From positions 21,005 to 85,004 of the forward strand of contig CAYWLS010000009.1 of assembly GCA_964458605.1 (NCBI GenBank): a DNA stretch of 64,000 nucleotides, in the 5' to 3' direction. The position numbers were made by a program, and so were the translations under genes. The notes under the pieces are model-generated. The model was not told the DNA's origin and searched no databases. It worked only from the letters and a program-made list of their open reading frames with translations. The stretch is from an uncultured Hyphomicrobiales bacterium (GTDB lineage: Bacteria > Pseudomonadota > Alphaproteobacteria > Reyranellales > JAQSWP01). Every line of letters begins with the position of its first letter. Position 1 is the stretch's first letter. Positions 1 to 64,000 of this stretch are shown here, piece by piece.

Positions 1-630
1 GAGACCACCGGCGCGATCACCTACCTGCCGCCCGAAGACCACGATCCCAACCATCCCAGGAAGCTCTATTCCTGCGGCCTGCCGCAGCATGGCGTGGAGT
101 TGCGCATCGTCGGCAACGACGGCAGCGACGTCGCCAAGGCCGGCGATGTCGGCGAGATCGCGGTGCGTTCGCCGCAGGTGATGAAGGGCTACTGGCAGCT
201 GGGCGACGCCACCGCCCGCTCGATCCGCGACGGCTGGTTCTTCACCGGCGATGCCGGCTATCTCGACGATGCGGGCTATCTCTATATCCACGACCGGGTC
301 AAGGACATGATCGTGTCGGGCGGCGAGAACATCTACCCGGCCGAGATCGAGAACGCGCTGTTCCAGCATCCCGCCGTGGCCGACGTGGCGGTGATCGGCG
401 TACCCGACGAGCGCTGGGGCGAAGCGGTCAAGGCCTTCATCGTCAGGAAGCCCGGCGCCGACCTCACGCCGACCGAACTGATCGCCTTTGCGCGCGACCG
501 CATCGCAGGCTACAAGGTACCCCGCTCGGTCGATTTCATCGATGCCCTGCCGCGCAATCCCACCGGCAAGATCCTCAAACGCGAGCTGCGCAAACCGTTC
601 TGGGAAGGACGCGAGCGCCAAGTCAACTGA
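1..630 (+). CDS. AMP-dependent acyl-CoA synthetase/ligase, C-terminal part (5' end lies outside the window)
   Basis: Frame 1 is open from base 1 (ETTGAITYLPPEDH...) into listed ORF 94..630. C-terminal adenylate-forming motifs are present: WFFTGDAGYLDDAGYLYIHDRVKDMIVSGGENIYPAEIE and PRNPTGKILKRELR. Confidence 0.85.
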   Translation, partial: ETTGAITYLPPEDHDPNHPRKLYSCGLPQHGVELRIVGNDGSDVAKAGDVGEIAVRSPQVMKGYWQLGDATARSIRDGWFFTGDAGYLDDAGYLYIHDRVKDMIVSGGENIYPAEIENALFQHPAVADVAVIGVPDERWGEAVKAFIVRKPGADLTPTELIAFARDRIAGYKVPRSVDFIDALPRNPTGKILKRELRKPFWEGRERQVN

Positions 631-663
631 CCGATCACAGCATCCAGCAGTTCCGAGAGATCC

Positions 664-1743
664 ATGTCCGCCAACCCGCCCACCGCCCTGCCCGCCAATC
701 TGTCGCCCGTGCGCGAAGCCCATCGTTTCGACGAAGGCGCGCTGGCCGCCTATATGAAGGATCACGTCGACGGCTTCGTGCCGCCGCTCGCCGTGCGCCA
801 GTTCGAGGGCGGCCAGTCCAACCCGACCTTCCATTTGACCGACGGGCGCGGCAAGCAATACGTGCTGCGCAAGAAGCCGCCGGGCAAGCTGCTGCCCTCG
901 GCCCATGCGGTGGATCGCGAATACAAGGTGATCAGCGCACTGGGCAAGACCGACGTGCCGGTCGCCAAGGCCTATTGCCTGTGCGAGGACGCCAATGTGA
1001 TCGGCACGGCGTTCTACATCATGGAATTCCTGAACGGTCGCATCTTCCGCAATCCGCTGATGCCCGAATGTTCGCCGGCCGAGCGCCACGCCATCATCGA
1101 CAACATGAACGACGTGCTGGCCCGCCTGCACAAGGTGGACTACAAGGCGGTGGGCTTGGGCAATTACGGCCGCGAGGGCCAGTATTTCCAGCGCCAGCTG
1201 GCGCGCTGGAGCAGCCAATACGACCTGGCCCGCACCGGCGACATCCCCGAGATGGAACGGCTCAAGGTCTGGCTGCCGCAGAACATTCCGCCCGGCGACG
1301 AGACCACCATCGCCCATGGCGACTATCGGCTGGAGAACACCATCGTCCATCCCACCGAACCGCGACTGATCGCGGTGCTGGACTGGGAGCTGTCGACATT
1401 GGGCCATCCGCTGGCCGATCTTTCCTACAACTGCATGCTCTATTATTTCGGCGCCGGCTTCGGCGCCACGGTGGGCTTCGCCGGCCAGGACTTGAAAGCA
1501 CTCGGCATCCCCAGCGAGCAGGAATACATCGCCGCCTACTGCAAGCGCACCGGCCGCGACGGCATCCCGCATTGGGATTTCTACATGGCCTTCTCCATGT
1601 TCCGGCTGGCCAGCATCGTACAGGGCGTCTACAAGCGCGGCCTGGACGGCAACGCGGCCTCGACCACTGCCACGCAATACGGCCAGCGCGCCCGCGAACT
1701 GGCCGAGCTGGCCTGGGGCCTGGTCAAGCACCGGGCGGGGTAA
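664..1743 (+). CDS. APH-fold phosphotransferase resembling the N-terminal kinase domain of ACAD10/ACAD11 and LvaA-type kinases
   Basis: 359-aa ORF with motifs GGQSNPTF, YVLRKKPPGKLLPSAHAVDREY, catalytic loop HGDYRLENTIV and DWELSTLGHPLADL. Confidence 0.8.
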   Translation: MSANPPTALPANLSPVREAHRFDEGALAAYMKDHVDGFVPPLAVRQFEGGQSNPTFHLTDGRGKQYVLRKKPPGKLLPSAHAVDREYKVISALGKTDVPVAKAYCLCEDANVIGTAFYIMEFLNGRIFRNPLMPECSPAERHAIIDNMNDVLARLHKVDYKAVGLGNYGREGQYFQRQLARWSSQYDLARTGDIPEMERLKVWLPQNIPPGDETTIAHGDYRLENTIVHPTEPRLIAVLDWELSTLGHPLADLSYNCMLYYFGAGFGATVGFAGQDLKALGIPSEQEYIAAYCKRTGRDGIPHWDFYMAFSMFRLASIVQGVYKRGLDGNAASTTATQYGQRARELAELAWGLVKHRAG

Positions 1744-1745
1744 CC

Positions 1746-3275
1746 ATGGCTTACGAAAAGCATCTCGCGGAGCACGCCCAGCGCCGCGAGCGCGCCCTGG
1801 GCATGGGTGGACCGGAGCGGCTGGCCAAGCGCAAGGCGCAGGGCAAGCTGAACGCCCGGGAACGCATCGCCCGGCTGCTCGACGACAATTCTTTCTTCGA
1901 GGAAGGCCGCTTCTCGACCTCGGTACGGCGCGAGGATGCGCACAAGACGCCGCAGGACGGCCAGGTCACCGGGTTCGGCAAGATCGACGGCCGCACCGTG
2001 GCGGTGCAGGTCAACGACCTGACGGTGATGAGTTCGTCCTCGGCCGAGATCAATTCGCGCAAGTCCAAATGGCTGCTGCGCGCGGCGGTCAAGGCCGGCG
2101 CCCCTTACATCCACCTGGGCGCCTGCGGCGGCGCGCGCATGCCCGATTCGATGGGCGCCAGCGGCATGGCCAAGTTCGGCTACACCGTGAATTTCGACCG
2201 CCGCCGCGTGGTGCCGATGATCACCGGCATCGCCGATCCTTCCTTCGGCGGCTCGTTCTGGCTGGCGGCGCGCTCCGACATCGTGGTGATGCGCAAGGGC
2301 GCGGTGATGGCGGTGTCGTCGCCCAAGGTGACGCAGGTGGCGATCAGCGAAAAACTGGATGCCGAAGAGCTGGGCGGCTGGGACATGCACACCGCGGTCA
2401 CCGGCATGTGCGACCTGGCGGTGGATAGCGAGGAGGAGATGCTGGACGCGATTCGCCGCTATCTCTCCTACCTGCCCTCGCACCAGAACGAGCTGGCGCC
2501 GCGCGCCGCGGTGCCCGCGGGCTCGGGCGCGACGATGGACAAGATCCTCGATCTGGTGCCGGAAAGCCGGGCCAAGGTCTACGACGTGCGCAAGGTGATC
2601 GCCGCCATCGTCGATCAAGGCAGCTTCTGCCCGATCAAGGAGCGCTATGGCAAGGCGGTGACCACCGGCCTGGCGCGCATCGACGGCCACGCGGTGGCGA
2701 TCGCCGCCTGCAATCCGCTCTACAAGGGCGGCGCGCAGGACGCCGATTCGACCGACAAATACACCAACCTGATCGTGCTGGCGGACAGCTTCAACCTGCC
2801 GATCGTCATCCTGTGCGACACGCCGGGCTTCCTGATCGGCCGCGAGGGCGAGCGGCAGAAGGTCGGCGGCAAGATCATGAACAACCTGCAGGCGCTGGAG
2901 CTGACCACCGTGCCGAAGATCGGCGTGATCCTGCGCAAGAGCTACGGCCAGGCCTATCTCAATTTCGGCGGCGGCACGACCGACGACCTGGCCGCCTGGT
3001 TCGGCGCGGAGATCAGCTTCGTCGATCCGGCGGTGGGCGTCAGCGTGGTGCACAATCTGCGCTACCAGGACGATCCCGAACGCTACAAGGCGCTGGCGGC
3101 GGAGATGTCCAAGGACACCTCGGCCTACGACCTGGCCAGCGTGTTCGCCAGCCAGCACGTGATCGACCCGCGCGAGACCCGCGACTTCCTGATCAAGGCG
3201 CTGGAGGTGCATCGCCTGCGCCGCTCGGACGGCATCGGCGAGCATCTGATGAGCGTGTGGCCGCAGACGCTGTAG
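1746..3275 (+). CDS. Acyl-CoA carboxylase carboxyltransferase (beta) subunit family protein
   Basis: The ATG lies 2 nt after the kinase stop. The product starts MAYEKHLAEHAQRRERALGMGGPERLAKRKAQGKLNARERI, followed by GKIDGRTVAVQVNDLTV and FNLPIVILCDTPGFLIGREGE. The upstream part of the listed 766-aa ORF is an out-of-frame overlap and is not used. Confidence 0.85.
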   Translation: MAYEKHLAEHAQRRERALGMGGPERLAKRKAQGKLNARERIARLLDDNSFFEEGRFSTSVRREDAHKTPQDGQVTGFGKIDGRTVAVQVNDLTVMSSSSAEINSRKSKWLLRAAVKAGAPYIHLGACGGARMPDSMGASGMAKFGYTVNFDRRRVVPMITGIADPSFGGSFWLAARSDIVVMRKGAVMAVSSPKVTQVAISEKLDAEELGGWDMHTAVTGMCDLAVDSEEEMLDAIRRYLSYLPSHQNELAPRAAVPAGSGATMDKILDLVPESRAKVYDVRKVIAAIVDQGSFCPIKERYGKAVTTGLARIDGHAVAIAACNPLYKGGAQDADSTDKYTNLIVLADSFNLPIVILCDTPGFLIGREGERQKVGGKIMNNLQALELTTVPKIGVILRKSYGQAYLNFGGGTTDDLAAWFGAEISFVDPAVGVSVVHNLRYQDDPERYKALAAEMSKDTSAYDLASVFASQHVIDPRETRDFLIKALEVHRLRRSDGIGEHLMSVWPQTL

Positions 3276-3342
3276 TCAGGCGCGCGAACCAAGGCGCGCT
3301 CTCCTGTGCCCTTCTCCTGCAAGCGGGAGGGCAAAAGCCCGA

Positions 3343-4305
3343 TTAGATGAACTGAACGTTGCTGTTGCCGCCGCCGCGCTTGTCGATGGTGGCCGAGGTT
3401 GCCATACGCAATACCTCGCGATAGCCGCGGCGCAGTTCCATCTTCGGGCCGTAGCCCTTGGCGATCAGCAGCCGGTGCGCCTGCCCCAGCCGCCAGCACG
3501 GCACGAACAGGAACAGGTGATGCTCCAGATGGTAGTTCACCCAGTAAGGCGCCACGAACAGTCGTGTCAGCGGATCGAGCAGAGTGGTGCGGGTGTTGCG
3601 CAGCGGATCGGCGTTGTCCGGCACCACGGCATGCTCGGCGATATTGCGGATGCGGCTGACGAGCTGATACCAGCTCGCCATCGGCAGCAGCCATAGCGCG
3701 GGATAGAGCCACCAGTAACCGCTGGCGATCGCGACGGCCAGCAGCACCGCGTTGGTCAGCAGCCCGCCGCCCAGATTGGCGATCAGCCGCTTCAGGCGCT
3801 GGCGCGCCGGCAGTTCCGCCGGGCCCCAGGCGCTGGCGAATTGCAGCTTGCGCCGCTGATAGGCGGTCTGGCCGCTGAGATCGCGCAGCACCTTGCGCCA
3901 CAGGCTACGGCGGGTGATGGGAAACGGCGCCGACAGGCCGAGGTCGGGGTCCTCCGCCTGCTGGGTGAAGCGGTGGTGCTTGAGATGATAGGGCCGGTAG
4001 AGATCGAGATCGCTCAGCACCGGGTACGCGCAGAGCCACCGCCCGGCCCAGTCGTTGAGCCGCCGGTTGGCAAACAGCAAACCATGCGCGGCATCGTGCA
4101 TCAGGATCGCCAGGCCGAGCTGCCGGGCGCCGACGATCAGCCAGGCGAAGAGGAAGGTGGCCGGGTTGGGCTGCCAGGCGAACAGCGCAATGGAACCGAA
4201 CACCAAGGCCCAGGCATGCAGCACCAGGGCCGCGCCGGCGAGGTTGGATTTGCCGCGCAGACGCAGCATCTCCTCCTGGCTGACCAGATCGCTGGCTTTG
4301 AGCAT
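3343..4305 (-). CDS. Membrane fatty-acid desaturase family protein
   Basis: Three histidine boxes (HDAAHG, HLKHHRF, HLEHHLF) and several hydrophobic segments. Confidence 0.85.
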   Translation of the reverse strand: MLKASDLVSQEEMLRLRGKSNLAGAALVLHAWALVFGSIALFAWQPNPATFLFAWLIVGARQLGLAILMHDAAHGLLFANRRLNDWAGRWLCAYPVLSDLDLYRPYHLKHHRFTQQAEDPDLGLSAPFPITRRSLWRKVLRDLSGQTAYQRRKLQFASAWGPAELPARQRLKRLIANLGGGLLTNAVLLAVAIASGYWWLYPALWLLPMASWYQLVSRIRNIAEHAVVPDNADPLRNTRTTLLDPLTRLFVAPYWVNYHLEHHLFLFVPCWRLGQAHRLLIAKGYGPKMELRRGYREVLRMATSATIDKRGGGNSNVQFI

Positions 4306-4347
4306 GCTTCTATTCTACGCCCAAACCGTCGTGCCGCAAACGGCAGC

Positions 4348-5274
4348 TCAGATCGGATCCCACGTGAAGAGGTCGCCGGAACGGTCGAGCTTGTAGAACG
4401 AGCTTTGCATGGCCGGTATTGCCACCTCGGCTACGCTCTGCGGCGTCCAGCCGTCGCCGCCCATATGGACCGAGCGCAGGACGCGCGGCTGGCTGAACAG
4501 GAAGATCTCGTTCTTGCGCACGCCGAAAATCTGCCCGGTGACGCTCTTGGCCTGGTCCGAGGCCAGATAGACCACGATCGGCGCGATCTTGGCGGTGGTC
4601 ATCTGCTTGATGCGCTCGACGCGCGCCTTCTCCGCCTCCGTCTCGGTGGGAATGGTGCCGATGAGGCGGCTCCAGGCGAACGGCGCGATGCAGTTGGACC
4701 GCACGTTGAAACGCTGCATGTCCAGCGCCAGCGACTTGGACAGGCCGACGATGCCCAGCTTGGCGGCGGAATAGTTGGCCTGGCCGAAATTGCCGATCAG
4801 ACCCGAGGTCGAGGTGAAATGGATGAAACTGCCGCCATTCTGTTCCTTGAAGTAGTTGGCGGCGGCCCGGCTGGTGTTGAAGCTGCCGTTGAGATGGACG
4901 TCCAGCACCTGCTTCCAGTCCATGTGGCTCATGCGATGGAAGATGCGGTCGCGCAGGATGCCGGCATTGTTCACCACGCAGTCGATGCGGCCGAAGGCCT
5001 CGACCGCCTGCTTGACCATGCCTTCCGCGCCGGCCGCGTCGGCCACCGAATCGTAGTTCGCGACCGCCTGGCCGCCGGCCTTGACGATCTCGTCGACCAC
5101 TTCCTGCGCCGGCGCCTTGCTGGCGCCGCCCTCGCCGTCCGCCGCGCCGCCCAGATCGTTGACCACCACCTTGGCGCCTTCCGCCGCCATCATCAGCGCG
5201 ATGTCGCGCCCGATGCCGCGACCCGCGCCGGTCACCAGCACCACTTTATCCTTGACGATCTGCGAACCGGCCAT
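4348..5274 (-). CDS. SDR oxidoreductase, MFE-2 (HSD17B4)-type 3-hydroxyacyl-CoA dehydrogenase-like
   Basis: Motifs VTGAGRGIGR, NNAGILRD and GQANYSAAKLG. I prefer the start at 5274 (MAGSQIV) because GGGAGA lies 5 nt upstream; the ATG at 5292 is an alternative. Confidence 0.85.
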   Translation of the reverse strand: MAGSQIVKDKVVLVTGAGRGIGRDIALMMAAEGAKVVVNDLGGAADGEGGASKAPAQEVVDEIVKAGGQAVANYDSVADAAGAEGMVKQAVEAFGRIDCVVNNAGILRDRIFHRMSHMDWKQVLDVHLNGSFNTSRAAANYFKEQNGGSFIHFTSTSGLIGNFGQANYSAAKLGIVGLSKSLALDMQRFNVRSNCIAPFAWSRLIGTIPTETEAEKARVERIKQMTTAKIAPIVVYLASDQAKSVTGQIFGVRKNEIFLFSQPRVLRSVHMGGDGWTPQSVAEVAIPAMQSSFYKLDRSGDLFTWDPI

Positions 5275-5361
5275 GGTATCTCCCTTCTCCAATCCGGGTT
5301 ATGAACACTCATTCAGCGCAATAAATAGCGCTTCTCACCGGCAATCAAGCGGAAGGCAAAC

Positions 5362-5583
5362 ATGGCTGACATCGACATCAAGGCGGAGATCACCGGCAAG
5401 GTTTGGCAGATCGCTGCCCAGGTCGGCACCAAGGTCGGCGAGGAAGACCCAATCGTCATTCTCGAGGCCATGAAGATGGAGATCCCGGTGCTGGCCACTG
5501 CCCAGGGCACGGTCAAGGAACTGCGCTTCGCCGAGGGCGACACCGTCAACGAGGGCGACGTCGTCGCCGTTGTCGAGACATAA
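5362..5583 (+). CDS. Stand-alone biotin carboxyl carrier (biotinyl/lipoyl domain) protein, 73 aa
   Basis: EAMKME biotinyl-lysine motif inside a single biotinyl/lipoyl-domain-sized protein. GGAAGG Shine-Dalgarno upstream. Confidence 0.8.
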   Translation: MADIDIKAEITGKVWQIAAQVGTKVGEEDPIVILEAMKMEIPVLATAQGTVKELRFAEGDTVNEGDVVAVVET

Positions 5584-5607
5584 GCGCCGCTCCGGCGTTT
5601 ACATCGC

Positions 5608-6534
5608 GTGACCGCCCCAGACGCCGCACCGGACACCGCGCCAATTCCGGAGAGCGAAAGCGGCCGGCTGATCCGGCTGCGGACCGCGGACGGCTGGTAT
5701 CTGGCGCTGCGCGACTTCACCCTCGAGCAGCCCGATCCCGGCAAGCCGGCGATCCTGGTGTTTGCCGCGATGGGCGCGCCGGCGCGCGCCTATCGCCGGC
5801 TGGCGCGCTGGTTTGCCGCTGCCGGCTATCCGGTCGCCACGCTGGACGCGCGCGGCACCGGCGAGAGTACGCCCCATCCAAAGCGCGGCATCGACTATGG
5901 CATCAGCCAGCACCTCTACCAGGACTGGCCGGCCGCGCTGGCCTGGGCCCGCGCCGCCCATCCCGGTCGCCAGATCGTGCTGATGGGGCATTCGATCGGC
6001 GGCCAGTTGAGCGGCCTCTATACCGGCGGCCAGTCCAGCGAGGTGGCGGCGCTGGTGTTCCTCACCACCACCAGCGTGTGGTGGAAATCGACGCCCTCGC
6101 CGCGACGACGCCTGGGTGCGCTGGCGATGTTCGGCCTATTCGCCACCGTTTCCCGCCTGATGGGCTGGTTCCCCGGCCACCGCTTCAACTGGGGCCTGCC
6201 GCTGGCCCGCCAGGTGGTGCTGGACTGGTCGCATTGGGGATTCAGCGGCAGCTATTTCGACACCGAACGGCGCAATCTCGATGGCATGCTGGCCAGCGTG
6301 ACCCAGCCGGCGCTTTCGATCTCCTTTACCGACGATCGCAGGCTGGCGCCCAAGGCTGCCTGCGACGACTTCGCCCGGCGCCTTCCGCGCGCCGACATGA
6401 CGCGCTGGCATCTCACGCCACAGGAGATCGGGCTTTCGAAGGCAGACCACTTTGACCATCTGCGCGGGGCGCCGCAGCTGTGGCGCCGCATCGACCTGTG
6501 GCTGTCCGATACGCTGTCTAGCCTGCGCTCCTAG
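5608..6534 (+). CDS. Alpha/beta hydrolase
   Basis: 308-aa ORF with a GTG start and the nucleophile elbow GHSIGG. The 3' end overlaps the convergent MFS gene by 17 nt. Confidence 0.7.
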   Translation: MTAPDAAPDTAPIPESESGRLIRLRTADGWYLALRDFTLEQPDPGKPAILVFAAMGAPARAYRRLARWFAAAGYPVATLDARGTGESTPHPKRGIDYGISQHLYQDWPAALAWARAAHPGRQIVLMGHSIGGQLSGLYTGGQSSEVAALVFLTTTSVWWKSTPSPRRRLGALAMFGLFATVSRLMGWFPGHRFNWGLPLARQVVLDWSHWGFSGSYFDTERRNLDGMLASVTQPALSISFTDDRRLAPKAACDDFARRLPRADMTRWHLTPQEIGLSKADHFDHLRGAPQLWRRIDLWLSDTLSSLRS

Positions 6535-7750
6535 ACGGATCCGGCATCGGCTCCGGCGTCGTTGCGTCGACCGCACGATGGGGTCGCAGCAATACCGTTC
6601 CCACCGCCAGGCCCAGCAGCAGGCTTCCGCCGATGGTCAGCACCATCGGGAATTGCGTGCCGTTGGTGAAGACCGTTACCACCACCGTCGCCAGCGCCGC
6701 GCCGCCCATCTGCAGCACGCCCATGAGCGACGATGCCGTGCCGGCCTGGCGCGGAAACTGGTTGACCGAGCCCGCCATGGCCGGCGCCATGATGATGCCG
6801 CTGCCCATGGCGATGCCGAAATACGGCATGACGATGGTCCACGGCGACAGCAGCCCCAGGAAGGCGAGCAGCGCCATGGCGCCGGCGCCGATCAGCCCGA
6901 CGATGAGACCCAATATCGTACAGCGCGCCAGGCTGACCCGGCCAATCAGCCGGGTCGCAACATAGCTGCCGCTGGTGAAGCCAGCGACGCTGGTCAGCAC
7001 CCAGTAGCCGTATTCCGCCGGCCCCATGCCGATCATCGACATCAGCACGAAGGGGGCGCCGGCCGAATAGGCGAACATGGCGCCGAATGTCGCGGAGATG
7101 ACGATGGCGTAGCCCATGAACGTGCGGTCGCGCAGCATCGGGCCTGCCTGGCGGACGGTGCCCCACACGCCCAGCGACCGACCGAGATAGGGATTGGACT
7201 CGCGCAGAAAGATCGCGACGATCACGAACACCAGCGCGCCAAACGCCGCCAACGCATAGAAGATCGCCTGCCAGCCGAACCAGGCCGTGAGATGGCCGCC
7301 CAGGATCGGCGCGATCGCCGGCGCCACGTTGATGCCGAGCGAGATCCAGCCCATCACCCTGGGCGAGCCATGATGGCCGAAAGTATCGCGTGTGATCGCC
7401 CGCGCGATCACCGTTCCCGAGCAGACACCGGCACCGTGGAAGACGCGCAGCAAGATCAGCGAATCGATCGAGGTCGTCAGCGCGCAGGCCAGTCCCATCA
7501 CGGCATAGAGGGCTACCCCAGCCAGCAGCACCGGACGGCGGCCAAAGCGATCCGACAGCGGACCGAACACCATCTGTCCGCCGGCATAGCCGAACAGGAA
7601 GGAGGTGAGCGTCAGCTTAACGTCGGCGTCGCTCGTCATCAGGCTGCGACCGATATCGGTCATCGACGGGGTAAAAATGCTGATCGACAGCGGGCCGAAC
7701 GCCGCCAGCGAGACCAGCAGCACGATCAGCAGGCGCTCGCGCAGGGGCAT
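6518..7750 (-). CDS. MFS transporter, Bcr/CflA drug-resistance subfamily-like
   Basis: Start at MPLRERLLIVLLVSLAAFGPLSISIFTPSM. The motif GPLSDRFGRRPVLLAG and about 12 hydrophobic segments are present. The part of the listed 642-aa ORF upstream of 7750 is an artefactual extension. Confidence 0.85.
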   Translation of the reverse strand: MPLRERLLIVLLVSLAAFGPLSISIFTPSMTDIGRSLMTSDADVKLTLTSFLFGYAGGQMVFGPLSDRFGRRPVLLAGVALYAVMGLACALTTSIDSLILLRVFHGAGVCSGTVIARAITRDTFGHHGSPRVMGWISLGINVAPAIAPILGGHLTAWFGWQAIFYALAAFGALVFVIVAIFLRESNPYLGRSLGVWGTVRQAGPMLRDRTFMGYAIVISATFGAMFAYSAGAPFVLMSMIGMGPAEYGYWVLTSVAGFTSGSYVATRLIGRVSLARCTILGLIVGLIGAGAMALLAFLGLLSPWTIVMPYFGIAMGSGIIMAPAMAGSVNQFPRQAGTASSLMGVLQMGGAALATVVVTVFTNGTQFPMVLTIGGSLLLGLAVGTVLLRPHRAVDATTPEPMPDPSRSAG

Positions 7751-7770
7751 GGCGCCGACGCCGTCCCGCG

Positions 7771-8544
7771 TCAGGCCTTGTTCTCGGCTTCGGCTTCGCG
7801 CGCGAAATCGCCGCCCGGCGCCGTGCCGGCGGCGCCGTCCGGACTGGACAGATACATGCCCGGATACCAGATGTCGAAGCCCTCGCGGATGGTGTCGAAC
7901 GGAATGTCGGCATAGGTGCCGCGATAGGCGAGGTATTCCATGTGGCGGCGGCCTTCGAGGTCGTAGGGGTGATAGATCGAATCGGTCTCGCCGTCGAACT
8001 CCAGCGGCTTGAGCCGGAACTTGTCGGTCAGTTCCTTGTTGAAGGCCGGCGTCGCCTTGACCCATTTGCCGTCCAGCCACAGGTCGACATAGCCGTGATA
8101 GTAGAAGATATCGGTGCCCAGCAGCGCGCTCAGCCGCTTGGTGGTCAGGTGGTTGCGCACATCGGCATAGCCGACCCGCGCCGGGATGCCGGCCGCGCGC
8201 GCCGCCGCCGCCAGCAGCCCGGCCTTGTTGATGCAGTAGCCATGGCCGCGCTGCAGGGTGGTGCTGGCCTTGTAGGCCTCGGCCACCATCGGCGTGCCGT
8301 AGGGATCGTAGCGGACCTGGTCGCGCACCGCATAGTAGAGCCGCACCGCCTTGTCGCGCGGCGTGACGGCATTGCCGATATTGCGCCGCGCGAAGGCGAC
8401 GATGGCCGGATGGTCGCTGTCGATCAGCGCGCGCGGCTCCAGGCAATCGGCCAACGAGGCGCCGTCGCCCAGCGTCTGCAGCAACGCCTTTTTCTCGCTC
8501 GCAGCGGACATGTCGCTATCCTGTGAAGCACGCTCGGTCTGCAT
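7771..8544 (-). CDS. Transglutaminase-like (cysteine protease fold) family protein
   Basis: Core sequence RGHGYCINKAGLLAAAARAAGIPARVGYADV. Alternative starts exist at 8580 and 8511. The gene lies 21 nt upstream of the MFS gene, so co-transcription is likely. Confidence 0.7.
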   Translation of the reverse strand: MQTERASQDSDMSAASEKKALLQTLGDGASLADCLEPRALIDSDHPAIVAFARRNIGNAVTPRDKAVRLYYAVRDQVRYDPYGTPMVAEAYKASTTLQRGHGYCINKAGLLAAAARAAGIPARVGYADVRNHLTTKRLSALLGTDIFYYHGYVDLWLDGKWVKATPAFNKELTDKFRLKPLEFDGETDSIYHPYDLEGRRHMEYLAYRGTYADIPFDTIREGFDIWYPGMYLSSPDGAAGTAPGGDFAREAEAENKA

Positions 8545-8619
8545 TTGCCGGCTACCCTCCCTGCCGTCAAGCGGCCGCATGGCGGCGCTGCCTTTTCCCT
8601 GCGGTTCGCTGGCCGACGC

Positions 8620-9066
8620 TCACTGGTCCGCCCGCGGCGTGATCAGGAAATGCGCCTGGGCCGAGGCGATCGGCCGGGCGCGATCCTCCTGCCAGGCCTC
8701 GACCGCGACATTGATCACCCGCCTGCCCTGCTTGGTCAGCACCGCCCGCGCCAGGGTATCGACCGGCCGGCCCGAGCGCAGGTAATCGACGGTGATGGTG
8801 ATGATCTTGGGGATGGTGCTGGTGTCGCTTTCCCACAGCACCTGGAAGATCGCCGCGGTCTCCAGCAGCGCGCCGATCGTGCCGCCATGCAGCGCCGGCA
8901 GCACCGGATTGCCGATCAGCAGTTCGGAAAACCGCATGCGCGTGAGCAATTCGCCGGTGGAGTTCTCCGGCGCCAATCCCATGAAATGGGCATAAGGCAT
9001 GGTCTCGGCCAGCCGCGAGATGTCGCCGGTCTTCTTGGCCTCGGCGATCAGGTCGAGCAGGTTCAT
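8620..9066 (-). CDS. PaaI-family hot-dog thioesterase
   Basis: Starts MNLLDLIAEAKK and carries the PaaI-type core GNPVLPALHGGTIGALLE. Its ATG overlaps the upstream stop (ATGA, 9063-9066). Confidence 0.8.
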   Translation of the reverse strand: MNLLDLIAEAKKTGDISRLAETMPYAHFMGLAPENSTGELLTRMRFSELLIGNPVLPALHGGTIGALLETAAIFQVLWESDTSTIPKIITITVDYLRSGRPVDTLARAVLTKQGRRVINVAVEAWQEDRARPIASAQAHFLITPRADQ

Positions 9067-9587
9067 GGCTTGCCTCCGGCGGCGAGGTCGGATGGCTTGT
9101 CGTCGAAAGCGCTCTGCAGCAGCGATTCGGACAGTCGCGATTCGCCCTTGGTCGCCAGCATGTAGGTGCCCGACGCCGCGGCGATCGGATCGGCCTTGTC
9201 GCCGTGATGGGCGATGGCGCGGAAGAAGGCGACGTTGGACGTGATCTTGTAGCACTCGGCATCGGCGATCACCGGCTGCCTTGGCGTCGCCGGGCGCACG
9301 TAGTCGATGCGCAGGTCGAGCGTGGCGAACGGCTTGGGCTCGGTCAGCATGGTGGCGACCGCCATGCCGCCGGCGGAATCGAGCAGCACCGTGATCGCGC
9401 CGCCATGGATCACGCCGGTCGCCGGATTGCCGACCAGGCGCTCCTGGTAGTCCAGCTTCATCACCGCGCGGCCGCGATCGACCTCGAGGATCGCCAGACC
9501 CAGTTCCCTGTTGTGCGGCGTGCCTTCGCAGAACATCTGCTGCAGCAGCGCGCGCCGCTCCTCGTTGGTCATCTTGATACTGCTCAT
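9063..9587 (-). CDS. PaaI-family hot-dog thioesterase (paralog)
   Basis: Starts MSSIKMTNEERRALL and carries the core GNPATGVIHGGAITVLLDSAGG. Its ATG overlaps the stop of the upstream dehydrogenase gene (ATGA, 9584-9587). Confidence 0.8.
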   Translation of the reverse strand: MSSIKMTNEERRALLQQMFCEGTPHNRELGLAILEVDRGRAVMKLDYQERLVGNPATGVIHGGAITVLLDSAGGMAVATMLTEPKPFATLDLRIDYVRPATPRQPVIADAECYKITSNVAFFRAIAHHGDKADPIAAASGTYMLATKGESRLSESLLQSAFDDKPSDLAAGGKP

Positions 9588-10744
9588 AGTCCCATTTGCC
9601 GGGCGGCCAGGTCCTTCATGATCTCGATCGAGCCGCCGCCGATCGACATCACCTTGGTTTCGCGATAGATGCGCTCGACCTTGCCGCCGCGCAAGTAGCC
9701 TGCCCCGCCCAGCACCTGCATGGCCTCGTTGGCGACGTATTCTAACGTGGTGGTGGCCAGCACCTTGAGCATGCAGATCTCGGCCACCGGCCGCTCGCCC
9801 TGCTGCACGCGCCAGGTCAGGTTCTCGACATAGGCCTTCGCCGCGTTGATACGCATGGCCATGTCGACCAGCTTGTGGCGGATCACCTGGTTCTTGACCA
9901 GCGGCTTGCCGAAGGTCTCGCGCTGGCGGGCATAGGCGATCGCCTCGTCCAGGCACACCTGCGCGAAGCCGCAAGAACTGGCCGACATGCCCAGCCGCTC
10001 CTGGTTGAAGTTCAGCATGATGCCGATGAAGCCGGCATTCTCCGCGCCGATCAGGTTCTCGACCGGCACCTTGCAATCGTCGAAGAACAGTTGCGCCGTG
10101 TCGGATGCCCACCAGCCCATCTTGCGCAGCTTGGTGCGCGAGAAGCCCGGCGTATCGCGCTCGATCAGCAACAGGGACACGCCGCCCATGCCCGGCCCGC
10201 CGGTGCGCACCGCCACGGTGTAGTAGTCGGCGCGCACGCCGGAGGTGATGAACATCTTCTGGCCGTTGACCACGTAGTGGCCGCCTTCGCGCCGCGCGGT
10301 GGTGCGCAGATTGGCGACGTCCGACCCGCCCGACGGTTCGGTGATGGCCAGCGCGCTGATCTTCTCGCCCGACAATATTTCCGGCAGCACGCGGCGCTTC
10401 ATCGCCTCGTGGCCCAGCCGCGCGATCGGCGGCGCGCCGATGGTGTGGCTCATCAGGCTGGCGCTGACGCCGCCGCAACCGGCCTGGGCCAGCTCCTCGC
10501 TCAGGATGATGTTGAAGAAGCCGTCGGTCGGAACGCCGCCATACTCCTCGGGGAAACCCAGTTGCAGCAGGCCCAGCCGCGACGCCTTGCGGTAGAGTTC
10601 GCGCGGGAATTCTTCCGCCTCGTCCCACTGATCGACGTAAGGCGAAATCTCCTTGGCCACGAAGCGTCGCACCTGATCGCGGAAGGCGTCGTGCTCGGCG
10701 GTGTAGTACGGGCTGGGCATGGCGTTGGGAATCGTCGTGGACAT
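9584..10744 (-). CDS. Acyl-CoA dehydrogenase (386 aa)
   Basis: Starts MSTTIPNAMPSPYYTAEHDAFRDQVRRFV. ACAD motifs are ALAITEPSGGSDVANL and YRETKVMSIGGGSIEIMKDLAARQ. Confidence 0.9.
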   Translation of the reverse strand: MSTTIPNAMPSPYYTAEHDAFRDQVRRFVAKEISPYVDQWDEAEEFPRELYRKASRLGLLQLGFPEEYGGVPTDGFFNIILSEELAQAGCGGVSASLMSHTIGAPPIARLGHEAMKRRVLPEILSGEKISALAITEPSGGSDVANLRTTARREGGHYVVNGQKMFITSGVRADYYTVAVRTGGPGMGGVSLLLIERDTPGFSRTKLRKMGWWASDTAQLFFDDCKVPVENLIGAENAGFIGIMLNFNQERLGMSASSCGFAQVCLDEAIAYARQRETFGKPLVKNQVIRHKLVDMAMRINAAKAYVENLTWRVQQGERPVAEICMLKVLATTTLEYVANEAMQVLGGAGYLRGGKVERIYRETKVMSIGGGSIEIMKDLAARQMGL

Positions 10745-10971
10745 CGGCAACCCGCGCGGTGATCTGCTACGGCGATTATAGACGAGACTTGCGGCCGCCA
10801 CGTGGCAATGGTGGCGGACCGTTCCGCAAGCCGGAACCGGGCCGCGCCGCGGCGATTCCTGTTGACAGGAAGCGGCGAAAAAAGTCCTGTATTCAACGTC
10901 GTTGACCGAACGCAGAAGCAAATTCGAGGGTCGAAACAGACCCGCTGGGCAACGACAGCAGGGCGGGAACG

Positions 10972-11844
10972 ATGCTGGATTTCCTTCAGCAGTTGGTCAA
11001 CGGCATTGCCGTTGGCTGTATCTATGGCTTGATCGCACTGGGTTTCGTGCTGATCTACAAAGCCACCGAGGTCGTCAATTTCGCGCAAGGCGAATTGATG
11101 ATGCTGGGGGCATTCCTCGCCTACACCTTCATCGGCCTGCTGGGATTGAATTACTGGCTGGGCTTCGTCCTGGCAGTGGTGTCGATGGCGGCGCTAGGGT
11201 CGCTGACCGAGCGGCTGGTGGTGCGGCCGATCCTGGGCTATCCGCAATTCTCCATCGTCATGGCGACCATCGGGCTGGGCTTCTTCGCCCGCTCCGCCGC
11301 CGGCATGATCTGGGGCACCGACGACCTGAAGATCGATACGCCCTTCAGCAACGGGGTGCTCAAGCTCGGCGCGCTAGTGCTGGCCTACGACAAACTTTCG
11401 GTGATCGTCGCCACCGTGCTGCTGTGCGGCGTGCTCTACGTCTTCTTCTCGCGCACCCGCATGGGCGTGGCGATGCAGGCGACCTCGCAGAACATGCTGG
11501 CCGCCTACTACATGGGCATTCCCGTCAAGACCGTGTTCTCGCTGATCTGGGCGATCAGCGCCGGCGTCGCCTGCTTCGCCGGGGTGCTGCTGGCGCCGAT
11601 CGCCTTCATCCACAGCAATTTGGGCTTCCTCGGCCTGAAAGCCTTCCCTGCCGCCGTGCTGGGCGGCTTCGGCAGCATTCCCGGCGCGCTGGTAGGCGGC
11701 GTGATCATCGGCGTGATCGAGAACCTGGCGGGCTTCTACCTACCGCAGGGCTGGAAGGACATCGCCGCCTACATCGTGCTGCTGGCGGTGCTGATGCTGA
11801 AGCCCGAGGGCCTGTTCGGCGTGAAGGTCCGCAAGAAGGTCTGA
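10972..11844 (+). CDS. Branched-chain-amino-acid-type (LIV/HAAT family) ABC transporter permease, LivH-like
   Basis: 290 aa and polytopic, with the typical N-terminus MLDFLQQLVNGIAVGCIYGLIALGFVLIY. Confidence 0.9.
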   Translation: MLDFLQQLVNGIAVGCIYGLIALGFVLIYKATEVVNFAQGELMMLGAFLAYTFIGLLGLNYWLGFVLAVVSMAALGSLTERLVVRPILGYPQFSIVMATIGLGFFARSAAGMIWGTDDLKIDTPFSNGVLKLGALVLAYDKLSVIVATVLLCGVLYVFFSRTRMGVAMQATSQNMLAAYYMGIPVKTVFSLIWAISAGVACFAGVLLAPIAFIHSNLGFLGLKAFPAAVLGGFGSIPGALVGGVIIGVIENLAGFYLPQGWKDIAAYIVLLAVLMLKPEGLFGVKVRKKV

Positions 11845-11845
11845 C

Positions 11846-12997
11846 ATGCGCTTCATCTTCAAGACCGACTACAACCAGGACATCAAGCTGCTCAAGCACA
11901 GCGGCTACTGGTGGTCCTACGGCGTCTTGCTGGCGCTGCTGGCGGCAGCGCCGTTCATGCTCAGCGACTATTACGTCACGCAGCTCGTGTTCGTGTTCAT
12001 CTACGCCATCGTCGGCGTGGCGCTGATGGTGTTGACCGGCTACACCGGCCAGGGATCACTGGGCCATGCCGCCTTCCTGGCGATCGGCGCCTACACAGCG
12101 GCCTTCATGCAGAAGCACGGCGTGCCGTTCGTGGTCTATTTCCCGCTCGCCGCCGTCATCACCGGCGCGGTCGGAGCCCTGGTCGCCTTCCCGGCGCTGC
12201 GCCTGACCGGCATCTACCTGGTGATCGCGACGATTGCCTTCGGATTCATCGTCGAAGAGATCGCGGCGCGCTGGGAATACGTCACCAACGGCAACGACGG
12301 CTTGCGCGTCAAGACCATCGACGTGTTCGGCGTGCTGCTGTCGCGCGACGGGCCGGGCTTCTACTTCCTGTGCCTGATCGTGCTGGTGCTGATGATCCTG
12401 CTGGCGCTCAACCTGCTGCGCGCGCCCACCGGCCGCGCCTTCATGGCGATCCGCGACAGCGAGACCGCGGCCAAAAGCATGGGTGTCAATCTCGCCGTCT
12501 ACAAGGTCAAGGCCTTCGCCGTCAGCGCCGGCATCACCGGCCTGGCGGGCGTGCTCTATGCCCATGCGCTGACCTTCATCAGCCCCGAGATGTTCACCCT
12601 GGTGCTGTCGCTGGAATTCATCATGGTGATCATCATCGGCGGCGTGATCGGCCTGCACGGCGCGGTGCTGGGCGCGATCTTCATCGTCATGGTCGATCCG
12701 CTGCTGACCCTGCTGAAGGACGACGTGCCGCCCATGCTGGGCCGGCTAGCGCACGGGCTGGGCCTGGGCGATGCCGCGGCCGGCAAGTTCTCCGAGGCGG
12801 TGGCCAACTTCGCCGGCGCGGCCGGGTTGAAAGGCGCGATCTACGGCCTGCTGATCATCTTCTTCATCATCTTCGAGCCCTACGGGCTGTACGGCCGCTG
12901 GCTCAAGGTCAAGCTCTACTTCCAGCTCTTCCCGCTCTACAAGAAGGCCACCTTCAAACGGCAGAAGACCTACGTCAAATCGGAGCGCAACCGGTGA
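11846..12997 (+). CDS. LIV/HAAT-family ABC transporter permease, LivM-like
   Basis: 383 aa and polytopic. The ATG lies 1 nt after the upstream stop. Contains YTGQGSLGHAAFLAIGAY. Confidence 0.9.
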   Translation: MRFIFKTDYNQDIKLLKHSGYWWSYGVLLALLAAAPFMLSDYYVTQLVFVFIYAIVGVALMVLTGYTGQGSLGHAAFLAIGAYTAAFMQKHGVPFVVYFPLAAVITGAVGALVAFPALRLTGIYLVIATIAFGFIVEEIAARWEYVTNGNDGLRVKTIDVFGVLLSRDGPGFYFLCLIVLVLMILLALNLLRAPTGRAFMAIRDSETAAKSMGVNLAVYKVKAFAVSAGITGLAGVLYAHALTFISPEMFTLVLSLEFIMVIIIGGVIGLHGAVLGAIFIVMVDPLLTLLKDDVPPMLGRLAHGLGLGDAAAGKFSEAVANFAGAAGLKGAIYGLLIIFFIIFEPYGLYGRWLKVKLYFQLFPLYKKATFKRQKTYVKSERNR

Positions 12998-13773
12998 GCG
13001 CCGCGGCCGCCAGCGAGGCGTTCTTCGCCGCCGCCGGCCTGTCGCTGCAGTTCGGCGGGCTGCGCGCGGTCGACAACGTGTCCTTCGCCGTCGAACGCGG
13101 CGAGGTCTTCACGATCATCGGCCCGAACGGCGCCGGCAAGACCTCGATCTTCAACCTGATCAGCCGGCTCTACAGTCCAAGTTCGGGCAGGCTCTACTTC
13201 GAAGGCCAGGACATCACCGCCGTGCCGCCGCACCAGATCGCCCGGCGCGGCATCGCCCGCACCTTCCAGAACATCGAGCTGTTCGAGAACACCACGGTGC
13301 TGGCCAACCTGCTGGTCGGCCGGCACTGCCACACCGACACGTCGCTGTGGGCCGAGGCGTTGTTCCTGCCCCGGGTGCGGCGCCGCGAGAAGCAGCACCG
13401 CGAAGCCGTCGAGCAGGTGATCGATTTCCTCGACCTGCAGAAATATCGCGACATGCTGATCGCCGGCCTGCCCTACGGCGTGCGCAAGGTGTGCGAGGTG
13501 GCGCGCGCGCTGTGCACCGAACCCAAGCTGCTGCTGCTCGACGAGCCGTCCTCCGGCCTCAACGTCGAGGAAACCAGGGACATGGGCTTCTGGATCACCG
13601 ACATCAAGAACGAGCTCGGCATCACGGTGCTGATGGTCGAACACGACATGTCGCTGGTGAACATGGTGTCGGACCGGGTGCTGGCGCTGAACTACGGCAA
13701 GGTGCTGGCGACCGGCAGCCCGGCCGAGGTGCAGAGCCATCCCGACGTCGTCGCCGCGTATCTGGGAGGCTGA
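12994..13773 (+). CDS. LIV/HAAT-family ABC transporter ATP-binding protein, LivG-like
   Basis: The GTG start overlaps the LivM stop (GTGA). Walker A is GPNGAGKTS, Walker B is LLLLDEPSSG, and the LivG-type segment LPYGVRKVCEVARAL is present. Confidence 0.85.
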   Translation: MSAAAASEAFFAAAGLSLQFGGLRAVDNVSFAVERGEVFTIIGPNGAGKTSIFNLISRLYSPSSGRLYFEGQDITAVPPHQIARRGIARTFQNIELFENTTVLANLLVGRHCHTDTSLWAEALFLPRVRRREKQHREAVEQVIDFLDLQKYRDMLIAGLPYGVRKVCEVARALCTEPKLLLLDEPSSGLNVEETRDMGFWITDIKNELGITVLMVEHDMSLVNMVSDRVLALNYGKVLATGSPAEVQSHPDVVAAYLGG

Positions 13774-13775
13774 CG

Positions 13776-14549
13776 ATGGGCGACGTCATCCTGCGCGTGG
13801 CGAACATCGAGAGCTACTACGGGCCGATCATGGCCATCCGCGGCGTCAGCCTGGAAGTCGAGCAAGGCAGTATCGTCACCGTGCTGGGCGCCAACGGCGC
13901 CGGCAAGACCACCATCCTGAAGACCATTTCCGGCGTGCTCGACCCGCTCAAGGGCACCGTCGAGTTCGAAGGCCGCCAGATCCAGCGCGTCGATCCGGAC
14001 AAGATCGTGCGCATGGGCCTCAGCCACGTGCCCGAGGGGCGCGAGGTGTTCCCGTTCCTCAGCGTGCGCGACAACCTGATGATGGGCGCCTATCTGCGCC
14101 GCGACCGCGCCGCCATGCACGACGATCTGGAACGCGTCTACGCCTATTTCCCGCGCCTCAAGGAGCGCCAGGCCCAGCCGGCCGGCCAGCTCTCGGGCGG
14201 CGAACAGCAGATGCTGGCGATCAGCCGGGCGCTGATGAACCGGCCCAAGCTGCTGCTGCTCGACGAACCGTCGCTGGGCCTGTCGCCGCTGCTGGTCAAG
14301 GAGATCTTCGGCATCATCAAACGCATCAACCGGGAAACCGGCGCCGCCATCCTGCTGGTCGAGCAGAATGCGCGCATGGCCCTGGAGACGGCGCATTTCG
14401 GCTACGTGCTGGAAGTCGGCCGCGTGGTGATGAGCGACGCTTGCGAGCGGCTGATGAAGAGCAAGGACATCCAGGAATTCTACCTGGGCGCCAAGGAAGG
14501 CGGCGCCCGCGGCCAGCGACGCTGGAAGCGCAAGAAGACGTGGCGATAG
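13776..14549 (+). CDS. LIV/HAAT-family ABC transporter ATP-binding protein, LivF-like
   Basis: Starts MGDVILRVANIESYYG. Walker A is GANGAGKTT, the signature is LSGGEQQML, and Walker B is LLLLDEPS. Confidence 0.9.
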   Translation: MGDVILRVANIESYYGPIMAIRGVSLEVEQGSIVTVLGANGAGKTTILKTISGVLDPLKGTVEFEGRQIQRVDPDKIVRMGLSHVPEGREVFPFLSVRDNLMMGAYLRRDRAAMHDDLERVYAYFPRLKERQAQPAGQLSGGEQQMLAISRALMNRPKLLLLDEPSLGLSPLLVKEIFGIIKRINRETGAAILLVEQNARMALETAHFGYVLEVGRVVMSDACERLMKSKDIQEFYLGAKEGGARGQRRWKRKKTWR

Positions 14550-14586
14550 CGACCGCCGGCAGATGCCGGCGCTGCGGGAGGAGACG

Positions 14587-16425
14587 ATGGCACGTCCTGC
14601 AACCCTGACCGTGGCGGAGACCCTGCCCCGATCGTTCGCGCTGTCGGTCAAAACGCGCAGCGACAAGGCGGCGATGCGCGAGAAGCATCTGGGCATCTGG
14701 CGCACCATCACCTGGAACGACTGGATGGCGCGGGCCCGCGAGGTCGCCGCGGCGCTGGCCAGCATCGGCTTCCAGCCCGGCGACGTCGCCTCGGTGCTGA
14801 GCAACACCGTGCCCGAGTGGAACTACGCCGACATGGGCATATTGTGCGCCGGCGGCGTGTCGTCGGGCATCTACCCCACCGATTCGGCCAAGCAGGTCGA
14901 GTACCTGATCAACGATTCGGCGACGCGCGTGATCTTCGTCGAGGACGACGAGCAGCTCGACAAGGTGCTCGAGGTGCGCGAGCGCTGCCCCACCTTGAAG
15001 CAGATCGTCATCTTCGACATGGAAGGCCTGAGCGAATTCAGCGATCCCATGGCCATGGCGCTGGACGATTTCCTGGCCAAGGGCCGCGCCTTCGACGCCA
15101 CCCATCCCGAGCTGTTCGAGCAGCGACTGGACTCGCGGACAGCCGCGGACCTGGCCATTCTGGTCTATACGTCCGGCACCACCGGCCCGCCCAAGGGCGC
15201 CATGCACAGCCACCGCAGCATCTGCTTCCAGATGGCCAACTGCATGAGCATGGATTCGCTGACTTGGCAGGAGGACGACGAGCGGCTGTCCTTCCTGCCC
15301 ATGTGCCATGTCGCCGAGCGGGTGGCCGGCTGCTACTACTCGATCGCCACCGGCTGCACCATGAACTTCGCCGAGAGTCCCGACACCGTGCCGGAGAATA
15401 TCCGCGAGGTGCAGCCGACCCTGTTCGGCGCCGTGCCGCGCATCTGGGAGAAATTCTATTCCGGCGTGATGATCGCGCTGAAGGACGCCACCCGGCTCGA
15501 GCAATGGGCCTACAAGCAGGCGATCGCCATAGGCTTTCGCAAGGCCGACGCCCAACTGGCCGGCCGGCAGCCCTCGCCGGCCCTGCGGCTTGCATTCCAG
15601 CTCGCCTACTGGCTGGTGCTGCGCAACGTGCGCAAGCTGATCGGCATCGACCGCTGCCGCTGGCTGTTCACGGGCGCAGCGCCGATCGCGCCGGACCTGA
15701 TCCGCTGGTATCTGGCGATCGGCATGAACATGTACGAGGTCTACGGCCAGACCGAAAACGGCGGCCTGGCGACCTGCATGCCGGCTGGCCGGATCAAGCT
15801 GGGCACCGTCGGCAAGCCGGTGCCCTATGGCGAGGTCAGGATCTCGCCCGAAGGCGAAATCCTGATCCGCGGCGAGCACGTCTTCATGGGCTATCTCAAC
15901 CAGCCGGAAAAGTCGGCCGAGACGGTCGACAAGGACGGCTGGCTGCACACCGGCGACGTCGGCGCGATCGACAACGAGGGCTTCGTCAAGATCACCGACC
16001 GCATGAAGGACATCATCATCACCGCCGGCGGCAAGAACGTCACGCCGTCGGAGATCGAGAACCAGCTCAAGTTCTCGCCCTATATCAGCGACGCGGTGGT
16101 GATCGGCGACCGGCGCAAGTTCCTGACCTGCCTGATCATGATCGACGCCGACAACGTCATGAAGTTCGCGCAGGACGCCAACATCCCGTTCACCAACTAC
16201 GCCAGCCTGTGCCGCGCCAAGGAAGTGCAGGACCTGATCTGGCAGGAGATCGAGCGGGTCAACGAGAACTTCGCCCGGGTCGAGACCGTCAAGTCGTTCC
16301 GGCTGATCGAGACCGAACTGACGGCCGAGGACGACGAGCTGACGCCGACCATGAAACTGAAGCGCGCCTTCGTTAACAAGAAATACAAGGACCTGATCGA
16401 CGAGATGTACCGCGGCGCGGCTTGA
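14587..16425 (+). CDS. Long-chain acyl-CoA synthetase (AMP-forming) embedded in the ABC operon
   Basis: Motifs YTSGTTGPPKGAM, YGQTENGG, GWLHTGDVG and PTMKLKR. GGGAGGAG lies 4 nt before the ATG at 14587; the ATG at 14563 is an alternative. Confidence 0.85.
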   Translation: MARPATLTVAETLPRSFALSVKTRSDKAAMREKHLGIWRTITWNDWMARAREVAAALASIGFQPGDVASVLSNTVPEWNYADMGILCAGGVSSGIYPTDSAKQVEYLINDSATRVIFVEDDEQLDKVLEVRERCPTLKQIVIFDMEGLSEFSDPMAMALDDFLAKGRAFDATHPELFEQRLDSRTAADLAILVYTSGTTGPPKGAMHSHRSICFQMANCMSMDSLTWQEDDERLSFLPMCHVAERVAGCYYSIATGCTMNFAESPDTVPENIREVQPTLFGAVPRIWEKFYSGVMIALKDATRLEQWAYKQAIAIGFRKADAQLAGRQPSPALRLAFQLAYWLVLRNVRKLIGIDRCRWLFTGAAPIAPDLIRWYLAIGMNMYEVYGQTENGGLATCMPAGRIKLGTVGKPVPYGEVRISPEGEILIRGEHVFMGYLNQPEKSAETVDKDGWLHTGDVGAIDNEGFVKITDRMKDIIITAGGKNVTPSEIENQLKFSPYISDAVVIGDRRKFLTCLIMIDADNVMKFAQDANIPFTNYASLCRAKEVQDLIWQEIERVNENFARVETVKSFRLIETELTAEDDELTPTMKLKRAFVNKKYKDLIDEMYRGAA

Positions 16426-16536
16426 TCCGTGGCCATGCACGACACCGGGGTCAAGGTCGCTGCCTCGCGTGCGCCGATCCAATGCGACCGGAAGCGACGG
16501 CCGTCAGGCCGCATTGTCAGAGGAGGAAACCGCAAA

Positions 16537-17739
16537 ATGAGTAGTGCGTTGCGCGTGGTATTGCTGGGTGGCGCAATGGCGCTGGCCGCCTCGGCGGCCT
16601 TCGCCCAGGTCAAGGTCACCAACCAGGGCATCACCGACAGCGAAATCGTCCTGGGCACCCACCAGGACCTGTCGGGCCCGATCAAGAGCTGGGGCGTGCC
16701 GGTCACCAACGGCATGAAGATGGCGGTCGAGGAGGTGAACGCGGCCGGCGGCGTCAACGGTCGCAAGCTGCGCCTGATCGTCGAGGATAGCGGCTACGAT
16801 CCCAAGAAGGCCGTGCTGGCGACGCAGAAGATGGTCGAGAAGGACAAGATCTTCGCCATGCTGGCGCCAATGGGCTCGCCCACCGTGCTGGCGGCGCAGG
16901 ACATCCTGCTCGACAACGGCATTCCGCAGCTTTTCCCGGTCACCTCGGCGGAATTCACCTTCAAGATGGATCCCAACAAGCCGCAGGACCGGCTGAAGTT
17001 CAACAACGTGCCGCCCTACAATTCCAGCGTGCGCGCCGGCGCCCGCACCCTGATCCAGGAAAAGGGACTGAAAGCTCCCTGCATCATGTATCAGGACGAC
17101 GAGTTCGGCAAAAACGTCGAAGACGGCTTCAACCAGGCGCTCGCCGACCTGAAGATGAAGCCGACCGCGGTCACCACCTACAAGCGCGGCGCGTCCGATT
17201 TCAGTTCCCAGGTCGCCAAGATGAAGTCGGATGGCTGCGACTTCGTGGTGCTGGGCACCATCGTGCGCGAGACCATCGGCGCCATGGCCGAGGCCAAGAA
17301 GCTGGGCTGGTCGCCGGTGTTCTTCGGCAGCACCGCCGCCAACGTCATCGAGGTTCCGGAGCTGGGCAAGGACGCGGTCGAGAATTTCTATGCCGTCGGC
17401 GGCATGGAGATCCCCTATCGCGACACCGCCACCGGCAAGGCCAAGGAGTGGACCGAGGCCTACTTCAAGAAGTACGGCGCCGAGCCCAACACCCAGGCGG
17501 CACTGGGCTATGACGAAGTCATGACTTTCGCCCACTACGCCAAGCTGGCCGGCAAGGACCTCACCGGCCAGAAGTTCCTCGATGCGATGGAGTCGGGCGA
17601 CAAGTTCCAGGACATCTTCGGTTCGCCGGCCGGCAGCTTCTCCAAGACCAACCACCTCTCCGCCGTGGTGTTCATGCTGCAGCAGGTGCAGAAGGGCCGC
17701 TGGGTGGTGCTGAAGCGCGATCTGACCAACCCGTCCTGA
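16537..17739 (+). CDS. LIV-type periplasmic substrate-binding protein, copy 1
   Basis: AGAGGAGGAA Shine-Dalgarno and signal peptide MSSALRVVLLGGAMALAASAAFAQ. The mature part has a Leu/Ile/Val-binding-protein-like layout (GVNGRKLRLIVEDSGYDPKKAV). Confidence 0.9.
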   Translation: MSSALRVVLLGGAMALAASAAFAQVKVTNQGITDSEIVLGTHQDLSGPIKSWGVPVTNGMKMAVEEVNAAGGVNGRKLRLIVEDSGYDPKKAVLATQKMVEKDKIFAMLAPMGSPTVLAAQDILLDNGIPQLFPVTSAEFTFKMDPNKPQDRLKFNNVPPYNSSVRAGARTLIQEKGLKAPCIMYQDDEFGKNVEDGFNQALADLKMKPTAVTTYKRGASDFSSQVAKMKSDGCDFVVLGTIVRETIGAMAEAKKLGWSPVFFGSTAANVIEVPELGKDAVENFYAVGGMEIPYRDTATGKAKEWTEAYFKKYGAEPNTQAALGYDEVMTFAHYAKLAGKDLTGQKFLDAMESGDKFQDIFGSPAGSFSKTNHLSAVVFMLQQVQKGRWVVLKRDLTNPS

Positions 17740-17756
17740 CGTTCCGCAAAGCGGAA

Positions 17757-17794
17757 GAAAAAAGCCCGGGCGGGCGACCGTCCGGGCTTTTTTG
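17757..17794 (+). terminator. Rho-independent terminator after SBP copy 1
   Basis: AAAAAGCCCGGgcgggcgaccgtCCGGGCTTTTTTG: a GC stem followed by a T6 run, 18 nt after the stop. Confidence 0.7.
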
Positions 17795-17949
17795 CATTTG
17801 CGAACAAGACCGAGCATCGTTCCGCACTGCGCCTTCTGGAATAGCGCAACGGCCACGCCGTGGCATAATGCCGCCCAGGCTGTCGCGCCTGCAAAAATAA
17901 GACAGCCGACAAAAGCCACGCCATCGGCGGGTCAAACAGGAGGAAGCGA

Positions 17950-19152
17950 ATGATCAGGAAAAGCATCGGCATCGGTGCGGTCGGCATGGTCGCTGCGGCG
18001 CTGCTGGCCACCACGGCACTGGCTCAGACCAAAACCACCGATCAGGGCATCAGCGCCAACGAGATCGTCATCGGCACCCACCAGGACCTTTCCGGCCCGA
18101 TCAAAGGCTGGGGCGTCCCCGTCGCCAACGGCATGAAGATGGCGGTCGAGGAAATCAATGCCGCCGGCGGCGTCAACGGCCGCAAGCTGCGGCTGATCGT
18201 CGAAGACAGCGGCTACGATCCCAAGAAGGCGGTGCTGGCGACGCAGAAGCTGATCGAGAAGGACAAGGTGTTCTCGATGATCGGCGCGATGGGCTCGCCC
18301 ACCGTGCTGGCGGCGCAGGACATCGTGCTCGATGCCGGCGTCACCCAGCTGTTCCCGCTGACGGCGGCGGAGTTCACCTTCAAGTTCGATCCCAACAAGC
18401 CGCAGGAACGCCTGAAGTTCAACAACCTGCTGCCGTATGTGGAGAGCACGCGCGCGGCGGTCAAATACATGATCACCTCGCGCAACCTCACCAAGCCCTG
18501 CATCATGCATCAGGACGACGAGTACGGCAAAAACGTGCTCGACGGCTTCACATCGCAACTGGCGGCGATGAACATCAAGCCGACGGCGATCACCACCTAC
18601 AAGCGCGGCGCCACCGACTTCAGTTCGCAGATCGCCAAGATGAAGTCCGACGGCTGCGATCTGGTGGTGCTGGGCACCGTGATCCGCGAGACCATCGGCG
18701 CGATGGCCGAGGCCAGGAAGATCGGCTGGAACGTGCTGTTCCTGGGGGCGACGCCGACCAACGTGCTGGAAGTGCCGGAGCTGGGCAAGGCCGCGGTCGA
18801 GGGCCTCTACGCCGCCGGCGCCTTCCCGGTGCCTTACGAGGACACCTCGACCGGCAAGGTCAAGGACTGGCTGGTTTCCTACAAGAAGGAGTTCAACAGC
18901 ACGCCCAACACCCAGGCGGTGATCGGCTACAACGCGGTGATGACCTTCGCCTTCTACGCCAAGCTGGCGGGCAAGGACCTGACCGGAGCCAAGTTCCTCG
19001 CCGCAATGGAATCGGGCAAGGTCTATCAGGACATCTTCGGCTCGGCGCCGACCAAGTTCTCCAAGACCAACCACCTGGCCAGCACCGTGACCTCGGTGCA
19101 GGAAGTCCAGAACGGCCGCTGGGTCATGGTGCAGGACGGCCTGAACTTCTAG
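17950..19152 (+). CDS. LIV-type periplasmic substrate-binding protein, copy 2 (tandem paralog)
   Basis: Signal peptide ...AAALLATTALAQ. Same length (400 aa) as copy 1 and collinear with it, sharing long identical runs (GTHQDLSGPIK, NGMKMAVEE, GGVNGRKLRLIVEDSGYDPKKAVLATQK). Confidence 0.9.
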   Translation: MIRKSIGIGAVGMVAAALLATTALAQTKTTDQGISANEIVIGTHQDLSGPIKGWGVPVANGMKMAVEEINAAGGVNGRKLRLIVEDSGYDPKKAVLATQKLIEKDKVFSMIGAMGSPTVLAAQDIVLDAGVTQLFPLTAAEFTFKFDPNKPQERLKFNNLLPYVESTRAAVKYMITSRNLTKPCIMHQDDEYGKNVLDGFTSQLAAMNIKPTAITTYKRGATDFSSQIAKMKSDGCDLVVLGTVIRETIGAMAEARKIGWNVLFLGATPTNVLEVPELGKAAVEGLYAAGAFPVPYEDTSTGKVKDWLVSYKKEFNSTPNTQAVIGYNAVMTFAFYAKLAGKDLTGAKFLAAMESGKVYQDIFGSAPTKFSKTNHLASTVTSVQEVQNGRWVMVQDGLNF

Positions 19153-19169
19153 CCACCGCTCGCACACCG

Positions 19170-19200
19170 AAAAGCCCGGGCGATCGCTCGGGCTTTTTTG
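19170..19200 (+). terminator. Rho-independent terminator after SBP copy 2
   Basis: AAAAGCCCGggcgatcgctCGGGCTTTTTTG. The stem sequence is nearly the same as in the 17757 terminator. Confidence 0.7.
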
Positions 19201-19264
19201 TTGCCCGGAGGCTGCGCGGCTCGGCTAAACTGCCGTTCATATTGCGAATGAAGCGAGGAGCGCC

Positions 19265-20029
19265 ATGGGTCGGGTTGCGGGCAAAGTCGCGTTGATCACC
19301 GGCGGGGCCTCGGGGCTGGGCCTGGCAACGGCCAGGTTGATGGTCGGCGAAGGCGCCAAGGTGGTCATCACCGACCTGCAGAAGGACAAGGGCCAGGCCG
19401 CCGCGCGCGAGCTAGGGCCCGACGCGCTGTTCCTCGAGCACGACGTCACCAGCGAGACGCGCTGGCAGGAGGTGGTGGCCGAGACGGAAAAGCGCTTCGG
19501 CAAACTGAACGTGCTGGTCAACTCCGCCGGCATCGGCACCGAGGGTACGATCGAGAACACCTCGCTGGCCGATTTCAGGAAGATGATGGCGATCAATGTC
19601 GAGGGTACCTTCCTGGGCTGCAAATACGCCATCGCCGCGATGAAGAAGAACGGCGAGCCCTGCTCGATCGTCAACATCTCCTCGGTGGCCGGCATCGTCA
19701 GCGGCTACCAGATGGCCGCCTACAGCGCCAGCAAGGGCGCCGTGCGGCTGCTCAGCAAGTCGGTGGCGCTGCATTGCGCGCGCGCCGGCTACAACATCCG
19801 CTGCAACTCGGTGCACCCCGCCTTCATCGCCACGCCGATGGTCGAGGATCCGCTGGCCCAGGCCGAAGACCCGGAAAAGGCGCGCAAGCGGCTGATCCGC
19901 ATGGTGCCGCTGGGCAAGATCGGCGAGCCCAACGACATCGGCTATGTCATCCTCTATCTGGCCAGCGACGAATCCAAATTCACCACCGGCGCGGAGATGG
20001 TGGTGGATGGCGGCTGCACGGCGATGTGA
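19265..20029 (+). CDS. SDR family oxidoreductase (1 of 3 in tandem)
   Basis: Motifs TGGASGLGLA, NSAGIG and YSASKGAVRLLSKS, with a GAGGAG Shine-Dalgarno. Confidence 0.9.
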   Translation: MGRVAGKVALITGGASGLGLATARLMVGEGAKVVITDLQKDKGQAAARELGPDALFLEHDVTSETRWQEVVAETEKRFGKLNVLVNSAGIGTEGTIENTSLADFRKMMAINVEGTFLGCKYAIAAMKKNGEPCSIVNISSVAGIVSGYQMAAYSASKGAVRLLSKSVALHCARAGYNIRCNSVHPAFIATPMVEDPLAQAEDPEKARKRLIRMVPLGKIGEPNDIGYVILYLASDESKFTTGAEMVVDGGCTAM

Positions 20030-20062
20030 TCCGGCAGCGATGCGATCCGAGGGCGATACGAC

Positions 20063-20881
20063 ATGAGCCAGCACAAGGATCTTTCCCACCGCGTCGCGCT
20101 GGTCACCGGCGGCGCCTCGGGCATCGGCGCGGAGACCTGCCGCGCCCTGGCCGAGGCCGGCGCCCGCGTGGTCGTCGGCGACATCCAGGACGGCGCCGAA
20201 CTGGCGCGCGAGCTGGGCAATGGCAGCCTTTTCGTCGAGCTCGACGTCGCCAGCGAAGCAGCGTGGAAGGCGACCTGCGAGGCCATCCTGGCCCAATGCG
20301 GCCGGCTCGACGTGCTGGTCAACAATGCCGGCATCGGCGGCGGCCGCGGCAATATCGAGGACACCACGCTGGAGGCCTGGAACCGCACCCAGGCGGTCAA
20401 TGTCGAGGGCGTGTTCCTGGGCTGCAAATACGCCATCGCCGCCATGAAACGCACCAGCGCCGGCAAGCCGCGCTCGCATGGCTCGATCGTCAACATCTCC
20501 TCGATCGCCGGCATCACCGGCTCGGCCGGTCCGGCCGCCTATGTCGCCAGCAAGGGCGCGGTGCGGCTGCTGACCAAGTCGGTCGCCCTGCATTGCGCCG
20601 AGCAGGGCTACGACATCCGCTGCAACTCGGTGCATCCCGGCGGCATCGACACGCCGATCCTGGAACCGCTCTATCGCCATTTCGGCAAGGAGAAGGCCCA
20701 GGCCTGGCTGGGCGGCATGCACCCGCTGGGCCGCATGGGCCGGCCACGCGATATCGCCGAAGCGGTCCTGTATCTCGCTTCCGACCGTTCCGCCTTCGTC
20801 ACCGGTACCGAGCTGGTGGTCGATGGCGGCGTGACCGCGGGCGTCGCCAAGAGGTTCGACTTTGTCCCCCTCAACAAATAA
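20063..20881 (+). CDS. SDR family oxidoreductase (2 of 3)
   Basis: Motifs TGGASGIGAE, NNAGIGG and YVASKGAVRLLTKS. Confidence 0.9.
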   Translation: MSQHKDLSHRVALVTGGASGIGAETCRALAEAGARVVVGDIQDGAELARELGNGSLFVELDVASEAAWKATCEAILAQCGRLDVLVNNAGIGGGRGNIEDTTLEAWNRTQAVNVEGVFLGCKYAIAAMKRTSAGKPRSHGSIVNISSIAGITGSAGPAAYVASKGAVRLLTKSVALHCAEQGYDIRCNSVHPGGIDTPILEPLYRHFGKEKAQAWLGGMHPLGRMGRPRDIAEAVLYLASDRSAFVTGTELVVDGGVTAGVAKRFDFVPLNK

Positions 20882-21617
20882 GACCGTGCTGATCACCGGC
20901 GGCGCGTCCGGCATCGGCGCCGCCACCGCCCGCCTGCTGGCGGCGCAGGGCGACAACGTCGCCATCACCGACCGCAGCGCGGAGGCCGGCCAGGCGCTGG
21001 CCGGGGAGCTGGGCGAGCGCGCCCTGTTCGTGGCACACGATGTCACCCGGGAAGCGGATTGGCAGAACGCCGTCGCCAGCACCGTCGCCCGCTTCGGCAG
21101 GCTCGATGGCGTGGTCAATTCCGCCGGCGTCGGCCGTGCCGGCTCGGTCGAGGACGTCTCGCTGGAAGAATGGCGCCTGGTCAATGCCGTCAACGCCACC
21201 GGCACCTTCCTGGGCTGCAAGCATGGCGTGCTGGCGATGAAAGCCAGCGGCGGCGGCTCGATCGTCAACATCTCGTCGGTGCTGGGCCTGCGCGGCCACG
21301 CCGCCACCGCCGCCTATTGCGCCAGCAAGGGCTCGGTGCGGCTGCTGACCAAATCGGCGGCACTGCATTGCGCGGCACAGCGCTACAACATCCGCGTCAA
21401 TTCGGTGCATCCAGGCTGGATCGAGACGCCGATGATCGCACCGCGCTTGCAAGGACCGGACCCGGCTGCCGCGCGCCGGCAGCTCGAGGCGATGCATCCA
21501 ATCGGCCGCCTCGGCAAGCCCGAGGAGATCGCCGCGCTGATCGCCTTCCTGCTGTCGGATGGTTCGACCCTGATCACCGGTGCCGAATTCGCCGCCGATG
21601 GCGGCCTCACCGCTTAG
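20862..21617 (+). CDS. SDR family oxidoreductase (3 of 3)
   Basis: Motifs TGGASGIGAA, NSAGVG and YCASKGSVRLLTKS. The TTG start at 20862 overlaps the previous gene by 20 nt; the GTG at 20886 is a possible alternative start. Confidence 0.8.
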   Translation: MSPSTNKTVLITGGASGIGAATARLLAAQGDNVAITDRSAEAGQALAGELGERALFVAHDVTREADWQNAVASTVARFGRLDGVVNSAGVGRAGSVEDVSLEEWRLVNAVNATGTFLGCKHGVLAMKASGGGSIVNISSVLGLRGHAATAAYCASKGSVRLLTKSAALHCAAQRYNIRVNSVHPGWIETPMIAPRLQGPDPAAARRQLEAMHPIGRLGKPEEIAALIAFLLSDGSTLITGAEFAADGGLTA

Positions 21618-21620
21618 GGC

Positions 21621-21914
21621 TCACTCCGCCAGCAGATCGTGCCATTCCGGATGGCGCTGGAATTCCAGCCGCACATAGGAGCAATAGGGCAGGATCTTGG
21701 TGCCCTCGGCGCGGGCATCGGCGATGCCGCGCTTGACCAGCGCCTCGGCCAGGCCCTTGCCGCGCATCGACGGCGGCACATAGGTGTGGCCGATGGCGAT
21801 GCGCTTGTCGCCGGCATTGGAGTAGGTCATCTCCGCCTCGTCGCCGTCCAGTCGGATGACGTAGCGGCCGCCGCCCTTGTCCTGCTCGCGCTCGATGGTG
21901 AATTCGCCTGCCAT
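21621..21914 (-). CDS. Small GNAT-like acetyltransferase (YjdJ / Acetyltransf_CG type), 97 aa
   Basis: Starts MAGEFTIERE with a GGAGGA Shine-Dalgarno. Core sequence HTYVPPSMRGKGLAEALVKRGIADARAEGTKILPYCSYV ... HPEWHDLL. Confidence 0.75.
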   Translation of the reverse strand: MAGEFTIEREQDKGGGRYVIRLDGDEAEMTYSNAGDKRIAIGHTYVPPSMRGKGLAEALVKRGIADARAEGTKILPYCSYVRLEFQRHPEWHDLLAE

Positions 21915-21934
21915 GAGTGTCCTCCGCTGCCGGC

Positions 21935-22231
21935 TCAACGCGCCAGCACGTCCTGCCATTCCTTGTGTTTCTCGATCTGCGCCTTGGCGAACGGACAGGT
22001 GGGGTGGATTCTGTAGCCGCCTTGGCGGGCATCCTCGACCGCCCGCAGCACCAGCGCCTGGCCGACGCCCCGCCCCTTCAGCTCCGGCGGCACGAAGGTA
22101 TGGTCGATGACGATCGTCTTCGGGTCCGGCGTCAGATAGGTCATCTCGGCCTCGTATCCGTCCACCACGGTAACGTAGCGATGCTTGCCGCTATGCGGTT
22201 CTCTTTTGATGACAAAGGCTTGGTCAGTCAT
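21935..22231 (-). CDS. Small GNAT-like acetyltransferase (tandem paralog), 98 aa
   Basis: Starts MTDQAFVIKRE. Core sequence HTFVPPELKGRGVGQALVLRAVEDARQGGYRIHPTCPFA ... HKEWQDVL, collinear with the neighbouring gene. Confidence 0.75.
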   Translation of the reverse strand: MTDQAFVIKREPHSGKHRYVTVVDGYEAEMTYLTPDPKTIVIDHTFVPPELKGRGVGQALVLRAVEDARQGGYRIHPTCPFAKAQIEKHKEWQDVLAR

Positions 22232-22387
22232 TTCCAGGACTCCGATCCGAACGTGGCGCCGATTAGCGGGCGGCAATTCTTGATGGTATATTTGCCCCAG
22301 TAAAGCACCGATCACCGCCTAGTCGCCTGGTCTTCCGAGCCGGAAATTTCCGCCGTTGCGCCGTCGGCGCGACCAAGGAGACGTGCC

Positions 22388-24250
22388 ATGCGCCGCTTTG
22401 GTGTCTTGCTGCTCCTGTGCTGGGGCCTGGCCGGGCCCGCCCTGGCGCAGCCCAAACTCGCCACGTTCGACAATTTCGCGCCGGCCACCGATGCCGATCT
22501 GCAGGCCCTGGTCGATTCCCTGAAAGCAGTGCCGTCGGCGGGCCAATGCGACGCGGCGCGCTGCCCTGAATATTCGTGTCCCGACGCCGTTGCCCTGGAA
22601 GACGCGCTTCAAGACGCGACAGAGCTGTTGTCCGTGCTGTCGGCCGCCCTGCAATCGGCGACGGCCGACTACCGCAGCCTGCTCGGCGCATTCCAGCAGG
22701 AATACGAGCGCCTGACCGCCGACGACGAGACGCGGCGGCGGGCGCTGATCTGGTCGCACGCCTTGCTGGCGGCCGGCAAGCTGACGCTCGATGCGGCCTC
22801 GATCCTCGACGGCCTCGGCAGCCTGCGCGACTTCTTCGCCAAAGTGGCCGAGACCCGAAACGGCACGGACGACGCCATTACCGCCGCCCGCCTGGTCGAC
22901 CAGCTTTTCGAAGTCGGCTCGTCGTCGCTGTCGATCGCCGACGGCTTCCTCTCCGACATCGGCAAGACGCCGATGGCGCCTGAAGATCTGTCCGACGCGC
23001 TGACGATCAAGAGCGGCCTATCCGACCTCAGTTCGGGCATCGCCTCGCTGCGCGACGCGGTCAATGCCTATCGCGCCGCCCAGGCCGCCAACGACCTCAA
23101 GGCCATGGCGGCGGCGGCCGAGAAGCTGGAGAACCTTCAGCCGCTGCGCGCCAATCTCGGCCAGTTGGCGGGCAAGGTGCTGAGCAAGATCGCCGAGCTG
23201 CAGCAAAAGGCGCTAGCGGCCGAGCTGGCGGAAAACGCCAAGAACGAATCGGCGCAAAACAAGGCCTTCGCCGACAACTATCGCCGCTATATCCGCCTGA
23301 TCGACCGCCAGGCCGCGCTGCGCGCCGCCATGCGGCGCCTGCAGGATGCCACGACGGCGGCGCTGCCTTGCGCGGCACGTTGCGCCGAGTGGTCGGGCGT
23401 GCGGCCTGCCCTCCGCGTCGATGGCCTGAGCTATGGCGAGATCCTGAAAACATACAACGCCAAGCTCGCCGCCTCGGCCTCGGCCATAATGGCGGCCGCC
23501 GCCAAGGTCGACCTCAAACCGGGGATCGCGCCGACGATCGGTGCGGTTCCCGTTTCGAGCCGGCCGCGCCGTGCGATGAGCGTGGCCTATCGGCTTGCCA
23601 CCTGCCCGGCCAACCAGGGCGCGCGGCTGCAACTGCTCGACCCCGGTTTCGTGGCCAGCGACTTGGGCGAGGCCAGGCTGGGCGAGCCCGCCAGCCTGGC
23701 GCTCACCGCGCCCGCCGATCCCGGGCAATATCTGCTGGCCCTGGTGGATGCCCATTCGCGCGCGCTGGCCAAGGCCAGCTTCACGGTGGTCGAGCCGCCC
23801 AAGGACGAGGATCTGACGGTCTGCAACGTCATCCTGCCCGCCGGCATGGCCGTCGACGATCCCGACAAGGGCATCCACCTGAAGCCCAAATCGTTCTCGT
23901 TCAGCATCGGCAAGCCGGAAGACAAGGACTATGTCGCCGGCCGGCTGACGGTGATGCCAGGGTCCCACTGCGTCGACGGCAAGATCGGGTTTCCGCTGTT
24001 CGGCGGCGTGTCCCGCCAGGCCGACTACTTCAAGCTCGAATTGTCGGCCGGCCGCGCCGCCGATATCCGCTATCCCGAGCAGTGGATGAGGAAGGTGACG
24101 GTGCGCTTCGATACCGGGGCGCTGATCTCCTCGAGCGACTATTTGCTGATCGACAAGGTGCCCGCCGGGGCCAAGCGCGTGGCCTATGTCGCGATGGAAT
24201 TCGACGGCGGCCCGAACGCAAAGACCGTGCTGAACTGGTATCCCAACTGA
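22388..24250 (+). CDS. Secreted protein of unknown function (620 aa)
   Basis: AAGGAG lies 8 nt upstream. The signal peptide MRRFGVLLLLCWGLAGPALA|QP is type I. GC3-rich codon usage matches the neighbouring genes. I recognise no family motif. Confidence 0.75.
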   Translation: MRRFGVLLLLCWGLAGPALAQPKLATFDNFAPATDADLQALVDSLKAVPSAGQCDAARCPEYSCPDAVALEDALQDATELLSVLSAALQSATADYRSLLGAFQQEYERLTADDETRRRALIWSHALLAAGKLTLDAASILDGLGSLRDFFAKVAETRNGTDDAITAARLVDQLFEVGSSSLSIADGFLSDIGKTPMAPEDLSDALTIKSGLSDLSSGIASLRDAVNAYRAAQAANDLKAMAAAAEKLENLQPLRANLGQLAGKVLSKIAELQQKALAAELAENAKNESAQNKAFADNYRRYIRLIDRQAALRAAMRRLQDATTAALPCAARCAEWSGVRPALRVDGLSYGEILKTYNAKLAASASAIMAAAAKVDLKPGIAPTIGAVPVSSRPRRAMSVAYRLATCPANQGARLQLLDPGFVASDLGEARLGEPASLALTAPADPGQYLLALVDAHSRALAKASFTVVEPPKDEDLTVCNVILPAGMAVDDPDKGIHLKPKSFSFSIGKPEDKDYVAGRLTVMPGSHCVDGKIGFPLFGGVSRQADYFKLELSAGRAADIRYPEQWMRKVTVRFDTGALISSSDYLLIDKVPAGAKRVAYVAMEFDGGPNAKTVLNWYPN

Positions 24251-24312
24251 GCCACCGCTTGTCGACGCGACCGCGCCGCTGCGACCCGCCCCTGCAACCC
24301 GTCGCCGGCCGC

Positions 24313-25083
24313 TCAGATTTCCCGGAAGCTGCCGCTGCGGCCCTTGCCGGCGGCGAAGCGGGCCGCGCCGGCCCGCGCCTCGGCCTCGATGATCGGCTGG
24401 CCGCCCGCGCCCTCGGCGATCAACGCCTCGCGCAGCTCATGGTCCCATTGCCGATAGGCCGATAGCCGGTCGGCGCGCAGGCAAAGCTGCGGGAAGCGGG
24501 CGATCTCCGCCGCCAGTTTCTCCGCCTCGGCCCGCGCCCGGCCCTTGGGCACCACGCGGTTGGCCAGGCCGAAGTCGAGCGCCTCTTTGGCATCCACCGG
24601 CCGGCCGGTCAGGATCATGTCGAGCGCCCGGCTCAAGCCGATCAGCCGCGGCAGGCGCACCGTACCGCCATCGATCAGTGGGACGCCCCAGCGCCGGCAG
24701 AACACGCCGAACACCGCATCCTCCGCCGCCACGCGCAGGTCGCACCACAAGGCCAGCTCAAGCCCGCCGGCCACGGCATAGCCTTCGACCGAGGCGATCA
24801 CCGGCTTGCTCAATAGGGCGCGCGAAGGTCCCATCGGCCCCGACCCGGCCGGATCGTCGCGATAGCGCACGCCGCCCGTCGCCACCGCCTTCAGATCGGC
24901 GCCGGCGCAGAACGTGCCATGGTCGCCGTGGAACACACCGACCAGCGCATCCTTGTCGCGGTCGAAATCCTGCCACGCCGCGTCGAGCTCGAGCGCGGTG
25001 GCGGGATCGACCGCGTTGCGCGCCTGGGCGCGGTCGATGATCACCGTGGTGACCGGTCCGTTCTTCTCGACGCGGATGCTCAT
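24313..25083 (-). CDS. Enoyl-CoA hydratase/isomerase (crotonase) family protein
   Basis: Motifs FCAGADLK and oxyanion segment GYAVAGGLELALWCDLRVA. The AGGAGG Shine-Dalgarno overlaps the upstream stop. Confidence 0.9.
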   Translation of the reverse strand: MSIRVEKNGPVTTVIIDRAQARNAVDPATALELDAAWQDFDRDKDALVGVFHGDHGTFCAGADLKAVATGGVRYRDDPAGSGPMGPSRALLSKPVIASVEGYAVAGGLELALWCDLRVAAEDAVFGVFCRRWGVPLIDGGTVRLPRLIGLSRALDMILTGRPVDAKEALDFGLANRVVPKGRARAEAEKLAAEIARFPQLCLRADRLSAYRQWDHELREALIAEGAGGQPIIEAEARAGAARFAAGKGRSGSFREI

Positions 25084-25092
25084 GGCAGCCTC

Positions 25093-25854
25093 CTAGGCAA
25101 TGGTGACGCCGCCATCGACCACGATCACTTGGCCCGTGAGGAAGGCGCCGGCGCGCGAGGCCAGCATGACGGCGACGCCGCCGATATCGTCGGGCTCGCC
25201 GATGCGCTTGAGCGGCGAGCGCTCCAGCCGGTTTTCCAGCAGCGCCTCGTCCTCCCACAGCGCCTTGGCGAAATCGGTCTTCACCAGGCCGGGCGCGATG
25301 GTGTTGACGCGGATGTTGTGCGGCCCCAGCTCCAGCGCCAGGTTGCGCACCAGCGCCATGTCGGCCGCCTTGGAGATGCCGTAGGCGCCCAGAATGGCGG
25401 TGCCGCGCAACCCGCCGATGCTCGACACCACGATGATGGCGCCGTCCTTTTTCGCCTTCATGTCCGCCGCGCACAGATTGCTGAGCCAGATATTGCTGAG
25501 GATGTTGTTCTTCATGATCTTGTCGAAGGCGTCGTCCGGCATCTTCTCGGTCGGGCCGTAATAGGGATTCGACGCGGCATTGCACACCAGGATGTCGATC
25601 GGCCCGAAATGCTGGCGGGTCTTGGCCACCAGGTTCTCGAGCTGCGCCTTGTCGGAGATATTGGCCGGGATCGCCACCGCCTGGCCGCCGGCCTGGCGGA
25701 TGGCGTCGGCCACTTCCTCGCAAGCCGGCGCCTTGCGGCTGGAGATCACCACCTTGGCGCCGTGCCGGGCCATCTGCTCGGCGATCGACTTGCCGATGCC
25801 CTTGCTCGAGCCGGTGACGATGGCGACCTTGCCGGTCAGGTCGAAAATGCTCAT
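25093..25854 (-). CDS. SDR family oxidoreductase
   Basis: Motifs VTGSSKGIGKSIA, CNAASN and YGISKAADMAL. The ATG at 25854 has GGAGG 7 nt upstream; the listed start at 25857 is a GTG. Confidence 0.9.
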   Translation of the reverse strand: MSIFDLTGKVAIVTGSSKGIGKSIAEQMARHGAKVVISSRKAPACEEVADAIRQAGGQAVAIPANISDKAQLENLVAKTRQHFGPIDILVCNAASNPYYGPTEKMPDDAFDKIMKNNILSNIWLSNLCAADMKAKKDGAIIVVSSIGGLRGTAILGAYGISKAADMALVRNLALELGPHNIRVNTIAPGLVKTDFAKALWEDEALLENRLERSPLKRIGEPDDIGGVAVMLASRAGAFLTGQVIVVDGGVTIA

Positions 25855-25877
25855 CACTTGTCCTCCCCTTGTTCGTG

Positions 25878-27665
25878 TCAGGCGAACATCGCCGAATTCA
25901 TGGTCAGCGTGGTGTCGTCGAGCCGGCGCAGCAGCGCATTGAGGTGACCGCTGCGCGGCAGCTCGTAGGCGAAGAAATAGCGGCAGGTCATCAGCTTGCC
26001 GGCGATGAAATCATCCGGCGCGGCCTTGCTCGCGGCAATGCCCTGCTGCAGCCACATCCAGCCCATCACCACCAGCCCGACCAGGTCGAGATGATAAGCG
26101 GCATTGGCCAGCGCCAGGCTGGGCGCCTTGCTCCGTGCGGCGTCGAGCAGGATTGTCGTGGTGGTCAGCATCTCGTCCAGCGCCGCCTGCAGCGAATCGG
26201 CATGCGCCGCCAATTTCGGCACCGACCGTGCCTGTTCGATGGTCTTGCCGATCTCCGCCGCCAGCAGCTTCAGCCCGGCGCCGCCGCCCATCCCCGCCTT
26301 GCGGCCCAGCAGGTCGATGGCCTGGATGCCGTTGGTGCCCTCGTGGATCGGGTTGAGCCGCTGGTCGCGATAATACTGCTCGACCGGATATTCGCGGGTA
26401 TAGCCGTAGCCGCCCAGCACCTGGATGGCGTATTCGTTGGCCTTCAGGCACATCTCGCTCATCCAGCCCTTGACCACCGGCGTCAGCATGTCGAGCAGCA
26501 GCGCCGCCTGCTTGCGTTCCGCCTCGCTTTGCGCGTGGTGCTGCTTGTCGACCAGTTGCGCCGCGAACAGGCACAGATGCAGGCCGCCCTCGCTGACCCA
26601 TTTCTGGTGCAGCAGCATGCGCTTGACGTCGGCATGCTCGACGATCGGGATCATCGGCTGGGTGGGATCCTTGCTGTCCGGCGCCCGGCCCTGCAACCGC
26701 CCGCGCGCGTATTCCAGCGAATAGAGATAGGCGACATAGGACAGCATGACCGAACCCAGGCCGACGCCGATACGCGCCTCGTTCATCATGTGGAACATGT
26801 ATTCCAGGCCGCGATGCGGCTGCCCTACCAGATAGCCCGTAGCACCGCCCCGCTCGCCGAAATTCAGCGCCGTGTTGGTGGTGCCACGATAGCCCATCTT
26901 GTGATTGAGGCTGACCAGGCGCACGTCGTTGCGCGCGCCGACCGCGCCGTCGGCCTCGACCAGGAATTTCGGCACGATGAACAGGGAGATGCCCTTCACC
27001 CCGGGCGGCGCGCCGACGATCTTGGCCAGCACCAGATGCACGATGTTTTCGCTCAACTCGTGCTCGCCGGCCGAGATCCACATCTTGTTGCCGACGATGC
27101 GCCAGGAGCCGTCGGGCTGCGGCTCGGCGCGGGTGCGGATATCGGCCAGCGATGACCCCGCCTGCGGCTCGCTCAAGCACATGGTGCCGAAGAAGCGGCC
27201 CTCGAACATCGGCCGCATATAGAGCGCCTTCTGTTCCTGGGTGCCGAAGGCCTCGATCAGGTTGGCCGCGCCCACCGTCAGGAACGGATAGCCGGCGCTG
27301 CCGATATTGGCGGCCTGGAACAACGCCGAGCAGGCTTGGGCCACCGTCCAGGGCAATTGCATGCCGCCCAGCTCGTAATCCTTATGCGCCGCCATCAGCC
27401 CGGCCGCGCGATAGGCCGCCATGGCCTCGGCCACCTCCGGGATCATGCTGACCTTGTGCCCGTCGAAACTCGGCTCGTTGCGGTCGGCCTTGACGTTGTG
27501 CGGATAGAACTTGTCCAGCGCCACCTGGTGGGCGGTGGCGATCGCCGCCTGGAAGGTCTCGCGGCTATGGTCGGCGAAGCGCGGCAGCGCGGTCAGCTTT
27601 TCGGCCTGCAGAACCTCGTACAGAACGAATTCCAGGTCGCGCATATTGATCAACGGCGAAGCCAT
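25878..27665 (-). CDS. Long (595-aa) acyl-CoA dehydrogenase with extended C-terminal domain
   Basis: Start chosen at MASPLINMRDLEFVLYEV by analogy with the paralog at 40051. Motifs FGTMCLSEPQAGSSLADI, GEHELSENIVHLVLAK and GISLFIVPKF. Confidence 0.9.
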   Translation of the reverse strand: MASPLINMRDLEFVLYEVLQAEKLTALPRFADHSRETFQAAIATAHQVALDKFYPHNVKADRNEPSFDGHKVSMIPEVAEAMAAYRAAGLMAAHKDYELGGMQLPWTVAQACSALFQAANIGSAGYPFLTVGAANLIEAFGTQEQKALYMRPMFEGRFFGTMCLSEPQAGSSLADIRTRAEPQPDGSWRIVGNKMWISAGEHELSENIVHLVLAKIVGAPPGVKGISLFIVPKFLVEADGAVGARNDVRLVSLNHKMGYRGTTNTALNFGERGGATGYLVGQPHRGLEYMFHMMNEARIGVGLGSVMLSYVAYLYSLEYARGRLQGRAPDSKDPTQPMIPIVEHADVKRMLLHQKWVSEGGLHLCLFAAQLVDKQHHAQSEAERKQAALLLDMLTPVVKGWMSEMCLKANEYAIQVLGGYGYTREYPVEQYYRDQRLNPIHEGTNGIQAIDLLGRKAGMGGGAGLKLLAAEIGKTIEQARSVPKLAAHADSLQAALDEMLTTTTILLDAARSKAPSLALANAAYHLDLVGLVVMGWMWLQQGIAASKAAPDDFIAGKLMTCRYFFAYELPRSGHLNALLRRLDDTTLTMNSAMFA

Positions 27666-27831
27666 TCGGGCACTCCAGGGATTGGCTGTGTCGGTCAAAT
27701 CTTGGGCAGACTCTTGCCTGCCCGCGACCCAACTGCAAGCGCCTGTTCTTCCAGCGCTTTTGCCGCGTTGCGGCGGGCGGTAGCGGCCGCTAGATTGCAG
27801 CCTAAAGGGTTGCCGTTTCAGGGAGGGTAAA

Positions 27832-29469
27832 ATGCGTGGTCTGATGATGGACCGGCCGCTGCTGATTTCGCAGTTGATCGAGTTCGCCGCCGAATATCAC
27901 AACACCAGCGAGATCGTGTCCCGCACCGTCGAAGGGCCGATCCACCGCTACACCTATGCCGACGCCGCGCTGCGCGCGCGCAAGCTGGCCAAGGCGCTGC
28001 AGGCGCTGGGCGTCCAGCAGGGCGACCGCATCGGCACCATCGCCTGGAACGGCTATCGCCATTTCGAGATTTACTTCGCCGTCTCCGGCTCGGGCGCGGT
28101 GTGCCACACCATCAACCCGCGCCTGTTCCCCGAACAGATCGTCTACATCGCCAACCACGCCGAGGACAAGATCATCTTCGTCGATCTCAACCTGCTGCCG
28201 ATCGTCGAGAAGCTGCGCGACCAGCTCCGTTCGGTGAAGCATGTGGTGGTGATGACCGACCGCGCCCACATGCCGGACAGCGCCTTGTCGGGCCTACTGT
28301 GCTACGAGGAGCTGGTCGCCGCCCAGGACGGCAATTTCGCCTGGCCGGATTTCGACGAGAACACCGCCTCCTCGCTGTGCTACACCTCCGGCACCACGGG
28401 CAATCCCAAGGGCGTGCTTTATTCGCATCGCTCGACCATCCTGCATTCCTACGGCATCAACATGAAAGGCGTGATGGGCTTCACCGCCGACGACATCGTG
28501 CTGCCGGTGGTGCCGATGTTCCACGCCAATGCCTGGGGCATCCCCTATGCCGCGCCGATGGCCGGCGCATCCCTGGTGTTCCCCGGCTTCAAGATGGACG
28601 GCGCCAGCATCTACGAGCTGTTCGAGAGCGAAAAGGTCACGATCAGCGCCGGCGTGCCGACCATCTGGCTCGAGCTGCTGCGCTACTGCGACAACAACGG
28701 CAAGAAGCTGGAGACCCTGAAGAAGACCTTGATCGGCGGCTCGGCCGTGCCGCGCGCCATGATCGAGAAATTCGACAAGGACCACGGCGTGTTCGTGATG
28801 CACGGCTGGGGCATGACCGAGATGAGCCCGCTGGGCACCGCCAGCGACTTCAAGCGCGGCGAGCATCACCTGCCCAAGGAACAGCAATACGACCTGCAGG
28901 CCAAGCAAGGCCGGCCGGTGTTCGGCGTCGAGATGAAGATCGTCGACGACGCCGGCAACGACCTGCCCAAGGACGGCGTGGCGTTCGGCAATCTGCTGGT
29001 GCGCGGGCCGTGGATCGCCCGCGCCTATTTCAAGGGCGAAGGCACCGCCGCCTTCACCAAGGACGGCTGGTTCCACACCGGCGATGTCTGCAAGCTCGAT
29101 CCTGACGGCTACATGGTGATAACCGACCGCTCGAAGGACGTCATCAAATCGGGCGGCGAATGGATCAGCTCGATCGATGTCGAGAACCTGGCGATCGGCT
29201 GCCCGGGCGTGCAGGAGGCCGCGGTGATCGGCATCGCTCATCCCAAATGGGACGAGCGGCCGCTGCTGATCATCGTCAGGAAGGAAGGCGCCGAGCTGAC
29301 CAAGGAAGACGTGCTGCGCTATTTCGAGGGCAAGATCGCCAAATGGTGGATGCCCGACGACGTGGTGTTCGTCGACCAGCTCCCGCACACCGCCACCGGC
29401 AAGCTGCTCAAGACCAAGCTGCGCGAGGATTTCAAGGACTACCGCCTGCCCTCGATCGCGGCGGAGTAG
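27832..29469 (+). CDS. Medium/long-chain fatty-acid--CoA ligase
   Basis: GGGAGGG Shine-Dalgarno. Motifs [30 protein letters not shown] and [12 protein letters not shown]. Confidence 0.9.
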
Positions 29470-29475
29470 TCGTCC

Positions 29476-29510
29476 GGCCGCCGGTCCCGCACCGGCGGCC
29501 TTTTCTTTTC
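29476..29510 (+). terminator. Rho-independent terminator
   Basis: GGCCGCCGGTcccgcACCGGCGGCC followed by TTTTCTTTTC, 7 nt after the stop codon. Confidence 0.65.
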
Positions 29511-29562
29511 CGCTGCGCCGCTCGGTCGCGGCCATCACACCAAGCTGAAGGAAGTCGCCAAC

Positions 29563-31668
<2,106 letters not shown>

Positions 31669-31698
31669 CGATCGGGTGTTGCTCGCCCGCCCTGCCGA

Positions 31699-32166
31699 TT
31701 AAAACCCCAGGGCGGCGATCAACGTCCTGACCGTCATGAAGATCAGGATCAGCGAGCCGATGGTCCATAACGTCGCCCGCAAATCATGCGTCTGGGCGGT
31801 GAAGTAAGCTGCAAAATGCAGCAGCCGCGAAACCACGTAGCCGTAGAGCAGCAACTGCGCCCATAGCAGCGATGGCCCGGTCAGGACGTAAAGGAAGCCG
31901 GCGACCAGGAAGAACGGCAGGTTCTCCAGGTCGTTGTGCTGGATGCGCCGGATACGCTCGACGCGCTCGTCGGGCTGGAGCTGCCTGGGATCGGGATGCG
32001 GGTTGAGCGGCGTTTTGCGCAAATCCTCGGGCGAGCGGAAGCCGCCCTTGACCTGCATCATGCGGACGACCGTCAGCCACGACATGCTTATGGCTTTCAG
32101 GATCATCAAGGTGGCGGCGATCGCATAGGTGGCGAACACCGGGTCCTGCAGGCTCAAACTGTTCAT
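31699..32166 (-). CDS. MAPEG family membrane protein (microsomal glutathione S-transferase-like)
   Basis: 155 aa with 4 hydrophobic helices. Contains the MGST1-like segment RRIQHNDLENLPFFL. Confidence 0.8.
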   Translation of the reverse strand: MNSLSLQDPVFATYAIAATLMILKAISMSWLTVVRMMQVKGGFRSPEDLRKTPLNPHPDPRQLQPDERVERIRRIQHNDLENLPFFLVAGFLYVLTGPSLLWAQLLLYGYVVSRLLHFAAYFTAQTHDLRATLWTIGSLILIFMTVRTLIAALGF

Positions 32167-32388
32167 GTGTCGGGCTTCCCTGGCGTTGCGCGCACGGCAC
32201 CGGCCAGGTTGGCCGGCGGTCGGGCGCGATCAACAGCTAAACGTCGGCAAACCGGAAGGTCAATACCAAGGCGTGATCGCCCGCCGGTTGCGGCCGGCGA
32301 TTCGGCAGGTGCAAAGCCCCGCCGGCTCGCCTAGATTTGACGGGCAGGCGTCGAAACCCGACGCGAAGAAACGCCCAGGAGGAATGCC

Positions 32389-33573
32389 ATGGCCGATGCC
32401 GTCATCGTTTCCACAGCCCGCACGCCGATCGGCAAGGCGTTCCGCGGCATCTTCAACGACACCCATGGCGCGGATATCGGCGCCCATGTCATCAAGCACG
32501 CCGCCGAGCGCGCCAAGCTCGACCTGGCCGAGGTCGAGGACGTGATCTTCGGCTGCGGCACGCCCGAGGGCACCACCGGCATGAACGTGGCGCGCGTCTC
32601 GGCAATGCGCGCCGGCGCGCCGGTCAGCGTGTCGGGTGTCACGGTCAACCGCTTCTGCTCCTCGGGCCTGCAGACCATCTCGATGGCCGCCCAGCGCGTG
32701 CTGGTCGACAAGGTGCCGGTGGCGATCGGCGGCGGGGTGGAATCGATCAGCCTGACCCAGGGCAAGACCAACACCTATCGCCTGGTCAACGAGTGGGTGA
32801 TGGAGAAGCGGCCGGGCATCTACCACTCGATGATCCAGACCGCCGACAACGTGGCGGCGCGCTATGGCATCAGCCGCGAGGCGCAGGACGAATACGCGCT
32901 GCAGAGCCAGATGCGCACCGCCGCCGCGCAGCAGGCCGGCAAGTTCGACGACGAGATCGTGCCGATGAAGACCACCATGGTGGTCACCGACAAGAACACC
33001 GGCGAGACCTCGAAGAAAGAGACGATGCTGACCAAGGACGAAGGCAACCGGCCCGACACCAACCTGGAAGGCCTGCGCAAGCTGCAGCCGGTGGCCGGTC
33101 CCGACAAATGGATCACCGCCGGCAACGCCAGCCAGCTCTCCGACGGTGCCTCGGCGGCGGTGGTGATGACCGACGCCGAAGCCGCCCGGCGCGGGTTGAA
33201 GCCGCTGGGCATCTACAAGGGCCTGGCGGTGGCCGGTTGCGAGCCCGACGAGATGGGCATCGGCCCGGTCTTCGCGGTGCCGCCGCTGCTCAAGCGCTTC
33301 GGCCTGACCATGGACGACATCGATTTGTGGGAGCTGAACGAGGCCTTCGCGGTGCAGGTGATCTACTGCCGCGACAAGCTCGGCATCCCCAACGACAAGC
33401 TGAATGTCGATGGCGGCTCGATCTCGATCGGCCATCCTTACGGCATGTCCGGCGCGCGCATGGTCGGCCATGCGCTGATCGAGGGCCGGCGCCGCAAGGC
33501 CAAGAACGTGGTGGTGACCATGTGCATCGGCGGCGGCATGGGCGCGGCCGGGCTGTTCGAGGTCGTGCAATAA
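32389..33573 (+). CDS. Acetyl-CoA C-acyltransferase (3-ketoacyl-CoA thiolase)
   Basis: AGGAGGAA Shine-Dalgarno. Active-site region [10 protein letters not shown], plus [15 protein letters not shown] and the C-terminal CIGGGMG. Confidence 0.95.
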
Positions 33574-33593
33574 GCGTCAACGGATAAGGAGAG

Positions 33594-33622
33594 CGGGCCC
33601 GCTTCGGCGGGCCTTCTTGTTT
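33594..33622 (+). terminator. Probable rho-independent terminator after the thiolase gene
   Basis: GGCCCGCttcgGCGGGCC followed by TTCTTGTTT. Confidence 0.55.
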
Positions 33623-33627
33623 CAGCC

Positions 33628-34089
33628 ATGGCCAAAAGCAAATCCATCGCCGCCGGATCCACCGCACCCGTGTTGAAGGTCCGCCCCTACAAACCGGCGG
33701 ATCGCAAGGCGCTGATTGCGTTGTGGACCGCCTGCGGCCTGACCCGGCCGTGGAACCCGCCCGATCGCGACATCGATCTGTGCGTCAAGTCCAAGCATGG
33801 CGCCATCCTGGTCGGCGAGCTGGATGGCCGGATCGCCGCGGCGGCCATGGTCGGCCATGACGGCCATCGCGGCTGGGTCTATTACGTGGCCGCCGATCCG
33901 CAGCATCAGCGTCGCGGCCTGGGCGCGGCGATCATGGCGGCGGCCGAGGCCTGGCTGCAGAAGCGCGATGTGCCCAAGATCATGCTGCTGATCCGGCCCG
34001 AGAACAAAAAGGTCGCGCGCTTCTACAAGAGCCTGGGCTACGAGATCGAACCGCGCGTGCTGATGAGCAAGCGCTTCGCCGATCAATAG
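33628..34089 (+). CDS. GNAT family N-acetyltransferase (YpeA-like)
   Basis: 153 aa with the acetyl-CoA binding segment QHQRRGLGAAIMAAAEAWL. Confidence 0.85.
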   Translation: MAKSKSIAAGSTAPVLKVRPYKPADRKALIALWTACGLTRPWNPPDRDIDLCVKSKHGAILVGELDGRIAAAAMVGHDGHRGWVYYVAADPQHQRRGLGAAIMAAAEAWLQKRDVPKIMLLIRPENKKVARFYKSLGYEIEPRVLMSKRFADQ

Positions 34090-34092
34090 CGC

Positions 34093-35526
34093 TCAATAGC
34101 CGGGGGGCTTGGGGCACGGCCCCAGCGTCTTCTCGATGCGCTCGGCGATGGCCAGCAGCTTCATCTCGTCCCAGCGCTTGCCGATCATCTGCACGCCGAT
34201 CGGCAACCCCGCCCCCGACATTCCGGCTGGGATCGCCACCGCCGGCTGGCCGGTGAGATTGGCCAGGAAGCTGTAGGCGGTCGCCGCCTGCCAATAAGGG
34301 AATTCCTTGCCGTCGATCGCCAGGGTGCCGCCGCTGCGGCCGCGCGCGAAAGCGGGGAACGGCGCCACCGGCGCAATCAAGGCGTCGTACTGGCCGAAGA
34401 AGCTTTCCATGGCGCGGATCACCTGGTCGCGATAGTCGAGCAGCTTGGCGAATTCCGGCATCTCCAGCCGCGCCGCCTTGGCGGTGGCACGGCGGCTGGG
34501 ATCGGGCGAATCGGCATAGGCGAAGAAGCGCTGCCGGCTTTCCAGCGGCTCGAAGGTGCGGGTCATGTAGCCGATCAATTCCGACCACGCGGTCCAGGCG
34601 CGCTCGAAGTCGATGCCTTGCGGCACCACGTTCTTCAGCTTGAATCCGGCACGCTTCAGGGTCCGGGCCAATTGCTCGACCACGCGCCGCGTGTCGGCAT
34701 CGGCCGGCACGAACGGCCATTCGGCAGCCCAGGCGATGGTGGTCTGCTTCGGGTCGACCGTCACCGGCGTCAGCGGCGCGGGCGGCACTTCGATATCGAT
34801 GCCGTCCGGTCCGGCCGTGACCTGCAGCCCGATGCGCAGATCGGCCACCATGTGCGCCAGGAAGCCGAACGTGCCCATGTAGCGCACCGCCTTGGGCGCA
34901 TCGGGCATGTTGGGCACATGGCCGGTGCCGGGTACGCGCCACTCGCTGGTCTTCAGGCCATAGACGCCGCAGAAATGGCTGGGGATGCGCACCGAGCCGC
35001 CGATATCGCTGCCGATCTCGAACGGCGTCAGCCGCGCCGCCACCGCCGCCCCGCCGCCGCCGGTCGAGCCGCCCGGCGTGCGCGCCGCATCCCATGGGTT
35101 CTTGCTCTCGCCGAACAGCGGCGACTTGCACTGCACGTCCATGCAAAGCTCGGGCACGTTGGTCTTGCCCAGGATCACCGCGCCCGCCGCTTTCAGGCGC
35201 GCCACCGCACTGGCGTCGCGCGCGGCGACATTGTCGGCAAGCGGCGGATGGCTGGAGGTGGTCTTCCAGCCGGCCACGTCGTAAGCTTCCTTCACCGTGA
35301 TCGGCACGCCGTGCAAGGCACCCATGCTCCTGCCCTTGGCCAGCATGCGGTCGGCGGCGCGCGCCGTGGCCAGCGCGCCCTTGGCATCGACCAGCACCAG
35401 CGCGTTGATCGCCGCATTGCGCGCGGCGATGCGGTCCAGAAACGCCCGCGTCGCCTCGACAGACGAAACCCGGCCGCGCGCGATCGCCCTGGCCAACGCG
35501 CCGGCCGACATGTCGGTGATGTTCAT
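34093..35526 (-). CDS. Amidase (amidase-signature family)
   Basis: Starts MNITDMSAGALARAI. Contains GVPITVKEAYDV and the signature GGSTGGGGAAVAA. The part of the listed 755-aa ORF upstream of 35526 is antisense to the next SDR gene and is rejected. Confidence 0.9.
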   Translation of the reverse strand: MNITDMSAGALARAIARGRVSSVEATRAFLDRIAARNAAINALVLVDAKGALATARAADRMLAKGRSMGALHGVPITVKEAYDVAGWKTTSSHPPLADNVAARDASAVARLKAAGAVILGKTNVPELCMDVQCKSPLFGESKNPWDAARTPGGSTGGGGAAVAARLTPFEIGSDIGGSVRIPSHFCGVYGLKTSEWRVPGTGHVPNMPDAPKAVRYMGTFGFLAHMVADLRIGLQVTAGPDGIDIEVPPAPLTPVTVDPKQTTIAWAAEWPFVPADADTRRVVEQLARTLKRAGFKLKNVVPQGIDFERAWTAWSELIGYMTRTFEPLESRQRFFAYADSPDPSRRATAKAARLEMPEFAKLLDYRDQVIRAMESFFGQYDALIAPVAPFPAFARGRSGGTLAIDGKEFPYWQAATAYSFLANLTGQPAVAIPAGMSGAGLPIGVQMIGKRWDEMKLLAIAERIEKTLGPCPKPPGY

Positions 35527-35655
35527 GGGCTTCCTCCCGCGACACTTTGTTCGTTGCCACAAGCCTAGCGCGCCGCGCCACACTGCGGAACGGCCTGATT
35601 GTGCCGCCGCCCCACGCGGGCTAAAAATCCAACGACAACGACGGTGGGGGAAGCC

Positions 35656-36510
35656 ATGAGCCTGAAGGGCAAGACCATGTTCGTCTCCGGCGCCAGCCGC
35701 GGCATCGGCCTGGCGATCGCGCTGCGCGCGGCCCAGGACGGCGCCAACGTGATCGTCGCCGCCAAGACCGCCCTGCCCGACAAGCGCCTGCCCGGCACCA
35801 TCTATTCCGCCGCCGAGGCGATCGAGCAGGCCGGCGGCCAGGCGCTGCCGGCGATCTGCGACATCCGCGACGAGCAGTCGGTGATCGACGCGGTCGAAGC
35901 CGGCGTCGCCAAATTCGGCGGCATCGACATCCTGGTCAACAACGCCAGCGCCATCGGCCTGACCGGCACCCTGGCGACGCCGATGAAGCGCTACGACCTG
36001 ATGCACCAGATCAATCTGCGCGGCACGTTCATGGTGTCGCAGAAATGCATCCCGCATCTGATGAAGGCGGCCAACCCGCATGTGCTGAACCTGTCGCCGC
36101 CGCTCGACATGGACGTGAAATGGTTCGCACCGCATGTCGCCTACACCATGGCCAAGTTCGGCATGAGCATGTGCGCCTGGGCGATGGCGGCGGAGTTCAA
36201 GGATCAGGGCATCGCCTTCAACACCTTGTGGCCGCGCACCGCCATCGCCACCGCCGCGATCCAGAACCTGCTGGGCGGCGACGAGATGATGAAGCGCAGC
36301 CGCAAGCCGGAGATCATGGCCGATGCCGCCTATGCCATCTTCAACCGGCCGAGCCGGCAATGCAGCGGCAATTTCTTCATCGACGACGAGGTGCTGGCCG
36401 CCGAAGGCGTGACCGATTTCGACCGCTACGCCGTCACGCCGGGCGTCGAGCTGGTGCCCGACTTCTTCATCCCCGGCCAGGGCTATGGCCGGGCCGGCGG
36501 CCTGAGCTGA
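35656..36510 (+). CDS. SDR oxidoreductase, HSDL2-like
   Basis: Starts MSLKGKTMFVSGASRGIGLAIALRAAQDGANV. Also has NNASAI and YTMAKFGMSM. Confidence 0.85.
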   Translation: MSLKGKTMFVSGASRGIGLAIALRAAQDGANVIVAAKTALPDKRLPGTIYSAAEAIEQAGGQALPAICDIRDEQSVIDAVEAGVAKFGGIDILVNNASAIGLTGTLATPMKRYDLMHQINLRGTFMVSQKCIPHLMKAANPHVLNLSPPLDMDVKWFAPHVAYTMAKFGMSMCAWAMAAEFKDQGIAFNTLWPRTAIATAAIQNLLGGDEMMKRSRKPEIMADAAYAIFNRPSRQCSGNFFIDDEVLAAEGVTDFDRYAVTPGVELVPDFFIPGQGYGRAGGLS

Positions 36511-36521
36511 GGAGCGGTGCG

Positions 36522-37253
36522 GTGGCGCATTTCATCCTGATTCACGGCGCCAGCCATGGCGGCTGGTGCTGGGACAAGGTCGTCACGCTGCTCCAGGCCG
36601 ACGGCCACAGCGTGGCGGCGCCCGACCTGCCGGGCGCCGGCAGCGACCGCACCCATCTGGCCGATATCGACCTGCCGCTCTACGTCAAGCGCGTGGTGGC
36701 GGCGATCGATGCCGCGCCGTCGCCGCCGGTGCTGGTCGGCCATTCGATGGGCGGCGTCAGCATCACCGAGGCGGGCGAGGCGCGCGCCGACAAGATCGCC
36801 TGCCTGGTGTTCCTTACCGCGATGATGCCGGCCGACGGGCAATACGCCCGCGAGATCTCGGCCCGCCTGCCCGGCTCGCTGCTGTCGCGCTCGCTGGAAC
36901 TGGCCAATGACGGCATCAGCTACGCCTACAAGAAGGCCAACGCGCCGACCCTGTTCTACAACGACTGCTCGCCGGAAGACACCTACGCCGCCATGCAGCG
37001 GCTGCGGCCGATGCCGCGCAACGTCACCATGACGCCGATCCACACCACGCCCGAGCGCTTCGGCCGGCTCAAGCGCGTCTATATCGAATGCACCCTGGAC
37101 CAGGCGATCCCGCTGGAACTGCAGCGGGTCATGCAGAAGGCCGTACCGCCGGACCGGACCATCACCATGCAGGCCGGCCACTCGCCCTTCCTGTCCGCGC
37201 CTGAGGAACTGGCGCGACATTTCGAGGAAATCGCGAAATGGACGGGGGTGTGA
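36522..37253 (+). CDS. Alpha/beta hydrolase, methylesterase (SABP2/MES)-like
   Basis: In-frame GTG start. Contains HFILIHGASHGGWCWDKV and the nucleophile elbow GHSMGG. Confidence 0.75.
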   Translation: MAHFILIHGASHGGWCWDKVVTLLQADGHSVAAPDLPGAGSDRTHLADIDLPLYVKRVVAAIDAAPSPPVLVGHSMGGVSITEAGEARADKIACLVFLTAMMPADGQYAREISARLPGSLLSRSLELANDGISYAYKKANAPTLFYNDCSPEDTYAAMQRLRPMPRNVTMTPIHTTPERFGRLKRVYIECTLDQAIPLELQRVMQKAVPPDRTITMQAGHSPFLSAPEELARHFEEIAKWTGV

Positions 37254-37259
37254 TCGTCT

Positions 37260-37406
37260 TCACCTCTCCCCTTGTGGGAGAGGTCGCGAGCGCTTTAGCG
37301 CGAGCGGGTGAGGGGTGATCACAGGCGATCTGTGTAACACCCCTCACCCGCCCGTTCTCACGCTGCGCGTTCGAACGGTCGACCTCTCCCACAAGGGGAG
37401 AGGTGA
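37260..37406. repeat. Nested palindromic extragenic (REP-like) element
   Basis: The outer arms are TCACCTCTCCCCTTGTGGGAGAGGTCG (37260-37286) and CGACCTCTCCCACAAGGGGAGAGGTGA (37380-37406), and each arm is itself a hairpin. The inner arms are CGGGTGAGGGGTG (37305-37317) and CACCCCTCACCCG (37338-37350). The element lies between convergent genes. Confidence 0.7.
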
Positions 37407-37411
37407 AAAAT

Positions 37412-38209
37412 TCACCGCCCCTTGAACACTGGCTTGCGCTTCTCGACGAAGGCGGTGACACCTTCCAGGTGATCGGCCGAGGCGGCGCAGCGGGCGATGG
37501 CTTCGGCCTCGCGATGGAGCTGGGAATCGAAATTGCTCTCCAGCGAATTGTGCATCAGCCGCTTGACCTCGCCGTAAGCAAAGGTCGGTCCCACTGCCAG
37601 GCGGCGGGTCAGCTTCTCGGTCTCGGCCTCGAGCTGGGCGCGCGGCACCACGAAATTGACGATGCCCAGTTCCTGCGCTTTCTTGGCGTCGAACCGCTCC
37701 GCCAGATAGGCGATCTCCAGCGCCTTGCGGGTGCCGACCAGCCGCGGCAGCCAGTAGGTGGCGCCGCCATCGGCCGAGAAGCCGATATTCGCGTAGGCCA
37801 ACGTGAAGAACGCATCGTCGGCGGCGATCGCCAGATCGGCCGCCATCATCAGGCTGAGGCCGAAACCGGCCGCGGCGCCCTGCACCGACACCACGGTCGG
37901 CTTGTTCATGCGGCGGAACGAATAGATCAGCGCATGCAGCAGGTTGACCTTCCATTCCAGCCCGGCGGCATGCGCCTTCTGGTCGGATTTGAGCCGCTCG
38001 TAGAAACCCTTGACGTCGCCGCCGGCCATGAAGTGGTCGCCCGCGCCGCGCAGCAGCACGCAGCGCACCGCGTCGTCGCGCTCGAAGGCGGCGGTGGCGT
38101 CGGTCAGGCCCTTGGTCATGTCGTCGCTCAAGGCGTTGAGCGATTGCGGGCGGTTGAGCGTGATGATGCCCACCCCGTCCCTGATCTCGGTCAGCACGTC
38201 CTGGCTCAT
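37412..38209 (-). CDS. Enoyl-CoA hydratase/isomerase family protein
   Basis: GGAGGG Shine-Dalgarno. Contains GIITLNRPQSLNAL, FMAGGDVK and VQGAAAGFGLSLMMAADL. Confidence 0.9.
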   Translation of the reverse strand: MSQDVLTEIRDGVGIITLNRPQSLNALSDDMTKGLTDATAAFERDDAVRCVLLRGAGDHFMAGGDVKGFYERLKSDQKAHAAGLEWKVNLLHALIYSFRRMNKPTVVSVQGAAAGFGLSLMMAADLAIAADDAFFTLAYANIGFSADGGATYWLPRLVGTRKALEIAYLAERFDAKKAQELGIVNFVVPRAQLEAETEKLTRRLAVGPTFAYGEVKRLMHNSLESNFDSQLHREAEAIARCAASADHLEGVTAFVEKRKPVFKGR

Positions 38210-38218
38210 AATTCCCTC

Positions 38219-38252
38219 CGGAAAAAGAAACGGCGCCTTTTCTGGCGCCGTC
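38219..38252 (-). terminator. Possible intra-operon terminator/attenuator between the dehydrogenase and hydratase genes
   Basis: On the minus strand, ACGGCGCCagaaaaGGCGCCGT is followed by TTCTTTTTCC, and this is immediately followed by the hydratase Shine-Dalgarno and ATG. Confidence 0.5.
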
Positions 38253-38263
38253 GATTGTTTTCG

Positions 38264-40051
38264 TTAAAAAGCTTCGGCCGGCATGGCCATCATCGGCTCG
38301 ACGCCGGCCTGGATCTGCGCCGCCAGCGCATCGGCCTGCGGCAGTACGCGCTTGATGAAGAACCGGCCGGTGATCAGCTTGGCGTTGTAGAACTCGGCGT
38401 CGCTGGCCTTCTCCTTGCCGCCCAGCGCCGCCTTGGCGATGCGCGCCCACATATAGGTCATGGCGGTGAGCGCGAACAGGCGCAGGAAATCGCTGGCCGC
38501 GCCGCCGGCTTCCTCGTGGTTGCGCATGGCGTTCTGCATCAGCCACATCACCGTGGCCTGCAACTGGTTGACCGCCTTGTCCAGCGCCGTCACATAGTCC
38601 GCCAGCGCCGCGTTGGCCTTGTTCTCGGCGACGAAGCCGTGCAGCAGCGCCAGCCATTTCTGCATCGGCCGGCCGCCATTCATCGGCAGCTTGCGGCCCA
38701 CCAGGTCGAGCGCCTGGATGCCGTTGGCGCCTTCGTAGAGCTGGGTGATGCGCGCGTCGCGCACCAGTTGCTCGACGCCGTTCTCGCGGATATAGCCGTG
38801 GCCGCCATAGACCTGCACCGCCCAGTTGGCGGATTCGAAGCCCTGGTCGGTGAAATAGGCCTTCACCACCGGGGTCAGCAGCGCCAGCAGGTCTTCCGCT
38901 TCCTCGCGCTTGGCGGCATCGTCGCTGTGGCGCGCGGTGTCGATCATGGTGCCGACCCAATAGGCCAGCGCGCGGGCGCCCTCGCTGAACGACTTCTGCA
39001 GCAGCAGCATGCGCCGCACGTCGGGATGCACGATGATCGGATCGGCCGGCTTGTCCGGCGCCTTGGGACCGGACAGCGAGCGGCCCTGCAGGCGCTCCTT
39101 GGCATAGGAAGCCGCGCTCTGATAGGCGGTCTCGGCCAAGCCCAGCCCCTGCATGCCGACGCCCAGGCGCGCGGCGTTCATCATCACGAACATGGCGTTG
39201 AGGCCCTTGTTGGCCTCGCCGATCAGCCAGCCGGTGGCGCCGTCGAAATTCATCACGCAAGTGGCGGACGCCTTGATGCCCATCTTGTGCTCGATGGCGC
39301 CGCAGGCGAAGCCGTTGCGCGGGCCCGGCGTGCCGTCGGCCTTGGGCAGGAATTTCGGCACGATGAACAGGGAGATGCCTTTGGTGCCGCCCGGCGCGTC
39401 GGGCAGACGGGCCAGCACCAGGTGGATGATGTTCTGGGAAAGATCGTGCTCGCCGGCCGAGATGAAGATCTTGGTGCCGGTGATCTTGTAGGTGCCGTCG
39501 GCCTGCGGCTCGGCGCGGGTGCGCAGCATGCCCAGATCGGTGCCGCAATGCGGCTCGGTCAGGCACATCGTGCCCGACCATTCGCCGCTGCCCAGCTTGG
39601 GCAGATAGCGCTGCTTCAGCTCGTCATTGGCGTGATGATTGATCGCCTCGTAGGCACCGGCCGACAGGCCCGGATACATGCCGAACGCCAAATTGGCCGA
39701 GCAGATCATCTCCTGCACCACGAAGCCGACCGTGGCCGGCAGGCCCTGCCCGCCGTAATCGGGATCGGTCGACAGATTGGTCCAGCCGCCGCCGGTGAAG
39801 GTGTCGTAGGCTTCCTTGAAGCCCTTGGGCGTGCGCACCACGCCGTTCTCGAAGCTGCAGCCTTCCTCGTCGCCGGAGCGGTTGAGCGGAAACAGCACTT
39901 GCTCGCAGATCTTGGCCGCCTCCTCCAGCACCGCGTCGATCACGTCGGGCGTGATGTCGGCGAAATTGGGCAGCGACGCGATGGCGTCGACATTCAGCAC
40001 CTCGTTGAGCACGAAGCGCATGTCGCGCAGCGGAGCCTTGTAGACAGCCAT
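38264..40051 (-). CDS. Long (595-aa) acyl-CoA dehydrogenase, paralog of 25878..27665
   Basis: Starts MAVYKAPLRDMRFVLNEVLNVD. Motifs SGTMCLTEPHCGTDLGML, GEHDLSQNIIHLVLAR and GISLFIVPKF. Same length as the paralog. Confidence 0.9.
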   Translation of the reverse strand: MAVYKAPLRDMRFVLNEVLNVDAIASLPNFADITPDVIDAVLEEAAKICEQVLFPLNRSGDEEGCSFENGVVRTPKGFKEAYDTFTGGGWTNLSTDPDYGGQGLPATVGFVVQEMICSANLAFGMYPGLSAGAYEAINHHANDELKQRYLPKLGSGEWSGTMCLTEPHCGTDLGMLRTRAEPQADGTYKITGTKIFISAGEHDLSQNIIHLVLARLPDAPGGTKGISLFIVPKFLPKADGTPGPRNGFACGAIEHKMGIKASATCVMNFDGATGWLIGEANKGLNAMFVMMNAARLGVGMQGLGLAETAYQSAASYAKERLQGRSLSGPKAPDKPADPIIVHPDVRRMLLLQKSFSEGARALAYWVGTMIDTARHSDDAAKREEAEDLLALLTPVVKAYFTDQGFESANWAVQVYGGHGYIRENGVEQLVRDARITQLYEGANGIQALDLVGRKLPMNGGRPMQKWLALLHGFVAENKANAALADYVTALDKAVNQLQATVMWLMQNAMRNHEEAGGAASDFLRLFALTAMTYMWARIAKAALGGKEKASDAEFYNAKLITGRFFIKRVLPQADALAAQIQAGVEPMMAMPAEAF

Positions 40052-40109
40052 GATCCATCCTCCCGGATTGCGCGGGGCCGACGCTCGGCCCCGATCGGTG
40101 TTATGGGAA

Positions 40110-40565
40110 CTATTCCCTGTCGGGATCGGCGCCGCGCTCGCGCAGCATCGCCACGGCGCCGGCTTCCAGTTCGCGCAGCTCGGCGATCTGCGCCTGCAGA
40201 TCGGCCGCCTTGCGTTCCATGTCGACGACATGCTCGCGCGCGCGCTTCAGCGCGGCCTTCAGTTGCGACACCCGGCTGCGGTCGGTCTCGTACAGATCGA
40301 GCAGTTCCTTGATGTCGGCCAGGCTGAAGCCCAGCCGCTTGCCGCGCAGGATCCAGCCCAACCGGAAACGGTCGGCGCGGCTATAGATGCGGTTGAGCCC
40401 CTGCCGCGTCGGCGCGATCAGGCCCTGGTCCTCGTAAAAGCGGATGGTGCGCGCCGTGACGTCGAACTCGCGTGCCAGATCGGCGATGCTGAAGCTCTGC
40501 CGGCGATCGTCGGCATCGTTCGGATCGACGCATTGCGGACGTACCGTGGTGGTCGCGCTGGGCAT
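40110..40565 (-). CDS. MerR-family transcriptional regulator, LiuR-like
   Basis: Helix-turn-helix FSIADLAREFDVTARTIRFYEDQGLI followed by a coiled-coil dimerisation helix. It lies upstream of, and on the same strand as, the ACAD-hydratase genes. Confidence 0.85.
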   Translation of the reverse strand: MPSATTTVRPQCVDPNDADDRRQSFSIADLAREFDVTARTIRFYEDQGLIAPTRQGLNRIYSRADRFRLGWILRGKRLGFSLADIKELLDLYETDRSRVSQLKAALKRAREHVVDMERKAADLQAQIAELRELEAGAVAMLRERGADPDRE

Positions 40566-40578
40566 GTCGTTTTTTTAC

Positions 40579-40600
40579 TTCACGTTTACGTAAACGTCAA
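40579..40600. promoter_or_regulatory. 22-bp near-palindromic operator candidate (site 1), overlapping a candidate promoter of the MerR gene
   Basis: TTCACGTTTACGTAAACGTCAA contains the perfect 16-bp palindrome ACGTTTACGTAAACGT. The minus strand reads TTGACG-N17-TAAAAA-N6-ATG of the regulator gene. Confidence 0.6.
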
Positions 40601-40681
40601 GCATGCTGGGGGCGACGAATTGCCGGCCGCCCTGCGGCCGTGGCACGCTAGACGCAAGAACAGGGCGTTACGGGAGGGGCA

Positions 40682-42274
40682 ATGTACGACTACATCATCA
40701 TCGGCGCTGGTTCGGCCGGCTGCACCCTGGCCAACCGCCTCACCGAAGACGCCGCCGCCAAAGTGCTGCTGCTGGAAGCCGGCAAGCCCGACAACCACCT
40801 GCTGCTGCGCATGCCGGCGGGCTTCGCCAGCCTGGGCGAGACCTCCCCGTTCAACTGGCGCTACGAGACCGAGCCGCAGAAGCACTGCGACAACCGGCGC
40901 ATGTACTGGCCGCGCGGCAAGACCTTGGGCGGATCGAGCTCGATCAACGCCATGCTCTATATCCGCGGCAACGCCTACGACTACGATCTGTGGCGCCAGC
41001 TCGGCAACGAGGGCTGGAGCTATCGCGAGGTGCTGCCCTATTTCATGAAGGCCGAGAACAACGAACGCGGCGCCTCCGAATTTCACGGCAGCGGCGGCCC
41101 GCTCAACGTCGCCGAACAGATTTCGCCGGCGCCGATCAGCAAGGCCTTCGTCGCCGCCGCCATCCAGTCGGGCCAGAAATCCGTGGCCGATTTCAACGGC
41201 GCCACGCAGGAAGGCTTCGGCCTCTACCAGGTGACGCAGAAGGACGCCAAACGCTGCAGCACCGCGGTCGGCTATCTGCGCCCTGCTCTGACGCGCCCCA
41301 ACCTGACCGCTATCACCGAGGCTTATACGCAGAAGATCCTGGTCGAGAACGGCCGCGCCGTCGGCGTGCGCTACGTCAAGGACGGCAAGGTCGAGGATGT
41401 GCGGGCGGAGCGCGAAGTGCTGTTGTGCGGCGGCGCCGTCAACTCGCCGCATGTGCTGCTGCTGTCGGGCATCGGGCCGGCCGACGAGCTGCGCCAGGTC
41501 GGCATCGACGTGGTGCACGACCTGCCCGGCGTCGGCCGCAACCTGCAGGACCATATCGACGCCGGCATCGTCCAGTTCTGCACCCAGCGCGCTACCTACG
41601 ACACCGCCAACAAGCTTGCTTCGCTGGCCAAATACCTGATCTGGAAGACCGGTCCTGGTACCTCGCCGATCGCCGAATCGGGCGGCTTCGTCAACACCCG
41701 GTCCGGCCTGGCGGCGCCGGACATCCAGTATCACTTCCTGCCGGCGATCGTGCTCGATCACGGCCGCACGCGGCTGGGCAAGAGCGGCTACACGCTGCAT
41801 GCCTGCCTGCTGCGGCCGGAGAGCAGCGGCCGCATCTTCCTGCGTTCGGCCGATCCCAAGGACTATCCGGCGATCGACCCCAACTACCTGGCCACGCGCA
41901 ACGACATGGATACGCTGATCGCCGGCGTGAAGATCGGTCGCGACATCCTGGCGCAAAAGGCGATGGATCCCTATCGCGGCGCGGAGCTGATGCCAGGCGA
42001 CGCGGCGCGCAGCGATGCCGAGATCGAGAAATGGATCCGCGCCAAGTGCGAGACCATCTATCACCCGGTCGGCACCTGCAAGATGGGCAGCGATCCGCTG
42101 GCGGTGGTCGATGCGCAGTTGCGGGTGCGCGGCATCGCGGGCCTGCGCGTGGTCGACGCCTCGGTCATGCCGACCCTGGTGGGCGGCAACACCAACGCCC
42201 CCACCATCATGATCGCCGAACGCGCCGCCGACATGATCAGGATGGCGGCCGGCACGCTCAAGCGGGCGGCCTAG
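40682..42274 (+). CDS. GMC-family flavin oxidoreductase (choline/alcohol dehydrogenase, AlkJ-like)
   Basis: N-terminal FAD motif YDYIIIGAGSAGCTLANRL. Also GKTLGGSSSINAM and the C-terminal HPVGTCKMG. Confidence 0.9.
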   Translation: MYDYIIIGAGSAGCTLANRLTEDAAAKVLLLEAGKPDNHLLLRMPAGFASLGETSPFNWRYETEPQKHCDNRRMYWPRGKTLGGSSSINAMLYIRGNAYDYDLWRQLGNEGWSYREVLPYFMKAENNERGASEFHGSGGPLNVAEQISPAPISKAFVAAAIQSGQKSVADFNGATQEGFGLYQVTQKDAKRCSTAVGYLRPALTRPNLTAITEAYTQKILVENGRAVGVRYVKDGKVEDVRAEREVLLCGGAVNSPHVLLLSGIGPADELRQVGIDVVHDLPGVGRNLQDHIDAGIVQFCTQRATYDTANKLASLAKYLIWKTGPGTSPIAESGGFVNTRSGLAAPDIQYHFLPAIVLDHGRTRLGKSGYTLHACLLRPESSGRIFLRSADPKDYPAIDPNYLATRNDMDTLIAGVKIGRDILAQKAMDPYRGAELMPGDAARSDAEIEKWIRAKCETIYHPVGTCKMGSDPLAVVDAQLRVRGIAGLRVVDASVMPTLVGGNTNAPTIMIAERAADMIRMAAGTLKRAA

Positions 42275-42276
42275 CG

Positions 42277-42552
42277 ATGGCCCTGGTCGACCAGATGGCG
42301 TTGGCGCGCGCCCGCCGCAACGCCGGCCGGCTGCTGCTGGGCATGGGTGTGCTGGCGCTGATCCTGGCGGTGCTGGCGGTGCTGTTCGGCGAACGGATCA
42401 AGCCGATGGGCGATGCCGGCGGCCTGTCGTTCTGGCAGTTGATCGCCATCTGCCTGCTGTTCATCGGCATCGTCGATGGCGGCATCGGCCTGTTCATGAC
42501 CCGCTCGGCGCAACGCGCGCTGGAAGCGCAGACGCCCGGTCCCAAGAGTTGA
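42277..42552 (+). CDS. Small membrane protein (91 aa, two predicted TM helices), unknown function
   Basis: The ATG lies 2 nt after the GMC stop. Hydrophobic segments are LLLGMGVLALILAVLAVLFG and FWQLIAICLLFIGIVDGGIGLFM. GC3 bias is typical of coding sequence. I recognise no homolog. Confidence 0.5.
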   Translation: MALVDQMALARARRNAGRLLLGMGVLALILAVLAVLFGERIKPMGDAGGLSFWQLIAICLLFIGIVDGGIGLFMTRSAQRALEAQTPGPKS

Positions 42553-42558
42553 GAAGCT

Positions 42559-44022
42559 CTACAGGCTGCGCCGCAGCATGAATTTCAGCAGCCGGTCCAT
42601 GCGCGGCCCGTAAGGCGGCCGCAGCAATCCGCCGAGATTGCGCTTGGACTGGTAGAACGTGCCCTTGGCGTGGCTGAAGGTGGCGAAGCCTTCCCAACCG
42701 TGATAGGCGCCGATGCCGCTCGGCCCCACGCCGCCGAACGGCAGATCCTCGGCCGCCACATGATAGAGCGTGTCGTTGATCGTGACGCCGCCTGAGGTAG
42801 TGCGTGCCAGCACGCGGTCGGTCAGGTTGGCATCGTCGCTGAACAGATAGAGCGCCAAGGGCCGGGGGTGGCGGTTGATGTAATCGATGGTCTCGTTGAG
42901 GTCGTCGTAGCCCTTGACCGGCAGCAGCGGCCCGAAGATCTCCTCCTGCATCACCGCCAGCCTATCGTCGGGATCGAGCAGCAGGGTGGGCGCGATCTTG
43001 CGCTGGTTGCTCAAGCTCTCCTCGCCGCTGGCGAGTTCGATCACCTCGACGCCCGACTGCCTCGCCTCCTCGGCCAGTCGCTGCAGGCGCTGGTAGTGCC
43101 GGTCCGACACGATGGCGGTGTAGTCCGGATTGGATGCCAGCGTGGGATAGAGCCTGGCCGTCGTGGCTCGCGCCTTGGCGACGAAATCCTGCTGCCTGGC
43201 ACGCGGCACGAACACGTAGTCCGGCGCGATGCAGGTCTGGCCGGCATTGAGCAGCTTGCCCGCGACGATGCTCTGCACCGCCTTGTCCAGCGGATAGTCC
43301 GGCGCGACGATGGCCGGCGACTTGCCGCCCAATTCCAGCGTCACCGGCACCAGGTTGGCCGCCGCCGCCTGCATCACCCGCCGCCCGATCGACGTCGAGC
43401 CGGTGAACAGCAGATGATCGAACTTCAGGCGGCTGAACGCCTCGCCGATCTCCGGTCCCCCGGTCGCCACGACGATCTCGCTGGGATCGAAAGTCTCGGC
43501 GACCATGCGCTTGAGCAGCGCCGAGCTGCGAGGCGTCAGTTCGGACGGCTTGAGCATGACGCGATTGCCGGCGCCGATCGCCGCTACCAGGGGCGACAGC
43601 GCCAGGTAGACCGGATAGTTCCAGGGCGAGATGATGCCCACCACGCCCAGCGGCTGGTAATGCACCCGCGCCTTGGCGAAGGTGAACTTGGTGCGGTCGA
43701 GCGGCCGCTTCTGCGGCCTCATCCAGCGCTTCAGGTGCTTGCGGGTGTGCCGCACCGTCTCCAGCGACGTCAGCACCTCGGCCAGCATGGTCTCGTGCGC
43801 CGAGCGGTTGCCGAAATCCTCGCCGACGGCGCGCACGATATCGTCGCGGAACTTCACGATCATGCGCTGCAGCTTGTCCAGCGCCGCGACGCGCAACTCG
43901 AGCCCGGGCGGGCCGGCGCGCAGGAACGCCTCGCGCTGGCGGGCCAGCAGCGCGTCCAGATCGGTGCCCGCGGGCGCGGCGGCCAGGGATGCGACGGCAG
44001 GCATGGAAGCAGCAGACGACAT
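42559..44022 (-). CDS. Aldehyde dehydrogenase (class-3 / coniferyl-aldehyde-DH-like, AlkH-like role)
   Basis: Starts MSSAASMPAV. Motifs LELGGKSP, FTGSTSIGRRV, catalytic-Cys region NAGQTCIAPDY and EEIFGPLLPV. Confidence 0.9.
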   Translation of the reverse strand: MSSAASMPAVASLAAAPAGTDLDALLARQREAFLRAGPPGLELRVAALDKLQRMIVKFRDDIVRAVGEDFGNRSAHETMLAEVLTSLETVRHTRKHLKRWMRPQKRPLDRTKFTFAKARVHYQPLGVVGIISPWNYPVYLALSPLVAAIGAGNRVMLKPSELTPRSSALLKRMVAETFDPSEIVVATGGPEIGEAFSRLKFDHLLFTGSTSIGRRVMQAAAANLVPVTLELGGKSPAIVAPDYPLDKAVQSIVAGKLLNAGQTCIAPDYVFVPRARQQDFVAKARATTARLYPTLASNPDYTAIVSDRHYQRLQRLAEEARQSGVEVIELASGEESLSNQRKIAPTLLLDPDDRLAVMQEEIFGPLLPVKGYDDLNETIDYINRHPRPLALYLFSDDANLTDRVLARTTSGGVTINDTLYHVAAEDLPFGGVGPSGIGAYHGWEGFATFSHAKGTFYQSKRNLGGLLRPPYGPRMDRLLKFMLRRSL

Positions 44023-44134
44023 GACGGATCCTCGGGTTTCCCGGCGGTCCTTGACCCGCCGGCAAGCGGCCACACATAGTAACTTAAAATGGCCGTCATG
44101 CAGCGGCCATCGGGGTTACGGGAGGCAGGGTCGA

Positions 44135-45853
44135 ATGTCGAACTATGTGTGGGAAAAGAGCTATCCGCCGGGCGTGACGTGGGAAATCGACATTCCGCGC
44201 CAGACCCTGCCGGAGGTGCTGGACGACAGCGCCGCCAAATACGGCGACCGGCCGCTGGTCGACTTCCTCGACAAGGTGATGAGCTTCGCCCAGATCAAGG
44301 CCCTGTCCGACCGGGCGGCGCTGGGCTTCCAGAAGCTGGGCGTCAAGCCGGGCTCGCATGTCGGCCTCTATCTGCCCAACACGCCGCACTACCTGATCGC
44401 CTTCTTCGGCATCCTCAAGGCCGGCGGCGTGGTGGTGAATTACAGCCCCCTCGACGCCGAGCGCGAGCTGGAACACAAGATCGAGGACAGCGAGACCGAC
44501 ATCCTGGTCACGCTCGATGTCGTCGCGCTCTATCCCAAGATCGCGCCCAAGCTCAAGACCACGCGGCTGAAGAAGCTGATCGTCGGCAGCATCGCCGACT
44601 ATTTGCCCTGGCCCAAGAACTGGCTCTATCCGATCGCCAAGAAGAAGGACATCGCAAGCTGGCCGCGCGATTCCCAGCACATGAGCTTCAAGGAACTGCT
44701 GGCCAATGACGGCAGCTACGCCAAGCCGCCCAAGCCGGCCGATCTGTGGGACGCCATCGCGCTGCTGCAATATACCGGCGGCACCACCGGCCTGCCCAAG
44801 GCCGCCATGCTGACCCATGGCTGCATCATGGCGGCGATGACGCAAGGCCAGGCCTGGACCCGGCCCTACACCAACCCGGGCACCGAAAAGGTCGTGTGCG
44901 TGCTGCCGCTATTCCATATCTACGCGCTGTCCGGCGTCATGCTGGGCGCGGTGCAGAACGGCAACCAGCTCATCCTCTATCCGCGGCCCGACATCGACCA
45001 GATCGTCAAGGACCTGGACAAGAAGAAGCCCACCTTCCTGCCCGGCGTGCCGACGCTCTACACCGCGATCAGCAACCACCCCAAGGCCAAGGAACTCGAT
45101 CTCAAATCGCTGAAGATCTGCCTGTCGGGCGGCGCGCCGCTGCCGGTCGAGGTGCAGCAGAAATTCGAGCAGCTCACGGGCGCCACCCTGATCGAGGGTT
45201 ACGGCCTGACCGAGACCTCGCCCACCGGCTGCCTGTGCCCGATCGACAAGAGCGTGCGCCGGCTGGGCTCGTGCGGCGTGCCGGTGCCCGGCACGGTGAT
45301 CGAGATCCGCGACCTCGACGACCCCACCAAGAAGCTGCCGATGGGCAAGGATCACATCGGCGAGGTCTGCATCATCGGCCCACAGGTCATGAAGGGCTAT
45401 TGGAAGAAGCCGGACGAGACCGCCCAGGTGCTGTTCCCTTCCGGCATCTCCAACTGGAGCCGGCTGCATACCGGCGACACTGGCTATATGGACCAGGACG
45501 GCTGGGTCTATCTGGTCGACCGCAAGAAGGACCTGATCATCTCCTCGGGCTTCAACGTCTATCCGCGCGTCATCGAAGAAGCCTGCTACGAGCACCCTGC
45601 CGTCGACGAGGTGATCTGCATCGGTATTCCCGACCAGTATCGCGGCGAGGCGCCCAAGGTGTTCATCAAGCTGAAGCCGGGCAAGACCTTGACCTTCGAC
45701 GAGCTGAAAAAGCATCTCGAGGGCAAGATCGGCAAGCACGAGATGCCGGTGGCGATGGAGATCCGCAACGAACTGCCCAAGACGCCGGTCGGCAAGCTGT
45801 CGAAGAAGGAGCTCAAAGCCGAGGAGCAGGCCAAGGCCCGGAGCGCGGCCTGA
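44135..45853 (+). CDS. Long-chain fatty-acid--CoA ligase (FadD/AlkK-like)
   Basis: GGGAGG Shine-Dalgarno. Starts MSNYVWEKSYPPGV. Motifs YTGGTTGLPKAAMLTH, EGYGLTETSP, HTGDTGYMDQDGW and PKTPVGKLSKKEL. Confidence 0.9.
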   Translation: MSNYVWEKSYPPGVTWEIDIPRQTLPEVLDDSAAKYGDRPLVDFLDKVMSFAQIKALSDRAALGFQKLGVKPGSHVGLYLPNTPHYLIAFFGILKAGGVVVNYSPLDAERELEHKIEDSETDILVTLDVVALYPKIAPKLKTTRLKKLIVGSIADYLPWPKNWLYPIAKKKDIASWPRDSQHMSFKELLANDGSYAKPPKPADLWDAIALLQYTGGTTGLPKAAMLTHGCIMAAMTQGQAWTRPYTNPGTEKVVCVLPLFHIYALSGVMLGAVQNGNQLILYPRPDIDQIVKDLDKKKPTFLPGVPTLYTAISNHPKAKELDLKSLKICLSGGAPLPVEVQQKFEQLTGATLIEGYGLTETSPTGCLCPIDKSVRRLGSCGVPVPGTVIEIRDLDDPTKKLPMGKDHIGEVCIIGPQVMKGYWKKPDETAQVLFPSGISNWSRLHTGDTGYMDQDGWVYLVDRKKDLIISSGFNVYPRVIEEACYEHPAVDEVICIGIPDQYRGEAPKVFIKLKPGKTLTFDELKKHLEGKIGKHEMPVAMEIRNELPKTPVGKLSKKELKAEEQAKARSAA

Positions 45854-46159
45854 CCGTCACGCGCTGGCGGGAGGTCACGTGGCTATTGCCTGTTTCGGTC
45901 TGCGGCCGCTGCAGCCGCAGCGGGAAACTGTCCAAGCGATGTGGACGACAGGTCGATGTGGAATCCGTCGCGCCCTGCTTTCGGCTTCAACGTTGTTGTC
46001 GTTGACGGGAACCGGCAACTGGGCCAATTTTAACGCCCGGCAGCGCCTGCCCTTGGCGATACCGATCGGGGTTTCTCAACTCTGACCTGGTGACAAGAAA
46101 GGTGAGTCTGATCTCCTGCCGGCGTAAGGCGCCATGGCAAGGAGGCGGAAATCGAACGC

Positions 46160-47179
46160 GTGTCTGTAAAGGATTCGATTTCCGCGGCGGACGATCACAA
46201 ACGCACGCTGCGTGGAATCGCCTTCGATCAGCAGGTCATCGTCGGCGTCTTGTTCGCCGTCATCTTCGTGGGATTTTCCCTGGCCCTGCCGGGGTTTTTC
46301 ACCATCGGCAATCTTTTCACGCTGATGCGCACGGTGGCCGTGCTCGGCATTCTCGGCCTGGGCATGGCGATCGTGGTGATCGGCCGCGGCATCGACCTGT
46401 CGATGATCGCCTCGCTGGCGGTGCCGTCGGCCGTGGTCCTGGCCGTTGCCGGGGCCGGCTACGGCGTCGGCGTTTCGCTGGCCGCCGGCCTGGCCTTCGC
46501 CGTGGTGATCGGCGTGATCAACGGCTTCCTGGTCGCCTATGCGGAAATCCCGCCGCTGTTCACCACCCTGGCGGTCGGCATCGGCGTCGCCGGCATCGGC
46601 CAGAGCGGCCTGTTCGAATACGAGATCGTGCCGTGGCCACCCAGCCTCAACGCCATCGCCTGGATCGGCCAGGGCACGATCGCGGGCATTCCCTACTCGG
46701 TGATCGCCTTCGGCGCGGCAGCGATCGTGGTCTGGATCCTGCTGCGACGGACGCGGCTGGGCATCTTCGTCTATTCGGTCGGCGACAATCTCAATGCGTC
46801 GCGCATCGCCGGCATCCCGGTGCGGCCGATGGTGGAGCTGCAATATATCCTGTCCTCCTGCATCGCCCTGTTCGCCGGACTGGTGCTGTCGGCGTCGTCC
46901 TCCAACATGGACACCCGCATCTTCAACCTGACCTGGATCTACGACGTGATCCTGGTGGTGGTGCTGGGCGGCATCGGCCTGTCGGGCGGGCGCGGCGGCG
47001 TGCTCAACGTGCTGCTGGGAACGTTGCTGATCGGCACCATCGTCAACGGCATGACCATTCTCGACATCTCCTTCGAGATGCAGAACTTCATCAAGGGAAT
47101 GGTTCTTCTGGCGGCGCTGTCGCTGGACAGCGTCATCAACCCACGCAACGAGGAAACCGCGCAGCAGGGAGACATCTGA
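46160..47179 (+). CDS. CUT2 (ribose-type) sugar ABC transporter permease
   Basis: GTG start, 339 aa, polytopic. Contains VIGRGIDLSMIAS and the conserved loop GLSGGRGGVLNVLLG. Confidence 0.85.
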   Translation: MSVKDSISAADDHKRTLRGIAFDQQVIVGVLFAVIFVGFSLALPGFFTIGNLFTLMRTVAVLGILGLGMAIVVIGRGIDLSMIASLAVPSAVVLAVAGAGYGVGVSLAAGLAFAVVIGVINGFLVAYAEIPPLFTTLAVGIGVAGIGQSGLFEYEIVPWPPSLNAIAWIGQGTIAGIPYSVIAFGAAAIVVWILLRRTRLGIFVYSVGDNLNASRIAGIPVRPMVELQYILSSCIALFAGLVLSASSSNMDTRIFNLTWIYDVILVVVLGGIGLSGGRGGVLNVLLGTLLIGTIVNGMTILDISFEMQNFIKGMVLLAALSLDSVINPRNEETAQQGDI

Positions 47180-47236
47180 GCGGCGCCGCGGCGCATTGTG
47201 CAATCGCAAGACATCAACAATCAGGAGGGAGAAAAC

Positions 47237-48247
47237 ATGAGGAAATTCGGTACGATAGCGGCTGCGGCGATGGCGCTGGCCTGGATGGTGGCCGGCGGCA
47301 TGGCGCATGCCCAGCAAAGCATGAACGATCCGGCCCGCGACGCCTATTACGACACCTTCAAGAATAAGAAGGTGGTGTTCGTTCCCGTCTTCATGGGCCT
47401 CGACCTCACCGAGGGCTGGTCGAAGATGATGGCCAAGCAGGCCGCCGCGCTGGGCTACAAATACGAGGTGCGCAACTCCAACTTCAACACCGCCGCCGGC
47501 GCCCAGACGCTGACCTCGCTGATCAGCGAGAAGCCCGACGTCATCGTCGTGCAGAATCCCGACGTCCAGTCCTATGCCCGTCTGCTGGCCGAGGCGCAAA
47601 AGGCCGGCATCCACGTCATCCAGCTCAACATGAAGACCAACACGCTGACCTACGGCTTCGTCGGCGCCGACGTGATCGAGATCGGCGAGCTGCAGGCCAA
47701 GGCGGTGGCCGCCAAGTGCGGCGCCGGCACCTCGGGCAAGGTGCTGATCCTCACCGGCCCGCCGACCAGCCCGTTCTCCGCCTATATGCTGAAGGGCTAT
47801 CAGAACATCCTGGACAAGGACAAGAACATCAAGGTGGTGTCGGTCCAATCGACCGGCGACTACGAATCGGCCAAGGCCAAGTCGATCACCCAGGTGGTGC
47901 TGCAGCAGAACCCCGATCTGTGCGGCGTGCTGGGCATCTGGGACAACACCGATGTCGGCACGGCTGCCGCCATCAAGGAGGCCGGCAAGAGCAACCAGGT
48001 GTTCGTGTCGAGCTCCGGCGGCGGCGGCGAGCTGGCCTGCAAGGGCATCCGCGAGGGCCTGTGGCAGCACTATGTCAGCTACGACGTGCCGGGCCAGGCG
48101 CGCGACCTGCAGAACCTGATCTCGGCGGCGCTGCAGGACAAGAACGCGATCGGCACCACCAAGAACATCCTCTACACGCCGCTTGTCGAATACACCAAGG
48201 ACAATATCGACAAGCAGTTCTGCTGGACCTTGGACACCATCCGCTAA
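47237..48247 (+). CDS. Sugar ABC transporter periplasmic binding protein (PBP1/LacI-type fold)
   Basis: GGAGGGAGAAAAC Shine-Dalgarno region. Signal peptide MRKFGTIAAAAMALAWMVAGGMAHAQQ. Alternating beta-alpha pattern (KKVVFVPVFMGLD ... DVIVVQNPD ... KVLILTG). Confidence 0.85.
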   Translation: MRKFGTIAAAAMALAWMVAGGMAHAQQSMNDPARDAYYDTFKNKKVVFVPVFMGLDLTEGWSKMMAKQAAALGYKYEVRNSNFNTAAGAQTLTSLISEKPDVIVVQNPDVQSYARLLAEAQKAGIHVIQLNMKTNTLTYGFVGADVIEIGELQAKAVAAKCGAGTSGKVLILTGPPTSPFSAYMLKGYQNILDKDKNIKVVSVQSTGDYESAKAKSITQVVLQQNPDLCGVLGIWDNTDVGTAAAIKEAGKSNQVFVSSSGGGGELACKGIREGLWQHYVSYDVPGQARDLQNLISAALQDKNAIGTTKNILYTPLVEYTKDNIDKQFCWTLDTIR

Positions 48248-48342
48248 CCACCGGACCCTATGGGGGCGCCGCATCGCCGGCGCCCCCTTCCCTTGCACGA
48301 AGACCGGCTTTGCGAAGTCCGTCGCCGCGAACGGCTGCATCA

Positions 48343-50451
48343 ATGGCGAACAACTATACCAGGCTGCGCTACAAATACTGGCCCGACCACATCTTCGGCG
48401 AGTTGCTGCAGAAGCAGTGGATGGAGACGGCGGTTCCCCTGCTGGTGCTGGTGGTCACCGTCATCTATTTCAGCTCGCGCATCGACAACTTCATCTCGAT
48501 CTCCAACCTGTCGAACACGCTGCGCCAGGCCAGCGAGCTGGGCTTCGTCGTGCTCGGCATGTCGCTGGTGCTGATCGTCGGCGGCATCGACTTGAGCGTG
48601 GGCTCGACCTTCGCGCTGTGCAATCTGCTGGTTCTCTACTGCATGAACGTGCTGGCGCTGCCGGTCGGCGTCACCATCGTGCTGGGCCTCCTGCTGGGTG
48701 CGTTGCTGGGCGCGGTCAACGGGCTGCTGATCGGCTATATGCGGATGCGCGCCTTCCTGACCACCATGGTGACCCTGATCGTCTACCAGGCCGTCCACCT
48801 GATGTTGAATTTCAAGCTGGCGGTGGCGATCTCCTCCGCAGTTCCCGATTCCGACCTGTGGGACTTCCTGGGCAACGGCTCGTTCCTGTCCATTCCGTTC
48901 GTCGTCTGGGTGTTCGCGGTGGTGGCAGTCGCCAGCCACATCTTCCTGACGCGGCTGCGCGCCGGCTGGCGCGTCATGGCGGTCGGCGGCAATCGCCGCT
49001 CGGCCTACAATGTCGGCCTGCCGGTCAACCGCATCGTCGCCCTTTCCTATGTCGGTTCCGGCATGCTGGTCGCCGTCTCGGCGATCTTCTATGCCTCGCG
49101 GCTGTCCAGCGCCGGCGCCGATACCGGCAAGGGCCTGGAGATCATCGTGCTGACCGCCGCCATCCTGGGCGGCATCCGGCTGGGCGGCGGCAAGGGCTCG
49201 GTTACCAAGGCGATCCTGGGCACCCTGATCATCCTGCTGATCACCAACGGCCTGCTGCGCCTGGCCGTGCCGGCCGGCGCCTCGCGCGTGATCCTCGCCA
49301 CCATCCTGCTGCTGGGCGCCGCGCTCGACATCCGCTGGTTCAAGAACCGGCACAAGGCGGTCGAGGAATTCTACGTCAGCCCGTCCTATCTCGACCTGCC
49401 GCCGCTGCCCGCCGACGCCACCGGCCCGCAATCGGCCTATGCCGTCAACGACCGGCTGCGGCATGTCGAGACGATCGGCCTGGGCGAAGTCGAGGCCCCG
49501 GAGGACGTCATCCTCGACCAGGACGACAACCTCTATTGCGGCAGCCGGCATGGCGAGATCATCCGCTTCTTCGCGCCCGACTACAAACGCCGCGAAGTCT
49601 ATGCCCGCATCGGCGGCCAGCCGCTCGGCATGACCTTCGACGAACGCAGCAACCTCTATGTCTGCGTCGGCGGCATGGGCCTCTACCGCGTCACGCCCGA
49701 GCGCAAGGTCGAGAAGGTCACCGACGAGACCAACCGCACGCTGTGGTCGGTGGTCGACGACAGCCGCCTGCGCCTGGCCGACGACCTCGATATCGCGCCC
49801 GACGGCCGCATCTTCTTCTCCGAGGCCACCGTGCGCTACGAGATGCACGAATGGCCGACCGACAGCCTGGAAGGCCGCGGCAACGGCCGCATCATCTGCT
49901 ACGACCCGCGCACCGACAAGACCACGACGGTGCTGCGCAACCTGATTTTCCCCAACGGCGTGGTCATCGCCTCCGACAAGCAGTCGATCCTGTTCGCCGA
50001 GAGCTGGAACTGTTCGATCAAGCGCTTCTGGTTCGACGGCCCCAGGGCCGGCCGGGTCGAATTCGTCATCCGCGACCTGCCCGGCTATCCCGACAACATC
50101 AACCGGGCGTCCGACGGCAATTACTGGCTGGCGCTGATGGGCATGCGCTGCCCGGCCTTCGACCTGGCCATGCGCAAGCCCGCTTTCCGCCGGCGCATGT
50201 CGAAGCAGCTTCCCGGCGACGAATGGCTGGCGCCCAACATCAACACCGGCTGTATCGTCAAGTTCGACGAGCAGGGCCGCATCCTCGACGTGATGTGGGA
50301 CGAAGGCGGCGTCAACCACCCGATGATCACCTCGATGCGCGAGCATCGCGGCTATCTCTATATCGGCGGCATCTCCAACAACCGCATCGGCCGCCTCAAG
50401 CTGCCCGGCGCCGACCCGGACTTCGTTTCCAGCAGGCGCCGCCATGCTTGA
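48343..50451 (+). CDS. Fusion protein: CUT2 ABC permease (N-terminal ~335 aa) + strictosidine-synthase-like / SMP30-type beta-propeller (C-terminal ~330 aa)
   Basis: One uninterrupted 702-codon frame. The permease part has VGGIDLSVGS and GGIRLGGGKGSVTKAILG, and its last TM ends in LDIRWFKNRHK. The C-terminal part has LADDLDIAPDGRIFFSEATVRY, GRGNGRIICYDPRTDKTTTVLRNLIFPNGVVIASDKQSILFAESWNCSIKRFWFDGPRAG. Confidence 0.8.
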   Translation: MANNYTRLRYKYWPDHIFGELLQKQWMETAVPLLVLVVTVIYFSSRIDNFISISNLSNTLRQASELGFVVLGMSLVLIVGGIDLSVGSTFALCNLLVLYCMNVLALPVGVTIVLGLLLGALLGAVNGLLIGYMRMRAFLTTMVTLIVYQAVHLMLNFKLAVAISSAVPDSDLWDFLGNGSFLSIPFVVWVFAVVAVASHIFLTRLRAGWRVMAVGGNRRSAYNVGLPVNRIVALSYVGSGMLVAVSAIFYASRLSSAGADTGKGLEIIVLTAAILGGIRLGGGKGSVTKAILGTLIILLITNGLLRLAVPAGASRVILATILLLGAALDIRWFKNRHKAVEEFYVSPSYLDLPPLPADATGPQSAYAVNDRLRHVETIGLGEVEAPEDVILDQDDNLYCGSRHGEIIRFFAPDYKRREVYARIGGQPLGMTFDERSNLYVCVGGMGLYRVTPERKVEKVTDETNRTLWSVVDDSRLRLADDLDIAPDGRIFFSEATVRYEMHEWPTDSLEGRGNGRIICYDPRTDKTTTVLRNLIFPNGVVIASDKQSILFAESWNCSIKRFWFDGPRAGRVEFVIRDLPGYPDNINRASDGNYWLALMGMRCPAFDLAMRKPAFRRRMSKQLPGDEWLAPNINTGCIVKFDEQGRILDVMWDEGGVNHPMITSMREHRGYLYIGGISNNRIGRLKLPGADPDFVSSRRRHA

Positions 50452-51564
50452 CGCTCTCGCCTCGATCGTCGCCTCGGTCTTCAATCGCCGCGGCGCCAGC
50501 CTCTCGGTGCCGATCCTCGACGGCGCCCTGAAGCCGAACAACCTGCTCGAACAGGCGGTGGTGCTGGTCGAGCAGGACGGTCTGGAGGACATCGCGGTCG
50601 GACCCGACGGCGACCTCTATGTCGCTTGCGGCAAGGCGGTGCTGCGCCTGACGGATGGCGGCCAACTGGCGCCGGTGGCGCAGCACGATCATGCCGTGAC
50701 GGCGCTGGCCGTGCTCGGCGACGGCACGCTGGCTGTCGGGCTTGGCACAAGAGTGATGCTGGGCCGGCCCGACGGACGGCCCAGTGACCAGCAGGTCACG
50801 TTCGATCGCGCCGATGGAAAGTCCCTCAACGCCGTCACCGCCCTTCATGCGACGGCCGACGGCGCGCTGCTGGTATGCGATGCATCGGCCACCCGTCCCT
50901 ACGAGGAGTGGCACTACGATCTGATGGAAAAGGGCTGCAGCGGAAGATTGCTGCGCTACGACCCGGCATCGGGCGTGGCGACGACGGCGGCCGCCGGCCT
51001 GGCCTATGCGTTTGGCGCCTTGATGGACCGGCAGGGCCGCGTGCTGGTCTCCGAGACCTGGCGGCATCAGCTCGATCACGCGAAGGCCGGACAGGCCAGC
51101 CCGGTGGTCGCGGCCCTGCCCGGCTATCCCGCGCGCATCGCTCCGGCGCCAGGCGGCGGATTCTGGCTCGCGCTGTTCGCCTGCCGCACCCAACTGGTCG
51201 AGTTCGTGCTGCAGGAGAACGACTATCGCCGCGACATGATGCGCACCATCGAGCCGCGCTACTGGGTCGCGCCGGCGCTGCGATCGGGCGTCGATTTCCG
51301 CGAGCCGCTGCAGACCGGCGGCGTCAAGCAGATGGGCATCCTCAAGCCCTGGGCGCCGCCGCGGTCCTACGGCCTGGTGGTGCGGTTCGACGACGACTTC
51401 ATCCCGCTCTATTCCCTGCACAGCCGGGTCGGCGGCCGCCATCACGGCATCGTGGCGGTGGCCCAGCGCGGCGACGACCTCTACGTCCTGTCCAAGGGCG
51501 CCGGCCGGCTCCTGCGGCTCTCCGTATCCCAGGTCGAAGCGCACGAAGCCGCGGAGGCCGGCGC

Positions 51565-51568
<4 letters not shown>
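50444..51568 (+). CDS. Strictosidine-synthase-like / SMP30-type beta-propeller protein (free-standing, divergent)
   Basis: The ATG overlaps the fusion gene by 8 nt. No signal peptide. Contains DIAVGPDGDLYVA and GCSGRLLRYDPASGVATTAAAGLAYAFGALMDRQGRVLVSETWRHQL, which parallels the Str_synth core of the fused domain. Confidence 0.7.
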
Positions 51569-53058
<1,490 letters not shown>

Positions 53059-53085
53059 CGCGGCCGGCCGGGATTTACCGCCATG

Positions 53086-53116
53086 AAAAAAAGGGAGCCG
53101 CGCGGGCTCCCTTTTG
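53086..53116. terminator. Bidirectional rho-independent terminator between convergent genes
   Basis: AAAAAAAGGGAGCCgcgcGGGCTCCCTTTTG: a GC stem flanked by an A-run and a T-run. Confidence 0.65.
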
Positions 53117-53139
53117 CTTTGCCTGAAGGCTTGGCGTGC

Positions 53140-53439
53140 TTAGCCGCGCATCAGGCCCTGCAGCTTCATGGCGACGCCCATGTCGCCTTCGATCTTCAGC
53201 TTGCCGGTCATGAACGCGGTCATGCCGTCGAGCTGGCCGGCGGCCATGGCCTTGAAATCGTCCAGCGACATCTTGATGGTGCACTGGGCCGCGGCGTCGT
53301 CGTTGGACACCACGTTGCTGGCGCCGGTGCCGTCGACCAGGATCACGCCCTCGGGAAAGGAAAACTTCACGCTGTTGCCGAACGGCGGCTTGCCGGCGGT
53401 GCGCTGGCGCATGCCTTCGGTCACTTCTTGCAGGCTCAT
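53140..53439 (-). CDS. SCP2 (sterol carrier protein 2) domain protein, 99 aa
   Basis: GGGAGAG Shine-Dalgarno. C-terminal SCP2 signature AFMTGKLKIEGDMGVAMKLQGLM. Confidence 0.8.
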   Translation of the reverse strand: MSLQEVTEGMRQRTAGKPPFGNSVKFSFPEGVILVDGTGASNVVSNDDAAAQCTIKMSLDDFKAMAAGQLDGMTAFMTGKLKIEGDMGVAMKLQGLMRG

Positions 53440-53500
53440 GGCTCTCTCCCGTTGCTATGCTGGCGCGGCCGCCTCTCGGCTGCGGATGGCGGGACCGTAC

Positions 53501-53522
53501 TTGACCTTAACGTAAACGTCAA
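53501..53522. promoter_or_regulatory. 22-bp near-palindromic operator candidate (site 2) in the divergent SCP2 / carboxylase-cluster promoter region
   Basis: TTGACCTTAACGTAAACGTCAA shares ACGTAAACGTCAA with site 1. The minus strand reads TTGACG-N17-TACGGT. The plus strand reads TTGACC-N17-TAGCCA. Confidence 0.55.
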
Positions 53523-53677
53523 TTAGCCAATCGGGGATAAAGCGCGCGCGGAAACAGCGCTATCGCCAAGCGATGAACAGTCGTTTATAGAGCCGAAAAC
53601 GGGAAAAAACCGCGTTCCGCGCTGCGGACACGCTCGGGAAACAGGGAACGGGCCGCAGGCGCGGCCGCAAGGGAACC

Positions 53678-55293
53678 ATGCCGATCATCGAAAGCCAGAT
53701 CGACCGCAACGCCGACGAGTTCAAGGCCAACCGCGAGGGCATGCTGGCGGCGATCGCCGAATTCCGCGCCGCCGAGCAGGCGGTGCGCGCCACCGCCGAG
53801 AAATCGCGCGAGCGCTTCCGCAAGCGCGGCCAGCTCATGCCGCGCGAGCGGGTCGAGCTGCTGCTCGACCGCGGCTCGCCCTTCCTCGAGCTGATGGCGC
53901 TGGCCGGCTATCGCATGCACGACGACAAGGACGGCAGCGGCGCCGGCGGCGGCGGCGTGGTCGGCATCGGCTATGTCGAGGGCATACGCTGCATGGTGTC
54001 CGCCTCCAACAGCGCCGTGAAGGGCGGCACCATCTCGCCCGCCGGTTTGCGCAAGAGCCGGCGCATGCAACAGATCGTCATGGAAAACAAGCTGCCGATG
54101 GTCAACCTGGTCGAGTCCGGCGGCGCCAATCTGCTCTACCAGTCGGAGATCTTCATCGAAGGCGGCCGCGGCTTCGCCAACCAGGCGCGCATGTCGGCGC
54201 GCGGCATCCCGCAGATCACCGTGGTGCACGGCTCCTCGACTGCCGGCGGCGCCTACCTGCCGGGCTTGAGCGACTACGTCGTCATGGTGCGCAACAAGGC
54301 CAAGGTGTTCCTGGCCGGCCCGCCGCTGTTGAAGGCGGCCACCGGCGAGATCGCCAGCGACGAGGAGCTGGGCGGCGCGGAGATGCACACCACCGTCTCC
54401 GGCGTGGCCGAGTTCATGGCCGAGGACGACGCCGACGGCATCCGCGTGGCGCGCGAGATCCTGCGCAAGATCCCGTGGAACGAGAGCTGCCCGCCGGTGG
54501 CGGTCAAGCCCTACAGCGAGCCGCTCTACGACATCGACGAGCTGGTCGGCGTGGTGCCGCCCGACTACCGCAAGCCCTACGACGTGCGCGAGGTGATCGC
54601 CCGGCTGGTCGACGGCTCGGACTTCCTCGACTTCAAGGCGCTGTTCGACCAGCAGACCGTCTGCGGCTGGGCATCGCTGTGCGGCCACAGCATCGGCATC
54701 ATCGGCAATAACGGCCCGATCACCACGCGCGGCGCGGTCAAGGCGGCGCAGTTCATCCAATTGTGCTGCCAGGCCGGCACGCCGATCGTCTACCTGCAGA
54801 ACACCACCGGCTACATGGTCGGCACCGAGAGCGAGCGCGGCGGCATCGTCAAGCACGGCTCCAAGATGATCCAGGCGGTGGCCAACGCCACCGTGCCGCA
54901 ATTCACCGTGGTGATCGGCGGCAGCTTCGGCGCCGGCAATTACGGCATGTGCGGCCGCTCCTACGATCCGCGCTTCATCTTCGGCTGGCCCAACAGCAAG
55001 ACCGCGGTGATGGGCGGCGAGCAGGCGGCCAAGGTGATGTCGATCGTCACCGAGGAGAAGTTCAAGCGCGACGGCAAGCCGGTCGACCGCGCTGCGCTCG
55101 ACATGATGGAGCAGAAGATCGTCGATCAGTTCAACCGCGAATCGACGCCGCTGTTCTCGACCGCGCATCTGTGGGACGACGGGCTGATCGATCCGCGCGA
55201 CACCCGCAAAGTATTGGCGCTCTGCATCTCGGTGGCGCGCGAGGCCGATGTCCGCCCCCTGCACGGCAGCACGTTCGGCGTGGCGAGGATGTG

Positions 55294-55294
<1 letters not shown>
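53678..55294 (+). CDS. Methylcrotonyl-/geranyl-CoA carboxylase carboxyltransferase (beta) subunit
   Basis: 538 aa. Starts MPIIESQIDRNADEFKANREGM. Contains RGQLMPRERVELLLDRGSPFLE, LVESGGANL and STAGGAYLPG. Confidence 0.9.
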
Positions 55295-56454
<1,160 letters not shown>

Positions 56455-56464
56455 GGAAGAACTG

Positions 56465-57625
<1,161 letters not shown>

Positions 57626-57644
57626 TCAAACGCCGAGGGGAGAC

Positions 57645-58457
57645 ATGGCCGCTTTTGCCGACAAGTACGAAACCCTGCTGCTGCGCCAACAGGGCGCCCA
57701 CCTTTACCTGACGCTCAACCGCCCCGAGGCGAAGAACGCGCTCAACCCGACCATGATCGACGAGCTGACCGCGGTGTTCGAGGTGCTGAAATCGCGGCAC
57801 GATATCAAGGCGGTGGTGATGCGCGGCAGCAACGGCGTGTTCTGCGCCGGCGCCGACCTCAAGATCATGGCCCAGATCCAGCCCAAGGTGCCCGGCCAGA
57901 AGGATCCGATCGCGGTGTGGAATCGCGGTTACGGCAAGTTCCTGGAGATGGCGACCAACACCCCGCAGGTGCTGATCGCCGCCATCGAGGGCCACGCCCT
58001 GGCCGGCGGCTTCGGCCTGGCCTGCGTGTCCGACATCGCCATCTGCACCGAGGGCGCGTCCTTTGCCATGACCGAGACCGCCCTCGGCCTGCTGCCGGCG
58101 CAGATCGCGCCCTTCGTCGCCATGCGCATCGGCGTGCCGGCGACCCGCCACCTGACCCTGACCGCCGCCCGCTTCAAAGGCGCCGAGGCGGTGCGCCTGG
58201 GCATCGGCCAGTACCTGGTCAAGGACGGCGCCGAGCTCGACGCCAAGGTCGAAGAAGTGCTGAAGCAGATCGACCGCTGCGCGCCGATGGCCAATGCCCG
58301 CACCAAGGAGATCGTGCTGGCCATCACCAGGATGCCGCTGCCGCAGGTGCTGGACATGGCGGCCGACCTGTTCGCCGAGCAGCTGCGCGGCGAGGAGGCG
58401 CCGGAAGGACTGAAGTCGTTCGCCGAGAAGCGGCCGCCGAAATGGGCCGCTAGCTAA
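57645..58457 (+). CDS. Enoyl-CoA hydratase (methylglutaconyl-/isohexenylglutaconyl-CoA hydratase-like)
   Basis: Crotonase fold with FCAGADLK, GHALAGGFGLACVSDIAI and a catalytic-type Glu in FAMTETALGL. Confidence 0.85.
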   Translation: MAAFADKYETLLLRQQGAHLYLTLNRPEAKNALNPTMIDELTAVFEVLKSRHDIKAVVMRGSNGVFCAGADLKIMAQIQPKVPGQKDPIAVWNRGYGKFLEMATNTPQVLIAAIEGHALAGGFGLACVSDIAICTEGASFAMTETALGLLPAQIAPFVAMRIGVPATRHLTLTAARFKGAEAVRLGIGQYLVKDGAELDAKVEEVLKQIDRCAPMANARTKEIVLAITRMPLPQVLDMAADLFAEQLRGEEAPEGLKSFAEKRPPKWAAS

Positions 58458-58468
58458 GGCCCGTTTCC

Positions 58469-59296
58469 GTGCATCCATCCGCCGCCCCCTTGCCCCGATG
58501 CAAGACGCTCGCGCTCGAGCGTCGCGGCGGGACCTTGTTCGTGACCCTGAACCAGCCCGACACGCGCAATGCGCTGAGCGCGCCGCTGATTGCCGAGTTG
58601 AGCTCGGCCTTCGGCTACGTGGCCGACGATCGCAAGGTCCGCGCCGTGGTGCTGCGCGGCGCCGGCGGCAATTTCTGCGCCGGCGGCGATCTGCGCCAGT
58701 TCGCCGAAGCCGAAGGCACGCCGCCCAAGAGCATTGCCGAAAGCCCGCACTACAAGGGCGCGATCCAGCTCAGCCGGCTGATGCACGACATCAACCTCTC
58801 GCCGGCCGTGGTGATCGGCGCCTTCCAGGGCGCCACCCTGGGCGCCGGCTTCGGCTTCGCCTGCGTGGTCGATATCGCCATTGCCTCCGACGATGCCGTG
58901 TTCGGCATCACCGGCAACATGTTCGGCGTGCCGCCGGGCCCGATCGTGCCGTTCGTGGTCGAGCGACTGGGCCTGCCGCTGGCCCGGCGCCTGGCGCTGT
59001 CGGCCATCAAGCTGGGCGCGCGCGACGCCTTCGCGCTGGGCCTGGTGCATCACCTGACCATGGATGCCGCCGGGCTGGACAAGAAGATCGACGCGGTGCT
59101 GGCCGACGTGCTGCGCTGCGCGCCCGGCGCCAACCGGGTCACCAAGGAATTGCTGCTGCAGTCGCAGCGCCTGCCGGCCGAGCAGATGTTCGAGCTGGGG
59201 GCCAACGCCTTTGCGCGCGCCCTGCACGGCATCGAAGTCAAGGAAGGTACCGCGGCGTTCTTCGACAAGAGACCGCCGCGCTGGAGCGAAGAATAA
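58469..59296 (+). CDS. Crotonase-fold protein (divergent second hydratase/isomerase-like gene)
   Basis: GTG start. Contains FCAGGDLR and GATLGAGFGFACVVDIAI. The position of the first catalytic Glu reads FGITGNMFGV, so no Glu is present there. Confidence 0.75.
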   Translation: MHPSAAPLPRCKTLALERRGGTLFVTLNQPDTRNALSAPLIAELSSAFGYVADDRKVRAVVLRGAGGNFCAGGDLRQFAEAEGTPPKSIAESPHYKGAIQLSRLMHDINLSPAVVIGAFQGATLGAGFGFACVVDIAIASDDAVFGITGNMFGVPPGPIVPFVVERLGLPLARRLALSAIKLGARDAFALGLVHHLTMDAAGLDKKIDAVLADVLRCAPGANRVTKELLLQSQRLPAEQMFELGANAFARALHGIEVKEGTAAFFDKRPPRWSEE

Positions 59297-59313
59297 CAAG
59301 GGGAAATGGGCCA

Positions 59314-61296
59314 ATGTCGCGCAATGAATTCGACAAGATTCTGATCGCCAATCGCGGCGAGATCGCCTGCCGGGTGATCCGCACCGCCAAGGCGATGGGA
59401 TATCGCACCGTCGCGGTGCACTCGCCGATCGATGCCGGCGCGCTGCATGTGCGCGAGGCCGACCAGGCAGTCGAGATCGGCGGCAATCTGGTGGGCGAGA
59501 GCTATCTGCGCGGCGAGCTGCTGATCGAGGCCGCCCGGCGCAGCGGCGCCCAGGCGATCCATCCCGGCTACGGCTTCCTGTCCGAGAACGAGGGCTTCGC
59601 GGCGGCCTGCGAGAATGCCGGGCTGGTGTTCATCGGCCCGCCGCCCGCCGCCATCGCCGCCATGGGCAACAAGCGCCAGGCCAAGATCAAGATGATCGCC
59701 GCCGGCGTGCCCTGCGTGCCCGGCTACGAGGGCGCCGACCAGAGCGACGCCACCTTGCAGGCCGAGGCTAAGCGCATCGGCCTGCCGGTCATGGTCAAGG
59801 CGGCGGCCGGCGGCGGCGGTCGCGGCATGCGGCTGGTCACCGAAGCGGGCGAGCTGGCCGAGGCCATCGTCTCGGCGCGCTCCGAGGCGCAGAACGCCTT
59901 CGGTTCGGGCGAGCTGATCCTGGAAAAGGCGGTGGTCGATGCCCGCCATGTCGAGATCCAGGTGTTCGCCGACAGCCACGGCAACGTCATCCACCTGGGC
60001 GAGCGCGACTGCTCGGTGCAGCGCCGCCACCAGAAGATCGTCGAGGAGAGCCCCTCGCCCGCGGTCGACGCCGATCTGCGCCGCCGCATGGGCGGGGCGG
60101 CGGTGATGGCCGCCAAGGCGATCGGCTATCGCGGCGCCGGCACGGTCGAGTTCCTGCTGGGCGGCGACAAGCGGTTCTACTTCCTGGAGATGAACACCCG
60201 CCTGCAGGTCGAACATCCGGTGACCGAGATGGTCACCGGGCAGGACCTGGTGGCGTGGCAGTTGTCTGTGGCCGCTGGCGGCAAGCTGCCGCTGACCCAG
60301 GACCAGGTTGAGCTTCGCGGCCATGCCATCGAAGTGCGGCTCTATGCCGAAGACGTCTATGGCGGCTTCCTGCCCCAGACCGGCACCGTCTTCGCCTGGG
60401 ATCCGCCCGTCTCCCCGGGCGTGCGCGTCGACCACGGCATTCTCCCCGGCCAGTCGATCTCGCCGTTCTACGATCCGATGATCGCCAAGCTGATCGCCCA
60501 TGGTGCTGACCGCGAGGAAGCCCGGCGGCGATTGTTGCGCGCCGTCGAGGATTGCGTGATCCTGGGCCCCACCACCAACAAGGCGTTCCTCGCCGAAGTG
60601 CTGGCCGACCCGATCTTCGCCGCCGGACTGGCCACCACCAGCTTCATCGGCCAGCAATTGACCGCTTCTGTCAGCCAGCGGCCCGTCCCCGCAGCCCAGG
60701 TCTGGGCCCTGGCGGCGGTGCTGCTGCACGAGCGCCAGCGCAAGGCCGGACCGCGCCTGCTGCACGCTTTCCGCAACTCGACCTCCGACGCCAGCCCGGT
60801 CAAGCTGGTCTGTGGACAGTTGCGCCAGACCAGCAGCGTGGTGTCGATGGCCGACGGCTATCGCGTCGCGCTGGGCGAGACGACGCAGACCCTGCGCATC
60901 CTCTCCTGGCAGGGCGTCGAACTGCGCTACAGCGTCGACGGGCTGCAGGCCAACGCCACAGCGCTGTTCGAGAACGAACGCCTGCACCTGGAGGCCGCCG
61001 GATTCGGCGGCGTGTTCGAGGACCACACCCTGACCTCCGCCGCGCGCGCCGCGGCCGCCAGCGACGGCAAGCTGCTGGCGCCGATGGACGGCCGCATCGT
61101 CGCGGTGCGCGCCCAGGCTGGCCAGGCCGTCGAAAAAGGGCAGGTCCTGGTGGTGCTCGAAGCCATGAAGATGCAGCACCAGATCAAGGCCACCATCGCC
61201 GGCACGGTGCAGACCGTTGCCGTGACCGAGGGCGACCAGGTCTCCGGTCGCAAGCTGCTGGTCGAGATCAAGGCGACGGCAGCGGACGCGGCGTAG
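59314..61296 (+). CDS. Biotin carboxylase + BCCP (alpha) subunit of methylcrotonyl-/geranyl-CoA carboxylase
   Basis: 660 aa. Starts ILIANRGEIACRVIRTAKAMG. Contains the ATP-grasp segment VMVKAAAGGGGRGMR, EMNTRLQVEHPVTE and the C-terminal biotinylation motif LEAMKMQH. Confidence 0.9.
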   Translation: MSRNEFDKILIANRGEIACRVIRTAKAMGYRTVAVHSPIDAGALHVREADQAVEIGGNLVGESYLRGELLIEAARRSGAQAIHPGYGFLSENEGFAAACENAGLVFIGPPPAAIAAMGNKRQAKIKMIAAGVPCVPGYEGADQSDATLQAEAKRIGLPVMVKAAAGGGGRGMRLVTEAGELAEAIVSARSEAQNAFGSGELILEKAVVDARHVEIQVFADSHGNVIHLGERDCSVQRRHQKIVEESPSPAVDADLRRRMGGAAVMAAKAIGYRGAGTVEFLLGGDKRFYFLEMNTRLQVEHPVTEMVTGQDLVAWQLSVAAGGKLPLTQDQVELRGHAIEVRLYAEDVYGGFLPQTGTVFAWDPPVSPGVRVDHGILPGQSISPFYDPMIAKLIAHGADREEARRRLLRAVEDCVILGPTTNKAFLAEVLADPIFAAGLATTSFIGQQLTASVSQRPVPAAQVWALAAVLLHERQRKAGPRLLHAFRNSTSDASPVKLVCGQLRQTSSVVSMADGYRVALGETTQTLRILSWQGVELRYSVDGLQANATALFENERLHLEAAGFGGVFEDHTLTSAARAAAASDGKLLAPMDGRIVAVRAQAGQAVEKGQVLVVLEAMKMQHQIKATIAGTVQTVAVTEGDQVSGRKLLVEIKATAADAA

Positions 61297-61424
61297 TCGG
61301 GCCAACCCGAACGACCGAACAGTTCCCCCCTGGCGCCGCCGGTTGCGACGAAACCGGCGGCTTCGCCGGGCCCGGCGCGTGCGTTGACGCCGGCTCCGGC
61401 CGCGGGCTACGGTCGCCGCCAATC

Positions 61425-61562
61425 AGAGCAAATCGCCTTTTGACGGAATCGTTCCGGATTCCGTCAAAAAGGTGTGAATTTGCTCTACACTTGAGGAATA
61501 GAGCGGATTCACACGATCGGATGGCAGCGTTGTCGCGCTTCCATCGATCGTGATCCGCTCTA
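61425..61562 (+). promoter_or_regulatory. Two long imperfect hairpins with an alternative middle pairing, in the leader of the NitT/TauT ABC operon
   Basis: Hairpin A spans 61425-61486 (9 + 15 bp). Hairpin B spans 61499-61562 (about 22 bp). Alternatively, 61474-61487 can pair with 61499-61512 (14 bp including 2 G-U pairs). The GGGAGGG Shine-Dalgarno is at 61571 and the ATG at 61583. Confidence 0.4.
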
Positions 61563-61582
61563 GCGTTTGCGGGAGGGCAATC

Positions 61583-62620
61583 ATGAAACGCACCTGGGCT
61601 GTGCTGGGGGCCGCGCTGACGGCCTTTTTCCTTGTTTTCGGCGTGATCGGCGGCGCCACGGCGGCGGAGAAGCTGTCGATCGCCGCGCTGCGCTTCGTCT
61701 CTTCGTCGCCGATCTTCATTGCCCAGGAACGCGGCTACTTCGCCGCCGAGGGCCTGGACGTCGAGATCAAGTTCTTCGACGCCGCCCAGCCGATCGCCGT
61801 CGCCACCGCCGCCGGCGACACCGACCTGGGCATCACCGGCCTGACCGCCGGCTTCTACAACCTGGCCGGCAAGGGCGCGCTGAAGATCATCGCCGCCCAG
61901 TCGCGCGAGGAGCCGGGCTACGATTTCGTCGCCTATGTCGTCAGCAAGAAGGCCTATGACGCGGGCTTCACCTCGGTCACGCAGTTCCCCGGCAAGACCG
62001 TCGGCATCACCCAGATCGGCTCGACCTTCCACTACAACATGGGCAAGCTGGCCGAGAAGCGCGGCTTCAAGCTGGAAGACGTGCAGCTCAAGCCGCTGCA
62101 GTCGATCGCCAACGTCACCGCCGCGCTCAAGGGCGGCCAGGTCGACGCGGTGCTGCTGCCCGCCAACAACGCCTATGCGCTGGAGAAGGATGGCGCCGGC
62201 AAGATCATCGGCTGGGTGCACCAGGAGACGCCGTGGCAGCTCGGCGCGCTGTTCGCCAACACCAAGGTGATCGAGACCCGCCGCGAGGCGGTCGAGAAAT
62301 TCATCCGCGCCTATCTCAAGGCCACCGCCGACTACGCCGATGCCCTGCTGCAGAAGGACGCCCAGGGCAAGCGGGTGTTCGGCGACAAGGCCGATGCGGT
62401 GATCGCCATCATCCAGAAATACGTCGAACCCAAGCCGACCGCCGACCAGGTCAAGAGCAGCGCCAACTACATCGACCCACAGGGCCGGCTGCTGGTGGGC
62501 GACATCTACGCCCAGGTCCGCTGGTATCAGGCCAACGGCATGGTCGACAAGGATGTCGATGCCGCCAAGCTGATGGATCTCAGCTTCATCAAGAACCACC
62601 TCGACATGCCGAAGAAGTAG
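61583..62620 (+). CDS. NitT/TauT-family ABC transporter substrate-binding protein (NMT1/THI5-like)
   Basis: Signal peptide MKRTWAVLGAALTAFFLVFGVIGGATAAE. Contains IFIAQERGYFAAEGLDVEIKFF. Confidence 0.85.
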   Translation: MKRTWAVLGAALTAFFLVFGVIGGATAAEKLSIAALRFVSSSPIFIAQERGYFAAEGLDVEIKFFDAAQPIAVATAAGDTDLGITGLTAGFYNLAGKGALKIIAAQSREEPGYDFVAYVVSKKAYDAGFTSVTQFPGKTVGITQIGSTFHYNMGKLAEKRGFKLEDVQLKPLQSIANVTAALKGGQVDAVLLPANNAYALEKDGAGKIIGWVHQETPWQLGALFANTKVIETRREAVEKFIRAYLKATADYADALLQKDAQGKRVFGDKADAVIAIIQKYVEPKPTADQVKSSANYIDPQGRLLVGDIYAQVRWYQANGMVDKDVDAAKLMDLSFIKNHLDMPKK

Positions 62621-62651
62621 CCGGCGGAACCTCGCAACACCGGCCGCCGGC

Positions 62652-63425
62652 ATGGAAATCCGCATCGAAGGCGTCGGGCACCGTTACGGCGATCTGCCGG
62701 TGCTCGACGCCATCGACCTGGCGGTGCCGGCCGGCGAAACCCTGGCCCTGATCGGCCCCTCCGGCTGCGGCAAGTCGACCCTGCTCGGCATCGTCGGCGG
62801 CCTGCTGCAACCCAGCGCCGGCCGCGTCGTGGCGCTCGGTCCCGCTCCGGCGGACTGTCTCAATCCCTTCACCTACATCTTCCAGGATTTCGCGCTGCTG
62901 CCCTGGCGCACGGTCGAGCAGAACGTCGCCCTGCCGCTCGAGCACCACGCCCTGCCGCCCGCCGACAAGCGCCGGCGCGTGGCCGACGCCCTGGCGCTGA
63001 CCGGTTTGCGCGATTTCGCCGCCGCCTTCCCCAAGCAATTGTCCGGCGGCATGCGCCAGCGCGTCGGCATCGCCCGCGCCATGGTGGTCCACCCGGCCGT
63101 GCTGCTGCTCGACGAGCCGCTGTCGGCGCTCGACGCGCAGACCCGCGAGCTGCTGATGGAGGAGATGCTGGCCATCTGGCGCGGCCAGCCCACCACGCGC
63201 CTCTACGTCACGCACAATCTCGACGAGGCGCTGCGCCTGGCCGATCGCGTGGCGGTGCTGTCGCGCCGGCCCGGACGCCTGCGCGAGATCGTCGAGATCG
63301 AGCTGCCGCTGGAGCAGCGCACCACGCCGGCCGCGGCGCCCTATCTGGCGCAACTGCATCAAAGACTGTGGTCGCTGATCCGCGACGAGGCGCAGGTGGC
63401 CGATCGCGAGGTGGTCAATGGCTGA
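62652..63425 (+). CDS. NitT/TauT-family ABC transporter ATP-binding protein
   Basis: Walker A is GPSGCGKST, the signature is [14 protein letters not shown], and Walker B is [11 protein letters not shown]. Confidence 0.9.
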
Positions 63426-64000
63426 GCCACGGCCAATCGCCTTTCGCGGCGGCGGCTTCCACTACGTGCCGCGCCGCTACGTGGCGTGGATCGCCTTCGC
63501 CGTCGTCATCGCGCTGTGGCAGGTGCTGTCCAGCATCGGCTGGCTGTCGCCGATCGACCTGCCCAGCCCGCGCGCCATCGTGGCGGCGCTGTGGGACCTG
63601 GTCGTCTCGGGACGGCTGTTCGTGCATATCGGCGCCTCGCTGGGCCGCATCCTGGTCGGCTGGCTGCTGGGCACCGCGGTCGGCCTGACGGTGGGATTGG
63701 GCATGGGGATATTCTCGATCGCCCGCTCCCTGGGATTGCCGTTCGTATCGGCGTTGTTTCCCATTCCCAAAATCGCGCTGCTGCCGCTGTTCATCGTCTG
63801 GTTCGGCATCGGCGAGCCGTCGAAAATCGCGGTGATCGCCTTCGGCGTGTTCTTCCCCACCGTGATCAGCACCTACAACGCCTGCGACAACGTTCCCCGC
63901 AACCTGATCCGCATGGGCCAGAGCTTCAACCTGCCGGGCTACGCCATCATCCGCCGCATCGTCATCCCCGGCGCCATGCCCGGCATCCTGGCCGGGTTTC
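63418..64000 (+). CDS. NitT/TauT-family ABC transporter permease (3' end lies outside the window)
   Basis: This ORF is not in the ORF track because it has no stop in the window. The ATG at 63418 overlaps the ATPase stop by 8 nt. My own translation gives [39 protein letters not shown]...FPIPKIALLPLFIVWFGIGEPSKIAVIAFGVFFP, a typical SsuC/TauC-type permease. Confidence 0.85.
   Translation, partial: MAEPRPIAFRGGGFHYVPRRYVAWIAFAVVIALWQVLSSIGWLSPIDLPSPRAIVAALWDLVVSGRLFVHIGASLGRILVGWLLGTAVGLTVGLGMGIFSIARSLGLPFVSALFPIPKIALLPLFIVWFGIGEPSKIAVIAFGVFFPTVISTYNACDNVPRNLIRMGQSFNLPGYAIIRRIVIPGAMPGILAGF

What the first reader, a model, noticed from the sequence alone, without database searches (positions are those of the whole stretch)
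48343..50451. In-frame fusion of an ABC permease to a strictosidine-synthase-like six-bladed propeller
A single 702-codon ORF encodes both parts. Residues ~1-335 are a complete RbsC-type permease. After the last TM comes the basic cluster RWFKNRHK, which by the positive-inside rule argues that the tail is cytoplasmic. A ~40-aa Pro-rich linker follows (YLDLPPLPADATGPQ). The rest is a domain with the Str_synth core (DDLDIAPDGRIFFSEA...GRIICYDPRTDKTTTVLRNLIFPNGVVIASDKQSILFAESWNCSIKRFWFDG). Tethering an enzyme fold to the translocation pore implies the substrate is processed as it emerges, or that the propeller gates or regulates transport.
Basis: partly seen in the sequence, partly recalled or inferred. 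Interest (0 to 1): 0.8.

Follow-up and report, generated by a model that had tools for sequence, protein, structure and literature searches.

The report
Sugar-type importer with fused hydrolase propeller
A membrane subunit of a bacterial nutrient importer is permanently fused to an enzyme-like six-bladed propeller that most likely sits on the inner face of the membrane, always next to a second, degenerate propeller gene, which suggests that cargo is chemically processed as it arrives; nobody has studied this.

Summary
Window 48343-50451 (+) is one 702-codon gene: a 10-helix RbsC-type (CUT2) ABC permease fused to a strictosidine-synthase-like (SSL) six-bladed propeller. It is not an assembly artefact. 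The same architecture appears in more than 120 protein clusters, 46 genome loci and plasmids of cultured isolates.

First, the gene sits in a fixed five-gene cassette: permease 1, binding protein, fusion, a second free SSL propeller (50444-51568), tandem ATPase. Second, the "linker" is largely the SSL_N segment, which in free-standing relatives follows an N-terminal export signal or membrane anchor. Third, the fused propeller keeps the canonical metal-ligand set (E387, D480, N538, D584/N585), while the free paralog has lost most of it.

Helix count, the positive-inside tally, natural permease-ATPase fusions and the lack of a signal peptide on the paralog all place both propellers in the cytoplasm. 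That differs from the exported free-standing relatives.

Best reading (about 45%): a membrane-tethered lactonase/esterase-type hydrolase acts on the imported solute at the exit of the importer. The degenerate paralog would be a structural partner. Substrate, activity and topology are untested. I found no literature on this architecture. I rate it a new variant of a known kind, of moderately high interest.

The parts
46160..47179 (+). Permease 1 of the cassette (339 aa, RbsC/AraH-type, 10 predicted helices, no extra domain)
   Evidence: Pfam BPD_transp_2 8e-28. NCBIfam best hits are RbsC and AraH, below cut-off. It is conserved upstream of the binding-protein gene in the genome loci.
47237..48247 (+). 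Periplasmic solute-binding protein (336 aa from M14; Sec-type signal MRKFGTIAAAAMALAWMVAGGMAHA)
   Evidence: Pfam Peripla_BP_4 6e-41. There is a hydrophobic N-terminal segment. It is called as 336 aa on the independent contig L047. It is only distantly related to solved sugar-binding proteins (best 1.7e-15), so no ligand can be inferred.
48262..48287 (+). Perfect 10-bp G+C hairpin (GGGGGCGCCG/CGGCGCCCCC) in the 95-nt gap between the binding-protein gene and the fusion gene
   Evidence: The z-score for the whole 101-nt spacer is only -1.64, and conservation was not tested. It may be an intercistronic stabiliser or attenuator. This is inference only.
48343..49335 (+). Fusion gene, permease domain (residues 1-331): N-terminal amphipathic helix plus 10 transmembrane helices. 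The cytoplasmic coupling loop is at about residues 203-230.
   Evidence: The AF2 helix list gives H25-46, 53-79, 85-103, 108-132, 136-155, 186-202, 228-254, 261-281, 287-306 and 311-343 (low pLDDT in this half). The K+R tally is 18 on the predicted inside against 6 outside.
49333..49371 (+). Juxtamembrane basic helix RWFKNRHKAVEEF (residues 331-343), a predicted continuation of TM10
   Evidence: Nearly invariant. The AF2 helix 311-343 covers it. It is absent from free-standing SSL relatives, whose anchor helix runs straight into the SSL_N motif.
49372..50451 (+). Fusion gene, SSL_N segment plus six-bladed SSL propeller (residues 344-702). About 20 residues of variable linker lie at 348-368.
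   Evidence: Pfam hits. AF2 pLDDT is 80-93 over the blades. Foldseek matches strictosidine synthases, TGW6, DFPase, SMP30 and bacterial lactonases with TM-score to target 0.67-0.77. The best PDB sequence hit is TGW6 (8kg3) at 9e-27.
49501..49503 (+). Codon for E387, predicted metal ligand 1 (motif APED; GPE in relatives)
   Evidence: Invariant in 46 sequences. Kept in 16 of 19 lineages. Its equivalence to TGW6 Glu-59 rests on the shared motif only (PMC10958001), because that region was not aligned.
49780..49782 (+). Codon for D480, predicted ligand 2 (toggles between D and N among lineages)
   Evidence: It aligns with TGW6 Asn-167 in the HMMER alignment. Conservation is shown.
49954..49956 (+). 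Codon for N538, predicted ligand 3 (motif FPNG)
   Evidence: It aligns with TGW6 Asn-226. Conservation is shown.
50092..50097 (+). Codons for D584 and N585, predicted ligand 4 (motif YPDN)
   Evidence: N585 aligns with TGW6 Asn-272 and D584 with the preceding Asp. Both are invariant.
50444..51568 (+). SSL2: a free 374-aa SSL-type six-bladed propeller with no signal peptide. The ligand set is degenerate (F190, A230, R231 in place of N538, D584, N585). It carries an invariant 28-aa insertion. Its start overlaps the stop of the fusion gene by 8 nt (ATGCTTGA).
   Evidence: Weak Pfam hits to Str_synth and SSL_N. AF2 mean pLDDT is 84.8 and pTM 0.86. Foldseek matches STR and TGW6 with TM-score to target 0.77. 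No hydrophobic segment was found. It lies immediately downstream of the fusion in 39 of 39 loci with enough sequence (in L045 the match covers only half the protein) and in all divergent lineages examined where downstream sequence was available.
51565..53058 (+). Tandem-ABC ATPase (497 aa, RbsA/AraG/XylG type). Its start overlaps the SSL2 stop (ATGA).
   Evidence: Two ABC_tran domains. NCBIfam gives AraG, XylG and RbsA-like hits below equivalog cut-offs.

Best explanation
This is a binding-protein-dependent CUT2-type ABC importer. Its second permease carries a membrane-tethered SSL propeller on the cytoplasmic side of TM10, and that propeller looks like a competent metal-dependent hydrolase of the lactonase/esterase type. 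A second, ligand-degenerate SSL propeller (SSL2) is made from a translationally coupled gene. SSL2 most likely docks as a non-catalytic partner of the complex. Proposed mechanism: a neutral, ring-shaped or esterified solute (a lactone or sugar-like ester) is captured by the sugar-type binding protein and pumped in. It is then hydrolysed at the inner membrane face, next to the exit of the translocation path. The charged product cannot leak back, so it is metabolically trapped. Neighbouring alcohol and aldehyde oxidoreductases and CoA-activating enzymes then take it further. What is shown: the fusion, the five-gene cassette, fold assignments, ligand conservation and gene coupling. What is inferred: cytoplasmic topology (strong indirect support), catalytic competence, the SSL2 partner role, the substrate class and any direct hand-over from pore to active site.
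For: The fusion and cassette are conserved. The order perm1-SBP-fusion-SSL2-ATPase is the same in 46 genome loci, in lineages at 38-47% identity and on plasmids of isolates from Alpha-, Beta- and Gammaproteobacteria. The importer direction follows from the signal-bearing Peripla_BP_4 protein. Cytoplasmic placement rests on five points. (1) The RbsC model is matched to its end by residue 329 and there are 10 helices, and CUT2 permeases are treated as 10-TMS proteins (PMC3654945). (2) K+R counts are 18 inside against 6 outside. (3) No hydrophobic segment follows TM10. (4) Homologous permeases (36-46% identical, collinear through TM10) are fused at the same C-terminus to the necessarily cytoplasmic ATPase with no intervening helix; one of these clusters includes a RefSeq protein from Methylorubrum extorquens. 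(5) SSL2 has no signal or anchor in 58 sequences. Catalytic competence is supported by the ligand set E387/D480/N538/D584-N585. It maps onto TGW6 E59/N167/N226/N272 and the DFPase set E21/N120/N175/D229. It is invariant in the main clade and kept in 16 of 19 lineages. The propeller half is more conserved than the permease half in 41 of 44 loci, with a median of 78% against 74%. The SSL2 partner role is suggested by the 8-nt and 4-nt gene overlaps, by strict co-occurrence, and by invariant segments (N-terminus, residues 284-310) that AF2 leaves unstructured. Pathway context: SDR, ALDH or GMC oxidoreductases flank 36 of 48 loci and CoA-type enzymes flank 20 of 48. An orthologous ALDH+SDR pair abuts the cassette in about 26-31 of 46 loci. 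A degradative HMG-CoA reductase gene abuts the cassette in Shinella. The closest solved relative, TGW6, is an ester hydrolase.
Against: No activity, substrate, topology or complex data exist. Three divergent fused lineages (L078, L080, L082) have lost the ligand set, and their SSL2 does not compensate. One of them has a Lactamase_B hydrolase gene next to the cassette. So hydrolysis by the propeller is not universal, and the propeller may have a structural role. Flanking genes vary widely: acyl-CoA genes, polyol/tetrose-like genes in Pantoea, mobile-element genes. No single substrate is implied. The AF2 model of the permease half is poor (pLDDT 40-70) and gives no reliable domain arrangement. 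No solved relative of the permease exists to check the geometry. Free-standing relatives of the propeller are exported, so a cytoplasmic location is atypical for this clade.
Confidence: 0.45

Rival explanations
1. The two propellers form a non-catalytic module on the cytoplasmic face. It could be a regulatory gate, a ligand sensor for trans-inhibition, or an assembly scaffold. It would play a role like the C-terminal regulatory domains of some ABC ATPases, but attached to the membrane subunit.
For: SSL2 has lost most ligands in every lineage. Three fused lineages lost them too and still keep the whole cassette. The cassette is constant while the flanking catabolic genes change, as expected for a part of the transport machine itself. 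The invariant segments of SSL2 that AF2 leaves unstructured look like docking elements.
Against: The full ligand set is invariant across the large main clade and most other lineages. Position 480 toggles only between D and N, exactly as in active enzymes. Such a pattern is hard to explain without metal binding. The propeller is among the most conserved parts of the system.
Confidence: 0.2
2. The propeller is an ordinary pathway enzyme that happens to be fused for co-expression. An example would be a lactonase acting on the lactone made by the neighbouring glucose-1-dehydrogenase-type SDR from the imported sugar or polyol. There would be no hand-over from the pore.
For: An SDR that passes NCBIfam's glucose 1-dehydrogenase subfamily cut-off (340.9 bits against 215) and an ALDH abut the cassette in many genomes. 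Dehydrogenase plus SGL-type lactonase plus ALDH is the logic of oxidative sugar pathways (established knowledge). Cytoplasmic propeller lactonases are common (one search lists several).
Against: The sugar-acid dehydratases and aldolases of such pathways were not seen in the flanks. A soluble enzyme gains little from a covalent tether with a conserved juxtamembrane helix. This reading does not explain the obligatory second, degenerate propeller. In the window itself the SDR/ALDH pair is absent.
Confidence: 0.2
3. The propeller is periplasmic, like its free-standing relatives. It would process or present the substrate before uptake.
For: 15 of 18 free-standing relatives examined carry an N-terminal signal or anchor directly before the SSL_N motif. 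Eukaryotic SSL/APMAP proteins are extracytoplasmic, and Ca2+ is more available outside the cell (established knowledge).
Against: There are ten helices with the RbsC model ending at residue 329. The K+R bias is 18 to 6, with a +4 cluster right after TM10. No further hydrophobic segment follows. Natural permease-ATPase fusions occur at the same end. SSL2 lacks any export signal.
Confidence: 0.08
4. The fusion is an artefact: a frameshift, a misassembly or a spurious long ORF of a high-GC genome.
For: High-GC DNA produces many long spurious ORFs, for example the 750-aa antisense ORF at 48340-50592.
Against: The same fused protein is found in independent assemblies, 46 species-level genomes and complete plasmids of isolates, with an invariant junction. 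GC3 is 0.91-0.94 in one frame across both halves.
Confidence: 0.01

Closest known systems
CUT2-family ABC importers (TC 3.A.1.2: RbsABC, AraFGH, XylFGH, LsrACDB)
   Same: BPD_transp_2 permeases, a Peripla_BP_4 binding protein with a signal peptide, and one tandem-ABC ATPase of about 500 aa. There are two different permease genes, as in Lsr and Ytf systems.
   Different: Every component scores below the equivalog cut-offs, so no known specificity applies. One permease carries a 360-aa propeller after TM10, and the operon holds an extra propeller gene. I know of no characterised CUT2 system with either feature, and three literature searches found none.
Strictosidine-synthase-like (SSL) hydrolases, e.g. 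rice TGW6 (IAA-glucose hydrolase, PDB 8kg3) and animal APMAP; more widely the PON/SMP30/DFPase/gluconolactonase six-bladed propellers
   Same: The fold matches. Pfam gives Str_synth, SSL_N and SGL. The four metal-ligand positions are present. The SSL_N segment follows a membrane helix, as in anchored relatives.
   Different: The domain is tethered to a transporter and predicted to face the cytoplasm, whereas free-standing bacterial relatives carry export signals or anchors. It has three acidic ligands (E, D, D) where TGW6 has one. Sequence identity to TGW6 and STR is only about 20%. No activity is known.
Peptidase-containing ABC exporters (PCAT/AMS type), with a C39 peptidase fused to the transporter
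   Same: Conceptually the same idea: an enzyme domain covalently fused to the membrane domain of an ABC transporter, on the cytoplasmic side, acting on the cargo in step with transport (established knowledge).
   Different: Those are exporters with a different membrane fold. The enzyme is N-terminal and acts before translocation. Here it is an importer, and the enzyme would act after translocation. There is no homology.
Metabolic trapping after uptake: LsrK phosphorylation of AI-2 imported by the CUT2 Lsr system, PTS group translocation, and enzyme recruitment to a permease (AmpG1-Slt, PMC13507758)
   Same: Uptake is coupled to an immediate chemical step that makes import irreversible or efficient (for AmpG1; the rest is established knowledge).
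   Different: In those systems the enzyme is a separate protein or part of a non-ABC machine. For AmpG1 the coupling is periplasmic and non-covalent. Here the coupling would be covalent, cytoplasmic and hydrolytic.

Membership tests
CUT2 ABC importer (TC 3.A.1.2) | BPD_transp_2 permease(s) with about 10 transmembrane helices | tested here: met
   Both permeases match Pfam BPD_transp_2. The RbsC model is covered over positions 11-317 of 321. The AF2 model has 10 helices. The family is described as 10-TMS in PMC3654945.
CUT2 ABC importer (TC 3.A.1.2) | Periplasmic Peripla_BP_4 binding protein with an export signal | tested here: met
   Peripla_BP_4 at 6e-41. A hydrophobic N-terminal segment ends in AHA.
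CUT2 ABC importer (TC 3.A.1.2) | Single ATPase polypeptide with two ABC domains | tested here: met
   Two ABC_tran stretches are found, and the AraG, XylG and RbsA models are matched end to end.
CUT2 ABC importer (TC 3.A.1.2) | Monosaccharide, polyol or AI-2-type substrate | not testable with these tools
   All equivalog scores fall below their cut-offs. The binding protein is only distantly related to solved ones.
SSL / six-bladed propeller metal-dependent hydrolases (PON, SMP30, DFPase, TGW6) | Six-bladed beta-propeller fold | tested here: met
   AF2 pLDDT is 80-93 over the blades. Foldseek gives probability 1.00 and TM-score to target 0.67-0.77 against STR, TGW6, DFPase, SMP30 and lactonases. 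The same holds for SSL2.
SSL / six-bladed propeller metal-dependent hydrolases (PON, SMP30, DFPase, TGW6) | Four metal-ligand positions (E; N/D; N; D/N) in the central tunnel | tested here: met
   Met for the fused domain: E387, D480, N538 and D584/N585. Not met for SSL2, which has T/N, F and A/R at positions 2-4. Not met for the fused lineages L078, L080 and L082.
SSL / six-bladed propeller metal-dependent hydrolases (PON, SMP30, DFPase, TGW6) | Metal binding and lactonase/esterase activity | not testable with these tools
   This needs purified protein.
True strictosidine synthase (Pictet-Spenglerase) | Catalytic Glu309 in the HFE motif. The residue's identity is from my own knowledge of Rauvolfia STR1. 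| tested here: not met
   In the HMMER alignment to strictosidine synthase 6n5v, the E of ...GEHFEQ... pairs with the invariant T663 and the H with M661. TGW6 is a much better hit than any STR (9e-27 against 5e-17). Caveat: the alignment in that blade is weak (9 bits).
Membrane-anchored, exported bacterial SSL proteins (free-standing relatives) | N-terminal signal or anchor helix directly followed by the SSL_N motif, so the propeller lies outside the cytoplasm | tested here: not met
   In the fusion, TM10 of the permease occupies the position of the anchor but runs outside-to-inside and is followed by an added basic cluster. SSL2 has no anchor at all.

The most novel reading that the evidence does not exclude
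This would be an ABC importer that performs hydrolytic 'group translocation'. The translocation pathway of a type-II-like importer would open directly onto a two-propeller cytoplasmic cap: one active SSL hydrolase fused to TM10 and one degenerate paralog. The solute would then never be free in the cytoplasm in its imported form. The module would have arisen when a normally exported, membrane-anchored enzyme family moved to the inner face of the membrane.
Probability: 0.25. Interest if true: 0.8.

Novelty: new variant of a known kind. Interest (0 to 1): 0.62.

Why it matters
ABC importers are normally regarded as pure pumps. Accessory domains are known on the ATPase (regulation) or as fused binding proteins. 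They are not known as enzyme-like domains on the membrane subunit of an importer. This is a widespread, strictly conserved six-part machine, present in Alpha-, Beta- and Gammaproteobacteria on chromosomes and plasmids. It would be a natural test case for transport-coupled catalysis or metabolic trapping. It would also show how a periplasmic, membrane-anchored enzyme fold can be moved to the cytoplasmic face. It would give a function to a large set of proteins currently named "ABC transporter permease", "SMP-30/gluconolactonase/LRE family protein" or "hypothetical protein". No CUT2 permease had a sequence relative among solved structures in the PDB copy searched. A complex stabilised by two soluble propellers might therefore also be an attractive cryo-EM target.

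Tried and rejected
1. Assembly or frameshift artefact: rejected by the comparative data.

2. Alternative upstream start (GTG 47716, giving 911 aa): rejected. It overlaps the binding-protein gene, and orthologs are 698-706 aa.

3. Literature: three searches for this architecture found nothing relevant. The paper on evolution of SSL function (Hicks et al.) could not be retrieved.

4. Tandem SSL-SSL proteins as 'Rosetta stone' evidence for a fused-propeller/SSL2 pair: rejected. They are eukaryotic (Oxalis, Lingula APMAP).

5. Metagenome scan with the permease-ATPase fusion P0165. It was meant to find split or alternative arrangements. It mostly returned more copies of the normal cassette through the ATPase half. 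The full-length matches at about 40% identity that I inspected (L061, L062) turned out to be separate permease and ATPase genes without SSL neighbours. The topology argument therefore rests on the three predicted fusion clusters, one of which has a RefSeq member.

6. Full-length AF2 to see how the propeller sits on the transporter: the permease half came out at low confidence (pLDDT 40-70), so no arrangement can be read from it.

7. Search for any solved relative of the permease half: none, even at E up to 10.

8. Specific substrates were considered and not supported. Vitamin B6: the B6 ATPase and SDR-type pyridoxal dehydrogenase models scored far below cut-off. Sulfoquinovose and oxidative pentose pathways: no dehydratase or aldolase in the flanks. 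Mevalonolactone: only one suggestive neighbour, in Shinella.

9. Rfam and the promoter/terminator scans gave nothing informative.
Full report
OBSERVATION

Window 48343-50451 (+) is an uninterrupted 702-codon ORF. Pfam finds BPD_transp_2 at residues 56-324 (6e-30), SSL_N at 365-409, Str_synth at 480-566 (8e-19) and SGL at 394-601, all above gathering score. NCBIfam's best match is the ribose permease RbsC. Model positions 11-317 of 321 align to residues 21-329, so the permease is complete and has no extra helix. The score is below the equivalog cut-off. GC3 is 0.94 in the first half and 0.91 in the second, in one frame.

The fusion is not an artefact. The identical protein occurs on an independent assembly. 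The 120 best clusters in the 5.8-billion-protein search (73-98% identity, 668-715 aa) all have the same four Pfam domains. Forty-six species-level genome loci encode it, and 15 plasmid records of mostly cultured strains carry it nearly full length. Residues flanking the junction (R331, W332, K334, N335, R336, K338, Y344-P347) are invariant in 46 aligned sequences. In the library clustered at 50% identity, about a dozen further full-length fused lineages exist at 38-49% identity.

CONTEXT

The gene is the third of five in a fixed cassette:
- permease 1 (46160-47179)
- a Peripla_BP_4 binding protein with a Sec-type signal (47237-48247)
- the fusion
- a free 374-aa protein, here called SSL2 (50444-51568)
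- a tandem-ABC ATPase (51565-53058)

The fusion stop overlaps the SSL2 start by 8 nt (ATGCTTGA). The SSL2 stop overlaps the ATPase start (ATGA). The same order holds in all 46 genome loci. SSL2 lies directly after the fusion in 39 of 39 loci with enough sequence. It also holds in lineages at 38-47% identity. The same order is seen on plasmids of Pantoea sp. At-9b, Celeribacter indicus P73, Sulfitobacter alexandrii, Paraburkholderia sp. 22B1P, Shinella sp. HZN7 and Rhizobium sp. ACO-34A.

SSL2 gives only weak Pfam hits and is mostly annotated "hypothetical protein". AlphaFold nevertheless predicts a confident propeller (pLDDT 84.8, pTM 0.86). Its best structural matches are strictosidine synthases and TGW6, with TM-score to target 0.77.

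THE PROPELLERS

The fused domain is modelled at pLDDT 80-93. It matches strictosidine synthases, TGW6, DFPase, luciferin-regenerating enzyme, SMP30 and bacterial lactonases. By sequence the closest solved protein is rice TGW6, an IAA-glucose ester hydrolase (9e-27).

[quoted passage not shown] Counting through the HMMER alignment, Asn-167 pairs with D480, Asn-226 with N538 and Asn-272 with N585, with D584 before it. Glu-59 corresponds by motif (GPE/APE) to E387. All five residues are invariant in 46 sequences. They are kept in 16 of 19 lineages down to about 51% identity in this domain. Position 480 toggles only between D and N.

The pattern matches DFPase E21/N120/N175/D229, the residue set named in the PDB titles. 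The catalytic Glu of true strictosidine synthase (the HFE motif, from my own knowledge) aligns with the invariant T663. The domain is therefore SSL-type and hydrolase-like, not a Pictet-Spenglerase.

SSL2 differs. It keeps the first acidic position. It has T/N, then F/Y/other, then A/S, and an almost universal Arg at the positions of D480, N538, D584 and N585. It also carries an invariant 28-residue insertion (EPLQ-G-VKQMGILKPWAPPRSYG) and a conserved N-terminus. AlphaFold leaves both unstructured. That pattern is typical of docking segments, though this is inference.

Three divergent fused lineages (L078, L080, L082) have lost the ligand set in the fused domain as well. One of them has a metallo-beta-lactamase-fold gene next to the cassette.

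TOPOLOGY

The AF2 model, although poor in the membrane half (pLDDT 40-70), gives an N-terminal amphipathic helix and ten long helices. The last helix runs 311-343 through the basic cluster. With those helices, K+R counts are 18 on the N-terminal side and 6 on the other, including +4 right after TM10. No hydrophobic segment follows. CUT2 permeases are treated as 10-TMS proteins related to BtuC (PMC3654945).

Three protein clusters are homologous permeases, 36-46% identical to the permease half and collinear through TM10. They are fused at this same C-terminus to the ABC ATPase through a hydrophilic 50-70-residue spacer. One of these clusters includes a RefSeq protein from Methylorubrum extorquens. 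The ATPase must be cytoplasmic, so this C-terminus is cytoplasmic. SSL2 has no signal peptide or anchor.

It remains untested experimentally, and no solved relative of the permease exists for comparison.

A RELOCATED ANCHORED ENZYME

The propeller's nearest free-standing relatives (33-38% identical) start with a basic N-terminus and a hydrophobic helix of about 20 residues. This helix is followed directly by the SSL_N motif (P-x-P-I-D-P-x-x-W-x-P-P...L-x-G...P-N). This holds for 15 of 18 examined. That is a signal peptide or signal anchor, which would place the propeller outside the cytoplasm, as with eukaryotic SSL/APMAP proteins.

In the alignment, TM10 of the permease occupies the position of that anchor, and the basic cluster RWFKNRHKA is an insertion after it. 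Only about residues 348-368 are variable. The fusion appears to have moved an anchored, exported enzyme fold to the inner face while keeping its position close to the membrane.

WHAT IT LIKELY DOES

The binding protein makes this an importer. Its substrate is unknown. Every transporter component falls below NCBIfam equivalog cut-offs, and the binding protein is only remotely like solved sugar binders.

Flanking genes vary, with recurring themes:
- An orthologous aldehyde dehydrogenase plus an SDR abut the cassette in about 26-31 of 46 loci. The SDR passes the glucose 1-dehydrogenase subfamily cut-off.
- SDR, ALDH or GMC oxidoreductases occur in the flanks of 36 of 48 loci, and CoA-type enzymes (acyl-CoA ligase, CoA-transferase, acyl-CoA dehydrogenase, hydratase) in 20 of 48.
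- In the window, a GMC oxidoreductase, an ALDH and an acyl-CoA ligase lie upstream. The ligase's best hit is dicarboxylate-CoA ligase PimA, below cut-off. An acyl-CoA carboxylase/dehydrogenase/hydratase cluster lies downstream.
- In Shinella, a degradative HMG-CoA reductase gene abuts permease 1.
- In Pantoea, the flanks look like tetrose or polyol catabolism.

My best reading (about 45%) is that a neutral cyclic or esterified solute is imported and hydrolysed at the inner membrane face by the tethered propeller. The solute could be a lactone, or a sugar-like ester of the kind TGW6 cleaves. The charged product would be trapped, then oxidised and CoA-activated by the neighbouring enzymes. SSL2 would be a non-catalytic partner. 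The propeller half is more conserved than the permease half in 41 of 44 loci, which argues that it is central to the system rather than an appendage.

RIVALS

(a) A non-catalytic regulatory or scaffolding cap (about 20%). Ligand loss in SSL2 and in three fused lineages favours it, as does the constancy of the cassette against changing flanks.
(b) An ordinary pathway lactonase fused only for co-expression, acting after the neighbouring dehydrogenase (about 20%).
(c) A periplasmic propeller (about 8%).
(d) An artefact (about 1%).

COMPARISON AND NOVELTY

The transporter meets the defining features of a CUT2 importer. The fused domain meets the fold and ligand criteria of the SSL/PON/SMP30/DFPase hydrolase superfamily. 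It fails the one strictosidine-synthase criterion I could check. It differs from its free-standing relatives in lacking an export signal.

Functionally the nearest concepts are peptidase-containing ABC exporters (an enzyme fused to an ABC membrane domain) and metabolic trapping after uptake (Lsr/LsrK, PTS). Recruitment of an enzyme to a permease (AmpG1-Slt, PMC13507758) is also related. None of these is homologous or an importer with a fused cytoplasmic hydrolase.

The architecture is present in public databases under automatic names. Three full-text searches found no study of it. I rate it a new variant of a known kind, with interest 0.62.

Noticed in passing
window 48262-48287: A perfect 10-bp G+C hairpin sits in the 95-nt spacer between the binding-protein gene and the fusion gene. 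It may set the expression ratio between binding protein and membrane subunits. Its conservation in other loci was not checked.
   Followed up: partly
window 53678-61296: Directly downstream of the cassette lies a cluster of a carboxyltransferase, two acyl-CoA dehydrogenases, two enoyl-CoA hydratases and a biotin carboxylase with a biotinyl domain. The layout resembles the leucine/isovalerate (Liu) or acyclic-terpene (Atu) acyl-CoA carboxylase clusters. No NCBIfam equivalog cut-off is reached.
   Followed up: partly
window 40682-45853: Upstream of the cassette are a GMC oxidoreductase (passes the choline-dehydrogenase subfamily cut-off), a divergently oriented aldehyde dehydrogenase and an acyl-CoA ligase. 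The ligase's best hit is dicarboxylate-CoA ligase PimA, below cut-off. Together they form an alcohol-to-acid-to-CoA module.
   Followed up: partly
L078 8001-13512 (Rhizobiaceae MAG, JAMLJB010000002.1): In a lineage whose fused propeller has lost all metal-ligand residues, a Lactamase_B-fold hydrolase gene and a GMC oxidoreductase follow the cassette directly. This may be a functional replacement of the hydrolase.
   Followed up: partly
L087 4579-6920 (Shinella sp. HZN7 plasmid pShin-02): A degradative HMG-CoA reductase gene ends exactly where permease 1 of the cassette starts (5904). This hints at a mevalonate or mevalonolactone-type substrate in that strain.
   Followed up: no
L081 (ENA contig_50), flanks of 5793-12681: Here the five-gene cassette, preceded by a TetR-family regulator gene, is flanked by transposase fragments and a relaxase/MobC pair. 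The cassette also sits on many plasmids, mostly typed non-mobilizable. It is therefore often carried on accessory or mobile DNA.
   Followed up: no
P0165, P0187, P0256/P0391 (not in the window): Rare CUT2 permease-ATPase single-chain fusions exist (845-868 aa), including RefSeq WP_458032496.1 of Methylorubrum extorquens. Permease-permease fusions also exist (P0179, P0183).
   Followed up: partly
window 48340-50592 (- strand) and 48183-50531 (+ strand, other frame): ORFs of 750 and 782 codons overlap the fusion gene in other frames. They are typical spurious ORFs of 66% G+C DNA and have no homology support.
   Followed up: partly
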